Source: Amphiscolops sp. MND2022
Taxonomy: Eukaryota
Reading direction: 5' to 3'
Assembly: GCA_964187785.1 (NCBI GenBank)
Contig: OZ076409.1
Span: 35,652,001 to 35,716,000 of the forward strand
Length of the DNA stretch: 64,000 nt
In this document: positions 1 through 64,000 of the stretch, in pieces
Layout: each line of letters begins with the position of its first letter
Position numbering within the stretch: position 1 is the first letter of the stretch
Translations under genes and position numbers: made by a program
Notes under the pieces: generated by a model
Told to the model about the DNA's origin: nothing
What the model saw: only the letters and a program-made list of their open reading frames with translations
The model's database searches: none

Positions 1-361
1 TGCAGTTGCTAATTGTAGAAAGTGCCATTTCTTCAGGAGCTTTCTTGACTTTGGTCATACAAGTTCAACAAATATTTTTGAAAATAGGAAAAATCTTAGT
101 AACCCGTGAAGTATTTGGAAAAAGTAAAATCTTGAATGTAAAAGTGAACTGTTTTGCTGAGAGAATTAACAGAAAACATGCTTCATTTGAATTGACTATT
201 TAAAACGTTATCACACTTAACTTCGGATACGTGCTGAATTTTTCCGCACTAAGTGTCCGTTATGACGGTATTAAACTATCGGGGAGTAATGGCTTCAGGG
301 TAAAAAATTGAATTTACGTGAACTAAATTAGAGCTTTCGATGATAAAGTGATAAGTTTTGT

Positions 362-1417
362 TCAGAAGGAATTGTTTTCCAGTGTTAAGCCCCAGTATCG
401 CTTGACTACAGATGCTTTCTGTAGCACCCATTTGTAGATAAGAGCTGCTCCAGTTGAGACACGTTGCACCTTCTCAAAGGTACATCTGGCCACGCAATGT
501 TCGGCTTCCATGGCTGTTTCCAAAGAAACTACTCCACAATTGAGAGTGTTATAAAACTTGACCATGTCTGTTTTGGAGGCTTTGCATGTAGAAAATATTA
601 TCAAGCAATCGCCCCAATTCAGAACATTCTTGGACTCAAAACCCAATAAAATGAAACTGGCTTTCACAGTGCAGAACACTTCTCTAGGTGGGTTGCAATA
701 GCTCTTTAATTCAGCTATTGTTTTTGAGTCTATCCGTATTTTGGTTTTCCGCACTCGATCTTCCGCATTCCACGCTGAAAAAGCAAGCTCCAGGTTTTCT
801 AACTCATACTGTAGTTCTTTGTAAAGGTAAGATTTAGACTTGGCGTAGCCAATCACAGATGAAGCCCTCGAGACATTTCTAGAAGTTCGTGTTTCCGAAA
901 TACTCCTTCTGGTCTCCAACATATCCAGTTTTCTTGTTATAAGAATATGCTCAGTCTCCAATTCACTCCTAACTTTGGCCTCGCTGTTTTCTACAATTTC
1001 CTTGGCAAGCATTAACTTGGATTCATCCTCTACAGAAAGCGCGGCATCTACAAATGTTTTGATGAGGCTGCGTTTCGTAGCAACAACGAAATGGGAGACC
1101 TCTTGCAGCAGTTTCTTCATTAGAGACTGACGACTTTCCCGGGCAGATAAAGAATCAAGCACTGAGATCCTATTGGCTAACGGATACTCCTGCTCAACAG
1201 TCCAGTCTGAAGACAGTCTTTGGACCTCCGACAGCAACGAGTGCGATAATTTGTTGTTTTCCAAGAGCAACTTGGAATCATTTTGGTCCCAAAAACTGGA
1301 TTCCACCAACGACATACACGAAGGTCCTCGAGTTACAATTCCTGGGTAGACATTTGTCGATTGTGTTTGGGCACTTATCCAATCATGGATAAGAAGAACC
1401 CGGAGGAAGCCACCCAT
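362..1417 (-). CDS. Single-exon 351-aa protein: helical/coiled-coil N-half plus C-terminal dynein heavy chain stalk microtubule-binding-like domain, no AAA motor
   Basis: Uninterrupted ORF; C-terminal TIAELKSYCNPPREVFCTVKASFILLG...W...FEKVQRVSTGAALIYKWV follows the dynein stalk-tip pattern (ELKS..NPP..V..V..A...LLG...W ... V..VS.A...L..WV). Confidence 0.75.
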   Translation of the reverse strand: MGGFLRVLLIHDWISAQTQSTNVYPGIVTRGPSCMSLVESSFWDQNDSKLLLENNKLSHSLLSEVQRLSSDWTVEQEYPLANRISVLDSLSARESRQSLMKKLLQEVSHFVVATKRSLIKTFVDAALSVEDESKLMLAKEIVENSEAKVRSELETEHILITRKLDMLETRRSISETRTSRNVSRASSVIGYAKSKSYLYKELQYELENLELAFSAWNAEDRVRKTKIRIDSKTIAELKSYCNPPREVFCTVKASFILLGFESKNVLNWGDCLIIFSTCKASKTDMVKFYNTLNCGVVSLETAMEAEHCVARCTFEKVQRVSTGAALIYKWVLQKASVVKRYWGLTLENNSF

Positions 1418-1563
1418 TTTTTTTTGGGTTAATTTGATTTCATTCGATCAAGAAACAGGCAAGCTCACAGATTGGTTTGAAGTTTAGGGATAATTTTTTT
1501 CAGAGCTTACAATTTGAAAAGACCCAACAAAAAATAAATCGTCGCAAATCATTTCATCCATAA

Positions 1564-1908
1564 ACAAGCCTGGAATGGCTCAGGTCTGCCCCCGCTTAAG
1601 GTTCAAAAAGAGCAAAGTGTTTGAAATAATCAAGATTTAATAAAAAAAATAATCATAAAAAGTCACACAGTGCTGAAAGAAACCCTAAAAAGGGACCTTT
1701 CATTCTCGTTTACCTCTAAAATCAGAAAAAAAATGTTCGTGACGGGGTTCAAACCCACGTGCCTTTGCTTTACACCCACTAAGGCAAGTTGTCATGCTTA
1801 AGCCGTACGGGAGCATGTTATAGAAATTTATAGAAATCTGTCAGTTCGCTGGTCTTCAAAAAACCATTACAAAAGTCCACGTTTCCTAACAAAAGCGCCG
1901 ACAAAAAA
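1564..1908. mobile_element. Non-autonomous Helentron/HINE (DINE-1-like) repeat copy
   Basis: Starts acaagcc..., ends aaaagcgccgacaaaaaa; diverged member of the family repeated across the window. Confidence 0.55.
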
Positions 1909-2703
1909 TCAGTTACAGTACTTTCTTGAGATTTCAATTCACCATATTAGGTTACTTTTCATCGAATTTTTTCATTTGGAAACGTAAATAAAATGCGGCT
2001 TATTAAAAATTTGAAATCATTTCTACATTCATCATTAACTCGATTATAAGTTGACTCCTTCCAACTTTTACAAGCTAAGTGAATGGAAACAGTTTATAAT
2101 TGCCGACAAAAGAAATGGGATTTAACGACCAACCAATCTCCGAGATGACACACTTCAGTTTCACATGCGTCAGCATTTTAATTCCTCTACTAAATGTGTG
2201 CCGCGTAATGCCAGGAAGCTTTGTGAAAACACGCGATTGAAAAAAAACTGGCAAAATCAGTGGGAAAAAAGCAGAAGTAAAGCTTTTAACCTATTTTAAA
2301 TTTATGAGTAAGAAGTTTGTAACACCTGTTGGCTTGAGATTATAAAAGCATTAGCAATTGTGCGATAAATTAAGAACATGATCTGATTCATATCTAGAAC
2401 AATGAAAATTTATTTGAAAATAGCGATATGGAATGCATCACACATACAATGCTCGCAAAAATTGTATCATTTTACATAATTCAATTCATCGGTGAATAAA
2501 GCGGCTACAATGATAAATAAACTAACGGTATAAAAATAAATTTGGATTCTGTCTCCCGCTGATTCCTGAAAATCTCGATAACCAAGATTTAATAAAATGC
2601 CAATTCTGAAAGGAACTGTAGATATATGCTATAGAAGGAGCAATAATGTCAATGTCCAAGTTTGCAATTGAGGAATTTTCCACCAGGTTGACGCTGAGCA
2701 ATA

Positions 2704-2733
2704 TCAGGCAAGGTTCTGTGATATGTCAATAAA
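2704..2733 (-). CDS. WDFY2: WDFY1/2-like WD repeat and FYVE protein, exon 11 (terminal, FIDISQNLA*)
   Basis: tttcag acceptor, phase 0, matches the short terminal exon of vertebrate WDFY (LWDMTPVVS-like); TGA at 2704-2706. Confidence 0.75.
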   Translation of the reverse strand, partial: FIDISQNLA

Positions 2734-2936
2734 CTGAAACAAAACATCATCATAGAGAAGTAAGATACTCAGAGGATTCCGGTTGAATGTCCCGTCTTTT
2801 AATGTGACTTCAGATCTCCCTCATACGCCACCTTCTTCACTTCAAAAAGAACAACCGAAACCGAATTTAATTACCAAAACATGGTCTCCGAAATGGAACC
2901 AACCCTTAAAATTCATAGCGTTGAGTCCCGAAAATG

Positions 2937-3018
2937 AATGTTCTGGTATGTCGTAATGAAATGCCATATACAGCATTAATGTTCTGGTATGTCGTAATGA
3001 AATGCCATAAACAGCATT
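2937..3018. repeat. Two tandem copies of a 41-bp unit in the last WDFY intron
   Basis: aatgttctggtatgtcgtaatgaaatgccata(t/a)acagcatt x2. Confidence 0.9.
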
Positions 3019-3512
3019 TTTCGAGGTCCTGGCCTATGCTTCATTTCAAAAGCTGGGAACTGCATGAAACGACGACTAGCTTAATTTTCAAATAACAAAG
3101 TGGATGTCGTGAAAATTTTCGTTTTTAGGTTTAACCTAAAACTTGTGAAATTAGCCTCGGCATGAGTGCTTCGTTGCATTAAATTATCCCCTCTTTGTCC
3201 GTACAACAACTTAATTCAACGTAGAGAGGAACTTTCAAACCAGACACGCAGGAGAAACTGTTTATATTGCGAAAAACAACTTCGCTAGATGAGTGCCTTA
3301 ACAGCATGAACACCCCTATACCAGGGTATTAAAGTTGACGGAACATTTTCAAAGGCGGAAAATGACGTAAGAAAAAACCCTTATATGCAAATTTAGTGGC
3401 TTGATTAGCAGTTAGGAAAAAATGAAACTCACAAAAGTGGTAACAACAAGACTATTAAAGACTGATAAATTAAGGTGACGTTATGTTATCAATTGATGGC
3501 TCCTGAACTGAC

Positions 3513-3752
3513 TTTAATGAAGTTGTCCCGACTGGCGACGACAAGTAGTTTCCTGGAGTCGTCGTACTTCATGAGGTGAACGGGAGACTTGACGTTGTGT
3601 TTCACAGCCAGACTCTTCTTGTCTTCGGAGGTGAGAGTGTCGAAACAGGCACTGCACAGACGTTGAGGAAACTCGAAGCCGGCTTTGGGCATCACTGATG
3701 TCTGTGCACAGCAGTTGGCACACAACGCTTTTCCGCATTTTCGACAATGGTG
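3513..3752 (-). CDS. WDFY2: WDFY1/2-like exon 10 (FYVE core HHCRKCGKALCANC...LCSAC and last WD repeat)
   Basis: FYVE HHCRxCG motif, GFEF..RLC..C as in WDFY; ag/gt boundaries, 240 nt. Confidence 0.95.
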
Positions 3753-4091
3753 CTGTACAAAGAGATGAAAGTGAGGATTTAAGCAGGAAAATAACGCCAA
3801 GTTCAATTTTTACTGCCAAATATGAGAAATGTAAATAACTCAAAATGAATCAATTCAACTTTGAAGAATGGTTATTTTTAGTAGTTTTGGCCTCAATATC
3901 CCAATTTTGAAAAATGGCGGAGTAAACAAGTGTGGATTTCTGATACAAATACAAAATAACAGTGAAATACAAAATCTGACTCATTCCAGCCAGAATAAAA
4001 TTGATTGCAAACCTTAAATACATGGCCTAGACACTTAGGTAATTCAGATCCAAAGATCAGTTAACGCGGTAGAATAGAAAGTGTGCCTAAC

Positions 4092-4193
4092 TTGGCGTTT
4101 GCCGACGACCCTGTCCTGATACATTTGTTTGAAGGACCACACAAAAGGTCGCTGGCATATTTGGCACTTGTCACTTTCTTCCCATGGCTTCAC
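4092..4193 (-). CDS. WDFY2: WDFY1/2-like exon 9 (VKPWEESDKCQICQRPFVWSFKQMYQDRVVGKRQ)
   Basis: WxxD-C..C FYVE start with the WDFY-specific FxWxFKQM insert; ag/gt boundaries. Confidence 0.93.
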
Positions 4194-4978
4194 CTGCACC
4201 AAACAACATTATCAATAAAATACCTTTCCCAAGTAGAGAACTGGTTCTACGTGGGACGTTTTTTTCAAGATCGGGCTTCCAAATGCGCTACTTTTACAAA
4301 CCAACAACGGTCTAAGTCAGCACCCTGCATTAGACAAAACAACACAAAGTCCTTCAAACAAGCTGAAAGTCAGTTTCAAAAAATTGTGAAAGCCACAAGA
4401 AATTGACATTGACACATTGACACACGAAATCGAAAGATGGAACTTTCTGGTTTTTAGAAATTTTGCTTCATTTCAAAATTTCAGCTTTTTTCGAAACCAG
4501 CCACACAGAACGAAAAAGCTCAAAAAAGACGCATTTCGGCCCTGGTTGGTTTCGTATTCATGTGAAAAAAAACAGTTGATGACAAGATCTTTAGAGGGTG
4601 TTTCATATTTACAGCACGATCCAAATGAGCTAACGCAAAAGGTGGACATCGAACAAAAAACTGAAGAAAATAACTCATACTATTTAATAGTCTGAAATTT
4701 TCCTTTTTTTCTAGGAGGACCAGAGCGGGTTTTCGAAAGCGTATTCAAGTAGCTGGTGAGTATTATGAGCAATGAGTTTTCGTTTCACGGTTAAACACTA
4801 ATTGTAACAACGAACGAAGAAACTACAAACATCTTAGCATCTAGAAAAGATGCCAACAAATATCTTAACAATGAAGGTCCTTAAACAGTTGCTTCGTCCG
4901 CACAAGACTTTACTTGAAGTTCTTCCCAACTTGGGATTCAAAAACTGATACACATTGAACAGAGATGTCGAAACTCAC

Positions 4979-5084
4979 TCGTTCTCTTTGAACATCAAGA
5001 CGCCAGAACACAAGATGAGAGTCTTCTGAAGACGAAATTAGTTTGAGATATTTGCCCACCACCATTATTGAATTGACTTTCGCT
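4979..5084 (-). CDS. WDFY2: WDFY1/2-like exon 8 (WD repeat ...LISSSEDSHLVFWRLDVQRER)
   Basis: tttcag / gtgagt boundaries, phase compatible with neighbouring exons. Confidence 0.9.
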
Positions 5085-5245
5085 CTGAAATTCATCATAA
5101 CACTCTTCTTCCGAAATGATAATGTAAGAAGACGCCAAATGAATAGCCAGCGGAAGCTTATGGTTCACGCTTTTTCAAGGAGATCGGGACTTTGAATATA
5201 CAATATTTTTCCAGTTATCGCTGTAATAGTTCGAAAGTGTCTCAC

Positions 5246-5372
5246 TTGTGGAAGCGAAGCTCGTATGAGTCACCTTTCATGCCTCCGATATCCCAGACGA
5301 TGACGGCCTGGTCAAAGCTACAAGAAATGAGCCACTTCTTCTCTGGCTCCCATGATAACTGCCTGATACTTC
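5246..5372 (-). CDS. WDFY2: WDFY1/2-like exon 7 ([41 protein letters not shown])
   Basis: WDIGGxKG..xEL motif typical of WDFY1/2; ag/gtgag boundaries. Confidence 0.93.
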
Positions 5373-5645
5373 CTAAAAACCAGAAGACATCGCTGACACT
5401 TCTACAATTTTTCACAACAGTTAAAAACAGCCATATTGTGCAGACTTGAGAAGTAAAAGAACTTCAGGGCGGCCAGTGGGTTTTATGAATTGTCTCCCGG
5501 AAAAACTAACTGCTCTTCCGTATAACTCTTACTAATCGCAAGTCAGAAAATTGACAAAAAATCCAGAGCTATTTTTCAATCAATCTTGTCACATGCAAAA
5601 GGTACAAAGCCGGTATATAACAAGAAGGAAACCCGTTCAGGACTA

Positions 5646-6868
5646 ACAAGACGAGAACGTCTAAAGTCGGCACTATATCTAAGGCTCAAAAAGCGCAAAA
5701 CATTTTTTGGAAAAAAACTTGAAATTTTCGAAATTTTTTTTTCTTTCGCAAAATGTGACACAGTGCCGAAAAATGTAAAAGGGGGACCCTTTTTGATTTT
5801 TAAACATGCATTCTGTTGCAAAATAACAAAAAACTCAAAGGGGGACCCTTTGGGACATTAAAAATTTTTCGAAAAAAAGTCGCACAGTGCCGGAAAAAAT
5901 CAAAAGGGGGACTCTTTAGTCCCGTCCGGTTTTGTAGGTTACCTTGAAAAAGTAAAAAACGAAAGGGAATCCCTTTGCACTAAATTTGCCTTGGCCGGAC
6001 TTGGCGCCTTAGGTGGTTTCAGGATTGTTTCTAAAAAGTGGACCGATCAGTGTGAGGATTGTAGTCTGAAGAAAAAACAAGACGGGAACGTCTAAAGTCG
6101 GTGCTATATCTACGGCACAAAAAGCGCAAAGTTTTTAAAAACTGAAAAAAATAATCATTTCGAAAAATCTCAATGTCGAAAATTGTAAAAGGGGGAACCC
6201 TTTGGGCTTTTTGAAAATCCAGTTTTTTTGCAAAATTTCAAAAAATTGAAGGGGGACCATTTGGAGACATTAAAAAATTGTCGAAAAAAAAACAAAAATG
6301 ATAATTTTGAACAGTCTCACAGTGACGAAAATGTAGAAGTGGGGCTTTGGGCTTTTTCAACATCCCTTCAGTTGCAAAATATCAACAAAATTGAAAGGGG
6401 ACCCTTTGGAGACAAAAACAATTTCGAAAAAAGTCTCATAGCGCCGAAAAAATTGAAAGGGGGGACAATTTGGTCTCGTCCGGTTTTGTAGGTTACGTTT
6501 AAAAAAGTAAAAAATGAAGGGGGGGTCCTTTGGCGACAAAAAAAGTTTCGAAAAAAAGTCGCACAGTGCCGAAAAAAATCGAAAGGGGGACTCTTTTAGT
6601 CCCGTTCGATTTTGTAGGTTACCTTGAAAAAGTAAAAAAAAAGAAAGGGGGGAACCTTCGGACTAAGTTTGCCTTGGCCTTAGGTGTAGATGGTGTCAGG
6701 ATTGTTTCTAAAAAGTGGACCGATCAGTGTGAGGATTGTGATCGGAAGAAAAAAAAGGTCACTGCTATAGTCGGGCATTTTTCCTTAAAAGGATAAAGCG
6801 CCGACTAAAAACAGTCACTGCTATAGTCGGGCATTTTTCCTTAGAAGCATAAAGCGCCGACTAAAAAA
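5646..6868. mobile_element. Nested HINE-like repeat copies (second copy starts at 6077; duplicated terminus)
   Basis: acaagacg.gaacgtctaaagtcggc..tatatctaaggctc start; tagtcgggcattttt...aaagcgccgactaaaa end, present twice. Confidence 0.7.
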
Positions 6869-7021
6869 CAGTCTTTTGAATATGCGGCATTGAAGAACTG
6901 CATTTTATCAAGGGTTAAAAAAGTGTAATGGTCAACGGGAAAGGTTTGGATGCTTTTTCTATGACAAACCGTAGTTGCTGAAATGGAAACCCAGCAAAAA
7001 CCGTTCAAAAACATTTGGCCG

Positions 7022-7334
7022 TTTTTAGTCGGCGCCTTTTTCCTTAAGGAGAAAAGCCCGACTATTACAGTGGGTAGTGTTTCAGTTCACTCTGAATGGT
7101 CCACTTTTTTATTCATTTGTTCAACCGTTTTCAAAGTTCGGATATAACGTTTCAAAGTTCGGATATAACGTTTCAAAGTTCGGATGTAACGTTTTCAAAG
7201 TTTGGATATAACGTTTTCAAAGTTCAGATATAACGTTTTCAAAGTTCGGGTGTAACGTTTTCTTGACACTTTGAAGTCCTTTTGCTATTTTTGAGCCTTA
7301 GATATGGCGCCGACATGGGCCGTTCCCGGGTTGT
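7022..7334. mobile_element. HINE-like copy in opposite orientation with an internal 21-22 bp tandem array (about 6 x ttcaaagttcggatataacgtt, 7128-7262)
   Basis: tttttagtcggcgcc start; gccttagatatggcgccgac...ttgt end; internal minisatellite. Confidence 0.7.
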
Positions 7335-7583
7335 TGGATCTCTCAATGCCAAAATGTGCAAGCCTGAAAAAAGCATTGAATCTAATTTGCCAGCAGCATA
7401 GACTAGGACGAATTGTAGATGAAAATGAAAACACCGAACTTTGAATGAAAACACCGAAAAATGAAAACATCGTTTTTGGTCTCCTAGTATCGGAAAACTT
7501 TATATCTGAATGCCTTTCATCCAACCATAGGTGACAATGAGCGGCATAGTACGCCGGAAATTCCGCTCAACTAACATACTTCA

Positions 7584-8036
7584 AACAAGCCGGGAATGGG
7601 ATAAGTCGGCGCAATATCTAAGGCTCAAAATTAGCAAAAGGACTTCAAAGTGTCAAGTATTATCATTTACAGTATTACAGTAAAACGCAAAATTTGGACC
7701 GAATTGGCGCGCTAAAAGAGGGGACCATTTCAGAATTTTCAACATCCATTATGTCGCAAAACATCAAAAAAATTGAAGGGGGCCCTCTGAGCAAAAGAAT
7801 TCGTAAAGTCTCACAAAGCCGAAAAAACTAAGGGTGGACCATTAAGTCTCGCCCGGTATTGTATGTTACCCCGAAAAAAGGAACAACTTCTATATTACAG
7901 TTCCTTGTGCCAAATTGTCCAATTTGGTACCTCAAAGTTTCGTAGAACTTTGCAGAACTATTTTGGCCAAATCGTATGGATTGAAAAAAAATCACTATTA
8001 CAGTCGCGTTTCACTTCATGAAGCGCCGACTAAAAA
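7584..8036. mobile_element. HINE-like repeat copy
   Basis: acaagccgggaatgggataagtcggcgc ... agcgccgactaaaaa. Confidence 0.7.
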
Positions 8037-10352
8037 CCAGCAGCCTTTTACCTACAAACCTCACCAAGCAACACTATTGTTATATCACCAAGCAACACTA
8101 CACAATATATATTGTTATATCAAACCTCGCATGTTTTTGGTCGGCGCTTTCATAGAAAGAGACAACTATAGCACTGGTTTTCAAAAAAAATTAAGACCAG
8201 CGAAATGACATATTTTATGAGCTTTATAAGCTGTAACGTATACCGGATATAACGTTCCTTGGAAAAATTTTCAAAGCCGTAAAAAGTGCTAAGGAGTCCT
8301 CTTCGACAATAACACAACCCATACCGGATTTAGCGGAAACCGGATATAACGAATTCCGAATATTACGTATACCGGACACAGCGTTTCTTGTTTTCAAGAC
8401 CGGCGGTTTTTCGGAACTATGCGGCTTTTTTTCTAATTTGTTTTTATCGAAGCTCCCTTCAATTTTTACAAGAAACCAAAATTTTGCGAGCATAGAGGAC
8501 TCCTTAGGGTTTTCGGCACTATGCGACATGTCGGACACATTTTTTGAAAAAAAATCGAATTTTGTTTTCTCAATTTTTGTATTTCGATGTTTTCTCCTGC
8601 ACAAGATGGGGTTTTGCCGTTTTCAGTTGCAGGGACCCTTCGGTGAAATTACTTTTGCTACTGTCTAGCATTGTTGTTAAGTGCGGGCTGTATGCATTTT
8701 CAACTTGCTTTACGATGATGAAATCAAATTCAACAAAAAGTAGACCTTTCGATGTGAGGGGTAACATCATACAGACCTAATGTAATACACGTCTAATTTT
8801 CAAACAGCAGAATATTTGTTTATGCTGTAATCTGATTGGCTGAAATTTGAAATTGATGAAATTGAATTCACTAAGCTAAAAACGCGTGTCTGATTTTGTC
8901 GGAACTATTATTATAACGTAGTCAGCTATGTTCACATACCCCTAGTGCCCTAAATGGAGGAGTGAAGCGAAGCGACGTGCCATATGGCCATGTCTCAATG
9001 TTGCTACTTGGCGAAGGGAGCGAAGCGACCGAGCCATACAACAATTATCCTAACCTCTTCAAACAAATCAAGTTCCACACGTATTGGCTGCAACAGCATT
9101 AAAAGCTAGTAATTTGAATTCCGCTGTTTGCGACCTATTTTGTAAATTCGACTGTATGAATAGTCACCAGAAATTGGATATGTATTACATTATGTCAGTA
9201 GTAGTTGACTCGATGTGAGGTTCAAAAAAATTAGGCACTGTAATAGTTTGCTCATTGTCTTCAAAAAACGCCGACTAAACCACACTCCTTCTAAACATTC
9301 CAAACATTCTCGGAAATATTTTGCTCACAAAACAGATACTCAAATCAGCTTATGTTGGAGCAATCACGTAAATGAAGCAATAACAGTCTTTTTAATAGTA
9401 ATATGAGGAAAAATATGAAGGACTCAATTCAAGCAGCGCTGGAAATTCATGGAGGAAAAGATTCAGGTATCAATATCAGGTTATGAGAGAGTGTATAAAC
9501 ATCAACCATCAATTAGAATAGGCAGGAAAAGTTCCCATAACCCAAACCCAACAAACAATGATTACGAAGGAAATAGTGATGAACAGTGGTCCTTTTAAAT
9601 ATACCGGCAAAAGATTTTTCTTTCCATTTCAATTAACACAAATCAAGTCGGAAAATTTTCCGATTCCCGTCGAAAAACAGCTTTGCTTCAAGGTTTTTAA
9701 AAATGAAAAATCAGAAAAAAGACATTATATGAACGAAAGGAAACCGTCGATTGTACGCTAAAATATTTACTGGGGAAAACTATTACGACAACTACAAATT
9801 GTTTTGGGGTTAGGGAACAGGAAAATATAAGCTTTCAGAAGCGCCCAAAGAGGTTAAACAAGGTCTTTGCATTAACCAAGAAAAATTAAGCAAGAGAAAC
9901 AAGCTAATATAGATTTCAGACAAAGACAACAGTTGGACGCACCTGTGAAAAACAAGCCTCTTCCTGTAGAAACAAAATTTACACAGCGTATTCACTTTTC
10001 CATGGCATTTGCGAAAACCCGAAATGGAGGTTCTTCAAATTACCATAACTTTGGCAAGAAATATTCGATGTGTTGTAGCTGTTTACATTGATTGGTCAGC
10101 ATTTGAAATTCAACACATCTCAAAAGAAGAAAGATATTCTTCATTCGGAGAAAATGAGTGTAATCCATTTGCTGCTGCCTATAAAGTATTCGACAATTTT
10201 GCCATTCTTTATCTTATCATTTGCTAAATTGAGCGTCAAATTTCAAATTGCTTGGAACATGCATCATTCGTAAACAATGAAATCGCTGAGAATATCATGC
10301 TTATCGAGTTTGGAAACAAGCAAAAGTTTATATAGAAAGTATGGAAGCGAAC

Positions 10353-10465
10353 CTTCATGGCCGACTAATTTGTTGATAAATTTGTACTCTGTGTCGCTGA
10401 TTTGAAACATTGAAATGGCACCATTGTATTCACCCACAAACACATGATTTGACAGGGCATCAAAC
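10353..10465 (-). CDS. WDFY2: WDFY1/2-like exon 6 (FDALSNHVFVGEYNGAISMFQI...KLVGHE)
   Basis: Matches WDFY FD....HVF.G...G....; tgcag / gt boundaries. Confidence 0.9.
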
Positions 10466-11042
10466 CTGCAAACAAACAAAATGAAATCAGCCAGAATAGC
10501 CCAGTATTGCGATGAAATAACGGTTTCGAAACTACTTTACAATGCTTAGGCATTTCAGCAGATCTTATTAAGATCCCCATAATGAAATTAGAAAAAAATG
10601 CCATGAAGTAGTGAGGTAGATTCGCTGCTGCAGTTTTACGCTTACCGGGCAGGAAAAAATGTTTGAATTACATGAAACTTTTCTTCATCAATGTTCAATC
10701 TGAGATTATTAGAGACGACAAATTCGTGACTGATCTGAGTGATTCGGTTCCAGAATGTTCATTATTTGACCAAATCGAGTTTTGCGAGATTTTTTCCCAT
10801 ATAGACTTTTTAAGGCCCGTGTATTGTCCCAAATTCTTCAGTCAGACTCCTTGCAATTAGTGCCCCGGCAAATAGGGACAGCAGTTTTTTGAATTAAAAT
10901 TTCCCTTCAACAGAAACAATCAATTCATTCAAAATGGGGTCATCTAAACTCATTAAAAGAAGTTTTACATCGCTCTCTGAAACGTGAATAGAAAAAATGA
11001 TGAGCAGTATCGAAACCCTAATTTGAGTTTTAAAAAACTAAC

Positions 11043-11193
11043 GCTAAGCATAAGACTTGTGAGTCGAGGTTTATGCGTCCAATTCGGACTCCGTTGTGTG
11101 CATGGAAGTATTGGAATGTCTTGTCTCGGCTAGTCGATAGAAGATACTCCTGAGCGGGAGAATAAGCAACGTCCGTTACAGCACCAGTGTGAG
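11043..11193 (-). CDS. WDFY2: WDFY1/2-like exon 5 (HTGAVTDVAYSPAQEYLLSTSRDKTFQYFHAHNGVRIGRINLDSQVLCLA)
   Basis: Absent from the ORF track; translated by hand; WD repeat with LST..DK.F; tatag / gttag boundaries, phases fit. Confidence 0.9.
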
Positions 11194-12059
11194 CTATATA
11201 AAAATGTCCGTGAAACTTTATGACTGCACAAATTTAAAGAAAAAATGCTCTATATTTGTGCATAAATTTGAAGAAAAGAGGCTCAAAACAAGTTTTGGAA
11301 ATGAATAGCTCCAATTATTGCAAAAAACACAACACCACTCTATTAGAGCAACTTGAATTCAGAATGGCGATACGTTCTAGCGTTTCTCCTTTCAATTCCG
11401 CTGTTTCGAGCACGTCCAAAAGACAGTTTTATACGCAAAGAATATTGGTTAATCCGCTACGCAAAATCTCACAAAATTGGATTTTCAGAAGGAAATCTTT
11501 TTATGAGGCAAACTGTTAGAAAACTTGATATTCATTACTTTCCGATTTTGGAAAACCGAAAAAAAAAACAGTTTCAAAGTTCTATAGAGTTTTCTTGAGG
11601 GACTACTTTAAGAGCGGAATATTAAAATCATCCGTTTTCATTGGGTGAAATTTCAACTAACATTTTTTTTCAGCGCCTAAGGTGTTTAAAAGATCCGAAA
11701 ACCCCCATTAGAGACTTTTGTGAACATTTTTACTTAAATTCCCTGCGAAAAATGTAAATTTGATTTGAAAAATCGGAAAAAAAATTCTATAAAAACCGAA
11801 CCAAATGTGGAAACTTAAATTTCTGGAACCTTCTGATTAGAAACAACGTCCGAAGAATTACATCCAAATACAAAATAATGAATTGTAGGCGTTAGTCCTT
11901 TAGACGTTTTCCCCGAAACACCTTCAGACGTTATTCCCTAGACGTTATTCGCCCTATGACGAGCGGGAATAACATGAAGAATAACATCTAAATGCAAAAT
12001 AACTTTCAGACGTTATTCCCGAAACACATTTAGACGCTCTACCTGATGTTTGTCACTGA

Positions 12060-14100
12060 ACGCAGACACTGTTCGTATTTGGAAACAAATGTTCTTTTTC
12101 AGTTCGATTTGCTTTTGATCTGATCAACCCATCCAAATCAATCTCTATCTACCAATCAATGAACCGAAACTCAATCTAATTGGAGTGCCAGCCTGTGATT
12201 CTCTGTACATTCTTGTTCGGAAGCGTGCTAACAATTTTGTCCACTGGCAGTCTTGGAAATTCCTGTGAAGCCATGGTTGTTGCCCACCTTTTACTACTAC
12301 TTTCAATCGATACGACATGATTTGTCCTTCAACCTTCTGTCATTCAGTCATCTGCCATTCAACCGCCTGTCAGCCAATTTTCTGTCATTCAACCGTCTGT
12401 CAGTCAATTTTCTGTCATTCAATATTATGTCATCCAATCTTCTGTTCTTCAACCTTCTGTCATTAAGTTTTTTGTCATTTGACCCACAACAAGTCATTCA
12501 ACCTTTTGTTATTTAAATTTCGTATGACTGAGTATTAATCCGGAAGAAGGCGTGCATCACATGTATCGCATTTGCTTTCCCTATGTAATTGCACACTTTC
12601 CAATAAGTCAATTCACGCCTCAAACCGAAAGTTGCACAATTTTGGCATAGATAGTGTTACAACGTTTCGACTGGAATTTCCTTTCATGTTTGTTATGGAA
12701 AAAACAAAACCCTTATTTTTACTTCGGCGTGTGCTGAAAACGTGAGTAAAGTAAGTGAATATTCGATACTGCAGTAATAAACAACAAAGGAACGTCCCAA
12801 TTCGGCGCCCCACTCAAAGTTCAAAGGAGTAAAGCTTCCTTAACATGCAAGGGACACTTTTGTCAGTAGTTCATCAAGCTTACAGTGCCGAAAAATAAAA
12901 AGGATTCGCATAAAACTAGAAAACCGCTTTTCCGTAGCTAAACGGGCACTGTTCGTATTTGAAAATAGGCCCCTCCGGGGCTCAGTACTATTTCTGCTTT
13001 AATCTTTATTTTTTTAAAACAAAAAATCATTAATAAAAGAATCATATCTGGAATACCAATACACTCCTGTTTAATCATTACTTAGAGCACAATTAATCAC
13101 TGTACAAGTTTACACCGCCTTTAATTCTTCTCGGACTAAAGAAAATATAACTAAGCGTAGACGAAGTTTCGCATTCGCATTTGAATGCAGGCGAAGCTCT
13201 CAACGAACGAATAATTAACACTCATTCGCTTCATCTCAATGACGTCAGCATACGAATGGATAATTACCACTCGCTCGTTCTATCGCACTAGAATTGAATT
13301 GTTGTCGGCAGCTTTCCCACGCTTACACTCACTGCCGAACAAAATATCTGAATTATTCAGTAGGACGAAATTTGACGACTGAAAAAAAAAAAAGGACCAA
13401 CTTTGAGGTTACAATAACATTCCTGCTAAAGCAGAAATATTAAAAATGTTTTGCTTTTCAGTTCGATTTGCTTCTAATCTAATCAACCCATCCAAATCTA
13501 TCTCTGTCTACCAATTAACATCTCTGAAACCCCACCTAACTGGATTGCCAGCCTATTATTTCTTTGCCCATAAACTTTCTTGTTTGGAAGTGTGCTAGTC
13601 CAGTCTTCGAAATTCCTGTGACGCCATTGATGTTACCCACCTTTTACTACTACTTTCAATTATTACGACTTGATTTGTTCTTCAACCTTCTGTCATTCAA
13701 CCATCTGTCAGTCAATTTTCGGTCTTTCAATCTTCTGCCATCCAATCTTCTGGCAGTCAGTCTTCTGTACTTTAACCTTGTCATGAAGTCTTCTGTCATT
13801 CAATCTGTCCTTCATTTTCAACCGGTCTCTAGACCTTCTGTTATTCACGCTTAGTATGGCTGAGAATCAACCCGGGAGAAGGTGTGTATCACAGTTTCCT
13901 TTTCTATGTAATTGCAAACTTTTCATTCAGTTAGATCACAGCTCGAACGGAAAGTTGAACAATTTTGGCATAGTTACAACTTTTCGACTGAAATTGTTTT
14001 TCGTGGTAGTTATGGAAAAGCATAACCAATATTTAAAAATTCGGCGTGTGCTGAATTATAGAAAACGTAAGTGCAGTGAGTAAAATTCGATGCTGCAATT
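12060..14100. repeat. Two diverged direct copies (~12060-12780 and ~13445-14100) of a ~0.7-kb repeat with an internal 15-bp minisatellite (tcattcaaccttctg-like)
   Basis: Shared blocks ttcagttcgatttgc...atcaacccatccaaatc...cccaccttttactactactttcaat...ttcggcgtgtgctgaa. Confidence 0.75.
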
Positions 14101-14309
14101 ATAAACAACCCGTGAACAGCCCAAGTCGACATATCTAAGGCTCAATAATAAGACTCGAAAACCACTTTTTCTACAACTGGAGAAAACAAAACCTCTCAAA
14201 AAAACTAAAAATTGAGGAAATTTTTTTCCGAATTTTTTTGAAGTCTCCGGTAAGTCGCATAGTGCCGGGAAAATGTAAAAGGGGGACCCTTTGAGATTTT
14301 TTGAACATC

Positions 14310-17262
14310 TCGCCGGCAGCAATTTGAAATTCACCGATTATCTCAGCAGAAATCCGGTAGGGGGAGCAGCACCGGAAGAAAATTACGAAGAAGAATACGT
14401 AATTAACATATTAACCGAGCACGCCAAACTAAACTTGGAACACGGAAGATTATTCGCCGACCAATCAAAACACGATAAACGCAAAACCGAACTACGCAGT
14501 GACGCAACCGAAATAAAAGATGAGCGCAACGAATACCAATCACAAACGAATAGAATATTCGAGAACATAAACAGCGTGAACAAAACCGAACTCAACAAAC
14601 CAACTACATCCGGGCAGTCCGAAATTAGCACTCCAAAATCAAGTTACCATTCGTTACAGCAGAACACTGAGAAAATGGATAGAGAAAACTTTTATCACTG
14701 GGGAGCCACCCGTGAAACCATGAACATTATCAGACGCCGCAACAACAGTCCGGAAACCAAAAGATTGATAGATCAACGAAATGCACTATCCCGGCCAGGA
14801 ACCTTGAGACGCCGGTATGACCACCAAACACAGCGGACAGTATTCGCACCCTCCCGTCCCAACAAAAGAAGCCGCGAAGAAATTGCAGAAATTGACGCGG
14901 AAATTATGAGACGCGCAAATAGACTGAGAGGAGGATACCAACCAATACAGGAAGAACCGGAAGATAATACGGAAGAGGGCGAAATTAACAAGGAACCAGA
15001 AGACACCGAGGAAGACAGCGTACTGCTACGCGGAGATAACTTGCCAATAGTAGATCTAAGCAAGTACAACACTGACGGGAAGGAGGCAAAATACATCCAA
15101 ATCAACCACATTGTGGGGAAGCTGACAGCTAACAAGAAGATCACGGAGGAGAACATTAAAAAAGCCGAATTCGAGTTCATGATGGACTTGAAAACCCTCA
15201 TGTCGAAGACCGCGACAGACCCTGAACTCACTCATGTACGGAACAGCATGAGACGCGAAGACCGTGAAATCACTCCGGATGGTTATAAACCGGTTTTCGA
15301 CAAACTATCAATCAGATGGGGGCTGGTATTTGTGGACGATCAAATAGTGATACCAATTGATCTCCGAAGAAGACTTTTGGATATTCTCCACTTCGGCCAC
15401 GCCGGAATGACAAAGATGGAAACCGAGGCCAAAATATTCTGGGGGCCAACAAAGAAGTCCGACATCGAAATGAAAGCTAAAGACTGCACTGCATGCCTTG
15501 CCTCAGGTAAAAATCTCAAATATCAATTACCGAGTAAACACTACGGAAAACTAGGAAAATTACCCGAACCGGGACAAGAAATACAAATCGATTTCACCGG
15601 AAAACTACACAATCAAAAAATACACGGAGACGTACAAATACTAATTGCGGTAGATAGATTCAGTAAATGGCCAACCGTAAAAATTTGTAAAACTGCCGAA
15701 ACAAAAGAAGTGATAGTTTTTAACAAGTAATTTTAATTTATACGGAATACCGGAGAAAATTAAATCGGATAAAGGAGGCGCCTTTATCTCAAAAGAATAC
15801 CGGCAATTTTGCAAAAACCGGAACATAGAAATCGAATATTGTACACCCCGGATACACACGGGAAATGGAGTGGTGGAACGAGCAATACAGACACTAAAAA
15901 ATCTAGTGTTAACAAACATGGAAGACGGTAAAAACCTTACCGAAAGCGTAAACCGAGCACTCCGAGTAATGCGATTTACCGTACACACGGGACTTAAGAA
16001 AACACCATTTGAATTACATCACGGAAGAAAGCCGAGAACCGAATTAACAAACATTGTTAAAGACGGTAAAACCTTCCTATCTGATTGGTCAGAATTATCT
16101 ATTTCAGCACCAATAAGACCGAAGATCCCCATCTACGTGGGTCGAGACGGAGAAGGCGAGATAACAAACCATATCATTATGGCACGAAACAAAACGGAAG
16201 AGAAGAAACTAGCAGAGGGACCGAAATCACCGAAAAAGAAAAATTCGGTTAGCTATCCTTTTAAAATTCGAGAAAAGAACCATAACAAAAAAATCCCTAG
16301 AAGGAAAATTTCAAAAGAAAATACAAACCGCAATAAGCGGAACCGAAAACACCGTGAAAACGGATACCGGAAAAACCATCAGCCGAAAATTTATTTCGGG
16401 CCCATTATTTCAGAATGAAAGAAAGACAAGACGAGAACCGGCACCAATGACAAGCGGTGAAATTCTACCGAAGAATAGACACTGCCTCCGTGGACTAGAC
16501 GGGAAGTATGGCCGCTGGGACGAAATCCTACGGGCCATACAAAATGGAAAACTAAAAATAGTACAAAACAGAAAGACCGACAGCGAGACAGAAGACGATG
16601 ATGATGATGAGGACGAAGAAATGCCGGAGGAGACCGGAAACATCACATACGATACATCCGAGCGAAACGGAAGATATGTTCCGATACAAACGAATCCGGA
16701 AGACGACGCAATACAAATTCACACCGAGGATGAAATTTCTGGTGAGAATTTAGAACATAACATACGGCGTTCAAACCGAAAAACAAATAAACCGAATAGA
16801 TACGGTGGTTTATCATATACAGGAAACTTTTGGGGATAAACAGAAAACTAATTTTATGTTTTACAGGAAATCCCTGGAACAGAAGAAAAGAGACGCCACA
16901 ACCGGAAGTGATCCAAAAGCCGGTAGACTTCCTACCACAGGATCTGGAGACGACACCAACCCGACCATCAACGTCGGCATCAAAGAACCTTTCCGACGAT
17001 TAGAAAAGAACCAAAAAGAGGAGAGAGGGGGAAATGTTATACGGTCGATCCGAATGACCCCTATTGAGTCTCAACTACAAACTACCACCCAATTGTCTAG
17101 CATACCTAAGAGTTGTATACAAACAAACTCTAAATAGATTACTTTACTCTATACTCATTTTGGATACAAATTTGGGATAGAACATACGATAAAAGATTGG
17201 GAATACAAACATTACTTTTATTCGTTTTCTCATATATCTTACATCAACCTTAGAATAGAACA
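14310..17262 (+). mobile_element. 5'-truncated Ty3/Gypsy retrotransposon: end of RNase H, integrase (frameshifted), PPT and 3' LTR (17035-17262)
   Basis: DYLSRNP; H-GH...C..C zinc motif; QIDFTG, SDKGGAF, GVVERAIQ integrase core over three frames; PPT aaaagaggagagagggggaaa followed by tgttat...atagaaca. Confidence 0.9.
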
Positions 17263-20200
17263 CATTATGTTGCAAAACATCAAAAATTGATGGCGAACCC
17301 TTTGGAGCAATAAAAAAAATTTCGTAAAAAAATGAGAAATTTGAACAGTCTCACAATGCCGAAAAAAGATGGAAAGTCTCAGAGTGTCAAAACAAGTGGA
17401 AAGGGGGGCACTTCGGCTTTGGAATGGCTTTTTATCACCTGTTAGAGGCTATGGATGCGTTGAAAATGAAGTACTAAATACATATGGTAAAAGTGCATTA
17501 ATGCACAAAAAGTGGACCAATCGCGTTGAACTGATGAAAAAAAACTAGCCACTGTAAGAGTCGGGTTTTTCTTCAAAAACGCCTACTAAAAAGACCTCAA
17601 GTCGGCGCCCCGCTCAAAATTGAAAAAAGTAAAGATAAAGATGCAAGGGACGTTTTTGTCAGAAGTACAACAAACTTGCAGTACCAAAAAACAAAGGATA
17701 CGCATAAGACTAGAAAACCGCTTTTCTCAAACTTTAAGCAGCGAAAAGTTTTTTGAGAATTAACCCTTCGAAATTTTTCTTCGGGCAAAAGGCTCATAGT
17801 GCAAAAAAAGTACCCTAATAGAGAATTGCTACGTTGAAGAACAATTCATTGATACAAAGTTGTTCGAACATTGTTCCTTAGTTGTTCATTATGCATCGTT
17901 TGACTTTCTAAACGGTAATAGAATCGAAGACGAAACAGTTCAGGGCGAATAAGCTAGGCGATGTTTAACATTTTCCGCTCACAGTGCCTTAACAAGAGTC
18001 TCAATGAGTTTGAAAACAGAGATCGGGCCTTTATGTTTCATTCCGCTCAGAACCATTATCTATCGGTCGATTATCGATCATCAGCCATTGATAAACTGTA
18101 TATGGTGGAGCGTTTGAGTTATATAAAAAATAAAGTAACCATTCGTTGTCCTTTGGGTCTCTTCGAGGGTAAAATCTGGTTAGAAAATAATGAAGAAGTA
18201 GCAAATCAAGAAAAGGTAGCTCATGCCGACAAGGAGAACCAGCCTTCAACAAGCGTTGAGTCTGTGCATGTGTGTGCATGTCCGAGCAACATGTGTTGAT
18301 GATTCGGATAGCAAAACGGAGTCGTTTTCCCTCCTGTGAAGCGCTAAAGTTGATTCGAATCATAGAGCACTTGCAAGTGACAGCTCAATGGCAGCTGGTA
18401 TAACAGCCCTAGCAAGAAAATGTACGCACGAAAACTGCACGGCCAGATGAAGAAAGATTGTTCACTTCTATTGTTCCTTTTCATGCGGAACCAGTACATC
18501 ACCGGCTGCATTTGCAGACATCACTATTTCCAATTCAAGGTTTTCGAACGATTCGCGACTGTCGAAATTCTAGTACCGCACTGGCTGTGGCAGTATTTGG
18601 AGTGATGAGTTTTTGACATTCTTTTAACGCAGTTTCCATTTTCGACAAACAATCAAAAATAGGAGTGGAAGCAACTGATTCATAATAACGCTGACAGAGA
18701 TCTCCTGACATACGCTGGCCATGTGCCGTCACAAAATGGCCGCAATATTGTCCGGGCAATGTGATCGAAAGATGAACTGATAACCCAAATAATGTCGCCG
18801 GGCAAAGACTTGGTATTTATGAAGCCTCCGTAGTCCTATGACTTCAACGAGGAGGGCCCTTTTTAGAGGTTAGCCATGGAAACTGTTACTGGTATATGTA
18901 TCACGTGAAGTTCTCATCCTTGTTTTTCTTCTGAGCACTCGTACTTTTTCAAACTCTTGAGGTGTGCAAAATCTATGTCAGGATAACTGGGGTTAGAACC
19001 TAGAACGTCATTACTTTTGTGTTTATTTAAAATGCATCGGGTACAAATTCCCCTCCATTGCTGGGTGATAGATAAAAAATCGCAACAGTGTCAACCAACT
19101 GGGAACCGAATTGAAGAGTCACCTTCTAACAAGCCGCGATCTGACCACAACTGTTTCAAGTGCGACACCATAGACATTGATGTGAATGAATGGCAATGAT
19201 GTTAATTTTCTTGTAGCAACAGATTACCTGTTGTTTGTTATTTGAAAAACCTGAAGCTCCATGAAACGGACTTTATCTACGGCCTGGTTTGCAGTAACGC
19301 TTCAAATTTTTAAAGACGTTATCCAGAAAATCAATACGATTTTGAGTATTCGTATCTATACCCAAATTCACTAACCACTGAATGATTTTTCCTTCGTTCA
19401 TGCATAATTACAGTTGCGTTCTTTTTCTTGAAATGTCAATTGCCTCAAAGCACTTTTCTCACACAGACACCCTTTTATCCGAAAGCATTCGTTAACTTCA
19501 GTTTCTAACTCCGGAAAAAATCAGGTACAGCACTTGCTGCGGCGGGTTCTTCCGAACTCAAAGTAGATTTTTACCCAGTTATTTTTCAACCTCAATTTGC
19601 TGTTTTTTCGAAGGCTGCAAGGAAAATCAATTTTAGATTGTGAGAATGAAATATTTGATTGGAAACCTTGGCTTTAGATGACGAAAGATCTTTGTTACGA
19701 AAGATCTTTGGGATGGCGCTGTTATAGTCTCATACAAGTATTTTGGGTGGGTATATTACGAGGTGTACAGGAAAACCAAAGTTAACACTTTCCATGCCGC
19801 AAAATAAAACAAAATGTTTGTTGAGGATCATATAAAATTGGACAAAGTTGTGTCGGAAAAAAACCAAACATTTGTGCCAAGGATTTCTCCTGGGTTTTCT
19901 GAAATTTGCATTGCAGAGATTCGAAGGCATAATAGATCACCGACGTATCTGAATTCTGTTTTATATTAAGTCAATCATGTTTAATGTGGAATAGGACAAT
20001 TGAGGACTATCAAAAATCTACTGCCTCATAGTTGCTTTAACAGTAGTCACTCCATACAGTGCAGTTCTGACTCCCACCTCATTATTTTTTTCTCAAAATC
20101 ATCTAGGTTTGCGAAACTCTGCGGGGAAAAATAAGAAACAGGAGCGGAGTTGAAATCAACCGAAGACTTTTTGTACTCCCTCGTTAAATATTCAACTAGG

Positions 20201-20439
20201 TGACTGTCGGTGCTTATATCTGATCCTAGCTGCAACACTTCGTGTGGAATCATTCCAGCGCCATCCAAATCATCTCTTGTAACAACTACGTCAACAAAAA
20301 CCAACTGTTTCCGATCAAAACATTCGATCAGAGCGAATTTTCTACAGTTCTCAGTAGCCAGCGGGAAGCGCTCGTCGCACTTTTTTTGGCATGTAGCTCT
20401 AGAAACCCTCTTTTGCCGGAGAAAAAACATGCCAACAAT

Positions 20440-21790
20440 GTGTGAAGAACTCTTTTGTTCTTTCGGTCAAGAGAAATTGGTTAGTTAATTCGAACGCCGA
20501 AGCAGATGGGACCTTTTAGTCGAACTTCCGGGCTGATGTGCCGTAACAAATGAAAGTTGAAACTCTGAGAGAGGGGGTTCACCTAATGGACCCACAAAAT
20601 TACTCATGAAATCGTGGAGTAACTTTAGCTTCCCTGATGTGTGATTCTGAGCATCGGCAACAGTCACGGATACAGAGAGGTGATTGAAAGATCGATCCAA
20701 ATTTTTGTTGTCAATTTCATTCAAACAAAACTGTCGTAATGAAAAAAGAACTTGAAATCCCTTGCTTTCCAAACTGATAACTCATAGCGGTTTAGGCTTA
20801 CCGCACAGAGGTCGTAGATTTTTTTCTTCTACAGACATTGTTTAGCTGAGGGAAGTTTTTGTCTCGAAAGAACTATCGAGTGCACATTGTTTTGACTTGG
20901 CACATCCAAGGAAAATCTGATGCATTACATCGATCAATACGCGTTCTGATATGTTGATGAGCCTGTCAAGAGAAGAGAGGCCTTTCTTTCATATAACATT
21001 CGTAGAGCGTCTTTCCGTAATTCTCCAATATAAAATTGGGGAAATTATGATTTTTCTGTGAAAATGATATTGGAAAATAATGTTATTCAAAAGCCTAAAG
21101 TTGAGAAGAAACAGTTGAAGCAACTAACCAGGAGATCTTTAATATTCCATATTAGGGCCTATTTGACTTTAGAAATGATTTCCCTTATTTATATAAGAAC
21201 TCATGAACAGCGCTCTTTTAGTTTGCCTTGATCTAGCTTAGGAGTGAATTTCACAAAACTCGGTAGAAACCGATCGTACAAACCTTTCACATAATTCGGC
21301 ACAACCTTACCTTAATTTATATTATCTTCTCCGAAAATTCATTATGTTCTGCTTGAGCTGCGATCCTTTGTTGGAAATACCAAGTCAAATCTGACTATTT
21401 TTATCATCCGTTCCTGGCATGGATAAAGATGCCTATGGTTTTCATGTACCTCTCGTGCATAGCAATATATACACCCTAAGTACTTGTTGAATTGTACAAG
21501 GTTCAAATTAGCCTCCATTTCACATATGTGAAGTCTTTCAATATAACATTGAAGTTGCAGGAGTTTCTATGCAGTGAAAACCCGATGTTAAATCTTGTCA
21601 CTTCCTTTTCAGTTGATCAATAACATTGAAATCGGGTTTCTTTTCACCCTTCTTCCATTACGCCCACAGTGTGATGTTTTTCAGAGCAGTTCGACGAGAA
21701 ACAGGAAGATCGTCGTTTAAAGCCCACGAAGCCCAAACATTTTTAACGGATTGAACCGGATTTGCTCCATCTGTATTCGTGAAAGAATTA
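20440..21790 (-). pseudogene. Decayed EnSpm/CACTA-type transposase (left arm of inverted duplication)
   Basis: Reverse complement of the motif-bearing copy at 23030-24345. Confidence 0.7.
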
Positions 21791-22625
21791 GGGTCGTTGA
21801 ATCCGCGAATACGTCAGGATTTTGTCTGATCTGATACGAGAAACTTGCTTCCTTAACTCTAAAACCTCAAAGTCATCAGTTTTTCAGCTCTGCGATGTTG
21901 TGAATTGTTCGGTCTCAGTAGGAACCTCTTGGAGTGACAAAAATCTTTTGTAGCCTTGTCAGGTATGTGTTTGACTGCGAAGTTATAAAATTCATATGCG
22001 CTCATATCAGCTCCTTCAAAGAAAGCAATGTCATCAGCAGACGAGCTATCATAGGTCGAAATCGAGAAATCATAGCTTGTTTCAGTAAATTCAAGCGGAG
22101 AATGAAGTTAAAGAGTGGTAGAGCAGCAAACAGCCGCATTAGTTGTCCCTAATGGTTCATCAAAAGTCGGTATTTCGTTCCACCTCACGGCGACGTCTCC
22201 TGGAGATCCACATGATAGGGGAGATGACCTCGGCCGACGCTGGAGAACTGGTTCTACAGACCGTGCTGATATTCGGAAAAATGTTACCTTTTTCCCTGAA
22301 TAATAGTTTCCAATGATATCTGATGAACGCTTTTGTGAACCCAATGAATCGTGTCTCGGGTTACAAGGCGTTGAAGGAGCAGTTGAAGGATCTGAATGAA
22401 GGTGTCGTTTTTTAACCCGGACAGCTTGAACATTGCCTTTCTCACCAGTCGTCCGTGCCTCGAATGTTGTTCAAAACTACCATCTGGATCTCTGGACGAT
22501 ACTTCTTGGTAGTTTCTTCACCTTGTTGAAATGTTATTGAAGGCAGCAAAGACATCAAATTGCCCTGTTCCAGGACATAAACAGAATTTGGCCAACAAGA
22601 GTAGTTCACAAGCGACAAAGGCCCC

Positions 22626-22825
22626 NNNNNNNNNNNNNNNNNNNNNNNNNNNNNNNNNNNNNNNNNNNNNNNNNNNNNNNNNNNNNNNNNNNNNNNNNNN
22701 NNNNNNNNNNNNNNNNNNNNNNNNNNNNNNNNNNNNNNNNNNNNNNNNNNNNNNNNNNNNNNNNNNNNNNNNNNNNNNNNNNNNNNNNNNNNNNNNNNNN
22801 NNNNNNNNNNNNNNNNNNNNNNNNN
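22626..22825. other. Assembly gap (200 N)
   Basis: Run of N. Confidence 1.
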
Positions 22826-23029
22826 TTTATAACTTCGCAGTCAAACACATACCTGACAAGGCTACAAAAGATTTTTGTCACTCCAAGAGGTTCCTACTGA
22901 GACCGAACAATTCACAACATCGCAGAGCTGAAAAACTGATGACTTTGAGGTTTTAGAGTTAAGGAAGCAAGTTTCTCGTATCAGACAAAATCCTGACGTA
23001 TTCGCGGATTCAACGACCCTAATTCTTTC

Positions 23030-24345
23030 ACGAATACAGATGGAGCAAATCCGGTTCAATCCGTTAAAAATGTTTGGGCTTCGTGGGCTTTAAACGACGA
23101 TCTTCCTGTTTCTCGTCGAACTGCTCTGGAAAACATCACACTGTGGGCGTAATGGAAGAAGAGTGAAAAGAAACCCGATTTCAATGTTATTGATCAACTG
23201 AAAAGGAAGTGACAAGATTTAACATCGGATTTTCACTGCATAGAAACTCCTGCAACTTCAATGTTATATTGAAAGACTTCACATATGTGAAATGGAGGCT
23301 AATTTGAACCTTGTACAATTCAACAAGTACTTAGGGTGTATATATTGCTATGCACGAGAGGTACATGAAAACCATAGGCATCTTTATCCATGCCAGGAAC
23401 GGATGATAAAGATAGTCAGATTTGACTTGGTATTTCCAACAAAAGATCGCAGCTCAAGCAGAACATAATGAACTTTCGGAGAAGAAAATATAAATTAAGG
23501 TAAGGTTGTGCCGAATTATGTGAAAAGTTTGTACGATCGGTTTCTACCGAGTTTTGTGAAATTCACTCCTAACCTAGATCAAGGCAAACTAAAAGAGCGC
23601 TGTTCATGAGTTCTATTATACATAAGGGAAATCATTTCTAAAGTCAAATAGGCCCTAATATGGAATATTAAAGATCTCCTGGCTAGTTGCTTCAACTGTT
23701 TCTTCTCAACTTTAGGCTTTTGAATAACATCATTTTCCAATATCATTTTCACAGAAAAATCATAATTTCCCCAATTTTATATTGGAGAATTACGGAAAGA
23801 CGCTCTACAAATGTTATATGAAAGAAAGGCCTCTCTTCTCTTGACAGGCTCATCAACATATCAGAACGCGTATTGATCGATGTAATGCATCAGATTTTCC
23901 TTGGATGTGCCAAGTCAAAACAATGTGCACTCGATAGTTCTTTCGAGACAAAAACTTCCCTCAGCTAAACAATGTCTGTAGAAGAAAAAAATCTACGACC
24001 TCTGTGCGGTAAGCCTAAACCGCTATGAGTTATCAGTTTGGAAAGCAAGGGATTTCAAGTTCTTTTTTCATTACGACAGTTTTGTTTGAATGAAATTGAC
24101 AACAAAAATTTGGATCGATCTTTCAATCACCTCTCTGTATCCGTGACTGTTGCCGATGCTCAGAATCACACATCAGGGAAGCTAAAGTTACTCCACGATT
24201 TCATGAGTAATTTTGTGGGTCCATTAGGTGAACCCTCTCTCTCAGAGTTTCAACTTTCATTTGTTACGGCACATCAGCCCGGAAGTTCGACTAAAAGGTT
24301 CCATCTGCTTCCGCGTTCGAATTAACTAACCAATTTCTCTTGACC
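23030..24345 (+). pseudogene. Decayed EnSpm/CACTA-type transposase (right arm of inverted duplication)
   Basis: Motifs in correct order across broken frames: NTDGANPVQS (23033), IDVMHQIFLGCAK (23876), SFNFHLLRHI...KG...SAFE..N (24246). Confidence 0.75.
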
Positions 24346-24692
24346 GAAAGAACAAAAGAGAGTTCTTCACACATTGTTGGCATGTTTCTTCTCCGGCAAA
24401 AGAGGGTTTCTAGAGCTACATGCCAAAAAAGTGCGACGAGCGCTTCCCGCTGGCTACTGAGAACTGTAGAAAATTCGCTCTGATCGAATGTGGTTCCGGA
24501 AACACGTGCAGTTGACATTTTTTTCTCAGATAGGTCACATCGTTTAGGCTCTTCGTCGAAAGCAAGACTCGGCACGATCTGGAGTGAATGCATCACAAAT
24601 ATCGAAAGTGACAATTTTGTGGTTTTGTTTGCTTCTTATTAAAATAATTTCGACTCCGTTACTGCGATAGCGCAGAAGTATTGTTTTAATGA

Positions 24693-25189
24693 ACAAGACG
24701 GGAACGTCTAAAGTCGGCGCTATATCTAAGGCTCAAAAAGCGCAAAACACTTTTTTGAAAAAATTGAAACTTTTGAATTTTTTCTTTCAAAAAATGTCGC
24801 ATAGTGACGAAAAAGGTAAAAAGGGGGACCCTTTGGGCTTTATCAACATATATTCTGTTGCAAAATATCAAGAAACTCGAAAGGGGGACACTCTTATAAG
24901 ACATTAAAAAATTTTCGGAAAAGAATTCGCACAATGCCGAAAAAAAATCGAAAAGAGGGAGCCTTTAGTCTCGTCCAGTTTTGTAGGTTACGTTAAAAAA
25001 GTAAAAAATGAAAGGGGGACCATTTCGCACTAATTCCCGCTGACCGGACCTGGCCTCATGGTAGTAGTTTTAGTAATTTCGATTGTAAGAAAAGTGGCCC
25101 AATCAGAGTGAGATTGTAGTCTGACGGAAAGAAAAAACTAGCCACTGTAATAGTCGGGCACTTTTCACCAGAAAAGCGCCGACTAAAAA
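24693..25189. mobile_element. HINE-like repeat copy (clean full-length example)
   Basis: acaagacgggaacgtctaaagtcggcgc ... tagtcgggcacttttcaccagaaaagcgccgactaaaaa. Confidence 0.75.
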
Positions 25190-25489
25190 CATCTAAAAAG
25201 AGCGCGCAAACAACTGTACCATTTAGTGTAGAGGGCAACTGTAATAATACAGCACTGGCTATATTGTAACATTCAATTTGCGAACCGCTGAGCTGAAAGA
25301 AGTTTCACCGTTTTTACTGAACACTAGTTCTGAAGAGTCTAACACCAAGAACGTCAAGGTATTGAGATGATGTTTCTTGAACATTTTTGCAATTATTAGT
25401 TTTGTTGCTTCTGAATTTGTTTTGCTTACTATGATGTTCTTTTCCTTTGTTCTTTCTCCGATAGCAAATTCTGTTTTTAACCTTCAGGG

Positions 25490-28400
25490 ACTTGCTAGAA
25501 ACTTTCTCGAGAGCCGCTTGGATCTGTTTATACACCGGCGGTGCTCAGGTTGTTTTCTTCCCGAATGCGAAACACTGTTTGATGAGCTTTGAAGGTATTC
25601 GACATTTGAGAACGGTTTGCTGAATTGCTTTTGATTAATCAAGCACTCTAAATAAATATATATACAGACAATCAAGCAGGAGGCAATCATTGTTAAATGA
25701 AGTTACCCAATTCCTCTACGAAAAGAAGGTTTTGGTTTGAGAGAGCAGGAAAACTTTGAATAGGAAGACCAGAAAAAAACTTGATTAAAAAGTCAGAAAC
25801 ACCATTTAATTCTCAATTTCATTGGTTAGCTTTAGATGAAACATTTCTACGTAGAGTTATCATTATTGGGGACTCGAATTTTGTGCGGTGCGTGTCACAT
25901 TTCGTGGAATCACATCTCTTAACAGCTGCAGTTCAAGTGAGTAGTTCGTTCGTTGAAAGTTACATGATGTTCGATTGATTCTAATGAACGAGTCGAATTG
26001 TCAGTAGCAATGGACAATGGTATCCTGGAAAGGGATTGCGGGCTAAGTTTCCGGGGGCTACGTGCAATGAGCTTCATCGTCCGACGTTATCCTTTTCTGT
26101 GAAAAAAACAGACCTGAGCCAGCATCCTTGGACTGTCAAAAAGCCAGATGTAGTAGCCAGCTTCCAGCGTTTCAAGAACGTATGTGTTGAACAACAGCAG
26201 GGTGTTGTTCTTGTTAGAATTGGGCTTCTTCAGAAGGCCAGACGCTATACTCTCTCTTGTACAACAAACAAATCAATTACTGTATCAAGGTATGCCTCAT
26301 TGCTATGCCAGCCCAAGAGACATTAGAGACTCGGGACATATCGGAAAAGATAATGTTCACTTTTGATTTTGAGTGTTTACCAGGCTGCCCGACTATTCAA
26401 CTGTATAATTGAACCAGTTTCATGATTGTTTTCGTTTGGTTCTAAAGTTGGCTGTTTCCTTCTCCTGATGTTCCGTGAACTGATGTTTAGGTTTCCCTTT
26501 TCAGCGTTGAAATCCCTTAGAAGAGAGTCATGAACTTGCACGAGCTTGCGTTAACGAGAATCGCAAAAAATTTCCTAGAAATCCGCTGGGATGTTTCTGG
26601 CATCCGAGGAGTTCAAGGGTTGTTGCTTCCCTGATGCCTATGAATGTATGCTGAGCCTTGGAGAAAGTGAAACTTTTTTCATTGAAAACGGTGTTTGTAG
26701 TTGCTGAAAATTCTATGGATAAAGTTGATAGACTGCCAAAAATGTGTTTTCTACAATTTGTGAATTATGTTTTCATCAGTACCTCTAAATATGTATACCT
26801 TAGATCGTTGAAAAACCGAAAACCTCAAGATCATTAAGTTAGCACATTTTAAATCTTTGCGTTTCGAAAGCTCAAATTGCCTAATCCAAATCTTCTGTCT
26901 GAGCGTGAGTTGTCGCAAAGAAGATGTCAAGTTGTCTATAAAGGATGATTTAAAGACAAACTCCTTCGATTTTGCAGCTTTGAAACTCCAGTTTTTTCGA
27001 CTGATGGTTCACAACCATCTCATTTACACATGGTTCTCTGTTCTAGATAAATAACCCCCTTTTGTTTGGAAACTTTGTTTGGTAACGTTTGTGTGGACTC
27101 GGTTAACGAGACATGCTAGAAACTTTCTCGAAAACAGCTTGGATCTGTTTTTACACCGGCGGTGTTCAGGTTTGTTTCTTCCGAAATGCGAAACACTGTT
27201 TGCAGAGCCTTGAAGGTTTTCGACATTTGAGAACGGTTTCCTGAGTTGCTTTTGAATAATCAAGCACTCTAAATAAATATATATACAGACAATCAAGCAG
27301 GAGGCAATCATTGTAATATGAACAGTTACCCAATTCCTCTGCGAAAAGTTTGTTTTGGTTTGAGAGAGCAGGAAAACTTTGAATAGGAAGACCAGAAAAA
27401 AACTTGATTAAATAGTCAGAAACACCATTTCATTCTCAATTTCATTGGTTAGCTTTAGATGAAACATTTCTACGTAGAGTTGTCATTATTGGGGACTCGA
27501 ATTTTGTGCGGTGCGTGTCACATTTCGTGGAATCACATATCTCTTAACAGCTGCGGTTCAAGTGAGTAGTTCGTTCGTTGAAAGTTACATGATGTTCGAC
27601 TGATTCTAATGAACGAGTCGAATTGTCAGTAGCAATGGACAATGGTATCCTGGAAAGGGATTGCGGGCTAAGTTTCCGGGGACTACGTGCAATGAGCTTC
27701 ATCGTCCGACGTTATCCTTTTCTGTGAAAAAAAACAGACCTGAGCCAGCATCCTTGGACTGTCAAAAAGCCAGATGTAGTAGCCAGCTTCCAGCGTTTCA
27801 AGAACGTATGTGTTGAACAACAGCAGGGTGTTGTTCTTGTTAGAATTGGGCTTCTTCAGAAGGCCAGACGCTATACTCTCTCTTGTACAACAAACAAATC
27901 AATTACTGTATCAAGGTATGCCTCATTGCTATGCCAGCCCAAGAGACATTAGAGACTCGGGACATATCGGAAAAGATAATGTTCACTTTTGATTTTGAGT
28001 GTTTACCAGGCTGCCCGACTGTTCAACTGTATAACTGAACCAGTTTCATGATTGTTTTCGTTTGGTTCTAAAGTTGGCTGTTTCCTTCTCCTGATGTTCC
28101 GTGAACTGATGTTTAGGTTTCCCTTTTCAGCGTTGAAATCCCTTAGAAGAGAGTCATGAACTTGCACAAGCTTGCGTTAACGAGAATCGCAAAAAATTTC
28201 CTAGAAATCCGCTGGGATGTTTCTGGCATCCGAGGAGTTCAACGGTTGTTGCTTCCCTGATGCCTATGAATGTATGCTGAGCCTTGGAGAAAGTGAAACT
28301 TTTTTTCATTGAAAACGGTGTTTGTAGTTGCTGAAAATTCTATGGATAAAGTTGATAGACTGCCAAAAATGTGTTTTCTACAATTTGTGAAATATGTTTT

Positions 28401-30463
28401 CATCAGTACCTCTAAATATGTATACCTTAGATCGTTGAAAAACCGAAAACCTCAAGATCCCTAAGTTAGCACATTTTAAATCTTTGCCTTTCGAAAGCTC
28501 AAATTGCCTAATCCAAATCTTCTGTCTGAGCGTGAGTTGTCGCAAAGAAGATGTCAAGTTGTCTATAAAGGATATCTTAAAGACAAACTCCTTCGTTTTT
28601 GCAGCTTTGAAACTCCAGTTTTTTCGACTGATGGTTCACAACCATCTCATTTACACATGGTTCTCTGTTCTAGATAAAAAACCCCCTTTTGTTTGGAAAC
28701 TTTGTTTGGTAACGTTTGTGTGGACTCGGTTAACGAGACATGCTAGAAACTTTCTCGGAAACAGCTTGGATCTGTTTTTACACCGGCGGTGTTCAGGTTT
28801 GTTTCTTCCGAAATGCGAAACACTGTTTGCAAAGCCTTGAAGGTTTTCGACATTTGAGAACGGTTTCCTGAGTTGCTTTTGAATAATCAAGCACTCTAAA
28901 TAAATATATATACAGACAATCAAGCAGGAGGCAATCATTGTAATATGAACAGTTACCCAATTCCTCTGCGAAAAGTTTGTTTTGGTTTGAGAGAGCAGGA
29001 AAACTTTGAATAGGAAGGCCAGAAAAAAACTTGATTAAAAAGTCAGAAACACCATTTCATTCTCAATTTCATTGGTTAGCTTTAGATGAAACATTTCTAC
29101 GTAGAGTTATCATTATTGGGGACTCGAATTTTGTGCGGTGCGTGTCACATTTCGTGGAACCACATACCTCTTAACAGCTGCGGTTCAAGTGAGTAGTTCG
29201 TTCGTTGAAAGTTACATGATGTTCGACTGATTCTAATGAACGAGTCGAATTATCAGTAGCAATGGACAATGGTATCCTGGAAAGGGATTGCGGGCTAAGT
29301 TTCCGGGGGCTACGTGCAATGAGCTTCATCGTCCGACGTTATCCTTTTCTGTGAAAAAAACAGACCTGAGCCAGCATCCTTGGACTGTCAAAAAGCCAGA
29401 TGTAGTAGCCAGCTTCCAGCGTTTCAAGAACGCATGTGTTGAACAACAGCAGGGTGTTGTTCTTGTTAGAATTGGGCTTCTTCAGAAGGCCAGACGCTAT
29501 ACTCTCTCTTGTACAACAAACAAATCAATTACTCTATCAAGGTATGCCTCATTGCTATGCCAGCCCAAGAGACATTAGAGACTCGGGACATATCGGAAAA
29601 GATAATGTTCACTTTGATTTTGAGTGTTTACCAGGCTGCCCGACTGTTCAACTGTATAATTGAACCAGTTTCATGATTGTTTTCGTTTGGTTCTAAAGTT
29701 GGCTGTTTCCTTCTCCTGATGTTCCGTGAACTGATGTTTAGGTTTCCCTTTTCAGCGTTGAAATCCCTTAGAAGAGAGTCATGAACTTGCACGAGCTTGC
29801 GTTAACGAGAATCGCAAAAAATTTCCTAGAAATCCGCTGGGATGTTTCTGGCATCCGAGGAGTTCAAGGGTTGTTGCTTCCCTGATGCCTATGAATGTAT
29901 GCTGAGCCTTGGAGAAAGTGAAACTTTTTTCATTGAAAACGGTGTTTGTAGTTGCTGAAAATTCTATGGATAAAGTTGATAGACTGCCAAAAATGTGTTT
30001 TCTACAATTTGTGAATTATGTTTTCATCAGTACCTCTAAATATGTATACCTTAGATCGTTGAAAAACCGGAAACCTCAAGATCCCTTAGTTAGCACATTT
30101 TGAATCTTTGCCTTTCGAAAGCTCAAATTGCCTAATCCAAATCTTCTGTCTGAGCGTGAGTTGTCGCAAAGAAGATGTCAAGTTTTCATAAAGGATATTT
30201 TAAAGACAAACTCCTTCGTTTTTACAGCTTTGAAACTCCAGTTTTTTCGACTGATGGTTCACAACCATCTCATTTACACATGGTTCTCTGTTCTAGATAA
30301 ATAACCCCCTTTTGTTTGGAAACTTTGTTTGGTAACGTTTGTGTGGACTCGGTTAACGAGACATGCTAGAAACTTTCTCGAAAACAGCTTGGATCTGTAT
30401 TTACACCGGCGGTGTTCAGGTTTGTTTCTTCCAAATGCGAAACTGTTTGCTGAGCCTTGAAGG
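25490..30463. repeat. Tandem triplication of a ~1.63-kb unit inside WDFY intron 4
   Basis: Same ORFs recur at 26184, 27810 and 29436 (period 1626); a diverged partial copy follows at ~30810-30950. Confidence 0.95.
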
Positions 30464-31539
30464 TAAATTTTTTTACGTCAGTGGTGGTGACGTTTATAAT
30501 AGCTCGTGTTGATCGACTTCTGAAAATAAGCTCTCAACAGTTCCCATAACTTGTATTTCCCGAACATTCAGATATATACACCTAAGATCCCTAATTCAGC
30601 GCCGTTCTGGTCTCCGCCTTTCGAATCCTCAACCTTCCCACCCCAATGCGTTTTTCTGATAGTGTGTGGTCCTAGAAGTAGTGTCAGCTTATCAGAACTG
30701 TTTTTAGGTAGATATATTTTTTTCCCAATTTTTGAAGTACATGTTTTTCTGCTGATACCGCTTCACAAGTGTTTTTGGTTCCAGGTTATTATTCCAGAAT
30801 GGTAATTTTGTATGGACTCCGTTAACGAGACTATCAAGATGCACCCTCGAAAGCTGTTGAGATCCGGATTTGACATCTGCGGAGTTTAGGAAATGTTGCT
30901 TACCAATTGCAAAACATTGTTTGACAAGGCTTGAGAATGCTTTCTTCAAATTATGAAGTTGTATTTCCTCGGAAATCATCTTAAATTAGATTCATTTTAC
31001 GTTTCTTTTAAAATCACCAGCAGAAGAGCTTTTAGCTCTTCCAGGCAATTTGAGCTGTTACAATTTTTTAATGCTGTTACGCGGAAAAAAATAATTCGGG
31101 GACTTTTTCCAAAATTTTGTGTTGCTGCAGCGACTTTTTCAACGTGTAGTGAAATGCTGCCAGGATTTTCCGAGTTGCAGTATAAGGTTTTCTCTGTGCG
31201 CAGTCTGAATGTTTTCTTTTATAAAAAATAACCCTGCATGTATGCCTGCTACATGTAAAAAGTAAAAAGTCCCGGCAATTTCGACTAGGGTAACCATTTA
31301 AGGAGGTACTGCAGCTTGCAGCGTAACAACGTCAACTCGGCTTACAACTATAGACATGTCTTTTTAAAAAATTGAACTAACATCACTCATTTCAAACTAA
31401 CATGGTTTCTAACGAACTTGGTTTCGTCGCCCAATTCAATGGCTTAAAATAAAAATCACTTGTCACAGCATGGAAAAACAAAGTGAGCACGAGCAAGCGC
31501 TATCAGTTCCATAAATGTTTGTAAGTGACAAAAACTCAC

Positions 31540-31594
31540 CATGAAAATCACGATGTAAAGACACACTGTTGAAATCTTCGGCTAGTTTGAATTC
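31540..31594 (-). CDS. WDFY2: WDFY1/2-like exon 4 (EFKLAEDFNSVSLHRDFH)
   Basis: Matches EF.L.ED.N of WDFY; ctgcag / gtgagt; 55 nt. Confidence 0.9.
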
Positions 31595-31669
31595 CTGCAG
31601 CAAATCAACAGAATGGGTCACACAGTCAAAGCTGGATTTCAAAAAGAATTGTAACCGGGGTGCGTTTAC

Positions 31670-31743
31670 CTGAATGACGCCCATGTTCAAACCCACAAAC
31701 ATTTTCAGTTGTCTTTCATCGAATGCTATTGCGGTACCCATGT
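31670..31743 (-). CDS. WDFY2: WDFY1/2-like exon 3 (DMGTAIAFDERQLKMFVGLNMGVIQ)
   Basis: ttcag / gtaaac; 74 nt; aligns to the F....RRL..GLDNG.I segment. Confidence 0.9.
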
Positions 31744-31817
31744 CTGAAGAGAAAGACTCGACTGATATCAGCAAAACAATTTGCGCATAATTAGAGGGCT
31801 TGTTGAACGAATCTAAC

Positions 31818-31885
31818 CGGGTAGTCCATAGCAAACGCTAGGCCAGTATTGACCATTGTCTCGTCTGAGCCACACTTTAAGCGTC
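31818..31885 (-). CDS. WDFY2: WDFY1/2-like exon 2 ([22 protein letters not shown])
   Basis: Near-identical to the WDFY signature VWLKRDSGQYWPS; ttgtag / gttag. Confidence 0.95.
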
Positions 31886-32857
31886 CTACAAAAAGCCGAA
31901 CAATTTGGACTTGAGTTTGTGAATTCATTCAAAAATTTAATTGCCTCGAGTAGCCGAGGGATGACAGATAACTAAGTCTGTCTATATCTAAGTTCATATA
32001 CCAAGAAACGTGATCCCAGGGTCAGAATCTGGCTCGAGTTTGAGCTGGCTATCTTACCCCAGTTTGAGTTGCCCCCTGTAAAAACTGAACCAATAGAAAA
32101 ACTCAGTGAAAATAAAAAATTTAGCAGAATCAGCAACGCAAAACATAAAAAACCTAATTTCATGTGACGATATCTCCGTTTAATACTGTGTTTCTTCGAC
32201 TGTGCTAAGGCAGAGATATTAACCCTAAATGAACGATGGTACGATTTCGTACCAGTTAGTGTCTGCAAACTTGTAAAGGCACTAGCTGACCTTATGGTAA
32301 AGAAAATTCTTGAATAAGATATTCAGACGATTTAACACAGCATTCCACGCCTTTTCACGGAATATTGACATGATCTTTCCGAAATCAAGAAAACGGGACC
32401 AACAAATCAAAAAAATGAGCGCATCCCACTGGTATCAAGATTGGGTCAAAGTGGCCCTAGCATAATTTGAAACAAGCCGAAATGCAGTCAGGGACACGAG
32501 GCGTGCAAAGATTTGGCGCAAAGTTCGGAGCCAGTGTGGCGAAACCCTTATTGCTGTCTTTCGAACGCGCTTTAAATCGTTAGTCGGGCTCGAATAGTTT
32601 AGGATATATTGCGGTTTTAAGTTTAAGCACCAGATTTTTGGATGGAACATGAATATTCCTCGTTCATTTAGACTTAATAAACGAACACCAACCCTACACC
32701 CAGCCATTGTAACAAGGCAGTACATAACTACTTCAGGTTTATCCAACCAAAAAATTCAATACCAATAGAAAATACAAATGGAATTGAATGTCAGCTTCGA
32801 AACAAAGGGCGAATTAGTGAAATAGAAAAATTCGAAAATTTCATGAAAAATCCTTAC

Positions 32858-32949
32858 CGGTCATTAGAAACAGTGATGACCCCATCTTCAGATGTGACGA
32901 TAGCAAATGCGTTAACTTGGCACTCGAAGCGGTTTAAAATATTCAACAT
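32858..32949 (-). CDS. WDFY2: WDFY1/2-like exon 1 (MLNILNRFECQVNAFAIVTSEDGVITVSNDR); assembled CDS 1158 nt = 385 aa
   Basis: Aligns to VN.A...KE.GVISVS.DR; gtaagg donor; in-frame TGA upstream of the ATG; true start could lie on an unseen upstream exon; WDFY1 vs WDFY2 not distinguishable. Confidence 0.85.
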
Positions 32950-33920
32950 TGCGCCTGCTTCAACTTGAATGTCTCAAATGAGCCACCACTTTGCCAAATT
33001 GAGTAGCAATCTATCTATTATCTGGACACGAGAAACGTTGGCTGAAACGAAGCCCACACAACCGCTGATGTCTTGTCGAGTAGTTAAACAGTCTTCCACT
33101 TGCAAGCCTCGATCTCTCACAATGATAGATCAAGAAGAAACAGGCTGTGAAAGCATGATGATCAACTTCATACACACTTCTGAAAATTACCATCCACACA
33201 TGTGACACCGCTTTGAGAATTGGAGAATGAAAATGACAAAAAAAGTAACATGCTAAAAGAAATCGATAAATGAAGATGCGAGTCGGAAAATAAATTGAGA
33301 TATTAATGATAATAAGTTAAACATTCAAAATGAGGAGAAAGTTAGTCTTGTCACACTAGCGCCACTGTTCAAACACACTTCTCTAAGACTTGCAGCAGCA
33401 GCCGCAGCAGCTACATATGACAATTTTGTAATCCTTTCCCTAAACGAAACAAGCTACTATCATTTCCAAACTTGTGGCATGGAGCTTAGAGGTCAAGGTC
33501 ATCATATACATGACGTAATAATGAACTCTATTCTATTATGTAAAGTACCTGCCTACTATACTGTAAGTGCCTATATTATATCATTCAGGCCTTACTGAAA
33601 AGCCTTAATACAGTATTACATTCCAACTCTTTATTACTATTTACAAGATACATGGCGCATTCAGAATGACTTCGAACAGTTCCAAAATCATTACAAATGA
33701 CCAAACGGGTCGAAATTCCTCAAGTGAGGAATCGGAAAGGAAAAGAACGAAACAACGCCAAAAAATAACATTACCCATATTCGAGAAGAAGACGATACCG
33801 GAGGCAAAACTGTGGTGGAAGAGATTTATCCAGTACGTAAAAATGACCCAGGATAAAGACCTGACGATAATGACGAATGACAAAGAAATCTTGTCCCAAT
33901 ATAGGGAAGAACTAGAACTA

Positions 33921-35415
33921 ACAAGACGGGAACGTCTAAAGTCGGCGCTATATCTAGGGCTCAAAAAAGCGCAATTTTTTAAATTTGTTAAAGGGGGGAC
34001 CCTTTCGACTTTTTGAAAATCCAGTCTGTTGCAAAATATCAAAAAAGTTGAGGGGGACCCTTTGGAGACATTAAAAAATTCGGAAAAAAAGTCGCACAGT
34101 GCGAAAAAAAATTGAGTCACACAGTGCCGAAAGAAATTGGTCGAAAAAGTTTCTGGCTAAAGCAAGGACTCGAACCCGTGACCGCTGGGTTCACCGTAAA
34201 CCCAGTACTGACGAGTACATGTGAGCGAGAGTGAAGTCTGTAAAAAGTGGTGAGGTCTGTGATCGCGATGAGGTCTGTGGTCTGACGAAAAAAAAAGAAA
34301 ACAAGACGGGAACGTCCCAAGTCGGCGCCATATCTTAGGCTCAAAAATATTCAAGGAAAAACTATTGGAAATATTTGGAAAAAATTTTTTCAAAAAAGTA
34401 TTTGTTAAAAAAGTCGCACAATGCCGAAAAACCTAAAAAGAGTTCATTTAGGCTCATTGAACGTTTTTTACAAACCGAAAACTTCAAATAACTCAAGGGG
34501 GTACCCTTTGATAAAATTCGAAAAATTTCGAAAAAAGTCGCATAGTGCCGAAAAAAACCCAAAGGGGGACCCTTTGGTCTCACCTGTACTTTTGGAAGCA
34601 TTAAAAAAGTTATGGTTCAGTGCGAGAATCGAACCTACGCTCTCCGGCTTGGTCGAAGATGAACAAATATGAAAGATAAACAAATTGTAAGAAAAGTGGA
34701 CCACTCAGAGTGAGATTGTCAACTGAAAAAAAAATAAACAAGACGGGAACGTCTAAAGTCGGCGCTATATCTAAGGCTCAAGAAGCGCAAAGTTTTCTAA
34801 ATATGCTTAAGACGTATTCATGAAAAGCTTTGAAAACACTTTCGAGACACCCAAAGTGTGCCTTTCATGCTCGATATGACTGGAAAATCACTGTTTCCCG
34901 ACTGGGAACAAAATAAAATTTGAAAACTTTTTTTTAGAATTTTTTGTGAAAAAAACTTCGAAAATGTCGCATAGTGCCGGAAAATGAAAAGGGGGACCCT
35001 TTGGGATTCATTAACATACATTCTGTTGCAAAATATCAAAAAACTCGAAGGGGTGACTCTTTTGAGACCGTAAAAAATTTTCGAAAAAAAAGTCGCACAG
35101 TGCCGAAAAAAATTGAAAGGGGGGAACCCTTTGGTCTCTTCCGGTTTTGTAGGTTACGTAAAAAAGGTAAAAAATGAAAGGGGGGACCCTTTGCACTAAG
35201 TTTCCATTGGCCTGACTTGGCCTGAGTAGTCTTATCAGTTTCTGTAAAAAGTGGTACATACGCGATGAGCTCTGTGGTCTGACGAAAAAAAAAGAAAAAA
35301 ACAACTAGCCACTGTAATGGTCGGGCTTTTTTCCTTAAAGAAAAAGGCGCCGACTAAAAAAACTAGCCACTGTAAGAGTCGGGCACTTTTCCCTAAAAAA
35401 GGCGCCGACTAAAAA
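33921..35415. mobile_element. Three nested HINE-like copies inserted into gag
   Basis: acaagacgggaacgtc starts at 33921, 34301, 34738; duplicated ggcgccgactaaaaa termini; gag resumes afterwards. Confidence 0.8.
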
Positions 35416-37472
35416 TAAAAAAGGACATTCATCTGGGCACTGGGCGAAGACCGGGGTAACGGATGTGACCAAAACAGTCAGAAATTATGACCCAAACAAA
35501 ATGAATATAAATCAACTGTACTCCCTGTTCAGGCTCCATTTCATACCGGAGCGAAACAAATTCCACAGCAGAGCCGATTTTTTCGGTATCACCCGAGAAC
35601 CGAACGAAACAGCGGAGGACGTATGGACGAGAAAACTGCAAACAGAGAAAAATTGCGAATTTGATAACGTTACTCCAGCTGAATTAATTGCATCGAAGTT
35701 TCAATCTCTTATCGGAAAATCAACAGGAGATTATGAACTGAAGAAGAAGATCCGGAAGAGCAAAATGACTATTGAAACGATAACCGATATAATACACGAA
35801 TATATGTATGACCGCTTAAACGAGTCCAATAATTCAAATGACAGGAGAGATATGAAACACGTGCAAGGAAGACCGCAGAAAAGAAAATGGCCAGAAAAGC
35901 CCAGTCACAACAAACATAAAGGAATACCGGAATACCAACAAGGAAAATACAAAGATAACCGTTGCGGACAATACGGAGCACCAAACTGCACCAGACAACA
36001 TGTATGTCCAGCAAGAACGGTCGATTGTAGAAAATGCAAAAAGGGGGGACACTATGAGACAATGTTCTGCCCACCGAAAAGAATTGAGCCCGTAAACAAA
36101 ACGTCATCATCAGAATATAATTGGGACTTACGATAAAATTCAAAGTATTCACAACAAGAAGAAAGGCGACTACATCTAGGTAACATTAATGGTGAACAAC
36201 GCACCAATAAAATTCATTATTGACAGCGGATCACCAGTAACATTGATACCACAACGCCTATTCAACAGCATCACAAAGGTGGAGAAAAAGAACACCGATT
36301 ACAAAGATGTCAATACCAAAATTGAATTCGTCGGACAGACGACAGCAACGGTGAAAACAAATAAACGACACTCCAACTGCCGCTATTAATTACAAAAGCA
36401 AACATTACACCGTTAATGGGACTGGATTGAATGAAACAGCTACTAATAACAATCAGCGCAAATACCGCAGAAATTAAAATCCATAACAGACTGGGTGAAT
36501 CTGAAAAGAAAATTATCAAACTGAAGAACGAATTCAATAATTTGTTCTACAATAACGAAAGAAAAGATCTGGTGGTAAAAGTAAATCTGAAGGAAGATGC
36601 AAACATCTTTCAACAAAAGGGACGACCGATACCAATTCATCTACAAGATCAAGTAGCAGAAGAACTAAAAACGCTGATAAAGAACGGTTACTCAGAGAGA
36701 GCAACCGAGTTAACCGAAGATTGCTTCGTAAGTCCACCAGTAAAAACAGTAAAGAAGCATAAATCAGTAAAAATTCCACTGGACTCACGAGTGGAAGCAA
36801 CTAACGAAGCAACTTTTAAAAGAAAACAAATGCCGAACCTGGAAGAGTTTCAAGAATATCACGCAATATATCCGAAGGGAAAGAAGGCGAGATCTGGATA
36901 ACAAAACTAGACTTCGACTACGCGTATGGCCAAATCAAACTGGACGAGAAAACAAGAGACCTATGCATATTCACCGTTACAGTAGAAGAGTTTACGGGGT
37001 ACTGCCGTTTTCTAAAAGGATTTTACGGACTGGCAGATATACCAACAATTTTCCAAGAACGGATAGACAAAACACTAGAATTCAAACACCCCGCGTGGTT
37101 AGACGACATAATTATCGTAACCAAAGGAAACATAGAAGAACACGAAACGGAAACAAAAGAAACAATGAAGAAACTAGAAGAAGCAGGCTATAGACTACAC
37201 CCCAGAAAGTGTGATTTTTTTAAAAAAAGGAACTGAATGGATGGAACACAAAATCGATGAAAACGGAATCAGACCACTACAAGACAAACTGGAAGCGATC
37301 ACAAAAACAAATATACCAAAAAAATAACGAAAAAGATGAAGTCCTTCCTGGGAGCGATACAATACCTATCGAAATACATTGAAAACCTATCAGCACAAAC
37401 CGATATACTAGGATAACTAATGAAAAAAAAACAACATAACGCATATACCATGTTTAGCACACTACAATTCAA

Positions 37473-37989
37473 ACAAGACGGGAACGTCCCAAGTCGGCGT
37501 CATTTCTAAGGCTCAAAAATATTCGAGGATCAACAAATGGAAACATTTAGAAAAAATTTTTTTAAAAGGATTTTTGGAAAAATTATTTTTCAAAATGTTT
37601 TTTCTTGAAAAGTCGCATAACGCCGAAAAACTCAAAAAGAGGCCATTCATGCTCATTAAACGTTTTTACAAACCGAAAACTTCGAAAAAATGCAAGGGGG
37701 TAGCTTTTGATAGCATTCGAAAATATTCGAAAAAAAGTCGCATAGTGCCGAAAAAAACCCAAAGGGGGGATCCTTTGGTCTCGCCTCTACTTTTGGAAGC
37801 ATAAACAAATTTGTGGTTTGGTGCGACAATCGAACCTACGATCTCCTGTTTCTCAAAAAATTAGTTGAACAAATGAACAAAAGATTGTAAAAAAAGTGGA
37901 CCATTCAGAGTGAGATGGTGAGCTGAAAAAAAACTACCCACCGTAATAGTCGGACTTTTTTTCCTAAAGGAAAAGGCGTCGACTAAAAA
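37473..37989. mobile_element. HINE-like copy inserted between RT and RNase H
   Basis: Family termini; pol sequence resumes at NILTTDAS. Confidence 0.8.
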
Positions 37990-40900
37990 CGACAACATCC
38001 TAACCACCGATGCAAGTACAAAGGGATTAGGAGCAACTCTGGCAAAAACAAAAGGATGGAAATTTGAAACCGATCGGATTCGCTAGTAGATTTTTATCCG
38101 ATACTGAAAAGTATGCCATAAACGAGCTGGAGCCTATTAGCAGTAGTGTGGGGACTGGAACGTTTTCGCTTATACATTTATGGTAAACCGATCGAAGTAT
38201 TAACCGATCATCAAGCGTTGGAACCATTAAATAAAAGAATTAGATCGAATAAAACATATAGTGCGAGAATAACAAGATGGGTAGATAGACTAGATGAAGC
38301 ACGCCGCAGGCAAGCATTTCAGTTTGACGGATTACTTAAGCAGAAATCCAATAGTGAGTCCGGTACCAATTGAGAATTACGACGAATACGTTATCAATTG
38401 CGTAACACCCTTATTGGAGTTCATCAACAATTACGGCAGCATCACCGATGAAAGGAAATCAACGACGCAAACGGACCAAACATCCAATTCTCACCAAGCA
38501 AAAAATCAATCAGAAGCGAGACACGTCCAGAAGTTACAAACGAGGTACAACGAACGAAGTAACCGCAGTTCGTTGCTACCAACTCAAAGCTCAGTACGTA
38601 CTTTAAAGACAAATTCATATCACCCGAATTAACATTACAGAAAGAAAGAAATGGACATTAAAACAGTGGAGAACATCGAGCGAGAAGATCCCTCAGAAAG
38701 AACACAAGCACTAATGAAACGATGGAGAGAAATAACAAAACCGGGAGACTACAGATACAGGCAGGGACAATGGAAGCGATACAATCCCCCAAGAACGCTA
38801 AAAGCCGAACAAAAGTAGAAGTGGAACTCTGGCAAAGAGGAAGGCAAAGAATGGAAAACACAGTGAAAAGAGACAACAGAGGAAATTGAACGCAACAGGG
38901 AATTCCATAGGGTAATAGACAAAACAAGAAACCTGCCCAAACCAAACGAAGCGAGACCCAGCACGAGCAACACAAGACAAAAACAACCGGAAGAAGACAG
39001 CTTCGAAACGGAAACACCGGGGTTAGCCGAGACAGAAACGATCTCATCCGATTCTGACAAAACTATCGCAGTACCGGCGATCAATTTCAAACGCTACCCG
39101 GGAGCAACCGGTGTTCGATATATATGAACATGGGACAAGCCAGCAAAGTTGAAGACAATCCAAAATGGGACCTCGAAGAAGCAGTACGCCAAGTGGAACA
39201 AAAGTTTGCCACATTCTTAAAAACAATAACGGGGGAAACGACAAACGACGAGAAGTTACTGAAAACACAGGTCGGCCAAGAGAGACAGACACCGGAACAA
39301 GTACCAGATGAGTACAAGGAGAATCACAAACATTATTCTACAAGATTTGGTATCGTTTTCTACGATGACAAAATTGTAATTCCACAACACTTACGACGAA
39401 CGGTGACAACTTTACTACGTTGACTCTGATCGAGGTTGCCTTCACGAGTGGAATGGAAGTTCTGCCTTCGGGTGGGTAAAGCTCACATTCCCGCCAGAGC
39501 AGTCACAATAGTATGAGAGCTACTGTTGAGTGTCAACTACGGTTGCTCAGTAGACGATGCATGGAACAAAAGCCTCAAGAGTCCTGACAACAGGGTGGAC
39601 TTGAAAACTACTTGCACAGTCCTCAAATGAGAATCAGGGAATGATCCTATCTCAGCTTCCTCGGAAGTGGCATTTTCTGTTCAAACGCATCATTGTCTTG
39701 AAGTCAGTGAATTTTTGGTGATTGGAACTCTACTTGTAGAGATGCTTTCCTTTGAGACTAGGTTGATCCGCAAGGGGGAACCCTTATAAACGAACCCTCT
39801 TCACTATCAGATCTTCCTCGGTCAGTTGTGGTTGTAATTGTTGTAAGTGTCTGATTGAAGTGCAAAAGGACCTCAGTAACATTTGGGTCGATGCCCAATC
39901 AGGTTGTTCTTGGCATAGACGCTTTTCCTGCGTCGCGGACAGGTAAAAGGTACTTGCCTCGTTCAAGGTATGCCCAATGCTGCGTGGTATGTCGATGCTT
40001 TTGTAACCAATGTTAATTCGATGGGTACTAGAAGGTACGCATCCACAAAGCTTCTGAGTAATGGCGCACGGATTGACGTCGCTGAACGTTTGGTCCCACC
40101 TGTCTTTTATGGGGCGGGCCTATGAATAACCTTTCTTTTGCATGATCGTTGTTCACTGATCTGAGGGACTTTGTTGTTGACTCAGTAAAGGCCCATGGCT
40201 ACATAGCTCCAAAAGAGCACTGAGGCACCACATGAGAAGGACGTCCGGCAATCAACAAGATGTCAGCAGTCGCAAAACCGTTCTGGTGGCCGAAACTAAC
40301 GAAGGAACTACAAGCAAAATGCGACAAAGGCATTCCATGCAAAATGGCAGGTAAGAGCATAAAACAACAAATATCGATGTCAAAAATAAATACTTACCAC
40401 CGGCAGAAAAACCGAACCAAGAAATCCAATTGGATTTCATCGGACAAAAAACATTCAAACAACAACAATTTTGCATACTAATTTCAATAGACCGCTATAG
40501 TAGATGGCCGGCGGCATGTATTTGCGAAGCTCCTACGGGAAAAACAGCAACTACGTTTCTAAAACAATATATCCTATTAAACGGAAAACCCCAAACAATT
40601 GAAACGGACAAGTGAACGGCGTTCACCGGAAATTAATTTAGAAAAATGTGTAAGGACGTAAATATAAAATTAATATACGGGACACCGTATATACACACGG
40701 CTACCGGTCTAGTCGAACGAGGAATCAAAACACTGAAGGATTTGATGAGAACAAATTTAGCGAACAACTGCAATCTAAATGAAGCTCTATACCGGTCACT
40801 AACAGTAATGCGGACAACGGTCCATTCAAAAATTAAGGAAACACCATTCGAGAGACATTACGGTGGAAAACCACGAACGGAATAAAAAGGCTACCTTAAC

Positions 40901-42299
40901 TTACCATCAAATGTTATTTCAGCCAGACCAGAAACACTTCCAATCTACTCCTTCGCAAGCAAACACGGGGACTACGACCAACTGGTGATGGAAATACGCC
41001 GCAAACTGATGAAGTGTGATGTTAGTAACAATTTCCCATACAAATTTTTAGAAAAGAAAAAATACATTTGAAAGCAAGTACGAAATAATACCACAAACAG
41101 CAGTTGCTGATACAACACACACACAATAACAACCGATACGAACAAAATATTACATCGTGATCTAATCAGTAAACCACTACCGAACTCATTTCAGAACCCC
41201 CCATCAAGACGCGGAGAAAATGCGAGGGGACCAGACGGGCGATTCACACAACAAACAACCTTCATACCAATCAACACAAGTGCGGTGGAAGAAGAGGAAG
41301 AACAAACGGAAAATACAGAACATAGGCAAAGCACCCCAACATCAATTACATCGACGGAATTTTCACCGACAGCCAGTTTCGAATTCAGCTCCCCAATCGA
41401 AATCGGTCGAGGCCGACCCAAGTTAATCCGAGACCGGTCCGCAAGCACCCCTGGAAAGAACAACCTGAAATTACACGGAGAAAATGACGGAGGAACAGCT
41501 GGAACAAGCGTTAGAGACAATCGCAGAGGACCCAAACAATACCACCATATTCGACAATAACGGTAATATTTATAATAACATAAAAACCGAAGAAATAGAA
41601 AACGAAAATAACGAACGACAAACTAGAAGATCCACCAGAATAAAATCCACTAATCCAAAAACAAGATTAGGTAACCCAGTAACACACTGATATTTACAGG
41701 GAACACCGTTCAGAAGATAAACCGTGATCTTAACCAGTCATGGGAATGAACCTGAAGCAACGGAGAAGGACGGAGAAAGGAGATAGAAGAAAGCATCATA
41801 CCCACCGGTGGAAGCAAACCAGTGAAATGAACACTGAGCTTTTAGGTAAATTAGATAGGTGAAATTAGATAGGTAACGGAATAGTCGGCGCCCGCATAAG
41901 ACTCGGAAATTGATGAGAATCAAAATACAGGCGTTAATCACTTCGCAGCGCTTTTTGGATGAAAATTTTTGGATCGGCAAATGTAAGATTTAAACAACTG
42001 CTAATTCTTAACATTTCGAACTTGATGTTACTCCGTTTTCTCAACCAGCACAAGAGACAAGTCTTTCAACTGTACTGGTGCCGGGAGAAACGCTTAGTCT
42101 TTGACAAGAAAATTTTTCCAGAAATCTGTCATATTGCATAGCATCAATTCCGAGGACAAAAGGGATTAAAAATTTGATTTGATAAAGTTTAAAAATAACT
42201 CAAACTTTTGACCAATCAGAGCGCATTTAAAGTAGTTGTTTTCACTGTCGGCGCTTATTCGAACATTACGTCGCTTCAATTACAAGCGGCCTAAGTAAC

Positions 42300-45200
42300 T
42301 GCTTGAAAGTAACAAGATGAGAACGTCTAAAATGAAAAAAGCACAAAGAGACAAAACTCCTAAAGGGCGCCTTCCGTGCTCGGAAAACCTTTCAAAAGTT
42401 CAGATATAGCGGGCTGGGCGTCATGGGACCGTTTGTTTTCGAACCTCCGCCTCCACCTTAGTGAAACACAATATAGTTCGGATATTACGTCAAAAATTCG
42501 GATAAAGCGCAATATTTTTGAACCTCCACATCTTAGTCAAAAGCAATTTACTACATTTTTGATGTCGAAAATTGGAAAAAGATCGAAAAAGTATTGGTGG
42601 ATATATATTGACAAAAAGTAAAATCAGTCAAAAAATTTTTAACCGTTTCATAGTACCGGAAATGAAAAGGGGGACCCTTTCAGATTTTTAACATCCGTTC
42701 TGTTGCAAAATATCAAAAAATTGAATGGGGACCCTTCGGAAAGTGAAAGGGGGCCCTTCGCAATTGCTTAGATGCTTTGCTGAGATATTCTTTCAGTTGA
42801 ACAAACTAAACAAAAATTTTGTCGCATTCGAGTCTGTCTCGAAGAAAAACAAAAACTTTTATTCTAAAAGTGGCCAATAAAAATGAGAAAGTCCATTTTT
42901 ATTAACTTCACGAAATTAGACAGAACAATTCTTTTCTACTGTCTCCATGGCAACACGGCGCCGATTCGAATCAAAACGACACTGAACTTCTGTTAAAACA
43001 TTTTTGGAGGATTAGAAAAAAAAGTTTCTAAAATATGCAAAGGAATAGGCAAAACACGATGATAAGTCAGGAGTGTATTATCACTCATTGCCATGTCTTA
43101 ATTTTATATTTCATGAATACATAACGGACACTGGTTTTAAGCTTTTATCAAAATCTCAGTGCCGAAAAATAACCCAAGCGCCACGCATATGACCCGGAAA
43201 CCAATTTGTTCCCCAACAGGAAACACAAAAATACCTTGAAACACAAAAATTTTTTGAAAATCAATCTTTTCTCAGCGCCAAAAAAGGAGCTTTAAGATCA
43301 CAAAACTACATTTCTCAAGTCGAAATCAGATATGAAAGCGAGGGGTAACCTTTGACCAAAAAATCTCGAAAAAGACGAACAGAGCCGAAAAGGTCTTTTC
43401 CACAATCATTAAGAAAACTCATCAGTTCCACAGAATCAAAAAGTAGCAAAAAGGTCACCCTCGAGACTCGGGAACCATGTTTCCTCTACAGAAAACCTCA
43501 AAAAACCAAAAACTATGAAGACATTTTCGGTTTTTTTCCAAAATTTCCAAATTTTTTTTCCGGGAAGACGCAAAGTGCCAAAAACTAAGAGTGGTCATCT
43601 ATGCTCCCGAGACCCTTTTTTCCTGCTGAAAATCGAGGGAGACTAGGTTTGAAAAAAATGAAACAAAAGTCGCACAATGCCGAAAAAGTTTGGTCTGCCC
43701 CTACGTATGCAAACAAAAATATTTATGGTTTAGTGCTAGTCTCGAACCCCCGTTCCCCTGCTTATCAGACCTTATCACAAATCCGGGTTAACCTCTTTGC
43801 CGAGTGGCAGTTAGAAGTTACTAACTTTGCCAAAATTGAAGAACATTTGGTACAACATTTTGGCTAGTCGAGGTGTATCGAAAATATCGAAAAGCCATGA
43901 CTGTAGCCACTTTCTTCTAAAGAAAAGCGCCGACTAAAAAAAGCCACTGCAAAAGTGCTTTTCTCCAAAAACGCCAACTAAAAACTATTATCAACTATAA
44001 ATAACATACAAAATGCCAACCCTGGACCTAAGTTACCGACTAGAGATGCGTATTTCTGAAAGCTAAGTTTAGGCATATAAAGATGCCCTCACCAGTAAAA
44101 ACAAGCCAGGAACGGCCTAAGTCGGCGCCCCGCTCAAGGTTCAAACGGAGTGAAGTGTTATTACTATGCTAAAGGCCTCTATTGTGAAAACGTTTATCAA
44201 ACTTACAGTGACAAAAAATACCCTACGGATACCCATAGTGGAAAACAAGACTAGAAAACCTAGCTCAAAACATCAAAAACCTAAATTTCAACAAAACTTC
44301 CAAATTTCATTCGAAAAAATCTCATAGTGCCGAAAAACCCTAAAGGAGACCCATTAAACTCGGAGACCCGTTAAACTCAAAATTGGAGGGGGCACCATTC
44401 TACCGAAAGAGAACTGTTTCGAAAAAAAGTACAGAGTCGAAAAAGACGTGGGTTTTTTGCACAATTATTGAGGAAACTTTCATCAACCACCAGGACTGAA
44501 AAATGATCAGAGGTTACTCTTAAAACTGGGAAAACGTTTTCGCTCAAAAATCCTCTCAAAAAAATCAAAAATCGAGAAAAAATGGCTTCGGTAAGTCGCA
44601 TAGTGCTTGAAAACCCTGAGAAGTCCTCTATGCTCGCAAAACGTTTCGCTTCTAGTAAAAATCGAGGTGTATAGCATGCTTTTTTCAACTTTGGAAGGAA
44701 ACGAAACATCGAAACAGGATTGAAGCATCCGCATCCTCCTTGGTAAATCTTCCCTCGAGTGTAGGTCAAAAATTTTGCGCTATATTCGAATTTAGACGTT
44801 ATAGTCGGAGTAAATTCGGTTGACTACAAAGTCGAGAAAAAGCATTCCAAATCCGAATGATTGACGTTATATCCGAAGTTAATTGCGTTTTATTAGGAAG
44901 GAGGTATAAGTTCGAATCTTATCTGTTTCGATGTTTCGTTTCCTTCCAAAGTAAAAAAAGCACTATACTATCCAAATTTTTGACGTTACATCCGAAGTAG
45001 ATTGCGTTTTACTAAAGCGGTACATTTAAACCGTTACTACATATAGCCAATGCTGAATAGCTGGCGTAGCTTAATTTCTAGTTCACTTTTAGGCCCGGCA
45101 TATAAACCTTTCCCCCAAATCAGCCCTTACTCAACTTTTAACAAGACAAGAACGGCCCAAGTCGCCGCCCCGCTCAGTTTTTTAAATATGCAAAAGGACA

Positions 45201-45812
45201 CCAGCTGAAATTTCCAAATGGAAACTAGAAAACCAATCTTGCTCAGCCGAAAACATCAAAAAACGAATAAGTGAGGAAAAAATTGTCAAATGTCCCCGGT
45301 AAGTTACATAGTACCGACAACCCTAAAGAGTCCTCTATGCTCCCAAAACTTTTGGTTTCTTGTAAAAACGGAAGGGGGCTTCAATAGAAGCAAATTAGAA
45401 AAATGTCGCATAGTACCGAAAAAACGCCGATTTAAAAAATCAGATAGTATCAAAAATTTGATATGTATTGAAAAAACCATTATCAGACATCCATTCTTTT
45501 GCAAAATATCAAAAAAATTGAAGGGGGATTGGACCCATTGCACACATTGAAGAAGTTTCGAAAAAAAGTCTCACAAAACCGAAAAAGGGGAGTCTCAGTG
45601 CCAATAAAAGTGGAAAGTGGGACCCTTATGCTTTGGAATGATTTTGTATTCCATGTAAGAGGCTTTGGATGCGTTCAAAATGAAGTACTAAGTACTTATG
45701 GTAGTTCTGGTAAAAGTTCATAATGCACAAAAAGTGGACCGATTGCCGTGAACGGACGAAAAAACTAGCCGTTGTAAGAGTCGTGATTTTCTTCGAAAAC
45801 GCCGACTAAAAA
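42300..45812. repeat. Cluster of diverged and partial HINE-like copies (clearest 45140-45812)
   Basis: Repeated acaag..gaacg..aagtcggcgcc starts and cgccgactaaaa ends. Confidence 0.65.
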
Positions 45813-46671
45813 TAGGGGACCTATAAGCCGGACATTTAGGTAAGTGAATTACTGTGCACTGCAGATTCTTCGACTCACTCCTTTAAGCTTGCGAGAAAAT
45901 CCCTCGGCGAACTATCCTTTAGTATGTGGTCAATACGCCAAATTGTGAGCTAATTAATATGGTGAGCGCTATTAAACAATAAGTATTTATTAACATGTGA
46001 CAATGAAAAAGTGCACCTGGCCAGTTTCAAAAATGTTTGCAAAAACTATTATCTATGGAGAAACAGTGACCCACTTGACTCCGTGATTGACTCCTTGAGA
46101 CGTTATGGGCACCCACTATAAGAAGAGCTACGATGGGTTAGGAAAAGACACCTTTACTAAAGAGATGAAATTTCACGAAAAAAGGTTGTGAAAAAGCATT
46201 TTCCATCAATAAACTAAGTGATTTATACAGTAAATTTACAATTTACAATAATGGGCATTATCTATTTACATTGTGAAAGTTGATCATGAATGTTGAGAAT
46301 TGATGATGCATTCAAGATTCTTTCAAATCGTTAATTGATTGACGCGGAACTTTGAAGGCATCGGACTGGGTAAGTTTCCTGAAGCAGCAATGCAATAATT
46401 ATTTGACAATACTTGAACTATTCCTGTAAACTGGACAATTAGAAACGAATGTTTTGAAGCACTATGAATTTGAACATTTCCGCAATAATCTTCAGTGTGT
46501 TGATGCAAGTCACACGTGGAACACAAAATTGAAAGCAACTGGAGCTGTACATTTTACCCTTATATGACGATCACTTAAAATGTTCATCAACTATTCTGTT
46601 TTGCAGAAATTAAGCAAACATCCTCCGTGTGTTAACAGTTTGAGCCTGGAGAGGAGTACAGTATACAGTAC

Positions 46672-46863
46672 TCACAGAGTGTTGGACAACTTGAGGTGAT
46701 CAATTTCGGATGAGAGTTTGATGTTTTCGTTGGTGAGAGTGCGCTCTCTCTTGGTGAGCTTGGACAGGTGGTCTTGCGCTGAGGACAACTGTCTCTGTGC
46801 CTCCAGCATCTGTTCATGCAGTCTGCTCTTTTCTTCCTGCATCTTGTACATCTGTTTCTCGAG
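46672..46863 (-). CDS. SCLT1: SCLT1-like coiled-coil protein, 3' exon (LEKQMYKMQEEKSRLHEQ...KLSNTL*)
   Basis: ttttag acceptor, phase 0; the stop overlaps a gtgagt donor so one more exon is possible. Confidence 0.7.
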   Translation of the reverse strand, partial: LEKQMYKMQEEKSRLHEQMLEAQRQLSSAQDHLSKLTKRERTLTNENIKLSSEIDHLKLSNTL

Positions 46864-47284
46864 CTAAAACATTCCACTGACATAAGCGGATTACGGTGTA
46901 AGTGATATGTGGTGCAGCCAGGTATGTCAATTATTTAGTTAAATACTATTTTTCGAGAGCAAGAAATAATATTGTAATGTAGAATTATATAATTATTGGG
47001 GTAAAAAATAATTGCCTACCAGAAGCAATAATGAGTACCTTTCACGTGGATACCTGTTTGGAAAACCCACATTTTTTCATACTGCTCAAACAAGAACGCG
47101 CTATTGCCCCACAGTGCCACTTTTCTATAAACAGTAAAATAGCTTGTCACAATATATTGAGCGAAAAACCTTATTTGCAATAAGACTCTACCGGAAAATA
47201 CCTTTTTACCCTAATGTTGTTGGCACTTATTGCTTTGACAATCATTTTTTGATGTCTCTGGGTGCAGCAGTTGGTTGTACTAAC

Positions 47285-47423
47285 GTCGGCTCGTTTCTTC
47301 TTTGAGTCGGTGAGCAGAGTGGTGAGTTCATCCACCCTCTTCTTGTGCATGGCCACCTCTTCCCGCATCTCTCTCACCGCCAACTCACTCTTCTCTTGCA
47401 CACTTGTCGACTGTTCTCTCCAT
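47285..47423 (-). CDS. SCLT1: SCLT1-like exon (WREQSTSVQEKSELAVREMREEV...)
   Basis: W(K/R)E motif as in SCLT1; tttag / gttagt; phases fit. Confidence 0.8.
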
Positions 47424-47499
47424 CTAAACAGACACAAACCTTGTATTCAGCTGTCTACTCTACAAATCATTTCATCTGTGGTATTTCTTTTTCAATTTG

Positions 47500-48862
47500 C
47501 TTTCACTTCCCAAACGACGGAACTGGCGCGCTAAAAGGGATCTTTTCGCATTCTTCAACATCCATTGTTGAAAAACATCAAAAAATTGAACGGTGAAAAA
47601 AATTCCGAAAAAGTCTCACAATGCCAAAAAACTGAAAGGGGGACTCTTTAGTCTCTCCCGGTATGGTATGGTAAGCGGAAAAAGAGGAAAAACTTTTTTT
47701 TTTGATTCAGTTCGCTAGGCCAAATGATTCAATTTGGGACCATAAAGTTTTGTAGAACTTTTGTAGAACTATTTTGGTCAGTTCGTGTGGATAGAAAAAA
47801 GTCACTATAATAGTCGCGTTTCACTTCATGAAGCGCCGACTAAAAACAAGGAAGCCACTTCCTTCAGTGTTGTCTATCATTCAAAAAGCCCAGTAAACAC
47901 TGATGTAAAAATTTGAATTGAAAAGCAGTGACTTCAATCTCTCTCTCGAGTAAACACCGCTTGTGAATAAGCCCGTTGTAAGTCATTTCACACTGAGCGT
48001 TACCCTTGTGCTTCTGGAAAAGAGTCGACTATAGTAATGGCTTTTCGTCAGTTTTTTTTCGATACACCAGAACCAGCCAAAATAGTTCAACAAATTCTTC
48101 AATTTTGGCAAAGTTAGTAACTTCTCACTGTCACGGTGGCGATGTCTAGGAGCATGAGTCGGTGGGTTTTAGTCTCGCACTAAACCAAAAATTGATGTTT
48201 GCAAAAGTCGGGTGGAGATCAAAGGACCCCTTTAAATTTTTTTTGTCGCTATGCGACTTTTCAGAAATTTCTTGAAGTGATTTGATTTTCAGCCACATTT
48301 TGATTCTTACCAGGAACAAAGCGTTTTTCGAGCATAGAGGGCCACGTTCGTTTTCTTTTCGGCACAATGGGACTTACCGAAGATTCTTCGAAAAATTGTT
48401 AAAACTTTTCCTAAATTTTGTGTTTTTTGAGGTTTTCTGAGAGGAAAAAACTTTGCGGAGTCAAAAGGGCCACCTCCTTGATTACGTCTTGGTTCTGTGG
48501 AACGGATGGGAGTTTTCCCAATAATTGTGGAAATCACCTATAGTATTTTTCGGCACTCTGTGACGTCGAAAAAAATTTAGTTTGGTCAAAGTGTACCCCC
48601 TTCCCTTTCATAAATGTTGTCGGCTTAAAAAAAGCGTTTTGCGAGCTTAAAAAGCTTCGTTTTCGGCACAGACTTTTTCCCGACAAAAACTTGTGAAAAT
48701 GTAGTTTTTTGTCTTTTCACTTGGGGAAAAGGTAGTCTCTGCGTAACCCATGGGGTATTTTTCGGCACTGAGAAATTGATAAAACAATAGTGTCCTTTGC
48801 ATATTTAGGAAACTTGGCTTTTTGGAACTTGAGCGGGGCGCCGACTTGGGCCGGTCCCTTGT
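47500..48862. repeat. Two oppositely oriented HINE-like copies in an SCLT1-like intron
   Basis: agcgccgactaaaaa at ~47845; ggcgccgacttgggccggtcccttgt at ~48860. Confidence 0.65.
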
Positions 48863-48880
48863 TTTTGATAGCAAACTAAC

Positions 48881-49017
48881 TTGACACCCAGCTGTTGCTG
48901 CTGAATGAGCATTCTCTGAATCTCACTCATAGACTGTTGATGACATTCCTCCAGGGATTCAATTCTAGCCTCATACTCAGCTATCTTTAGCTCCAGGTCT
49001 TGTTCTGCCGCAGCAAC
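48881..49017 (-). CDS. SCLT1: SCLT1-like exon (VAAAEQDLELKIAEYEARIESLEECHQQSMSEIQRMLIQQQQLGVK)
   Basis: Resembles SCLT1 FE..L..ME.S...S..ELR.LL..QQ; ctacag / gttagt. Confidence 0.8.
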
Positions 49018-49260
49018 CTGTAGAAACAACATCTCTGTAAAACGAAATCTTTTCATAATTGAATGATTTGAAAATTTAACAGCAAAAGAATCGAAAATCG
49101 GTTTGTGAATTGCTCTAATAGGTCCAATTCTATCCAACACGAATGGGGACTCAGAAACAATTTATGCAACATTTAAACTCTGTATTCCAAAAAGACTGTA
49201 CTGGGGTGGACATGCGTTATGCATGATTCAACGCAACCAGTTTAGTTCACTGAAACTCAC

Positions 49261-49453
49261 GGATTTGGCGGCTTTCCTGACAGCCACTTGTTTGGCTTGT
49301 TCGGCTGTGAGGGCGTCTTTCTTGGCGTTCTCTACCTGGTGCTGCAGCTGAACACTCTTCTCGCTGATCTTCTCCATGTCACTCGTCAACTTCTTGTTGC
49401 GCTTCTGAGCCTCTTTCAACTGACCTTCCAAATTTATTTTCTCCGCTTCGTGT
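49261..49453 (-). CDS. SCLT1: SCLT1-like exon (HEAEKINLEGQLKEAQKRN...KAAKS)
   Basis: Heptad coiled coil; ttttcag / gtgagt. Confidence 0.8.
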
Positions 49454-49838
49454 CTGAAAAACATTTGCAGCATAGCCAGAAAACACGAAGTATTTGAATG
49501 AAATTGATCTTTAGAAGGGCTTTGTAGGAAGACTGGGCAATGAAAAAAAAGTTTTGGGTTAAGTGGAACTTTTACAGTTGTCACATGGATTACCAGAAAT
49601 TTCGTCGTCAGCAATTACTTTCTATAAAACGTCGCATTTTATCTAATCTTATAATGTCTCATCATGAGTGTTAATTGGTGACCGGTCACAAAAGCACAGT
49701 GACCGGTAATAAAATGGTAACTGGAAGTCGCACGGAAAAGCCTTTATGCCAGAGAATAACAACTTATTAATTGAATTTGAATTCAATTAAATAAAGAACA
49801 TCAAAAAGAATTGTGCGATGAGATGACAACCTACGAAC

Positions 49839-50026
49839 CCTGCTCTAATTGACTCAATTTTCTGCTGGAGAGCTTTGATTTTATTGGCTGCTTGGTCTAG
49901 TTTCTGCTCGGCGTGAATGCACTTCTCGAACAGCTGTTCTGTCTCTTGACCTCCAGTGACCTGATCTCTCAATGCTTTCTCCAGTTCACTCTCCACTAGT
50001 TTCTTCTCACGGAACACTCGCTCCAC
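49839..50026 (-). CDS. SCLT1: SCLT1-like exon (VERVFREKKLVESELEK...); upstream exons not found in the window
   Basis: Resembles SCLT1 ERAIKEKKAVEEELEK; ttatag / gttcgt. Confidence 0.8.
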
Positions 50027-51078
50027 CTATAACAAACGAAATCCTCCTATAAGCTCTCAAATATGTGGATTCTGTACCTCTTTTCATTCAATCAATAACA
50101 TCTGTTATTTTCGGTAGGTTGTTATATTCATCATCTTGAAACGTTCAAATTGTGTTACTATTGTGTTACTAGAGTGGGACAGTAACTTCCCAGGTTGACC
50201 CTCTTACTAGCATATTGGCTGTCTTGGCAAGATCTTGCCAAATTCTTACTATATCTTGGCGACCATGGAACCCATGGCAAGGTTTTTATTAAGATCTTAC
50301 TAAGATGATACATTATTCCAAGATCTTATCTTGTAACGATGGACAAAATTCTAAGATTATAAAAAACACTATACCTTCGATACAAACAGCCGAGACTCAA
50401 TCTAAAGGCTCATTACACCCAATAACGACTATTTCTACTCGTTTTCGTAATCAAAATGCTTCGACTTGTTGAAACAAATTTGAATGCAAAAATGTGCGAA
50501 AATTACGATAACGTATTCTGGCTTCCGAAATTCTGACGAAAATCCTAATAACTCCTCACCTGTTTAAGACTGAGAAATGTGAATGTACCAAATGAGAGCT
50601 CACTTCAAGAGCTTTTGAAAACTTGTAACTTTTCTGACGCAGTTGTTGGTAACGGTTTTGCAATTATGGAATAATTTAACCAGTGCCTCTCTCAATAAAG
50701 AGCATAAGGACTCTTCACAATCAAATTTTATACCTTGCTAACAGGAAATTGTCATGTCAAGCAATGTAAATCTGCCTAGATGTTTGAAAATAAAATGAAC
50801 AAGACGAGAACGTCTACAGTCAGCGCTATATCTAAGCCCCAAAAAGCGCAACACTTTTCCGAAAACTTCAAATTTTTTTCTTTTGGATAATGTCGCATCG
50901 TTCCAAAAAATGTAAAAGGGTAAAATGTATTTTGTATCTGAATGAAAGCGCTGGAATAAAGTTTCGCAATATGGAAATGAAAAACAACAAAGAAAGTGTT
51001 GCAATCACAGCACTGACATTAATCCCAAAAGGGAGCTTTTGAACTTCTCAGGGAAGATCTTAAAAGAAGGGGGTGATA

Positions 51079-53361
51079 TTACAAGTGAGTGATAGGTTGT
51101 TCGATTTCGTCATAAGGGTTACTATGAGTAGTACGCTTTTGCATTTTAGAGGTTGATGGAGTGATTTGGTGGTGTAGTTTATTTACTTTTGTAACTGGTA
51201 CTACACAGTGTTTTCCACTGCCAATATTGGGGTCAGCCATGGCATCATGGAAATCATCGTCGTGAACAGTTAAAAGAGGGCGCAGTTTGATTTTCTTATT
51301 TGTGGTTTTATCATGGTGTGTGAATGAAAGAAGACGTCTTAGAGGGGCGTATCGAAAATACAAGAATGTAAATAAAATGTGAAGCGCCATTGATATGATA
51401 AAAGAAACTATGCCCATGATTATTGTTGTGCGAAAATTAGCGAGAGAATCAAATTTTTCACTATACATATTCTTCATGTGAGTCATTTTGATTGCTACTG
51501 GTTTAGCAATTTGATGGAGTGTGTCGTCATCTTTTGCGAGTGCAGGTGACACATATTGTATTTCGTCTTTGATTGATTTTAGGAGCGCAATGTTTGCTTG
51601 GCTTCTCGTTGCATACATTGGCAATTCATCAATGGATGGGAGAGCAGTGAGAACGTTTGATAGAGGAACTGGTAAATCTACATTCATGATGGTTGCAGGG
51701 ATCTTCGAACAGCTCTGCAAATCATAACGAATCCTGATGTTGGGACCCGAAATCTGCTTTCCACAAGCAAGCGTGACGACGCATATTCGGCATCCAGGGA
51801 AGCTTGAAGATCCAACTGGGGTTGAGGAATTCATATACGATTCTGTTAAAGTATAGTCAGCGGAAGCGGCGGTTATTAGCCAAATGCCATATCTGAGGCT
51901 AACAGCACGTTCCTTGATGGGCAAGGTCACAGGTTTCACGTCGCATACCTTCATGGCTTGCACTAAGTTCCCAAAGAAGAGGAGACTGAGACAGGAGGAT
52001 TGGACTCCTTCTGTCGCAAGACCCTCGTGACAGATGCTATAACGCGAGGAACCAATACACATGTCCAATTGATTCCTGGAGATAAGGGCTGTTTCTCGAC
52101 CATCTTCCGATACAGCCAGGTACTCAGATTCAATCTCCCATTGAATCGCTTCAACATCATCCACCTGGGGCATGGGAAGTGGGAGAGCCTGGTAGGTGGT
52201 CATAACAGTCCTTCGGGAGGCCAGAGGTATGGACATTGTCAGCATTAATCCATGTGGCAGAGTCAAGACATCTTGCAGTAATTGAGCTTCGTAATAGGAG
52301 AGTAACTCCTGAATTGGAATGGCAAGAGTCAGACGGTCCAAAGCACGGATTTGTTGAATGGCAACTTTATTTAGAACAATTTCGAGAGACTCCTTGCTTA
52401 AAAGTGACATAGGGACGTACTTGCTGAGAAGAGCTGGAATACTATTCAGCAAGTTTATTCTGTATGCAAAAAGAGCAGCTCGGTAGCTCTTAATGTTCGA
52501 ATAAAACAATGAAAGCAAAGAAGAAACCGTATCGAAGTTGAAGTTGATCTGCTGTCTGGAGTACAGCATCTGATCGCAGTTTCTCATGAGGTGCATGTCC
52601 TGTTTGAAGGTATCCATTTGGGTTGCCATTACTTCCCAGTTTGCATTCTGTATAGATCGCATTTGTTCCTGAAGATCATGCAGTTTGTGTAGCTCTTTAC
52701 TGACGATATAGAACTTGTCATTCGTTTCTTCATTAAGTTCTTGAACACTGTCAGACAATGAAGAAGCTACGTCAAACAAGCGGTTAATGTTTGCAGCATT
52801 TTTGTCAGATTGACAGCTACCAAAGATTCCACTAAGCCCGCAACTGCCTGGACCCATTGTTATTCCAGCACCGAAAAGTCCAATTGCACCCAGTGCGGCG
52901 GCAGCAGCTGGTACAGCTCTCTTGGTGCGGTCAGCAGAATTGGGAGAAATGGGCTTCAAGAATGAGGCAGTTTCCTGTTGCATGGATTGGAGCTCGGCAG
53001 TGGCAGCATCTATCTCGTTCTGTACTTCCTTCCTTAGCCAGTCAACATTGAACCCTTCCATGGACAGATTTGTAAATTTCAAGTTGCAGTTATACGATGG
53101 CATTTTCCAAAGAGTTTCCAAAACAGATGTTAAATGAGTTAATTCCTTTTGAATTTGTACATCGAATTGAGGAAATGGCAATAGAAACTGGATATTCACA
53201 AATTTTTCGGCTAACAAGATCTTCTTGTCTTCATGAAAGATTATCCCTTTTTTAAGGGGGCCATCAGAGGTGTCATATGGTAATACCGGAGATTGTAGGT
53301 GTACCAATGACATAAGGGAAAGAAAAACAAGAAGTTTAAAGGTGATGAGGCGAAAGTCCAT
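51079..53361 (-). CDS. env: Envelope glycoprotein, class I fusion protein-like (760 aa)
   Basis: Signal peptide; furin site RTKR then A/G-rich hydrophobic fusion peptide AVPAAAAALGAIGLFGAGITMG; heptad repeats; Cys-rich region; TM IIMGIVSFIISMALHILFTFLYF; cytoplasmic tail. Confidence 0.9.
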   Translation of the reverse strand: MDFRLITFKLLVFLSLMSLVHLQSPVLPYDTSDGPLKKGIIFHEDKKILLAEKFVNIQFLLPFPQFDVQIQKELTHLTSVLETLWKMPSYNCNLKFTNLSMEGFNVDWLRKEVQNEIDAATAELQSMQQETASFLKPISPNSADRTKRAVPAAAAALGAIGLFGAGITMGPGSCGLSGIFGSCQSDKNAANINRLFDVASSLSDSVQELNEETNDKFYIVSKELHKLHDLQEQMRSIQNANWEVMATQMDTFKQDMHLMRNCDQMLYSRQQINFNFDTVSSLLSLFYSNIKSYRAALFAYRINLLNSIPALLSKYVPMSLLSKESLEIVLNKVAIQQIRALDRLTLAIPIQELLSYYEAQLLQDVLTLPHGLMLTMSIPLASRRTVMTTYQALPLPMPQVDDVEAIQWEIESEYLAVSEDGRETALISRNQLDMCIGSSRYSICHEGLATEGVQSSCLSLLFFGNLVQAMKVCDVKPVTLPIKERAVSLRYGIWLITAASADYTLTESYMNSSTPVGSSSFPGCRICVVTLACGKQISGPNIRIRYDLQSCSKIPATIMNVDLPVPLSNVLTALPSIDELPMYATRSQANIALLKSIKDEIQYVSPALAKDDDTLHQIAKPVAIKMTHMKNMYSEKFDSLANFRTTIIMGIVSFIISMALHILFTFLYFRYAPLRRLLSFTHHDKTTNKKIKLRPLLTVHDDDFHDAMADPNIGSGKHCVVPVTKVNKLHHQITPSTSKMQKRTTHSNPYDEIEQPITHL

Positions 53362-53796
53362 GGTGGTGTGATCGGGTGATCAACTAAATTTGGTTCTTTT
53401 GTACAAATTTGGAACTTTTGGTGATTTCTTGAATAAAGTTTAACTTTCAAAGATACTTGTTTCTAGATCGGTTCGCAAAGAAGTGAGGCGTGGTAATGTT
53501 TACATCCGGAGATGAGGAAGTTCGGTCATTTCAATATTTGAACCAAACATTTGTTCATTTGCGATTATATCGAGTAGTTTGTTTCAACTCTTGAAGTTCC
53601 TGCTTTCTTTTAAACAGTCTGTTTATTTGTTTGAGTCTTCTACTTTAGTTTCACAAGTGAGTACACATGTTTGAGTAGTTTTCGAGTTTTTCAGAGTCTG
53701 TGTGTTGTCTTAGGACAAATTTGAATCTAATCTAAAAAGTCAAGTTGTCTAAGCTAAAATCTACAGTCGAAGTCTTCTAAAGTCTACAGTCAAAAG

Positions 53797-54048
53797 ATGT
53801 GTGACATCGTGTCGTTTCTCAAGTTTGTCCTTTTGTGTTGTCCTGAAGGGACTTACGTTAAAGAAGGAGATCGGATGATCTCGTTTAAAAGAGAAAGGGA
53901 CAGCAGGTGCCCTCCTCTTATTATTCAGTCAGAGTCAAAAGTTGACACGGAGTCAGTTCTGTTGGTCTTCGTCATCATAGGGATGATCAGTCTCTTGCTA
54001 ATGTATTATATGTACAAAGTGTATAAAGCTTTCGGACGTCAACGTTAG
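53797..54048 (+). CDS. Putative 83-aa single-pass membrane protein, antisense within the retroelement
   Basis: Hydrophobic run VLLVFVIIGMISLLLMYYMY followed by basic KVYKAFGRQR; no recognised homology. Confidence 0.45.
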   Translation: MCDIVSFLKFVLLCCPEGTYVKEGDRMISFKRERDSRCPPLIIQSESKVDTESVLLVFVIIGMISLLLMYYMYKVYKAFGRQR

Positions 54049-54342
54049 TGTACAGTTAGAGAGTCGAGTCAGATGTCAGTCAGTTAAAAACTAAACTAAT
54101 TCTAAACTATAGATGTATCTAGTGTATAACTGTAGTTAGTTGTATTTTTATAGTTTTATACAGTTTTGTAGAGTTTTGTATAGTCAGTTTTTGTATATAA
54201 GTGTAGAGTTGTATAATCGAGTTTGTATATAGTCGCGAAATTCAGTATTTCGTGAAGAAAGAGTTTTCTATAGGATCTAATAGTTATAGTGAAGTTTTTG
54301 GCTTGATTTTCGTCAGTGTTGCTCATTTAGGAATTGTAAATC

Positions 54343-55728
54343 ATGGATATGTATCTGCGGGAAGCTATTATGAAATATCTTGAGACTCAAGAAGTCAACG
54401 ATGTTGTCTTGGCAACCGCAGAGAAAATGAAGAATTTTCGTCGGTTCTGTGATACCCTTATCTTGAAAGACAACAAATTGCTGTGCAAGGGAAGGTCTGG
54501 TGAAGAACCGAAGGTGATCCCTACCCCTCAACAAGTGGACGAATGTCTATTTGAACATCATGTGGGGCATCTGGGTAACCACCTAACGGACAGACAAACC
54601 CTTGTGAAGGCATTGTCTAATGCAGGTTATGGGTATCCGGTCCGATTTGGGGGGCTCGCAGCTCTTGTGGACGAGTGAGTAAAAACGCGAATTTTGCACA
54701 ATGTTGGACAACAGGCAAGTAGAAATGGCATGATCATTTACAGGTTTCTCCGGAATTGTCAAACCTGTTTCTTTTCCGGGGTCGCAAGACCAAGGGAAAG
54801 AATGTTTCCTGTGTCAGTGGCTAGGCGAATTGAGCTTTGTGCGAAATTCAACTATACCTGTCAATGGGAAGAGGTTGGATCCTCTAGGACAGGCGAGACA
54901 ACGATGGAGTTAGACAGTCCACGGAAGAAAGAGCCTATCGGAAAACTAGCGGAAGTCGGAGGGGAGTGTTTCTTCTCCTCCATTTATTACCTACTAGTCG
55001 GGCGAAAGTCTGGTAAGAGAATATCACATAGTTGGAAAAAAAACTAAGATTTTTTTTGTTTTTTTTTTTGTTAAAAAGTGAAAGCGACTAATATGAATGT
55101 GTGTGCAGATCGACATAGCACTAACGAGACCAAGAAGTGTCGTGCTATTCGGATAGCGGCCATGGAAGTAGCGAAAGACGCCGCGTTCAAGAAGTTCTGC
55201 AAAGAAACTCTTGGAACGGCAATTAGCGACTTCATGGCTCAGGAATGTGCCAAAGCGACAGTAGCCGTCACTGAGCACGGGGTTAGGAAAAATATGGTCA
55301 GAATGAAAAGTAGTAGAGTACATAGAGGCGAAATGTGTAAAAAATGCAACATTTTCGCAGATGCTGGCCACAGCAACACTCCTGCAGACTGACATTGCAG
55401 TATACTGGCAGTATCAGAATGGAGGGGGCTGGGTCAGATACCGTTATGGAGAGGAGTCAAAGGGCCGAACTGGGGTATTCCTGCTTCAGTGCATTCAGGG
55501 CGGTCGAGGCCACTATGGTGCATTCCATTGTGAACCCCTATGGGACTATCCTGAAGCTTAGTGAGTGAAATCACAAAAAACGAAAAAAGCAGAAATTGGT
55601 TGTTCGGGGAACATTGTGTATTTTTTCGCAGTGTAATGCCTTTAAAACGACATCGGGGGCTCACGCAGGAACCCTGGGACAGCGACGAAGCTGAGGGAGC
55701 GGTGGGAGGGAGTTCCACGGCTATTTGA
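54343..55728 (+). CDS. Antisense 5-exon gene, join(54343-54674,54744-55012,55109-55281,55361-55560,55632-55728), 356 aa: integrase/Ginger-like H2C2 zinc-binding domain plus OTU-like cysteine protease domain
   Basis: Four short GT-AG introns (69, 96, 79, 71 nt) all restore frame; splicing joins HH.GHLG.H... to FLRNCQTC and builds GGECFFSSIYYLLVG...IR...TEHGMLATATLLQTDIAVY...W...GHYGAFHCEPL. Confidence 0.8.
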
Positions 55729-56331
55729 CGACAAAAAATGTAAGTTAAAATCATCCAAAAATTTGAAAAGCATGTATAAGGTCAGTTTTTTGACGGAAAA
55801 ATCAATGAAAATAAGATAAAATTGTACCAAATATAGGGTTATAGGGTACCATTAGACGCGTATTGAAGAGAAAAATCCAATGGGGCCATTTGCAAGGGTC
55901 TACGACCAACCAGTGTGGAGAAATAGGCAAAAAACTGAAATTTTCCAAGTTTGGGTCAAAAATGGGACGTAAGACAAGAATTTAAAAATTTTTGTCTCCA
56001 ATTTTCGATTTTTATGGCTTAATCGGTCTATGGGGTCAAAATATGTCGATTGGGCAAAAACCAGAGGTATCCAAAGTGATTTGGTGAAGTTAGAGACCAA
56101 AATGTGCGGCTAATCTGAGGTATTTTTCGTAAGCAAATTTTTGATCAAATTTTCACTATGGAAAAGTACGGGGGGTCGGAAGGACGGTAGGAATGGATTC
56201 TCCTGGGGCTAACAAAGATAACGGTACCAAAATTATGCGGCTCCGATAAATATTTGTGGAGAAAACTTGAAAAAATGACGAAAAATGTCACTTTTTTGGT
56301 CAAAACTGGTCGATTTTTGGGATTTTGTGGA

Positions 56332-59300
56332 CTATTTCCACGGGGGATTGTGAAAAAATGAGGTTTTTTTCGGTTTTTGGCGTAATCTGGTATCACGCTG
56401 AGGCGATTGTGAGGATTGTTGAGTCGTACGATCATATATCGATGGTATGATTACATCTGGATAGCGTTCTTGAAGTGTTAATTCAGCATTTGGGGTTTGG
56501 GCTGAGGAGTCACAAAGTGAGCTTCTAGGCGGCGGAGGGGGGTAAAATGGTGATTGGGCCTCAAATTGAGGGTGGCTAGGATGAAGTGGAGTGCTAGAAG
56601 CCATGTGGGAGGTCTGAGTCAAAATGCGAGGTCTAGTTGACATAGTACGTGATATAGGGGAAATCGGTCTTGGTATTCTAGATTGGAAAGAAGGTGGTGG
56701 TGACACCATAGTCGGTAAAGGGGCACTCGGAAGGGTGCTCGGGTGGGTATAGGTTACAGTGGTGTGTGTTGAACCACCTTGAGGGTTATAAGAAGGTCTA
56801 TTGAGACAACGATCCGCTCGGGACAAAGTTTGACTATCGAAACCCAAAAATGTTGAATTTGATGAATTTATGTCTGATGAAGAATATATACGGGAAGGTG
56901 TTCGAGATCTAGTCAAAATGCTAGAGGAAGGGTCACACAGCGGTGGAGTTGCATGTGAAACCACAAAAGCATCAGAATTGTCAGTAGACGACGAATACTG
57001 AGCATTATCATCACTAGAACTGGTGTCTAAAGCGACATCATCTAGTGTGAAATTGTGGTTTACTGGGAGTTCATTAAGATCATCCTGTGGCGGTGCCTGG
57101 TTCAAAGGCGGAGCCATGGGAGGCTGGGGTGCCAAAGGAGGCGCGGGAGGTGCAGCTGGGGGTGCTACACGACGCGGAGTGTAATAAAATAAAACACTCG
57201 GAGCATCAGTAATTTCGTCTGTAGGTGTAAACGACTTGTCAGTTAAAAGATCAGGTAATGTACTGTCAAAAAGGGACGGTTCCGACGTGTGTCTAGTGGA
57301 CGGATCCGGAACGAAGTTATTTTGATGGATTTGGGCTAAACCTTCAATCTGATACTGAGGGTTAACGGGTCCAAGTCGGATACGGTGTACACATTGTGTG
57401 TAGTTCGTACCAACTTTTCGGACAATATAGTTTGAGTTTGTCAAAACTTGTTCTACTCGGTATAGAGGAAGCCATTTGGCTAAAGATTTTCCCATATGGT
57501 CGTTAACATTGGATAATTTGGGATTTAAAAGTAGACAGTAACGGTGTTTTGTCAAAGGGGCGGCGTTCGCTTTTCTATCGTAGAAGTGTCTATATTTGTT
57601 ATATGCGGTGATAGTGGCATCACGCGCAGCAGAGAACACTTCATTCATCCGATCTTGCATCGAACTAGTGAATTCGTATCTGGTTTCAAGGTTCTGGAGC
57701 GTTCGTAAATTAAAACGGACATCTAGCGGTTTTACCGGTTCACGGCCATGGAAAAGATAAGTTGGAGTACAACCTATTGATACATGGTATGACGTATTGT
57801 GAACAAAAGTCGCTAAGTCGACATACGTGTGCCAGTCCTTTTTGATTTTGTTTTCATAAATTCCAAGATACTGCTTGAGAGACGCATGAGTGCGCTCGAC
57901 GGAGCCAACTGTTTGTGGATGTTTTACAGTGGCGTATTGCATTGTTATTTCAAGAAGTTTTGACAATTCAGTCATTACTTTAGCAGTAAAAGCAGTTCCC
58001 ATGTCAGAGAGTACAGTTTTGGGTATGTATGATGTTCGCATAAAAAGGTGAAAAAGCTGTTTGGCAACATTTGGGGCACTTGCATTTCGTAGAGGTATCG
58101 CAAAAAGATATTTTGAAAAAACATCCTTAGCAGTCAAAATATGAGTAAAGCCACCTGAATCTGGCAATTTCCCAACAATATCGACTTGAAGCAAGTCTCC
58201 TGGGAAATGCTGGTCCACAGCTAGGGACAGAAGCGGAGGCTTCAATGTGGCATGTTTGACTGGTTTGACTTGCAAACACGAAGAGCAGTTCTTGATATAG
58301 TTTGTCAAAAATTCTACAAAATTCGGAAAATAAAATTTTTGTCTAAAAATCTGAGCGGTTTTTGTGATACCGACGTGTCCTGCTGTTTTACTGTTGTGAA
58401 CACGGTACAGAAGTTCTGTACGTAAATGAGCAGGGACAACATATTGGCGGGTGATTGTATTTCCAGTATCATTAAAAAACTTTCGGTATAACACACCTTG
58501 GTAATTTTCCAATCGATTAAAATGTTTAAGGTATTTACGTAGTTCTGAACTCATGTATGGAGATGGGTCTGGAGGATGGGTTTCCATCCAATGTAACACT
58601 AGCTTGATGTTAGCATCTTTTTGTTGTTCCTCTCGGAGATTTAAAGAAGTCATCTTGTCAGTTAAATCAAATTCATCAAGAGGATTGGGAGCATGCAAAG
58701 CGTTCAGTGATTCAAAGGCTTTTGAGCAAGTGTTTCCAATTTTAAACGGCATGCAATCGTAGCGGATTGCGTTCACTGATTTATCTGGTACTTGCATTCC
58801 CATTTTTAGTGTTACATTTTTGACAGGTATTTGAGAATTAAAGCGGAGTTCAAGCTTTGTATGGGGGTGGACATGAATCCTAGACAAGTAATCCGCGGCA
58901 GCATTGGCTTTGCCCGGAATATGTCCAAGGACAAAATTAAAATTCAACACGTGGTCCACACAGGTCCAAAGACTAGATGGTATGGTCTTAGCTTGAAAGA
59001 AGCGTGTTAAACTACGGTTATCAGTTAAGACTAGTACTGGTTTAGTGCTACCCCACAAAATGTGTGCAAAAGTGTCAAAAGCAAAATGCACGGCCAAAAA
59101 TTCTTTAGCGTAGATAGACAGTTTCAGGTACGTAGGCGTGAAAATTTTCGATCCAAAAGAAACGGGGACGTAAGTTTTATAAGTTTTACCTGATTGGTCA
59201 GTAATGTAATCTTCTATCATTAGTACATAACCGGCAGCATAGAAACTTGCATCGGTTAGGATTACATACTGTGCGTTAGCTTTCGGTAATCTGAGAGATA

Positions 59301-61382
59301 AGGTACAAGCTTGTTCAAGATCTTTTCGCAAGGTTTCAATTTGTTTATGGTGTTCGTCTGTAAGAACAGTTTCGTTTTCTTGGCGTAAAAGTTTGTAAAA
59401 AGGTAGAAGTTTTTCTCCTAACTTAGGTATGAAAGCTCGAAAATATTGGAAAAACCCAATAAATCGGCGAATTGGTTTAGGCGTTTTCGGAACTTTGAGC
59501 GTAGACAAAAAGTCGGTTACTTTTTTCTTGTCTGGTTGCATACCTTCGTTGGTGATTGTGTTACCTAGAAAGGTCATTTCTTTCAATCCAAATTCACATT
59601 TACTTGGAGTAAACTTCAAACCTGCCTTCTCTATGCAAACAAAAATTGCTTTCAAGTTGTTAATGAATTCGTCAAAGGTGTTAGCAGCGGTGCCTAAGTC
59701 ATCTACGTATTGAAAGCATTGGTCTGCTACAATACAAGGGTAGAGATATTTACGCATAAAAGAGCTAAAAGCACTAACTGAGCGACTAAGTCCTTGTGCT
59801 AAGCGTAAATAGGCAAAAGTACGCGACAAAAAGTTAAAAGAGAGAAGCTGCACTGACAGAGGATCTGCCATTTGCAGTACGTGATATGCTTGGCTACAGT
59901 CAAGCTTTGCAAAGAATTTCTTTCCTGCTAAGTGTGCGCTTACGTCTGCTAACGTTGCAATCGGAAAATTATGGTTATCATAGTCATGTCGAATAAGGTG
60001 ATTTATTCGACGAAGATCTACCAAAAGACGGAGTTTACCAGAAGGTTTTCGAACTGCAAAGATGGGGCTAGAGTATTTCGAATACTTCAGTGTGGTTATC
60101 ACACCCCAATACTGTAACAAGGCTAGTTCTACTAACACTTCATCACGGTAATGAATCGGTGTAGGCGGTCCTTGAGTGTACATAGGTTCATCGTGTTCTG
60201 GCGTTAGTTTAACTTTGAAATCATCGTTTTTTCCAATGTCTAACCTATGTCTAGCAAAAATGTGGTGGTAGTCTAAGAGAAGGTTTTCTACTGTACGTCT
60301 TTGTTCACTATTAAACACGGAATTTTTCCACGGAAATTGAGCTAAGAATTTCTGTTTGTCTAAGGCGTTTGAGATAGGATCTAGTTTCTCTTCTTTTTTC
60401 AGTTGAACAATTTCATCGTAAATGCGTTTTTCAATTCCAGTCAATGTTTCTGGATTAGAACAATTTTCGGGAGTTGGAAACCAAAGCTCATCTGTCGACG
60501 GTGAAACTTTGATCTCCGAATCCTGAATAAGCGCATTAATGTTCTGGTTAAAGTAATTCGACAAAAGTTGTGGGTTTATAGGCTGTAGGTATTCGGCTTG
60601 TTTCGGTGTTAGTATCGTGATTCGTGCAATAACAGAATTTTTCTGAACGGTAACTTTATGAGGCAAAACATTCAAAATGGCAAGTGAAACATCTTGTTTT
60701 GCTTTAAGAGTTATGAGTGCACTAGTGACACAAAGTCCTGTTTGGTTTTCAAATTTAGCATGAGGTTCAATAATGGCTACGGTTCCATCTGGGTAGGAAC
60801 AGTTTGGAAAAGAACATTGAACTATTTCAGTAGTGTTCGGGTTTATCGATAAGGAACTGTTATTTCTCAAAAAATGGTTCTTTTTCGAAGAAACAGCATT
60901 AATTTTTCCATTTGTATGGATTTTTCGGTGAGTTGAAGAGTTAAATTGGGCAGTTTAAGAGTGCGACTCTTTGGGTGTATAGAAATGTCGTTTTTCTCAA
61001 AAAATGGAAGTCCAAGAATCGTTTGATTCATTGTCTTCAGTAGTAAGAAAGTGTCTGTAAATTTTTCGTTTGCAATGTTGAAAGTGGCTTTAAATGTGCC
61101 ATACGTAGGTACAAGTGATCCATTTGCTACTTTAATGGAGCTTGGTGTTGGATCGAAAATGGTTATACTGGTTGGGCTTTCTTTTTGAAGTTTTTTGAAA
61201 TTGTTTAGAGGCATAGCGCTACAAAATGCGCCTGTATCAATAAGAGCTTTAATAGGAAAGGTAAAGTTAATAGGTACTGAGAAAAGTGAAGTGCGAGGCT
61301 TTGAGGATAAAACATTAATAGAGGAAAAAGATGAAGGATTAGGTGAGGCAGAAAAAGAACGGGTTATGTGTGGCTTACCTAG
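56332..61382 (-). CDS. pol: Pol polyprotein (protease, dUTPase-like segment, RT, RNase H, integrase, long Pro/Ser/Thr tail); one frameshift near 60921-60925
   Basis: ALIDTGA protease in the -1 frame after gag; RT LAQG...QYVDD; RNase H TDAS...E..A...TDN...ADYLSR; H.GH...C..C, VDIVG, SDMG, GSVER integrase; 1512-aa uninterrupted ORF 56332-60870. Confidence 0.95.
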
Positions 61383-62584
61383 TTTTTTTGGTTCTGTGCC
61401 ATATTCGCATCATAGTAGGGTGACCAAGGTTGGGTCATCGGGTTGTATTGTGGCATCATCGGTGTAATCATCTGAGGTTGAGAGAATGACGGTTGGGGTT
61501 GGTAGTTGGAAAATTGTTGATAAGGTAATTGAGGCGGTTGGCGATTTTGTGGGCGAAACCAACATTGGGCAATTGTATGTCCAAATTTATTGCAGTGACT
61601 ACAATGGCGTTGAGAAGATTGAGCATTTCGATTGTTGTGGTTATTTCGTCCATTTTGCCAATTATTGTTGCGTTTCCCATTATTGTTGCGATTGTTATTG
61701 TTTTGGCGATTATTCCAGTTATTATTTCGCTTCTGGTTATTCCAATTCTGGTTATTACGTGGCTTGTTTTGTTGCTGATTTTGATTTTGAGAGTTTTGCT
61801 CGTTATTTTTCTGCTGGTTTTGATTTTGATTTTGCTGCATCAGCTGATTTATTGTAGGCTGAATGGTTTTGGTTAAATCTCTGATTTCTTCAGAAATTTT
61901 TGCAGTCTCTTGTTTCAAAGTATCATGAGCAACAGAGAGTGCTTGCAATCCTGACAAAAGTTCTTTATTTGAAGCTGGACTTACTTCATTGAATGCCGTA
62001 TCATCATCCTCTGGATAGAGGCGATCAACGATCATTCTACTGGCAGCTTTTGCGCAGAGATCCTCGATTGTCGTGTCTTCTGGCTGTGTCATCAGAAATC
62101 TTCTGAGTTTGATTGGCATTCCGTTTATGAATGCTTCTCGTACTCGTCTCGCTCTCTCGAGTGCTCTATTTTCAGCAGCAACTGCGGGTCGTCCTCCTGC
62201 AGCAGCTCTGGCAACGACGTTAGGGTAAGCCTCCAATGCCAAACGTTGGAGGTCAGTGAGGAAGTCTTGGGCACTTTCCTCGGACGATTTCAATTTTCTG
62301 GCTGAAAAGATGAGTTTCTGCAATTGAACGGGCTGGTCGTTCTGGTATCTCTCACGAAGTGCAGCTACGGCGAGATCATAGTCAACTCTCGTGGCTTCGG
62401 GCAGTTGATCGAAGAATGTTAATGCACCACCTTTAAGGTGCAAATGCAGATACTGATGACGATCAGCATCGGCAATGCCTGCAATTTGGATGCAGCTTGC
62501 AAGTTGTCTGAGGAACTCATTTAAATTTTCTTTTTCCGTACCCTTAAAGGGTTGAAGATTTACAAAAGGTTGAATTGCGGCCAT
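61379..62584 (-). CDS. gag: Gag (401 aa) with N/Q-rich region and one CCHC knuckle
   Basis: Capsid-like L.GGAL.FF...L.ERY...ES..DF...L..LA; CSHCNKFGHTIAQC zinc knuckle. Confidence 0.93.
   Translation of the reverse strand: MAAIQPFVNLQPFKGTEKENLNEFLRQLASCIQIAGIADADRHQYLHLHLKGGALTFFDQLPEATRVDYDLAVAALRERYQNDQPVQLQKLIFSARKLKSSEESAQDFLTDLQRLALEAYPNVVARAAAGGRPAVAAENRALERARRVREAFINGMPIKLRRFLMTQPEDTTIEDLCAKAASRMIVDRLYPEDDDTAFNEVSPASNKELLSGLQALSVAHDTLKQETAKISEEIRDLTKTIQPTINQLMQQNQNQNQQKNNEQNSQNQNQQQNKPRNNQNWNNQKRNNNWNNRQNNNNRNNNGKRNNNWQNGRNNHNNRNAQSSQRHCSHCNKFGHTIAQCWFRPQNRQPPQLPYQQFSNYQPQPSFSQPQMITPMMPQYNPMTQPWSPYYDANMAQNQKN
61382..61388 (-). promoter_or_regulatory. -1 ribosomal frameshift slippery heptamer A AAA AAC at the gag/pol junction
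   Basis: CAA AAA AAC TAG ends gag; the -1 frame is open through to the DTG protease motif. Confidence 0.8.
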
Positions 62585-62821
62585 TTAGAAAGAAGTATTG
62601 TTTTTTATCAAGAGCGATTTGAATTTGTCAGAAGAAAGCAATGAAATTTTGTTGAAATGAATTTTATTATTCAGTCAGCAGCAGAAGTGAAGAGAAGAGG
62701 TATTGTCAGCATTATCAGCAATCTGAGATGTTATTGTTAGTGAAGTGAGTTCACTGTAGAGAGAGTGGCACTTGAGCATTGTTATATTTTAAGTGATTTT
62801 GGTTTCTGGAGAAAAGGAGAA

Positions 62822-62836
62822 CAGCTCCTGTCACCA
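62822..62836 (-). promoter_or_regulatory. Primer binding site TGGTGACAGGAG (tRNA-Leu-like by inference)
   Basis: TGG directly follows the LTR-terminal ...GACA; resembles the Leu-type PBS TGGTGTCAGGAG. Confidence 0.75.
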
Positions 62837-63248
62837 TGTCATAGATCAAAGATTTAGGCAGAGCGGTGGAAAAGTTTTATTCATTTTGGCAATTCTTCTA
62901 GGAGCTGAAGGGTTCTCTCCTATAGAGATTCTCCGGAAAGTGAGAGTTGATGTTTTGAATAATTAATTAGAGTGTTTCAGAGAGATGAAGGTATTTACAA
63001 AATGTAAGAAGGAGTTTAGCATAGTTGAAGATATACTCAAAATATCGAAAAGAAATGATAGAGGTTCTGGTTGAACGTGTTTATAGTTCACTAGTTCTCT
63101 CAGTTGTGTCTTGGGTCCACTTCCAGTGCTACAGAGGCTTTCCCATCGTATGCGTGTTGATCTGTGATTGGCTGCCACATCTGATTAGTCCACGTCTGTC
63201 CTGAGAATACTTGAACGAAATTTTGTACATGATTCTTGTATCATGACA
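62837..63248 (-). repeat. 5' LTR (412 bp)
   Basis: Terminal inverted repeat TGTCAT...ATGACA; abuts the PBS on one side and interrupted HINE sequence on the other. Confidence 0.85.
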
Positions 63249-64000
63249 GGGACCCTTTGGGATTTATTAACATATATTCAGAGACCTTGAGACATTGAAA
63301 AAATTTCGGAAAAAAGTCGGACAGTGCCGAAGAAATCGAAAGGGGTGACCCTTTAGTCTCGTCCGGTTTTGTAGGTTACTTCAAAAAAGTTAAAAAAGAA
63401 AGGGATGACCCTTCGCACTAAGTTGGCACTGGCCGATTTGGCCTTAGGGAGTTTCAAGAGTTTCTCTAAAAAGTGAACCGATCAGTGTGAGGTCTGTGGT
63501 CTGAAGAAAAAAGTCATTGTTATAGTCGGGCATTTTTCCCTTAAAGGAAAAGCGCCGACTAAAAAACTACCCAGGTTGCAGAGGGGGCTTGTCAAAAAGG
63601 TGGGTAAGGTGTCGATACGCTACAAGCTGCAGAGCCTCCTTGCAGTGTCAATAACGGTCCTGTGAAAACAAATTTGAAAACCTCGGTAAGTGGAGGACTA
63701 ATTTCTAAAACAAAACACCGGATCGCAAAGTAGATGCTCGTCTATAAAACAGCGTATCACAATTGAGTTGCTCGTTATGAAATTACTGAGAGCTAGAGAG
63801 CCTCCCCCTTTGACGATTGCGCTCATAGAGGACTGGTTGGTTTTTGTTGACTTCCTTTCAGATTTTTTCTGGCTTAATAGGATTTAACAATGAAATTTTT
63901 CTTGGGAACATGGCTCTCTTGATAAGATCTTACCGTGGCAAAATGAATACCATGGCAAGACCTTGACAGGATCTTAGCCAAGATTGTTCCAAGATCTTAC

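Follow-up and report, generated by a model that had tools for sequence, protein, structure and literature searches.

In descriptions of invertebrate LTR elements that carry env, the layout is a simple gag-pol-env unit, and how such elements persist under host silencing is an open question. The locus described here adds another question: what are the genes that lie between its pol and env on the opposite strand, and what might they do for the element? We analyzed the whole 64,000-nucleotide stretch containing it, referred to below as the window.

An env-bearing Ty3/gypsy-type element and its copies

Positions 63248 to 50936 of the window, on the minus strand, hold a 3′-truncated copy of a 13.7-kb element with the order LTR, gag, pol, a 3-kb interval, and env (Table 1). 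The initial annotation had proposed this order with nearly intact frames. The order is indeed seen, but this copy carries the 5′ LTR alone and ends at 50936, about 970 bp before the point where the 3′ LTR starts in other copies; no second LTR of the element was found in the window. The gag and env frames are open at the expected 401 and 760 aa. The RT-RNase H-integrase frame is open as well, but it measures 1540 aa from stop to stop rather than the 1512 reported for pol, and protease lies in another frame, so there is one frame break between protease and RT in the window copy. The other retroelements in the window had been called riddled with stops, and their remains yield only broken frames of 156 to 483 aa.

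Table 1. Features of the element copy and of the genes inside its pol-env interval (window positions)
Feature	Positions	Strand	Description
5′ LTR	62837..63248	-	412 bp, TGTC...GACA; 96-98% to both LTRs of full-length copies
Primer-binding-site position	62819..62836	-	TGG directly 3′ of LTR; same start in two-LTR copies
gag, 401 aa	61379..62584	-	Asn/Gln-rich region and C-terminal Cys/His knuckle
A-AAA-AAC slippery heptamer	61382..61388	-	In phase, directly upstream of gag stop
Aspartic protease frame	60867..61409	-	Pfam gag-asp_proteas E 5e-4, below cut-off
RT, RNase H, integrase (H2C2 + rve), Pro/Ser-rich tail	56332..60954	-	Pfam
Pol-env interval	53380..56331		Antisense (+) genes inside: five-exon gene and small membrane-protein ORF
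Exon 5	55632..55728	+	Short tail, basic then acidic, stop
Exon 4	55361..55560	+	Predicted OTU beta sheet; His315 and Glu317 of predicted triad
Exon 3	55109..55281	+	Helical portion of predicted OTU domain
Exon 2	54744..55012	+	Cys116/Cys119 of HHCC, linker, predicted OTU catalytic Cys186
Exon 1	54343..54674	+	Integrase N-terminal extension; His73/His80 of HHCC zinc motif
Small membrane-protein ORF, 83 aa	53797..54048	+	CC-x-x-GT motif, one hydrophobic helix (hydropathy), basic tail
env, 760 aa from Met	51079..53361	-	Furin-type RxKR at residue 145, hydrophobic helix near 646
3′ untranslated region remnant	50936..51078	-	Copy breaks off here, without 3′ LTR

The probable class of the element can be read from pol, in which RVT_1, RT_RNaseH, Integrase_H2C2, and rve all exceed their Pfam cut-offs. 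Its PR-RT-RH-IN order with a single Ty3-type RNase H (Pfam) is that of Metaviridae (Ty3/gypsy), and the TG...CA ends and short target-site duplications (TSDs) are those of this family as well. The pol of Retroviridae has a tether and an acquired RNase H. In a PDB sequence search, RT matched foamy virus (E 7e-24) about as well as Ty3 (E 1e-22), and the Ty3 match alone extends through RNase H. In uninterrupted copies pol opens in the -1 frame, and most copies keep the A-run of the slippery heptamer; from the sequence, a -1 frameshift at A-AAA-AAC likely carries gag into pol. Compared with family B, gag has a pN of 0.078, with pS saturated. Judged by its sequence features, env is an F-type fusion protein, as in errantiviruses with F-type env: the ORF lies 3′ of pol and has an RxKR furin site and a hydrophobic helix, and Atlas feature matches of 0.94 to 0.96 point to clusters with Baculo_F / Fusion_gly members, at a low recognition score (1592). 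Env gave no Pfam match and no PDB sequence match.

Copies that have both LTRs, with the two nearly identical and flanked by 5-bp target duplications, are spread across the genome. Among the 15 that we measured, all have TGTC...GACA ends, 14 have a perfect 5-bp TSD, and in 13 the LTR pair differs at 0 to 6 of approximately 360 to 413 positions, in keeping with the young family proposed at the outset. Of 10 family-A copies, 2 have a single unbroken frame for gag, for pro-pol, and for env. The element is of the Ty3/gypsy type, bears env, and was amplified recently.

An env-bearing layout is already known across invertebrate phyla: Chary and Hayashi (PMC13524379) described env-carrying Ty3/gypsy "ancient errantiviruses" with F-type env. 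Our element resembles these in the LTR-gag-pol-env order, the Ty3-type PR-RT-RH-IN, the F-type env, and the many near-identical copies in an animal genome of non-insect type. It differs from them in having 3 kb between pol and env, occupied by spliced genes in antisense; the words "OTU," "antisense," and "accessory" are all absent from the main text of that paper. The primary filter used there accepts a POL-ENV gap of up to 1000 nt, wider windows being set by hand for some phyla, and surveys requiring a short pol-env gap would tend to overlook elements such as this one.

The five-exon antisense gene

The interval of about 3 kb with opposite-strand genes was confirmed: its plus strand carries a five-exon gene and a small membrane-protein ORF. 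The interval is not a chance occurrence, since at least 19 of 65 matches (40 of 174 candidates scored) span all of it at 90% identity or more. Full-length copies do not as a rule lack it, as had been conceivable; the cassette is present in 80 of the 88 top env matches.

The five-exon model encodes 356 aa. Between families A and B the exon lengths are identical, with zero gaps, and the introns are down to 46 to 56% identity with indels. The dN/dS of the gene is 0.068 over 322 codons, compared with 0.052 for pol; shifted frames, taken as a control, gave 2.2 to 2.8. In 14 far-diverged loci, 81 of 84 splice sites fall precisely at the predicted phase, and intron phases are conserved between subfamilies whose pol is only about 50% identical. 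The model is intact in only 7 of 21 aligned copies, although most lesions are confined to one copy each. We are practically certain that this is a real gene under selection; purifying selection and the conserved exon structure bear out the earlier idea of spliced accessory genes. A four-exon model was superseded by the present one, and a supposed frameshift in exon 3 was ruled out, an intron being there instead.

What does this gene encode? The alignment and modeling predict a two-part protein in which a zinc domain of the integrase N-terminus (HHCC) is joined to a protease of OTU fold, with only about 60 residues between HHCC and the OTU Cys. Across 23 aligned rows H73, H80, C186, and H315 are invariant, and C116, C119, and E317 are kept in 22. 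A profile of the N-terminal part matched the integrase N-terminus of pol with a probability of 89% (E 2e-6), compared with less than 1% for six control windows, and the two best matches of its structural model are the foamy virus and Ty3 integrases; this part corresponds to the integrase NED+HHCC module. For the predicted C-terminal fold, the top 32 structural matches are all OTU-type proteases, led by OTUD1 (Z 8.7, rmsd 4.0, 122 aligned) and including viral OTU domains (Z 7.4 to 7.8), and the first non-protease appears at Z 2.8. Foldseek again returned OTU families, with every E-value above 0.08. The model, folded with the introns left in as loops, is of low confidence (pLDDT 56, pTM 0.64), and neither the window exons nor the intron-retaining read-throughs matched any Pfam family (PF02338 included) or any PDB sequence. 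From the fold comparison, we consider an OTU fold for the C-terminal domain highly probable.

The catalytic Cys-His-Asp/Asn/Glu residues of the OTU superfamily have predicted, conserved counterparts in the alignment (C186, H315, E317), and the Cys, the His, and an acidic third residue are also kept in database fragments. The His of a "GHY" motif was ruled out as the catalytic one, the invariant His being a later residue. The usual OTU consensus has an Asp before the catalytic Cys and a W-G-G motif. This protein lacks both the Asp, at -3 of the catalytic Cys, and W-G-G, and the enzyme may therefore be weak, dead, or directed at another substrate. We somewhat favor an active isopeptidase. Could the product instead be a catalytically dead scaffold or decoy, either a pseudo-enzyme that binds ubiquitin or nucleosomes or a decoy of the integrase NTD tuning the element's activity? 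The atypical active-site surroundings would fit this, as would the lack of a Pfam OTU match for the exons and read-throughs of the gypsy-borne form. However, accessory sequences are only about 30% identical across the aligned loci, and the Cys, His, and acidic residue are among the few invariant positions, which is not usual for a dead enzyme. A dead scaffold thus appears quite improbable.

A similar combination is known from DNA transposons. According to Bao et al. (PMC2836005), Ginger1 transposases combine H2C2, DDE, and OTU and have GT-AG introns. The antisense gene shares with them an H2C2 zinc finger with an upstream extension, a C-terminal OTU, and GT-AG introns. Unlike Ginger1, it has no DDE core and no GPY/F, and we found no rve match in exons or read-throughs. 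It also differs in being a passenger in LTR elements and Polintons with no flanking inverted repeats of its own as far as seen. Ginger1 has terminal inverted repeats and a 4-bp TSD; no inverted pair surrounds the interval among the 25 longest inverted repeats, a set that short or decayed repeats could escape. The gene may descend from a Ginger1-like transposase that lost its DDE core.

When the read-through was searched against a protein database, a single one of 2164 candidates matched, a copy at 98%, and a profile search of cluster representatives retrieved 54 exon-sized fragments. The sole metagenome match (L087), 22 residues in unrelated-looking DNA, was discarded.

Spread and exchange of the cargo

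We sampled 36 loci that have pol as well as env in place, and in 30 of them the cassette occupies one fixed position in one orientation; in some copies it is tandemly duplicated. The tree of the antisense gene tracks the integrase tree (Spearman 0.82, 23 loci), and divergence of the accessory protein in the far clade outpaces that of integrase many times over. Among more distant env relatives with pol in place, all five examined lack the OTU gene and have other antisense ORFs instead. In the PDB, the sole matches to a joint profile of these five ORFs were KDM7/PHF2/PHF8 demethylases (best E 3.8e-7). The JmjC metal ligands H-x-D/E...H are present in four of them, the fifth (L101) being without a clear metal motif, and one reaches Pfam JmjC at E 6.6e-4, below the cut-off. 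The sister cargo is therefore predicted from sequence to be a KDM7/PHF8-like JmjC gene, a putative histone demethylase. On the env tree, OTU and JmjC were swapped in the same slot at least 3 times.

Homologues of the OTU gene also occur in a BEL/Pao family, where they are antisense, and in a Polinton family, where they lie at the end of the element. The full-length BEL/Pao homologue exceeds the Pfam OTU cut-off, with a family-profile alignment at 95% (E 2.5e-8); used as a query, it found 6 database proteins and no usable Atlas match. Its carrier is a 7-kb element without an env-sized ORF. Gypsy, BEL/Pao, and Polinton carriers all have a DDE integrase. Presence in three unrelated element types, together with the tandem duplications, might suggest a selfish hitchhiker: the remnant of a non-autonomous transposon that invades other mobile elements, with selection favoring its own spread rather than the carrier's. 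Yet the cassette has no transposase core, its place and orientation are fixed, and its tree follows that of integrase, which makes a hitchhiker barely credible.

Possible role of the accessory slot

Since an OTU gene and a predicted histone demethylase occupy the same slot, these elements likely carry enzymes that undo host silencing marks. We propose that the pol-env interval is an antisense accessory slot whose predicted OTU product would strip ubiquitin-type marks of host silencing, a reading we hold to be evenly balanced. The gene would have a promoter of its own and be transcribed antisense to genomic RNA, and its introns would survive reverse transcription because of this placement; antisense orientation may be a route by which a retroelement stably carries intron-containing genes. 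The integrase-like N-terminal domain would recruit the protease to chromatin or DNA, probably that of the element itself. There the OTU domain would cleave a modifier that is either ubiquitin or ubiquitin-like; H2A monoubiquitin and a SUMO/ubiquitin mark on silencing factors are possible examples. In sister lineages, the KDM7/PHF8-like demethylase would do the same job on repressive histone methyl marks. By analogy with the JmjC cargo, we place the anti-silencing role itself at or just under an even chance. The wider proposal is that an animal endogenous retrovirus-like lineage has a dedicated, swappable antisense slot for anti-silencing chromatin erasers (an OTU deubiquitinase targeted by the integrase NTD, or a KDM7-like histone demethylase), and that gypsy, BEL/Pao, and Polinton elements within one genome exchange the OTU module as a shared counter-defense; it is tentative and falls a little short of even.

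The target could also be the element's own machinery, with the N-terminal domain docking on the integrase complex or on Gag/Env and OTU stripping degradative ubiquitin, thereby stabilizing the complex or releasing it from target chromatin. The NED+HHCC nature of that domain and the DDE integrases of all three carrier types speak for this, and OTU/Ulp1 protease fusions of transposases (Ginger1, Helitron, Mutator) were suggested to aid transposition (PMC2836005). But docking on integrase predicts shared constraint, and in the far clade the accessory protein evolves far faster than integrase; the JmjC replacement in the same slot is also left unexplained. We regard this as unlikely. Fast divergence would suit a conflict with the host, and the gene adjoins env and a small membrane protein. 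Together with the viral OTU domains among the fold matches, this is compatible with an innate-immune antagonist resembling nairovirus and arterivirus OTU proteases, which would remove signaling ubiquitin chains during env-mediated cell-to-cell spread. Such a role is very unlikely, however, since a homologue sits in the BEL/Pao element lacking an env-sized ORF, and an integrase zinc domain is of no evident use to a cytosolic antagonist.

How does the accessory slot compare with known accessory genes? HTLV-1 HBZ is a bZIP factor. The layout of complex retroviruses such as HTLV-1 is similar, with env and a spliced antisense accessory gene (PMC11963269); here, in contrast, pol is of the Ty3/gypsy type and the accessory protein is a predicted protease. 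Plant antisense ORFs (Grande, RIRE2, and Retand TRP28; PMC7264820, PMC11963269) are likewise conserved downstream of pol and kept in most copies, and a regulatory role was proposed for them. Their elements, however, lack env, and the ORFs have no assigned enzyme activity; the text of the Retand paper contains neither "intron" nor "protease." The AlkB m6A demethylase of an orchid Ty3/gypsy element (PMC9289625) is another case of an LTR element capturing an enzyme that erases a host mark, and the ORF3 enzymes of rotifer LTR elements (PMC5408684) are captured as well, with ORFs common to unrelated retroelement classes. Those enzymes are an RNA demethylase, an esterase, and an exonuclease (PMC9289625, PMC5408684), whereas the cargo here is antisense, spliced, beside env, and alternates between two eraser types; neither OTU nor JmjC occurs in the text of the orchid paper. 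Helentrons and the PolB of adintoviruses/Polintons also encode OTU domains, but fused to a replication protein (PMC6431247, PMC8502044); here OTU is in a separate gene, fused to an integrase N-terminal domain. In our literature search, whose scope excluded Repbase and most subscription journals, no listed paper described an LTR element with an accessory gene of OTU or JmjC type. The env-bearing layout is known, and the content of the interval, an integrase NTD-OTU gene and swappable cargo, is the new part.

Across a whole clade, an accessory gene for a predicted enzyme is conserved as strictly as pol, and it is exchanged for a second, unrelated enzyme of eraser type. The proposal points to two specific proteins that can be assayed and to the host marks expected to restrict these elements, and it would make the OTU gene a counter-defense module that moves between RNA-based and DNA-based mobile elements. 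The small membrane-protein ORF of the interval gave no Pfam match; against family B it is free of indels, with a dN/dS of 0.21, and it is found in both OTU- and JmjC-type relatives.

A young element with genes antisense to pol and env

The main element, a minus-strand Ty3/gypsy-type copy, carries about 3 kb between pol and env, an interval we call the slot. As the initial annotation had stated, gag and env are open at 401 and 760 aa; the pol frame, given there as 1512 aa, is longer (see the table). The only frame break lies between protease and RT, and the copy terminates at 50936 without a 3' LTR. The segment between protease and RT (60900-60500, minus strand) may hold a dUTPase-like remnant; PF00692 occurs in 2 among 120 pol relatives listed, and this segment itself gave no match. 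Searches of Pfam and of PDB sequences with env were negative. In the Atlas, the clusters closest to env (0.94-0.96) contain Baculo_F or Fusion_gly members at a low recognition score, a lead toward an F-type env that is supported by a furin-type motif at residue 145 and, near 646, by a hydrophobic helix.

Positions of features in the window and in loci fetched from the host genome (L-numbers, with coordinates within the locus)
Feature	Position	Strand	Element	Remark
5' LTR	63248-62837	-	main element	
gag	62584-61379	-	main element	401 aa
protease frame	61409-60867	-	main element	
RT-RNase H-integrase	60954-56332	-	main element	1540 aa stop to stop
env	53361-51079	-	main element	760 aa
small membrane ORF	53797-54048	+ (antisense)	main element	dN/dS 0.21
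spliced HHCC-OTU gene near terminus	L057:3619-5882; also L056, L088-L092		Polinton/Maverick family	
integrase-NTD + OTU homologue, antisense	L093:4006-5046; also L096, L098, L099	+	BEL/Pao family	start in 3' LTR
JmjC-like (KDM7/PHF8-like) ORFs in slot	L100:1986-2885, L101:3842-4567, L102:3607-4584, L103:3460-4539, L104:2361-3434	antisense	distant env relatives	
foldback	20320-24491			arms 99% complementary, >1.4 kb
tandem repeat	25489-30435			1.63-kb unit, three copies, 90-100% identity
broken gypsy-type remains	14279-16836 and 35339-36898	+		frames 156-483 aa
open frame	365-1447	-		361 aa

With the interval as a DNA query and 40 of 174 candidates scored, we found at least 65 matches, of which at least 19 span the full query at 90% identity or more, and a second family (B) near 74% identity to the window's own (A). 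Two LTRs lie within the fetched stretch in eight of ten family-A copies, and in two of the ten gag, pro-pol and env are each one uninterrupted frame. The 15 two-LTR copies measured are mostly 13.4-13.8 kb long. Their LTRs differ at 0-6 of about 360-413 positions in 13 copies and at 12 and 32 in the two older ones, and a perfect 5-bp target duplication flanks 14 of the 15. These values bear out the earlier proposal of a young element; two subfamilies have spread recently. In all 15 (e.g., L013/L014), the polypurine tract at the 3' LTR boundary is short and poor in purines to an unusual degree.

The opposite-strand genes proposed for the slot are real. In an alignment of 21 copies, four exons keep identical lengths with zero gaps and 73-87% identity between families A and B, and the intervening GT-AG introns drop to 46-56%, with indels. 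A conserved phase-2 donor and, beyond it, a fifth exon bring the accessory model to 356 aa; nine in-frame positions were open to the search for this donor, and one row among the 27 is evidently wrong. Over 322 codons dN/dS is 0.068, compared with 0.052 for a pol segment. The ratio is 2.2-2.8 in the shifted frames. On the opposite strand it is 2.2, 3.8 and, in a frame that shares third positions and contains stops, 0.14. The model is intact in 7 of 21 aligned copies, the window copy among them, and the lesions elsewhere are mostly private. The introns can survive because they run opposite to the RNA that is packaged, as follows from the way in which spliced RNA is reverse-transcribed. Upstream of the small membrane ORF, a splice-donor-like site (53650-53670) kept in both families suggests a further upstream exon of the antisense transcript. 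Far-clade forms of this ORF start with a signal-peptide-like stretch.

Domains and relatives of the accessory protein

Direct Pfam and PDB sequence searches with the accessory gene gave no match. For the C-terminal part we modeled the read-through translation, introns included, of a family-B copy (pTM 0.64, pLDDT 56) and compared the model with 48,161 PDB representatives. The top 32 rows were all OTU-type proteases, with OTUD1 the best (Z 8.7, rmsd 4.0, 122 aligned) and OTUB1 (Z 8.4), OTUD3 (Z 8.2) and a nairovirus OTU (Z 7.8) among the others; the first non-protease row had Z 2.8. Foldseek returned the same OTU families, at E above 0.08. Typical OTUs have an Asp ahead of the Cys and a W-G-G motif. 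The accessory OTU lacks both, as might suit a dead scaffold; beside Cys186 and His315, invariant in 23/23 rows, and Glu317, kept in 22/23, we think this unlikely.

Residues 1-120 align to the N-terminus of the pol integrase (probability 89%, E 2e-6; six control windows, <1%), and His73, His80, Cys116 and Cys119 coincide with the integrase zinc ligands. The two best matches of the N-terminal model, at modest values, are the foamy virus (Z 5.1) and Ty3 (Z 4.5) integrases. The protein has no space for a DDE core. We regard the gene, the selection on it and both domain assignments as well supported. Ginger1 transposases, in the accessible part of their description, combine H2C2, DDE and OTU domains with GT-AG introns (PMC2836005), and because of this combination the simplest origin would be a Ginger1-like transposase gene minus its DDE core. 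Separately, a 2244-aa Helentron-type frame (L094:1217-7948, minus strand) has at its N-terminus an OTU domain that resembles the accessory one only weakly (probability 50%).

Homologues occur in two other element classes. Five of five loci from one accessory subgroup are of Polinton/Maverick type: the gene lies about 415 bp in from an AGTAGT terminus and is followed by a tandem array with a 700-bp unit (2-7 copies), then by PolB-type ORFs. The copy we scanned has PolB, integrase and A32 ATPase. Since this copy groups with the window's clade (100/100 support, midpoint root), the module has moved between element classes, in one direction or the other. Searching the genome with the Pfam OTU family yielded nine matches, four of them in a BEL/Pao family of about 7 kb with 307-bp LTRs. 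There, in 4/4 copies, the homologue is found between pol and the 3' LTR, in antisense orientation; of two translated, one has a single 347-aa frame and the other is split. It scores above the Pfam OTU cut-off and can be aligned over its length to the profile of the accessory gene (95%, E 2.5e-8), an independent bridge from that gene to the OTU family.

The slot, its cargo and a proposed role

Pol and env both flank the gene on the opposite strand in 15 of 20 more diverged loci; three have pol or env within the fetched 10 kb and two have neither. Both genes are present in 15/16 far-diverged loci (pol about 50% and env about 40% identical), and over the 14 mappable ones 81/84 splice sites fall exactly at the predicted phase. 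That the interval belongs to full-length copies held when we searched from env: an antisense accessory exon lies 0.5-7.5 kb upstream in 80 of the best 88 of 150 matches. Two of the eight misses are one locus, which on examination is a gag-env deletion derivative. In a tandem derivative at L105:241-4532, pol and cassette are missing, and some 0.5-0.7 kb separate gag sequence from the start of env. Accessory and integrase trees have a common deep split, and the pairwise identities of the two are correlated (Spearman 0.82 over 23 loci, leaving out four that lack an integrase segment). By these comparisons, the cassette is old and fixed in position.

The accessory protein evolves much faster than the integrase. 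Within groups of the far clade (L071-L086), integrases are near-identical and accessory proteins are 0.3-0.5 changes per site apart, a pattern that may point to rapid evolution driven by the host or to cassettes being exchanged often. The cassette, whole or part, is duplicated or triplicated in tandem at L054:2285-5781, L070:3230-7442 and L079:4414-7830, and one far-clade gene copy (L076:4000-5600) has no pol or env within 5 kb on either side.

We then considered five more distant env relatives, chosen for the absence of a listed OTU exon nearby. In all five, the matches place pol and env about 2.7-4.9 kb apart, the OTU gene is wholly absent, and the slot is filled by an antisense ORF of 240-360 aa; the small membrane gene was recognized by eye in two. 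H-x-D/E...H motifs are kept in 4/5 ORFs, and their joint profile retrieved from the PDB only KDM7/PHF2/PHF8 histone demethylases (9 sequences, best E 3.8e-7). One member used as a query gave 101 genome matches. On the env tree (two loci with insufficient env excluded) the OTU/JmjC label requires three changes. Branches with good support force all of them, and one JmjC element lies nested among OTU ones; on the integrase tree three changes are likewise needed, two of them forced. The cargo of the slot is swappable.

Two unrelated enzyme types, both predicted to erase protein modifications, alternate in one position and one orientation, with the same small membrane gene as neighbor. Enzymes of the KDM7 family take off repressive histone methyl marks. 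On these two grounds we favor, as a committed proposal, an anti-silencing role for the slot. The integrase-type domain would recruit the OTU protein to DNA or chromatin, where the OTU domain would cleave a ubiquitin-type repressive mark; we give this account of the slot about an even chance. A protein pairing integrase-type and OTU domains could also stabilize the element's own integrase or Gag, which we find possible but doubtful. An OTU resembling a nairovirus protease could be an immune antagonist, for which we see a slim chance. That the cassette is a hitchhiker we consider very improbable.

The env-bearing layout by itself is not new. According to the available text of one study, Ty3/gypsy elements with an F-type env occur widely among invertebrates (PMC13524379), and so the backbone is already known. 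In the accessible parts of the other sources, plant LTR elements have antisense extra ORFs too, but without env or assigned enzymes (PMC7264820, PMC11963269); captured enzymes are known from rotifer and orchid elements (PMC5408684, PMC9289625), and OTU domains from Ginger1, Helentrons and adintovirus PolB (PMC2836005, PMC6431247, PMC8502044). The Tor elements of Oikopleura carry env as well as internal promoters, with no antisense gene mentioned in the available text (PMC4402516), and Imagin (PMC12863088) and Troyka (PMC12440569), as far as their accessible descriptions go, do not match the main element. We found no OTU or JmjC accessory gene in LTR elements in a literature search that left Repbase and most subscription journals outside its scope. 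The element is of a known kind, but its accessory system is a real feature for which the searchable literature yielded no description.

Other features of the window

The window also holds a foldback, a tandem repeat, a further open frame and broken gypsy-type remains (see the table). The integrase of these remains is about 31% identical to that of the main element.

Follow-up and report, generated by a model that had tools for sequence, protein, structure and literature searches.

Accessory genes separate complex retroviruses from simple retrotransposons, and to our knowledge few of them are known outside the vertebrate retroviruses. The antisense gene HBZ of the complex retrovirus HTLV-1 starts in the 3' LTR, codes for a bZIP regulator and also exists in a spliced form. 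In engineered antisense-intron indicator cassettes the sense RNA cannot splice the intron of the antisense gene, and the intron thereby passes through reverse transcription. A review mentions an antisense promoter of HTLV and describes, for the plant Gypsy elements Grande (gene23), RIRE2, Retand and PvRetro13, additional ORFs that lie antisense in the interval from pol to the 3' LTR (PMC7264820). Ginger1 transposases possess an integrase-like H2C2 module, a DDE core, GPY/F and a C-terminal OTU or Ulp1 domain, with zero to four introns (PMC2836005). An OTU domain has also been described in Helitron/Helentron elements (PMC6431247), and VTD deubiquitinases in transposons (PMC9741609).

The gene described here was identified in a window of 64,000 nucleotides, the whole stretch of DNA that was analysed. 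The best explanation, with a probability of roughly 0.7, is that it represents a real accessory gene carried by an env-bearing Ty3/Gypsy-like element and spliced by the host at four introns, whose 356-residue product would combine an integrase-N-terminal-like part with an OTU-like part.

Gene structure and host element

The antisense gene (54343-55728, plus strand) consists of five exons joined via four GT..AG introns into one frame. The spliced coding sequence of 1071 nt comprises 356 codons and a stop, without an internal stop. The originally predicted structure, one 356-residue frame from five plus-strand exons and four canonical introns of 69-96 nt, was thus reproduced, and conservation puts the frame beyond chance. 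Exon 1 (54343-54674) starts with the ATG at 54343, contains codons 1-110 and two further bases, and encodes the bulk of the integrase-N-terminal-like module including the invariant His73 and His80. Intron 1 (54675-54743; 69 nt, gtgagt..cag, phase 2) interrupts the HHCC module. It is followed by exon 2 (54744-55012), with the CxxC pair (Cys116, Cys119), a linker and the Cys loop GGEC-FFSS holding the invariant Cys186, and by intron 2 (55013-55108; 96 nt, gtaaga..cag, phase 1). Exon 3 (55109-55281) covers the helical central part of the OTU-like domain. Behind intron 3 (55282-55360; 79 nt, gttagg..cag, phase 0), exon 4 (55361-55560) supplies the helix ML-T-A..L..D..V-W-QY and the invariant F-H-C-E-P (His314, Glu316). 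Intron 4 (55561-55631; 71 nt, gtgagt..cag, phase 2) precedes exon 5 (55632-55728), which contains the C-terminal tail and the TGA stop. All these features lie on the plus strand, all four acceptors are cag, and the GC content is 46-58% in the exons and 26-39% in the introns. A TCAGT motif, which we take to be the initiator consensus, lies 28 nt upstream of the ATG (54313-54317, plus strand) and is kept in the alignment between subfamilies A and B; it is a possible transcription start of the antisense gene.

The host element is classified from its sequence as an env-bearing Ty3/Gypsy-like LTR element of about 13.7 kb. Its pol ORF (56335-60954, minus strand, 1540 aa) converges tail to tail with the antisense gene and encodes reverse transcriptase (RVT_1, residues 301-467), RNase H (532-659) and an integrase with Integrase_H2C2 (840-898) and rve (918-1013) domains in Pfam, followed by a long Pro/Ser-rich tail. 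The minus strand also carries an aspartyl-protease-like ORF (60870-61409), whose scores of 20.9 bits for PF13975 and 19.1 bits for PF13650 both lie below the Pfam cut-offs, and a gag-position ORF of 401 aa (61382-62584) without a Pfam family. On the other side, the env-like ORF (51082-53379, minus strand, 766 aa) diverges head to head from the antisense gene. A signal peptide occupies its residues 8-34. Residues 151-154 read RTKR, the stretch after them (155-176) is hydrophobic and fusion-peptide-like, and residues 649-676 form a transmembrane segment. The amino acid identity of this ORF in subfamily B is 81-82%, and searches of Pfam and of PDB sequences gave no match for it.

The 5' LTR (62837-63248, minus strand) has a length of 412 bp and reads TG...CA on the element's strand. 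Directly inside it, a primer-binding-site-like sequence starting with TGG (62819-62836, minus strand) may be recognized. The 412-bp LTR occurs twice per copy in other copies, 13.7 kb apart on C13. A search for an LTR pair in the window and 8 kb beyond revealed no second LTR, because the window copy is truncated at 50936, with about 1 kb and the 3' LTR missing. At this breakpoint, 146 nt past the env stop, the homology to other copies stops, and 24 of the 39 non-self rows begin at query position 297-298. The stops of the antisense gene and pol are separated by a conserved non-coding block (55820-56330), whose identity to subfamily B is 70-87% and which has few gaps, one 60-nt window showing 2 gap columns. 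The interval 55760-56334 has no codon-position bias (48:55:45) and contains stops in all frames. No Rfam match was obtained for the block, and an Rfam scan of 50900-63300 gave a single sub-threshold miRNA row. This block may serve as a 3' UTR and/or as a cis-acting element of the genomic RNA.

Domains and proposed function of the product

The motifs quoted in the original prediction are present in the spliced protein. Its N-terminal part contains an H-x(n)-H ... C-x2-C pattern of putative zinc ligands, in which the H-H spacing varies from x5 to x14 among lineages. Across five lineages the residues His73, His80, Cys116, Cys119, Cys186, His314 and Glu316 are invariant. When the family profile is aligned with the integrase of the element itself, its H..H...CxxC pattern falls on the HHCC there (E 0.011 against 3 sequences). 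The nearest ESM-Atlas clusters of the module are all Integrase_H2C2 (score 0.92), and the AF2 model of the subfamily-B read-through ORF shows a pLDDT of 60-89 over residues 1-120. In these comparisons and in the model, the N-terminal part appears to resemble the N-terminal extension and HHCC zinc domain (NED+NTD) of the Ty3 and foamy-virus integrases, and it would be expected to bind zinc. No Pfam match to Integrase_H2C2 (PF17921) at the gathering score was obtained for exons 1 and 2 or for the ORFs P0001, P0029 and P0033, which are read-through pieces; therefore the module is called integrase-N-terminal-like and not a family member. The 356-residue protein lacks a DDE core, since it gives no rve match and its length leaves no room for one; the earlier description of an integrase-type module split by intron 1, devoid of a DDE core and with four ligands, proved accurate.

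OTU proteases carry their catalytic Cys where the first helix begins, in a loop of the form G-x-C-[aromatic]-F-x-[SA]; their catalytic His is placed close to the C-terminal end of the domain, and the third residue is acidic or an amide. In alignments with OTU-positive sequences, Cys186 in the C-terminal half of the product falls on their GDGNC / NGNC loop. The principal evidence for the nature of this half is provided by a BEL/Pao-like element family of the same genome, which carries an intronless antisense ORF homologous to the cassette. This ORF family passes Pfam OTU (27.2 bits vs a cut-off of 23.3), scores 13.1 bits for Integrase_H2C2 (cut-off 25.5), and the best OTU matches of its model in the PDB are the nairovirus vOTUs and OTUD3. 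The ESM Atlas gave no usable match for this ORF, and longer fused forms of it were not found, which is weak evidence. The hhalign comparison of the five spliced lineages with the BEL/Pao-associated family gave a probability of 96.9% (E 1.6e-10, score 79.3, 252 columns), whereas the best of 30 column-shuffled controls scored 26.4; in the global alignment, His314 and Glu316 correspond to the H-V-D of the intronless family.

The direct comparison of the cassette family with eight other OTU domains of the genome was weaker (E 2.2e-4, score 33.6, probability 45%), with the Cys loops aligned and the real score reached by none of 40 shuffles. The profile of exon 2 alone gave a probability of 19% against OTU (E 0.0012). 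An hhalign run with near-identical rows, an alignment of too little diversity, returned 7%, and the five divergent lineages were then used for the comparison with the BEL/Pao-associated family given above. Searches of the spliced protein against the OTU-bearing ORFs of the genome by phmmer and blastp gave weak matches (E 0.038 in a tiny database). Pfam OTU (PF02338) did not match single exons or read-through pieces, none of the 24 places listed by a six-frame whole-genome scan for the OTU model was at a cassette copy, and Foldseek returned no match at E<=0.001 for the model of the read-through ORF or of the BEL-type ORF.

Through homology to the OTU-positive paralogue and the weaker direct match, the C-terminal half can be described as a putative cysteine protease domain of OTU-like papain fold, to which Cys186, His314 and Glu316 belong, and the protein may function as a deubiquitinase. 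The OTU-like assignment of the original prediction is retained in this form; its GHY histidine is not, being variable across lineages, and the conserved one belongs to FHCEP, with Glu at +2. The prediction was also right that Gly replaces the usual Asp of GDGxC. This is no sign of decay: the GGEC loop and HCEP are invariant across the five lineages, and the Gly is, on this comparison, a family trait.

The following mechanism is proposed. For its transcription the antisense gene presumably has an internal promoter of its own, and the host machinery would splice the four GT-AG introns of the antisense transcript. The introns would outlast retrotransposition because the genomic RNA is the opposite strand, on which they are not introns; such survival is well established and is exploited in retrotransposition reporters that contain an antisense intron. 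The integrase-like module may bring the protein to the element's integrase, to the intasome or to LTR-end DNA. There the OTU domain would strip proteins of the element or the host of ubiquitin or of a ubiquitin-like modifier, thereby shielding the replication and integration machinery from ubiquitin-dependent restriction or degradation. This combination of targeting by the integrase-like module and protective deubiquitination is the most likely mechanism, although it is put forward tentatively. The roles suggested in the original prediction, countering ubiquitin-dependent silencing or protecting the integrase, are likewise hypothetical. A broader reading, which we consider doubtful, is that two superfamilies of animal LTR retroelements (Gypsy-like with four introns and BEL/Pao-like with none) share an old antisense accessory-gene family downstream of pol. 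Its product would be an integrase-N-terminal decoy with an OTU domain, that is, an intasome-tethered deubiquitinase, and the antisense introns may be more than passengers, forming a host-like unit. If this is true, an intron-bearing unit expressed only from integrated DNA could blunt the surveillance of intronless reverse-transcribed DNA, a kind of surveillance that has been described for human HUSH (PMC8770142).

It is also possible, though unlikely, that the protein is selected without being a deubiquitinase. Its OTU-like domain might be a protease that processes a protein of the element or the host, or it might bind ubiquitin or serve as a scaffold without catalysis, and the main activity of the protein could be mimicry of the integrase N-terminus, for example as a trans-dominant regulator of intasome assembly limiting copy number. 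The N-terminal module is conserved as well as the OTU part and seems to resemble NED+NTD, which would suit such a role, as would the Gly before the putative catalytic Cys in all five lineages and the lack of a Pfam OTU match on any piece. Viral OTU/papain-like domains cutting polyproteins exist as well, arterivirus PLP2 and tymovirus PRO being virus-encoded examples. However, the paralogous BEL/Pao-like family varies the same position (Asp or Asn) and yet passes Pfam OTU, while Cys186 and His314-x-Glu316 remain invariant at 33% overall identity and Cys186 is kept in 21 of the 25 database fragments covering the Cys loop, a pattern as expected of an active Cys-His enzyme.

Conservation across copies

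The preferred reading of a genuine, host-spliced accessory gene is carried mainly by conservation. The gene model was mapped onto 24 rows, namely the window copy and 23 other copies; the spliced frame is open in 15 of these rows, and all eight GT/AG dinucleotides are kept in 20. Subfamily B, which shares about 74% DNA identity with the window copy, is represented by six copies that keep a coding sequence of exactly 1071 nt with different intron lengths (75/84/78/72-73 nt). All introns of one subfamily-B gene are multiples of 3, and its unspliced read-through still holds stop codons. Between the window copy and copy L016, 858 of the 1071 exon positions are identical (80%, 0 gaps), as against 164 of the 299 intron positions (55%, 26 gap columns). 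The differences by codon position amount to 36:27:150, and the dN/dS ratio between subfamilies is 0.073-0.077 at a dS of about 1.2, in agreement with the anticipated value below 1. Compared to subfamily B, intron 1 shows 60% identity and its flanking exons 74-83%, exon 4 being the most conserved exon (87% at the DNA level). In lineages with protein identities of 47%, 34% and 33% the introns occupy the same positions in the same phases but differ in length; intron 1, for instance, keeps its position and phase in L047, L048 and L050 with lengths of 133, 92 and 62 nt. By these measures the antisense gene is under purifying selection.

That the function resides in the antisense RNA itself, through double-stranded RNA or small-RNA control of the element, with an incidental reading frame, is very improbable. 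Regulatory antisense transcripts of retroelements are documented in the review (PMC7264820), and a conserved non-coding block lies downstream of the gene. Nevertheless, neither a dN/dS of 0.07 nor the third-position bias would be predicted by such a function, nor would the absence of exon indels beside 26 intron gap columns or a frame open across lineages at 33-47% identity.

The distribution of the cassette bears on an equally improbable explanation, an independent nested insertion such as a decayed Ginger1-like DNA transposon, which gains some appeal from Ginger1 transposases combining H2C2, introns and sometimes OTU (PMC2836005). The predicted antisense position between pol and the env-like gene is found in the window copy, and the same order, place and orientation recur in 10 of the 11 other loci, including the subfamily at 74% DNA identity. 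The antisense gene diverges together with pol and env. Around the cassette, terminal inverted repeats of convincing quality were not found (the best pair has 14-nt arms at 86%), and a DDE core is missing. A recent nested insertion in particular is contradicted. An older capture from a Ginger1-like transposon, as suggested in the original prediction, would be a speculative origin.

Each exon peptide matches at least 150 genome places (150 of 272 and 150 of 282 candidates were scored), with identities from 100% down to about 40%. A search of 1.84 billion representative proteins with the exon-2 profile gave 54 matches, all of them exon-sized or read-through fragments of 62-220 aa with one exception, a repetitive protein of 638 aa that was taken as spurious; a full-length intronless homologue was not found in this search. 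The read-through fragments all diverge directly after one common KS|G junction, that of intron 2. Judged by its distribution, the cassette is an old component common to many lineages and not peculiar to one copy.

As a control for chance, the longest ATG-started frame with up to four GT..AG introns of 60-100 nt was determined: it reached 374 aa in the real region and at most 225 aa in 40 shuffles of that region, while in 60 same-length window segments outside the element the median was 221 aa and the longest frame 483 aa. Although 4 of the 60 segments reach at least 356 aa, so that the spliced frame by itself is not decisive, a chance joining of short ORFs has a negligible probability and is refuted by the conservation pattern (exon/intron contrast, dN/dS and kept intron positions). 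The comparative sequence evidence confirms the spliced antisense gene as real, and it is conservation, not frame length, that settles the point.

Significance and comparison with known systems

With this gene, the known accessory genes gain a conserved antisense member with multiple introns, carried by an env-bearing Gypsy element of invertebrate type. Both domains are recognisable, and the function is therefore directly testable. The gene ties LTR retroelements to the recurring pairing of integrase-type enzymes with ubiquitin-type proteases in Ginger1 and Helitrons, and it offers a natural example of introns passing reverse transcription on the antisense strand. Such genes are missed by ORF-based annotation of retroelements; the family is present in the searched protein databases as exon-sized fragments only. 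A literature search, with Repbase Reports and most subscription journals outside its scope, revealed no antisense intron-bearing gene of the integrase-NTD and OTU type in an LTR element, a negative result that for this reason does not prove the gene to be unpublished.

With Ginger1 the gene shares GT-AG introns and the presence of an integrase-type zinc module and an OTU-like protease in one mobile-element protein. There are major differences, however: the product has 356 aa instead of 500-800, the DDE core and own TIRs or TSD are absent, and the gene is an antisense passenger in an LTR retroelement having its own complete integrase. The antisense ORFs of plant Gypsy elements are likewise located downstream of pol, occur in most copies and presumably use their own promoter. 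Their proteins have no clear similarity to known ones and the word "intron" is absent from the text of the review (PMC7264820), whereas four conserved introns and two recognisable domains are present here, the host is probably an animal, and an env-like gene follows.

HTLV-1 HBZ is also a protein-coding antisense unit in a retroelement, spliced on the antisense strand; in contrast, the present gene has an internal position and four introns, and its product is enzyme-like. The nairovirus L vOTU, the Helitron OTU (Helitron/Helentron OTU was found in this genome too) and the VTD share with it a parasite-encoded papain-fold ubiquitin-type protease, which is predicted in the present case. Those domains belong to large replication proteins or polyproteins, while here a separate small protein is fused to an integrase-N-terminal-like module. 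The principle of the engineered antisense-intron cassettes is the same, applied here to a natural, multi-intron and selected gene.

Exon–intron structure and its conservation

The antisense gene (the cassette, 54343-55728, plus strand) consists of five exons at 54343-54674, 54744-55012, 55109-55281, 55361-55560 and 55632-55728, the last of which ends the frame with TGA. The four introns between them measure 69, 96, 79 and 71 nt; their donors are gtgagt, gtaaga, gttagg and gtgagt, respectively, and every acceptor is cag. Recomputed from the window sequence, the model given in the original prediction proved accurate, and splicing yields a CDS of 1071 nt and a frame of 356 aa. The GC content is 46-58% in the exons versus 26-39% in the introns. 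The spliced frame alone does not exceed chance. Dynamic programming, set to find the longest frame that begins with ATG and contains no more than four GT..AG introns (60-100 nt each), gave 374 aa in the cassette region, at most 225 aa in 40 shuffles of that region, and a median of 221 aa (maximum 483) in 60 control segments of the same length taken from the window outside the element; since four of these 60 reached at least 356 aa, it is the comparison with other copies that decides.

In the genome searched (1.07 Gb, with the window at C1:35652001-35716000), at least 42 DNA matches to the cassette have been found (40 of 60 candidates scored), including about 20 copies at 90-100% identity to the window and a second group, subfamily B, at about 74%. 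The gene model was mapped onto 24 aligned rows, i.e. the window and 23 copies; the spliced frame is open in 15 rows and all eight splice dinucleotides are intact in 20. Six subfamily-B copies have a CDS of exactly 1071 nt, yet their introns measure 75, 84, 78 and 72-73 nt. Between the window and subfamily B, 858 of 1071 exon positions are identical with no gaps, 164 of 299 intron positions are identical with 26 gap columns, the differences at the three codon positions stand at 36:27:150, and the proteins share 85% identity. The dN/dS ratio (Nei-Gojobori), for which a value below 1 had been proposed as a check, is 0.073-0.077 between subfamilies at a dS of about 1.2. Inside subfamilies it is 0.32-0.37, as expected if copies decay once inserted. 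Comparative sequence analysis demonstrates a selected, protein-coding, antisense, intron-bearing gene. A TCAGT motif located 28 nt upstream of the ATG is common to both subfamilies and could conceivably have a promoter role.

In four subfamily-B copies (L016, L017, L018 and L020) the introns are 75, 84, 78 and 72 nt long; as each is a multiple of three, leaving them in does not shift the reading frame, and the only stops fall within introns 2-4; this may be a coincidence.

The family extends to divergent lineages. The exon-2 and exon-4 peptides each match at least 150 genomic sites (150 of 282 and 150 of 272 candidates scored, respectively), at identities from 100% to about 40% and mostly within exon-sized open frames. 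Of four divergent copies read, L047, L048 and L050 (47%, 34% and 33% protein identity to the window, respectively) give complete or near-complete spliced models, with canonical GT..AG introns at the positions and phases of the window introns and of different lengths (133/68/84/79, 92/70/64 and 62/62/64 nt, respectively); the fourth, L049, has no usable intron-1 donor. Over five lineages, 60 of 356 residues are invariant, including His73, His80, Cys116, Cys119, Cys186, His314 and Glu316. In public protein collections the family is seen solely as fragments of intron-blind gene calls: a word-based search returned four proteins, and an exon-2 profile gave 54 matches among 1.84 billion representative proteins. 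The Cys loop was located by pattern in 25 of 53 fragments examined; its Cys is retained in 21 of these 25, and all diverge at one point, immediately past K-S|G, where the intron-2 donor lies.

Position within the host element

The genes of the element lie on the minus strand: a gag-position ORF (61382-62584), a protease-like ORF (60870-61409), pol (56335-60954; 1540 aa with RVT_1, RNase H, Integrase_H2C2 and rve) and, beyond the cassette, an env-like ORF of 766 aa (51082-53379). The latter possesses a signal peptide, an RTKR site with a hydrophobic, fusion-peptide-like stretch immediately after it, and a membrane anchor at the C terminus, the arrangement typical of viral fusion glycoproteins of class I or the F type; no sequence match to it was found in Pfam or PDB. 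The LTR (62837-63248, 412 bp, TG..CA) has a TGG-starting primer-binding-like site on its inner side. Two LTRs are present in other copies, 13.7 kb apart on C13; the window copy has no 3' LTR, and its homology to other copies ends at 50936, 146 nt past env.

The cassette and pol converge tail to tail across 606 nt, and the cassette and env diverge head to head across 963 nt. The order and orientation pol, antisense gene, env recur in 10 of 11 other loci, one of these ten having two cassettes in tandem and the remaining locus being rearranged, and no convincing inverted repeats were found around the cassette. A nested insertion is thereby contradicted; the cassette is an integral, old component of the element.

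In the subfamily-B locus L014 (G000 C4:3830000-3839999), the stretch between pol and env holds two tandem copies of the whole cassette at a distance of 2338 bp, with one premature stop common to both. The pol tail, which extends for over 300 residues past the integrase (about 1200-1540; 56335-57900, minus strand), is a Pro/Ser/Thr-rich, low-complexity section without a Pfam match, with 62-79% amino acid identity between subfamilies versus 92-93% for RT. Between the stop codons of pol and the antisense gene, a block of roughly 500 nt (55820-56330) is 70-87% identical to subfamily B, almost gapless and more strongly conserved than the final part of pol; codon-position bias is absent and stops occur in every frame, and the block may be a cis-acting RNA or UTR element. 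A conserved island between env and the antisense gene (53830-53920; 88% in a 60-nt window) contains GTAAGT in its reverse complement and may serve as a sense-strand splice donor of the element or as a promoter element. Just past the truncated element end, a repeat of about 446 bp (50189-50634) shows about 90% identity to very many genome places (16,020 first-look candidates). Elsewhere in the window, tRNA-like SINE-type repeats recur (families D5 and D9-D12), and at 25489-30435 a unit of about 1626 bp occurs three times in a row, the copies being 90-100% identical.

Domains of the encoded protein

The N-terminal module contains an invariant H..H pair in exon 1, spaced by 5 to 14 residues, and an invariant CxxC in exon 2. 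Single cassette pieces gave no Pfam recognition of it; in a family profile its HHCC aligns onto that of the element's own integrase. For P0001, a database ORF of subfamily B running through intron 1, the predicted fold (24-row alignment) has a pLDDT of 60-89 over residues 1-120, and its ESM Atlas neighbours are Integrase_H2C2 clusters only (0.92, weak recognition). The module is, with moderate confidence, integrase-N-terminal-like, composed of an extension domain and a zinc domain and not assigned to the Pfam family Integrase_H2C2.

A six-frame genome scan with Pfam OTU marked 24 places, none of them cassette copies, and revealed an intronless ORF of 325-347 aa at L028-L032 (G000 C1:86.42 Mb, C3:92.75 Mb, C6:50.34 Mb, C5:12.73 Mb and C2:62.10 Mb, respectively). 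It is antisense and tail to tail with an integrase gene, about 190 nt from its end (in L028, ORF 606-1646 on the plus and integrase 1839-2999 on the minus strand). This integrase carries DUF5641, belongs to a different element from that of the window, and is presumably BEL/Pao-type. The ORF has the integrase-NTD-like and OTU architecture of the cassette, with a canonical GDGNC loop. Comparing profiles of five spliced cassette lineages and five members of the intronless family gave Prob 96.9%, E 1.6e-10 and a score of 79.3 over 252 columns (best of 30 column shuffles, 26.4; reversed, 15.9), and Prob 97.9% in global alignment. The aligned pairs, cassette first, are CxxC with CxxC, GGEC with GDGNC, the helix A-T-A-T-L-L-Q-T-D with A-A-A-S-L-L-G-I-D, and F-H-C-E with D-H-V-D. 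Against eight other OTU domains of the genome, three of them shown to be Helitron-type, the cassette profile reached E 2.2e-4 and Prob 45%, its Cys loop being matched to theirs, a score attained by none of 40 shuffles; exon 2 alone gave E 0.0012 against OTU (hhalign). The OTU assignment of the C-terminal domain is well supported but indirect, resting on profile homology. Of the two His candidates proposed for it, GHY is not conserved over the lineages and falls away, whereas the histidine in FHCEP is conserved. The Gly noted in place of the usual Asp before the Cys is indeed present and invariant over five lineages; in the intronless family that position is Asp or Asn.

At L035, L036 and L044 (G000 C13:25.89 Mb, C2:103.74 Mb and C1:3.61 Mb), open frames of 1600-2260 aa join an OTU domain at the N terminus to Helitron_like_N, with a PIF1 helicase domain in addition in L035; these are Helitron/Helentron-type elements of the same genome. 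Together with the BEL/Pao-type elements, such OTU-bearing Helitrons would point to an invertebrate as the host.

Possible role and comparison with known systems

Antisense introns survive retrotransposition when the RNA being replicated is the opposite strand, which is why those of the cassette persist; expression would then have to arise from DNA copies via an internal promoter. The Cys/His/Glu and HHCC sets of the protein are both strictly conserved. The integrase-like module may dock on integrase, the intasome or LTR-end DNA, where the OTU domain would strip ubiquitin-type marks, a reading to which we give a probability of about 35-40%. Alternatively, the product may act in processing as a protease, serve as a non-catalytic adaptor or mimic integrase in a dominant-negative manner. 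Its origin may lie in capture from a Ginger1-like transposon or in a retroelement integrase. For the docking reading, the link between integrase and OTU is plausible because Ginger1 transposases carry an integrase-OTU fusion (PMC2836005) and Helitrons contain OTU domains (PMC6431247); transposons also carry other deubiquitinases (PMC9741609).

An antisense, intron-bearing gene for an integrase-NTD-like and OTU protein in an LTR element was not found described in the full-text literature searched, the coverage of which is incomplete, and in the text of a recent survey of metazoan env-carrying Gypsy elements there is no mention of antisense genes or of OTU (PMC13524379). Plant Gypsy elements possess antisense additional ORFs downstream of pol, without recognisable domains; introns are unmentioned in that article (PMC7264820), in contrast to the four introns of the cassette. 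The component kinds of the combined architecture, antisense ORFs downstream of pol and transposon OTU domains, are already known.
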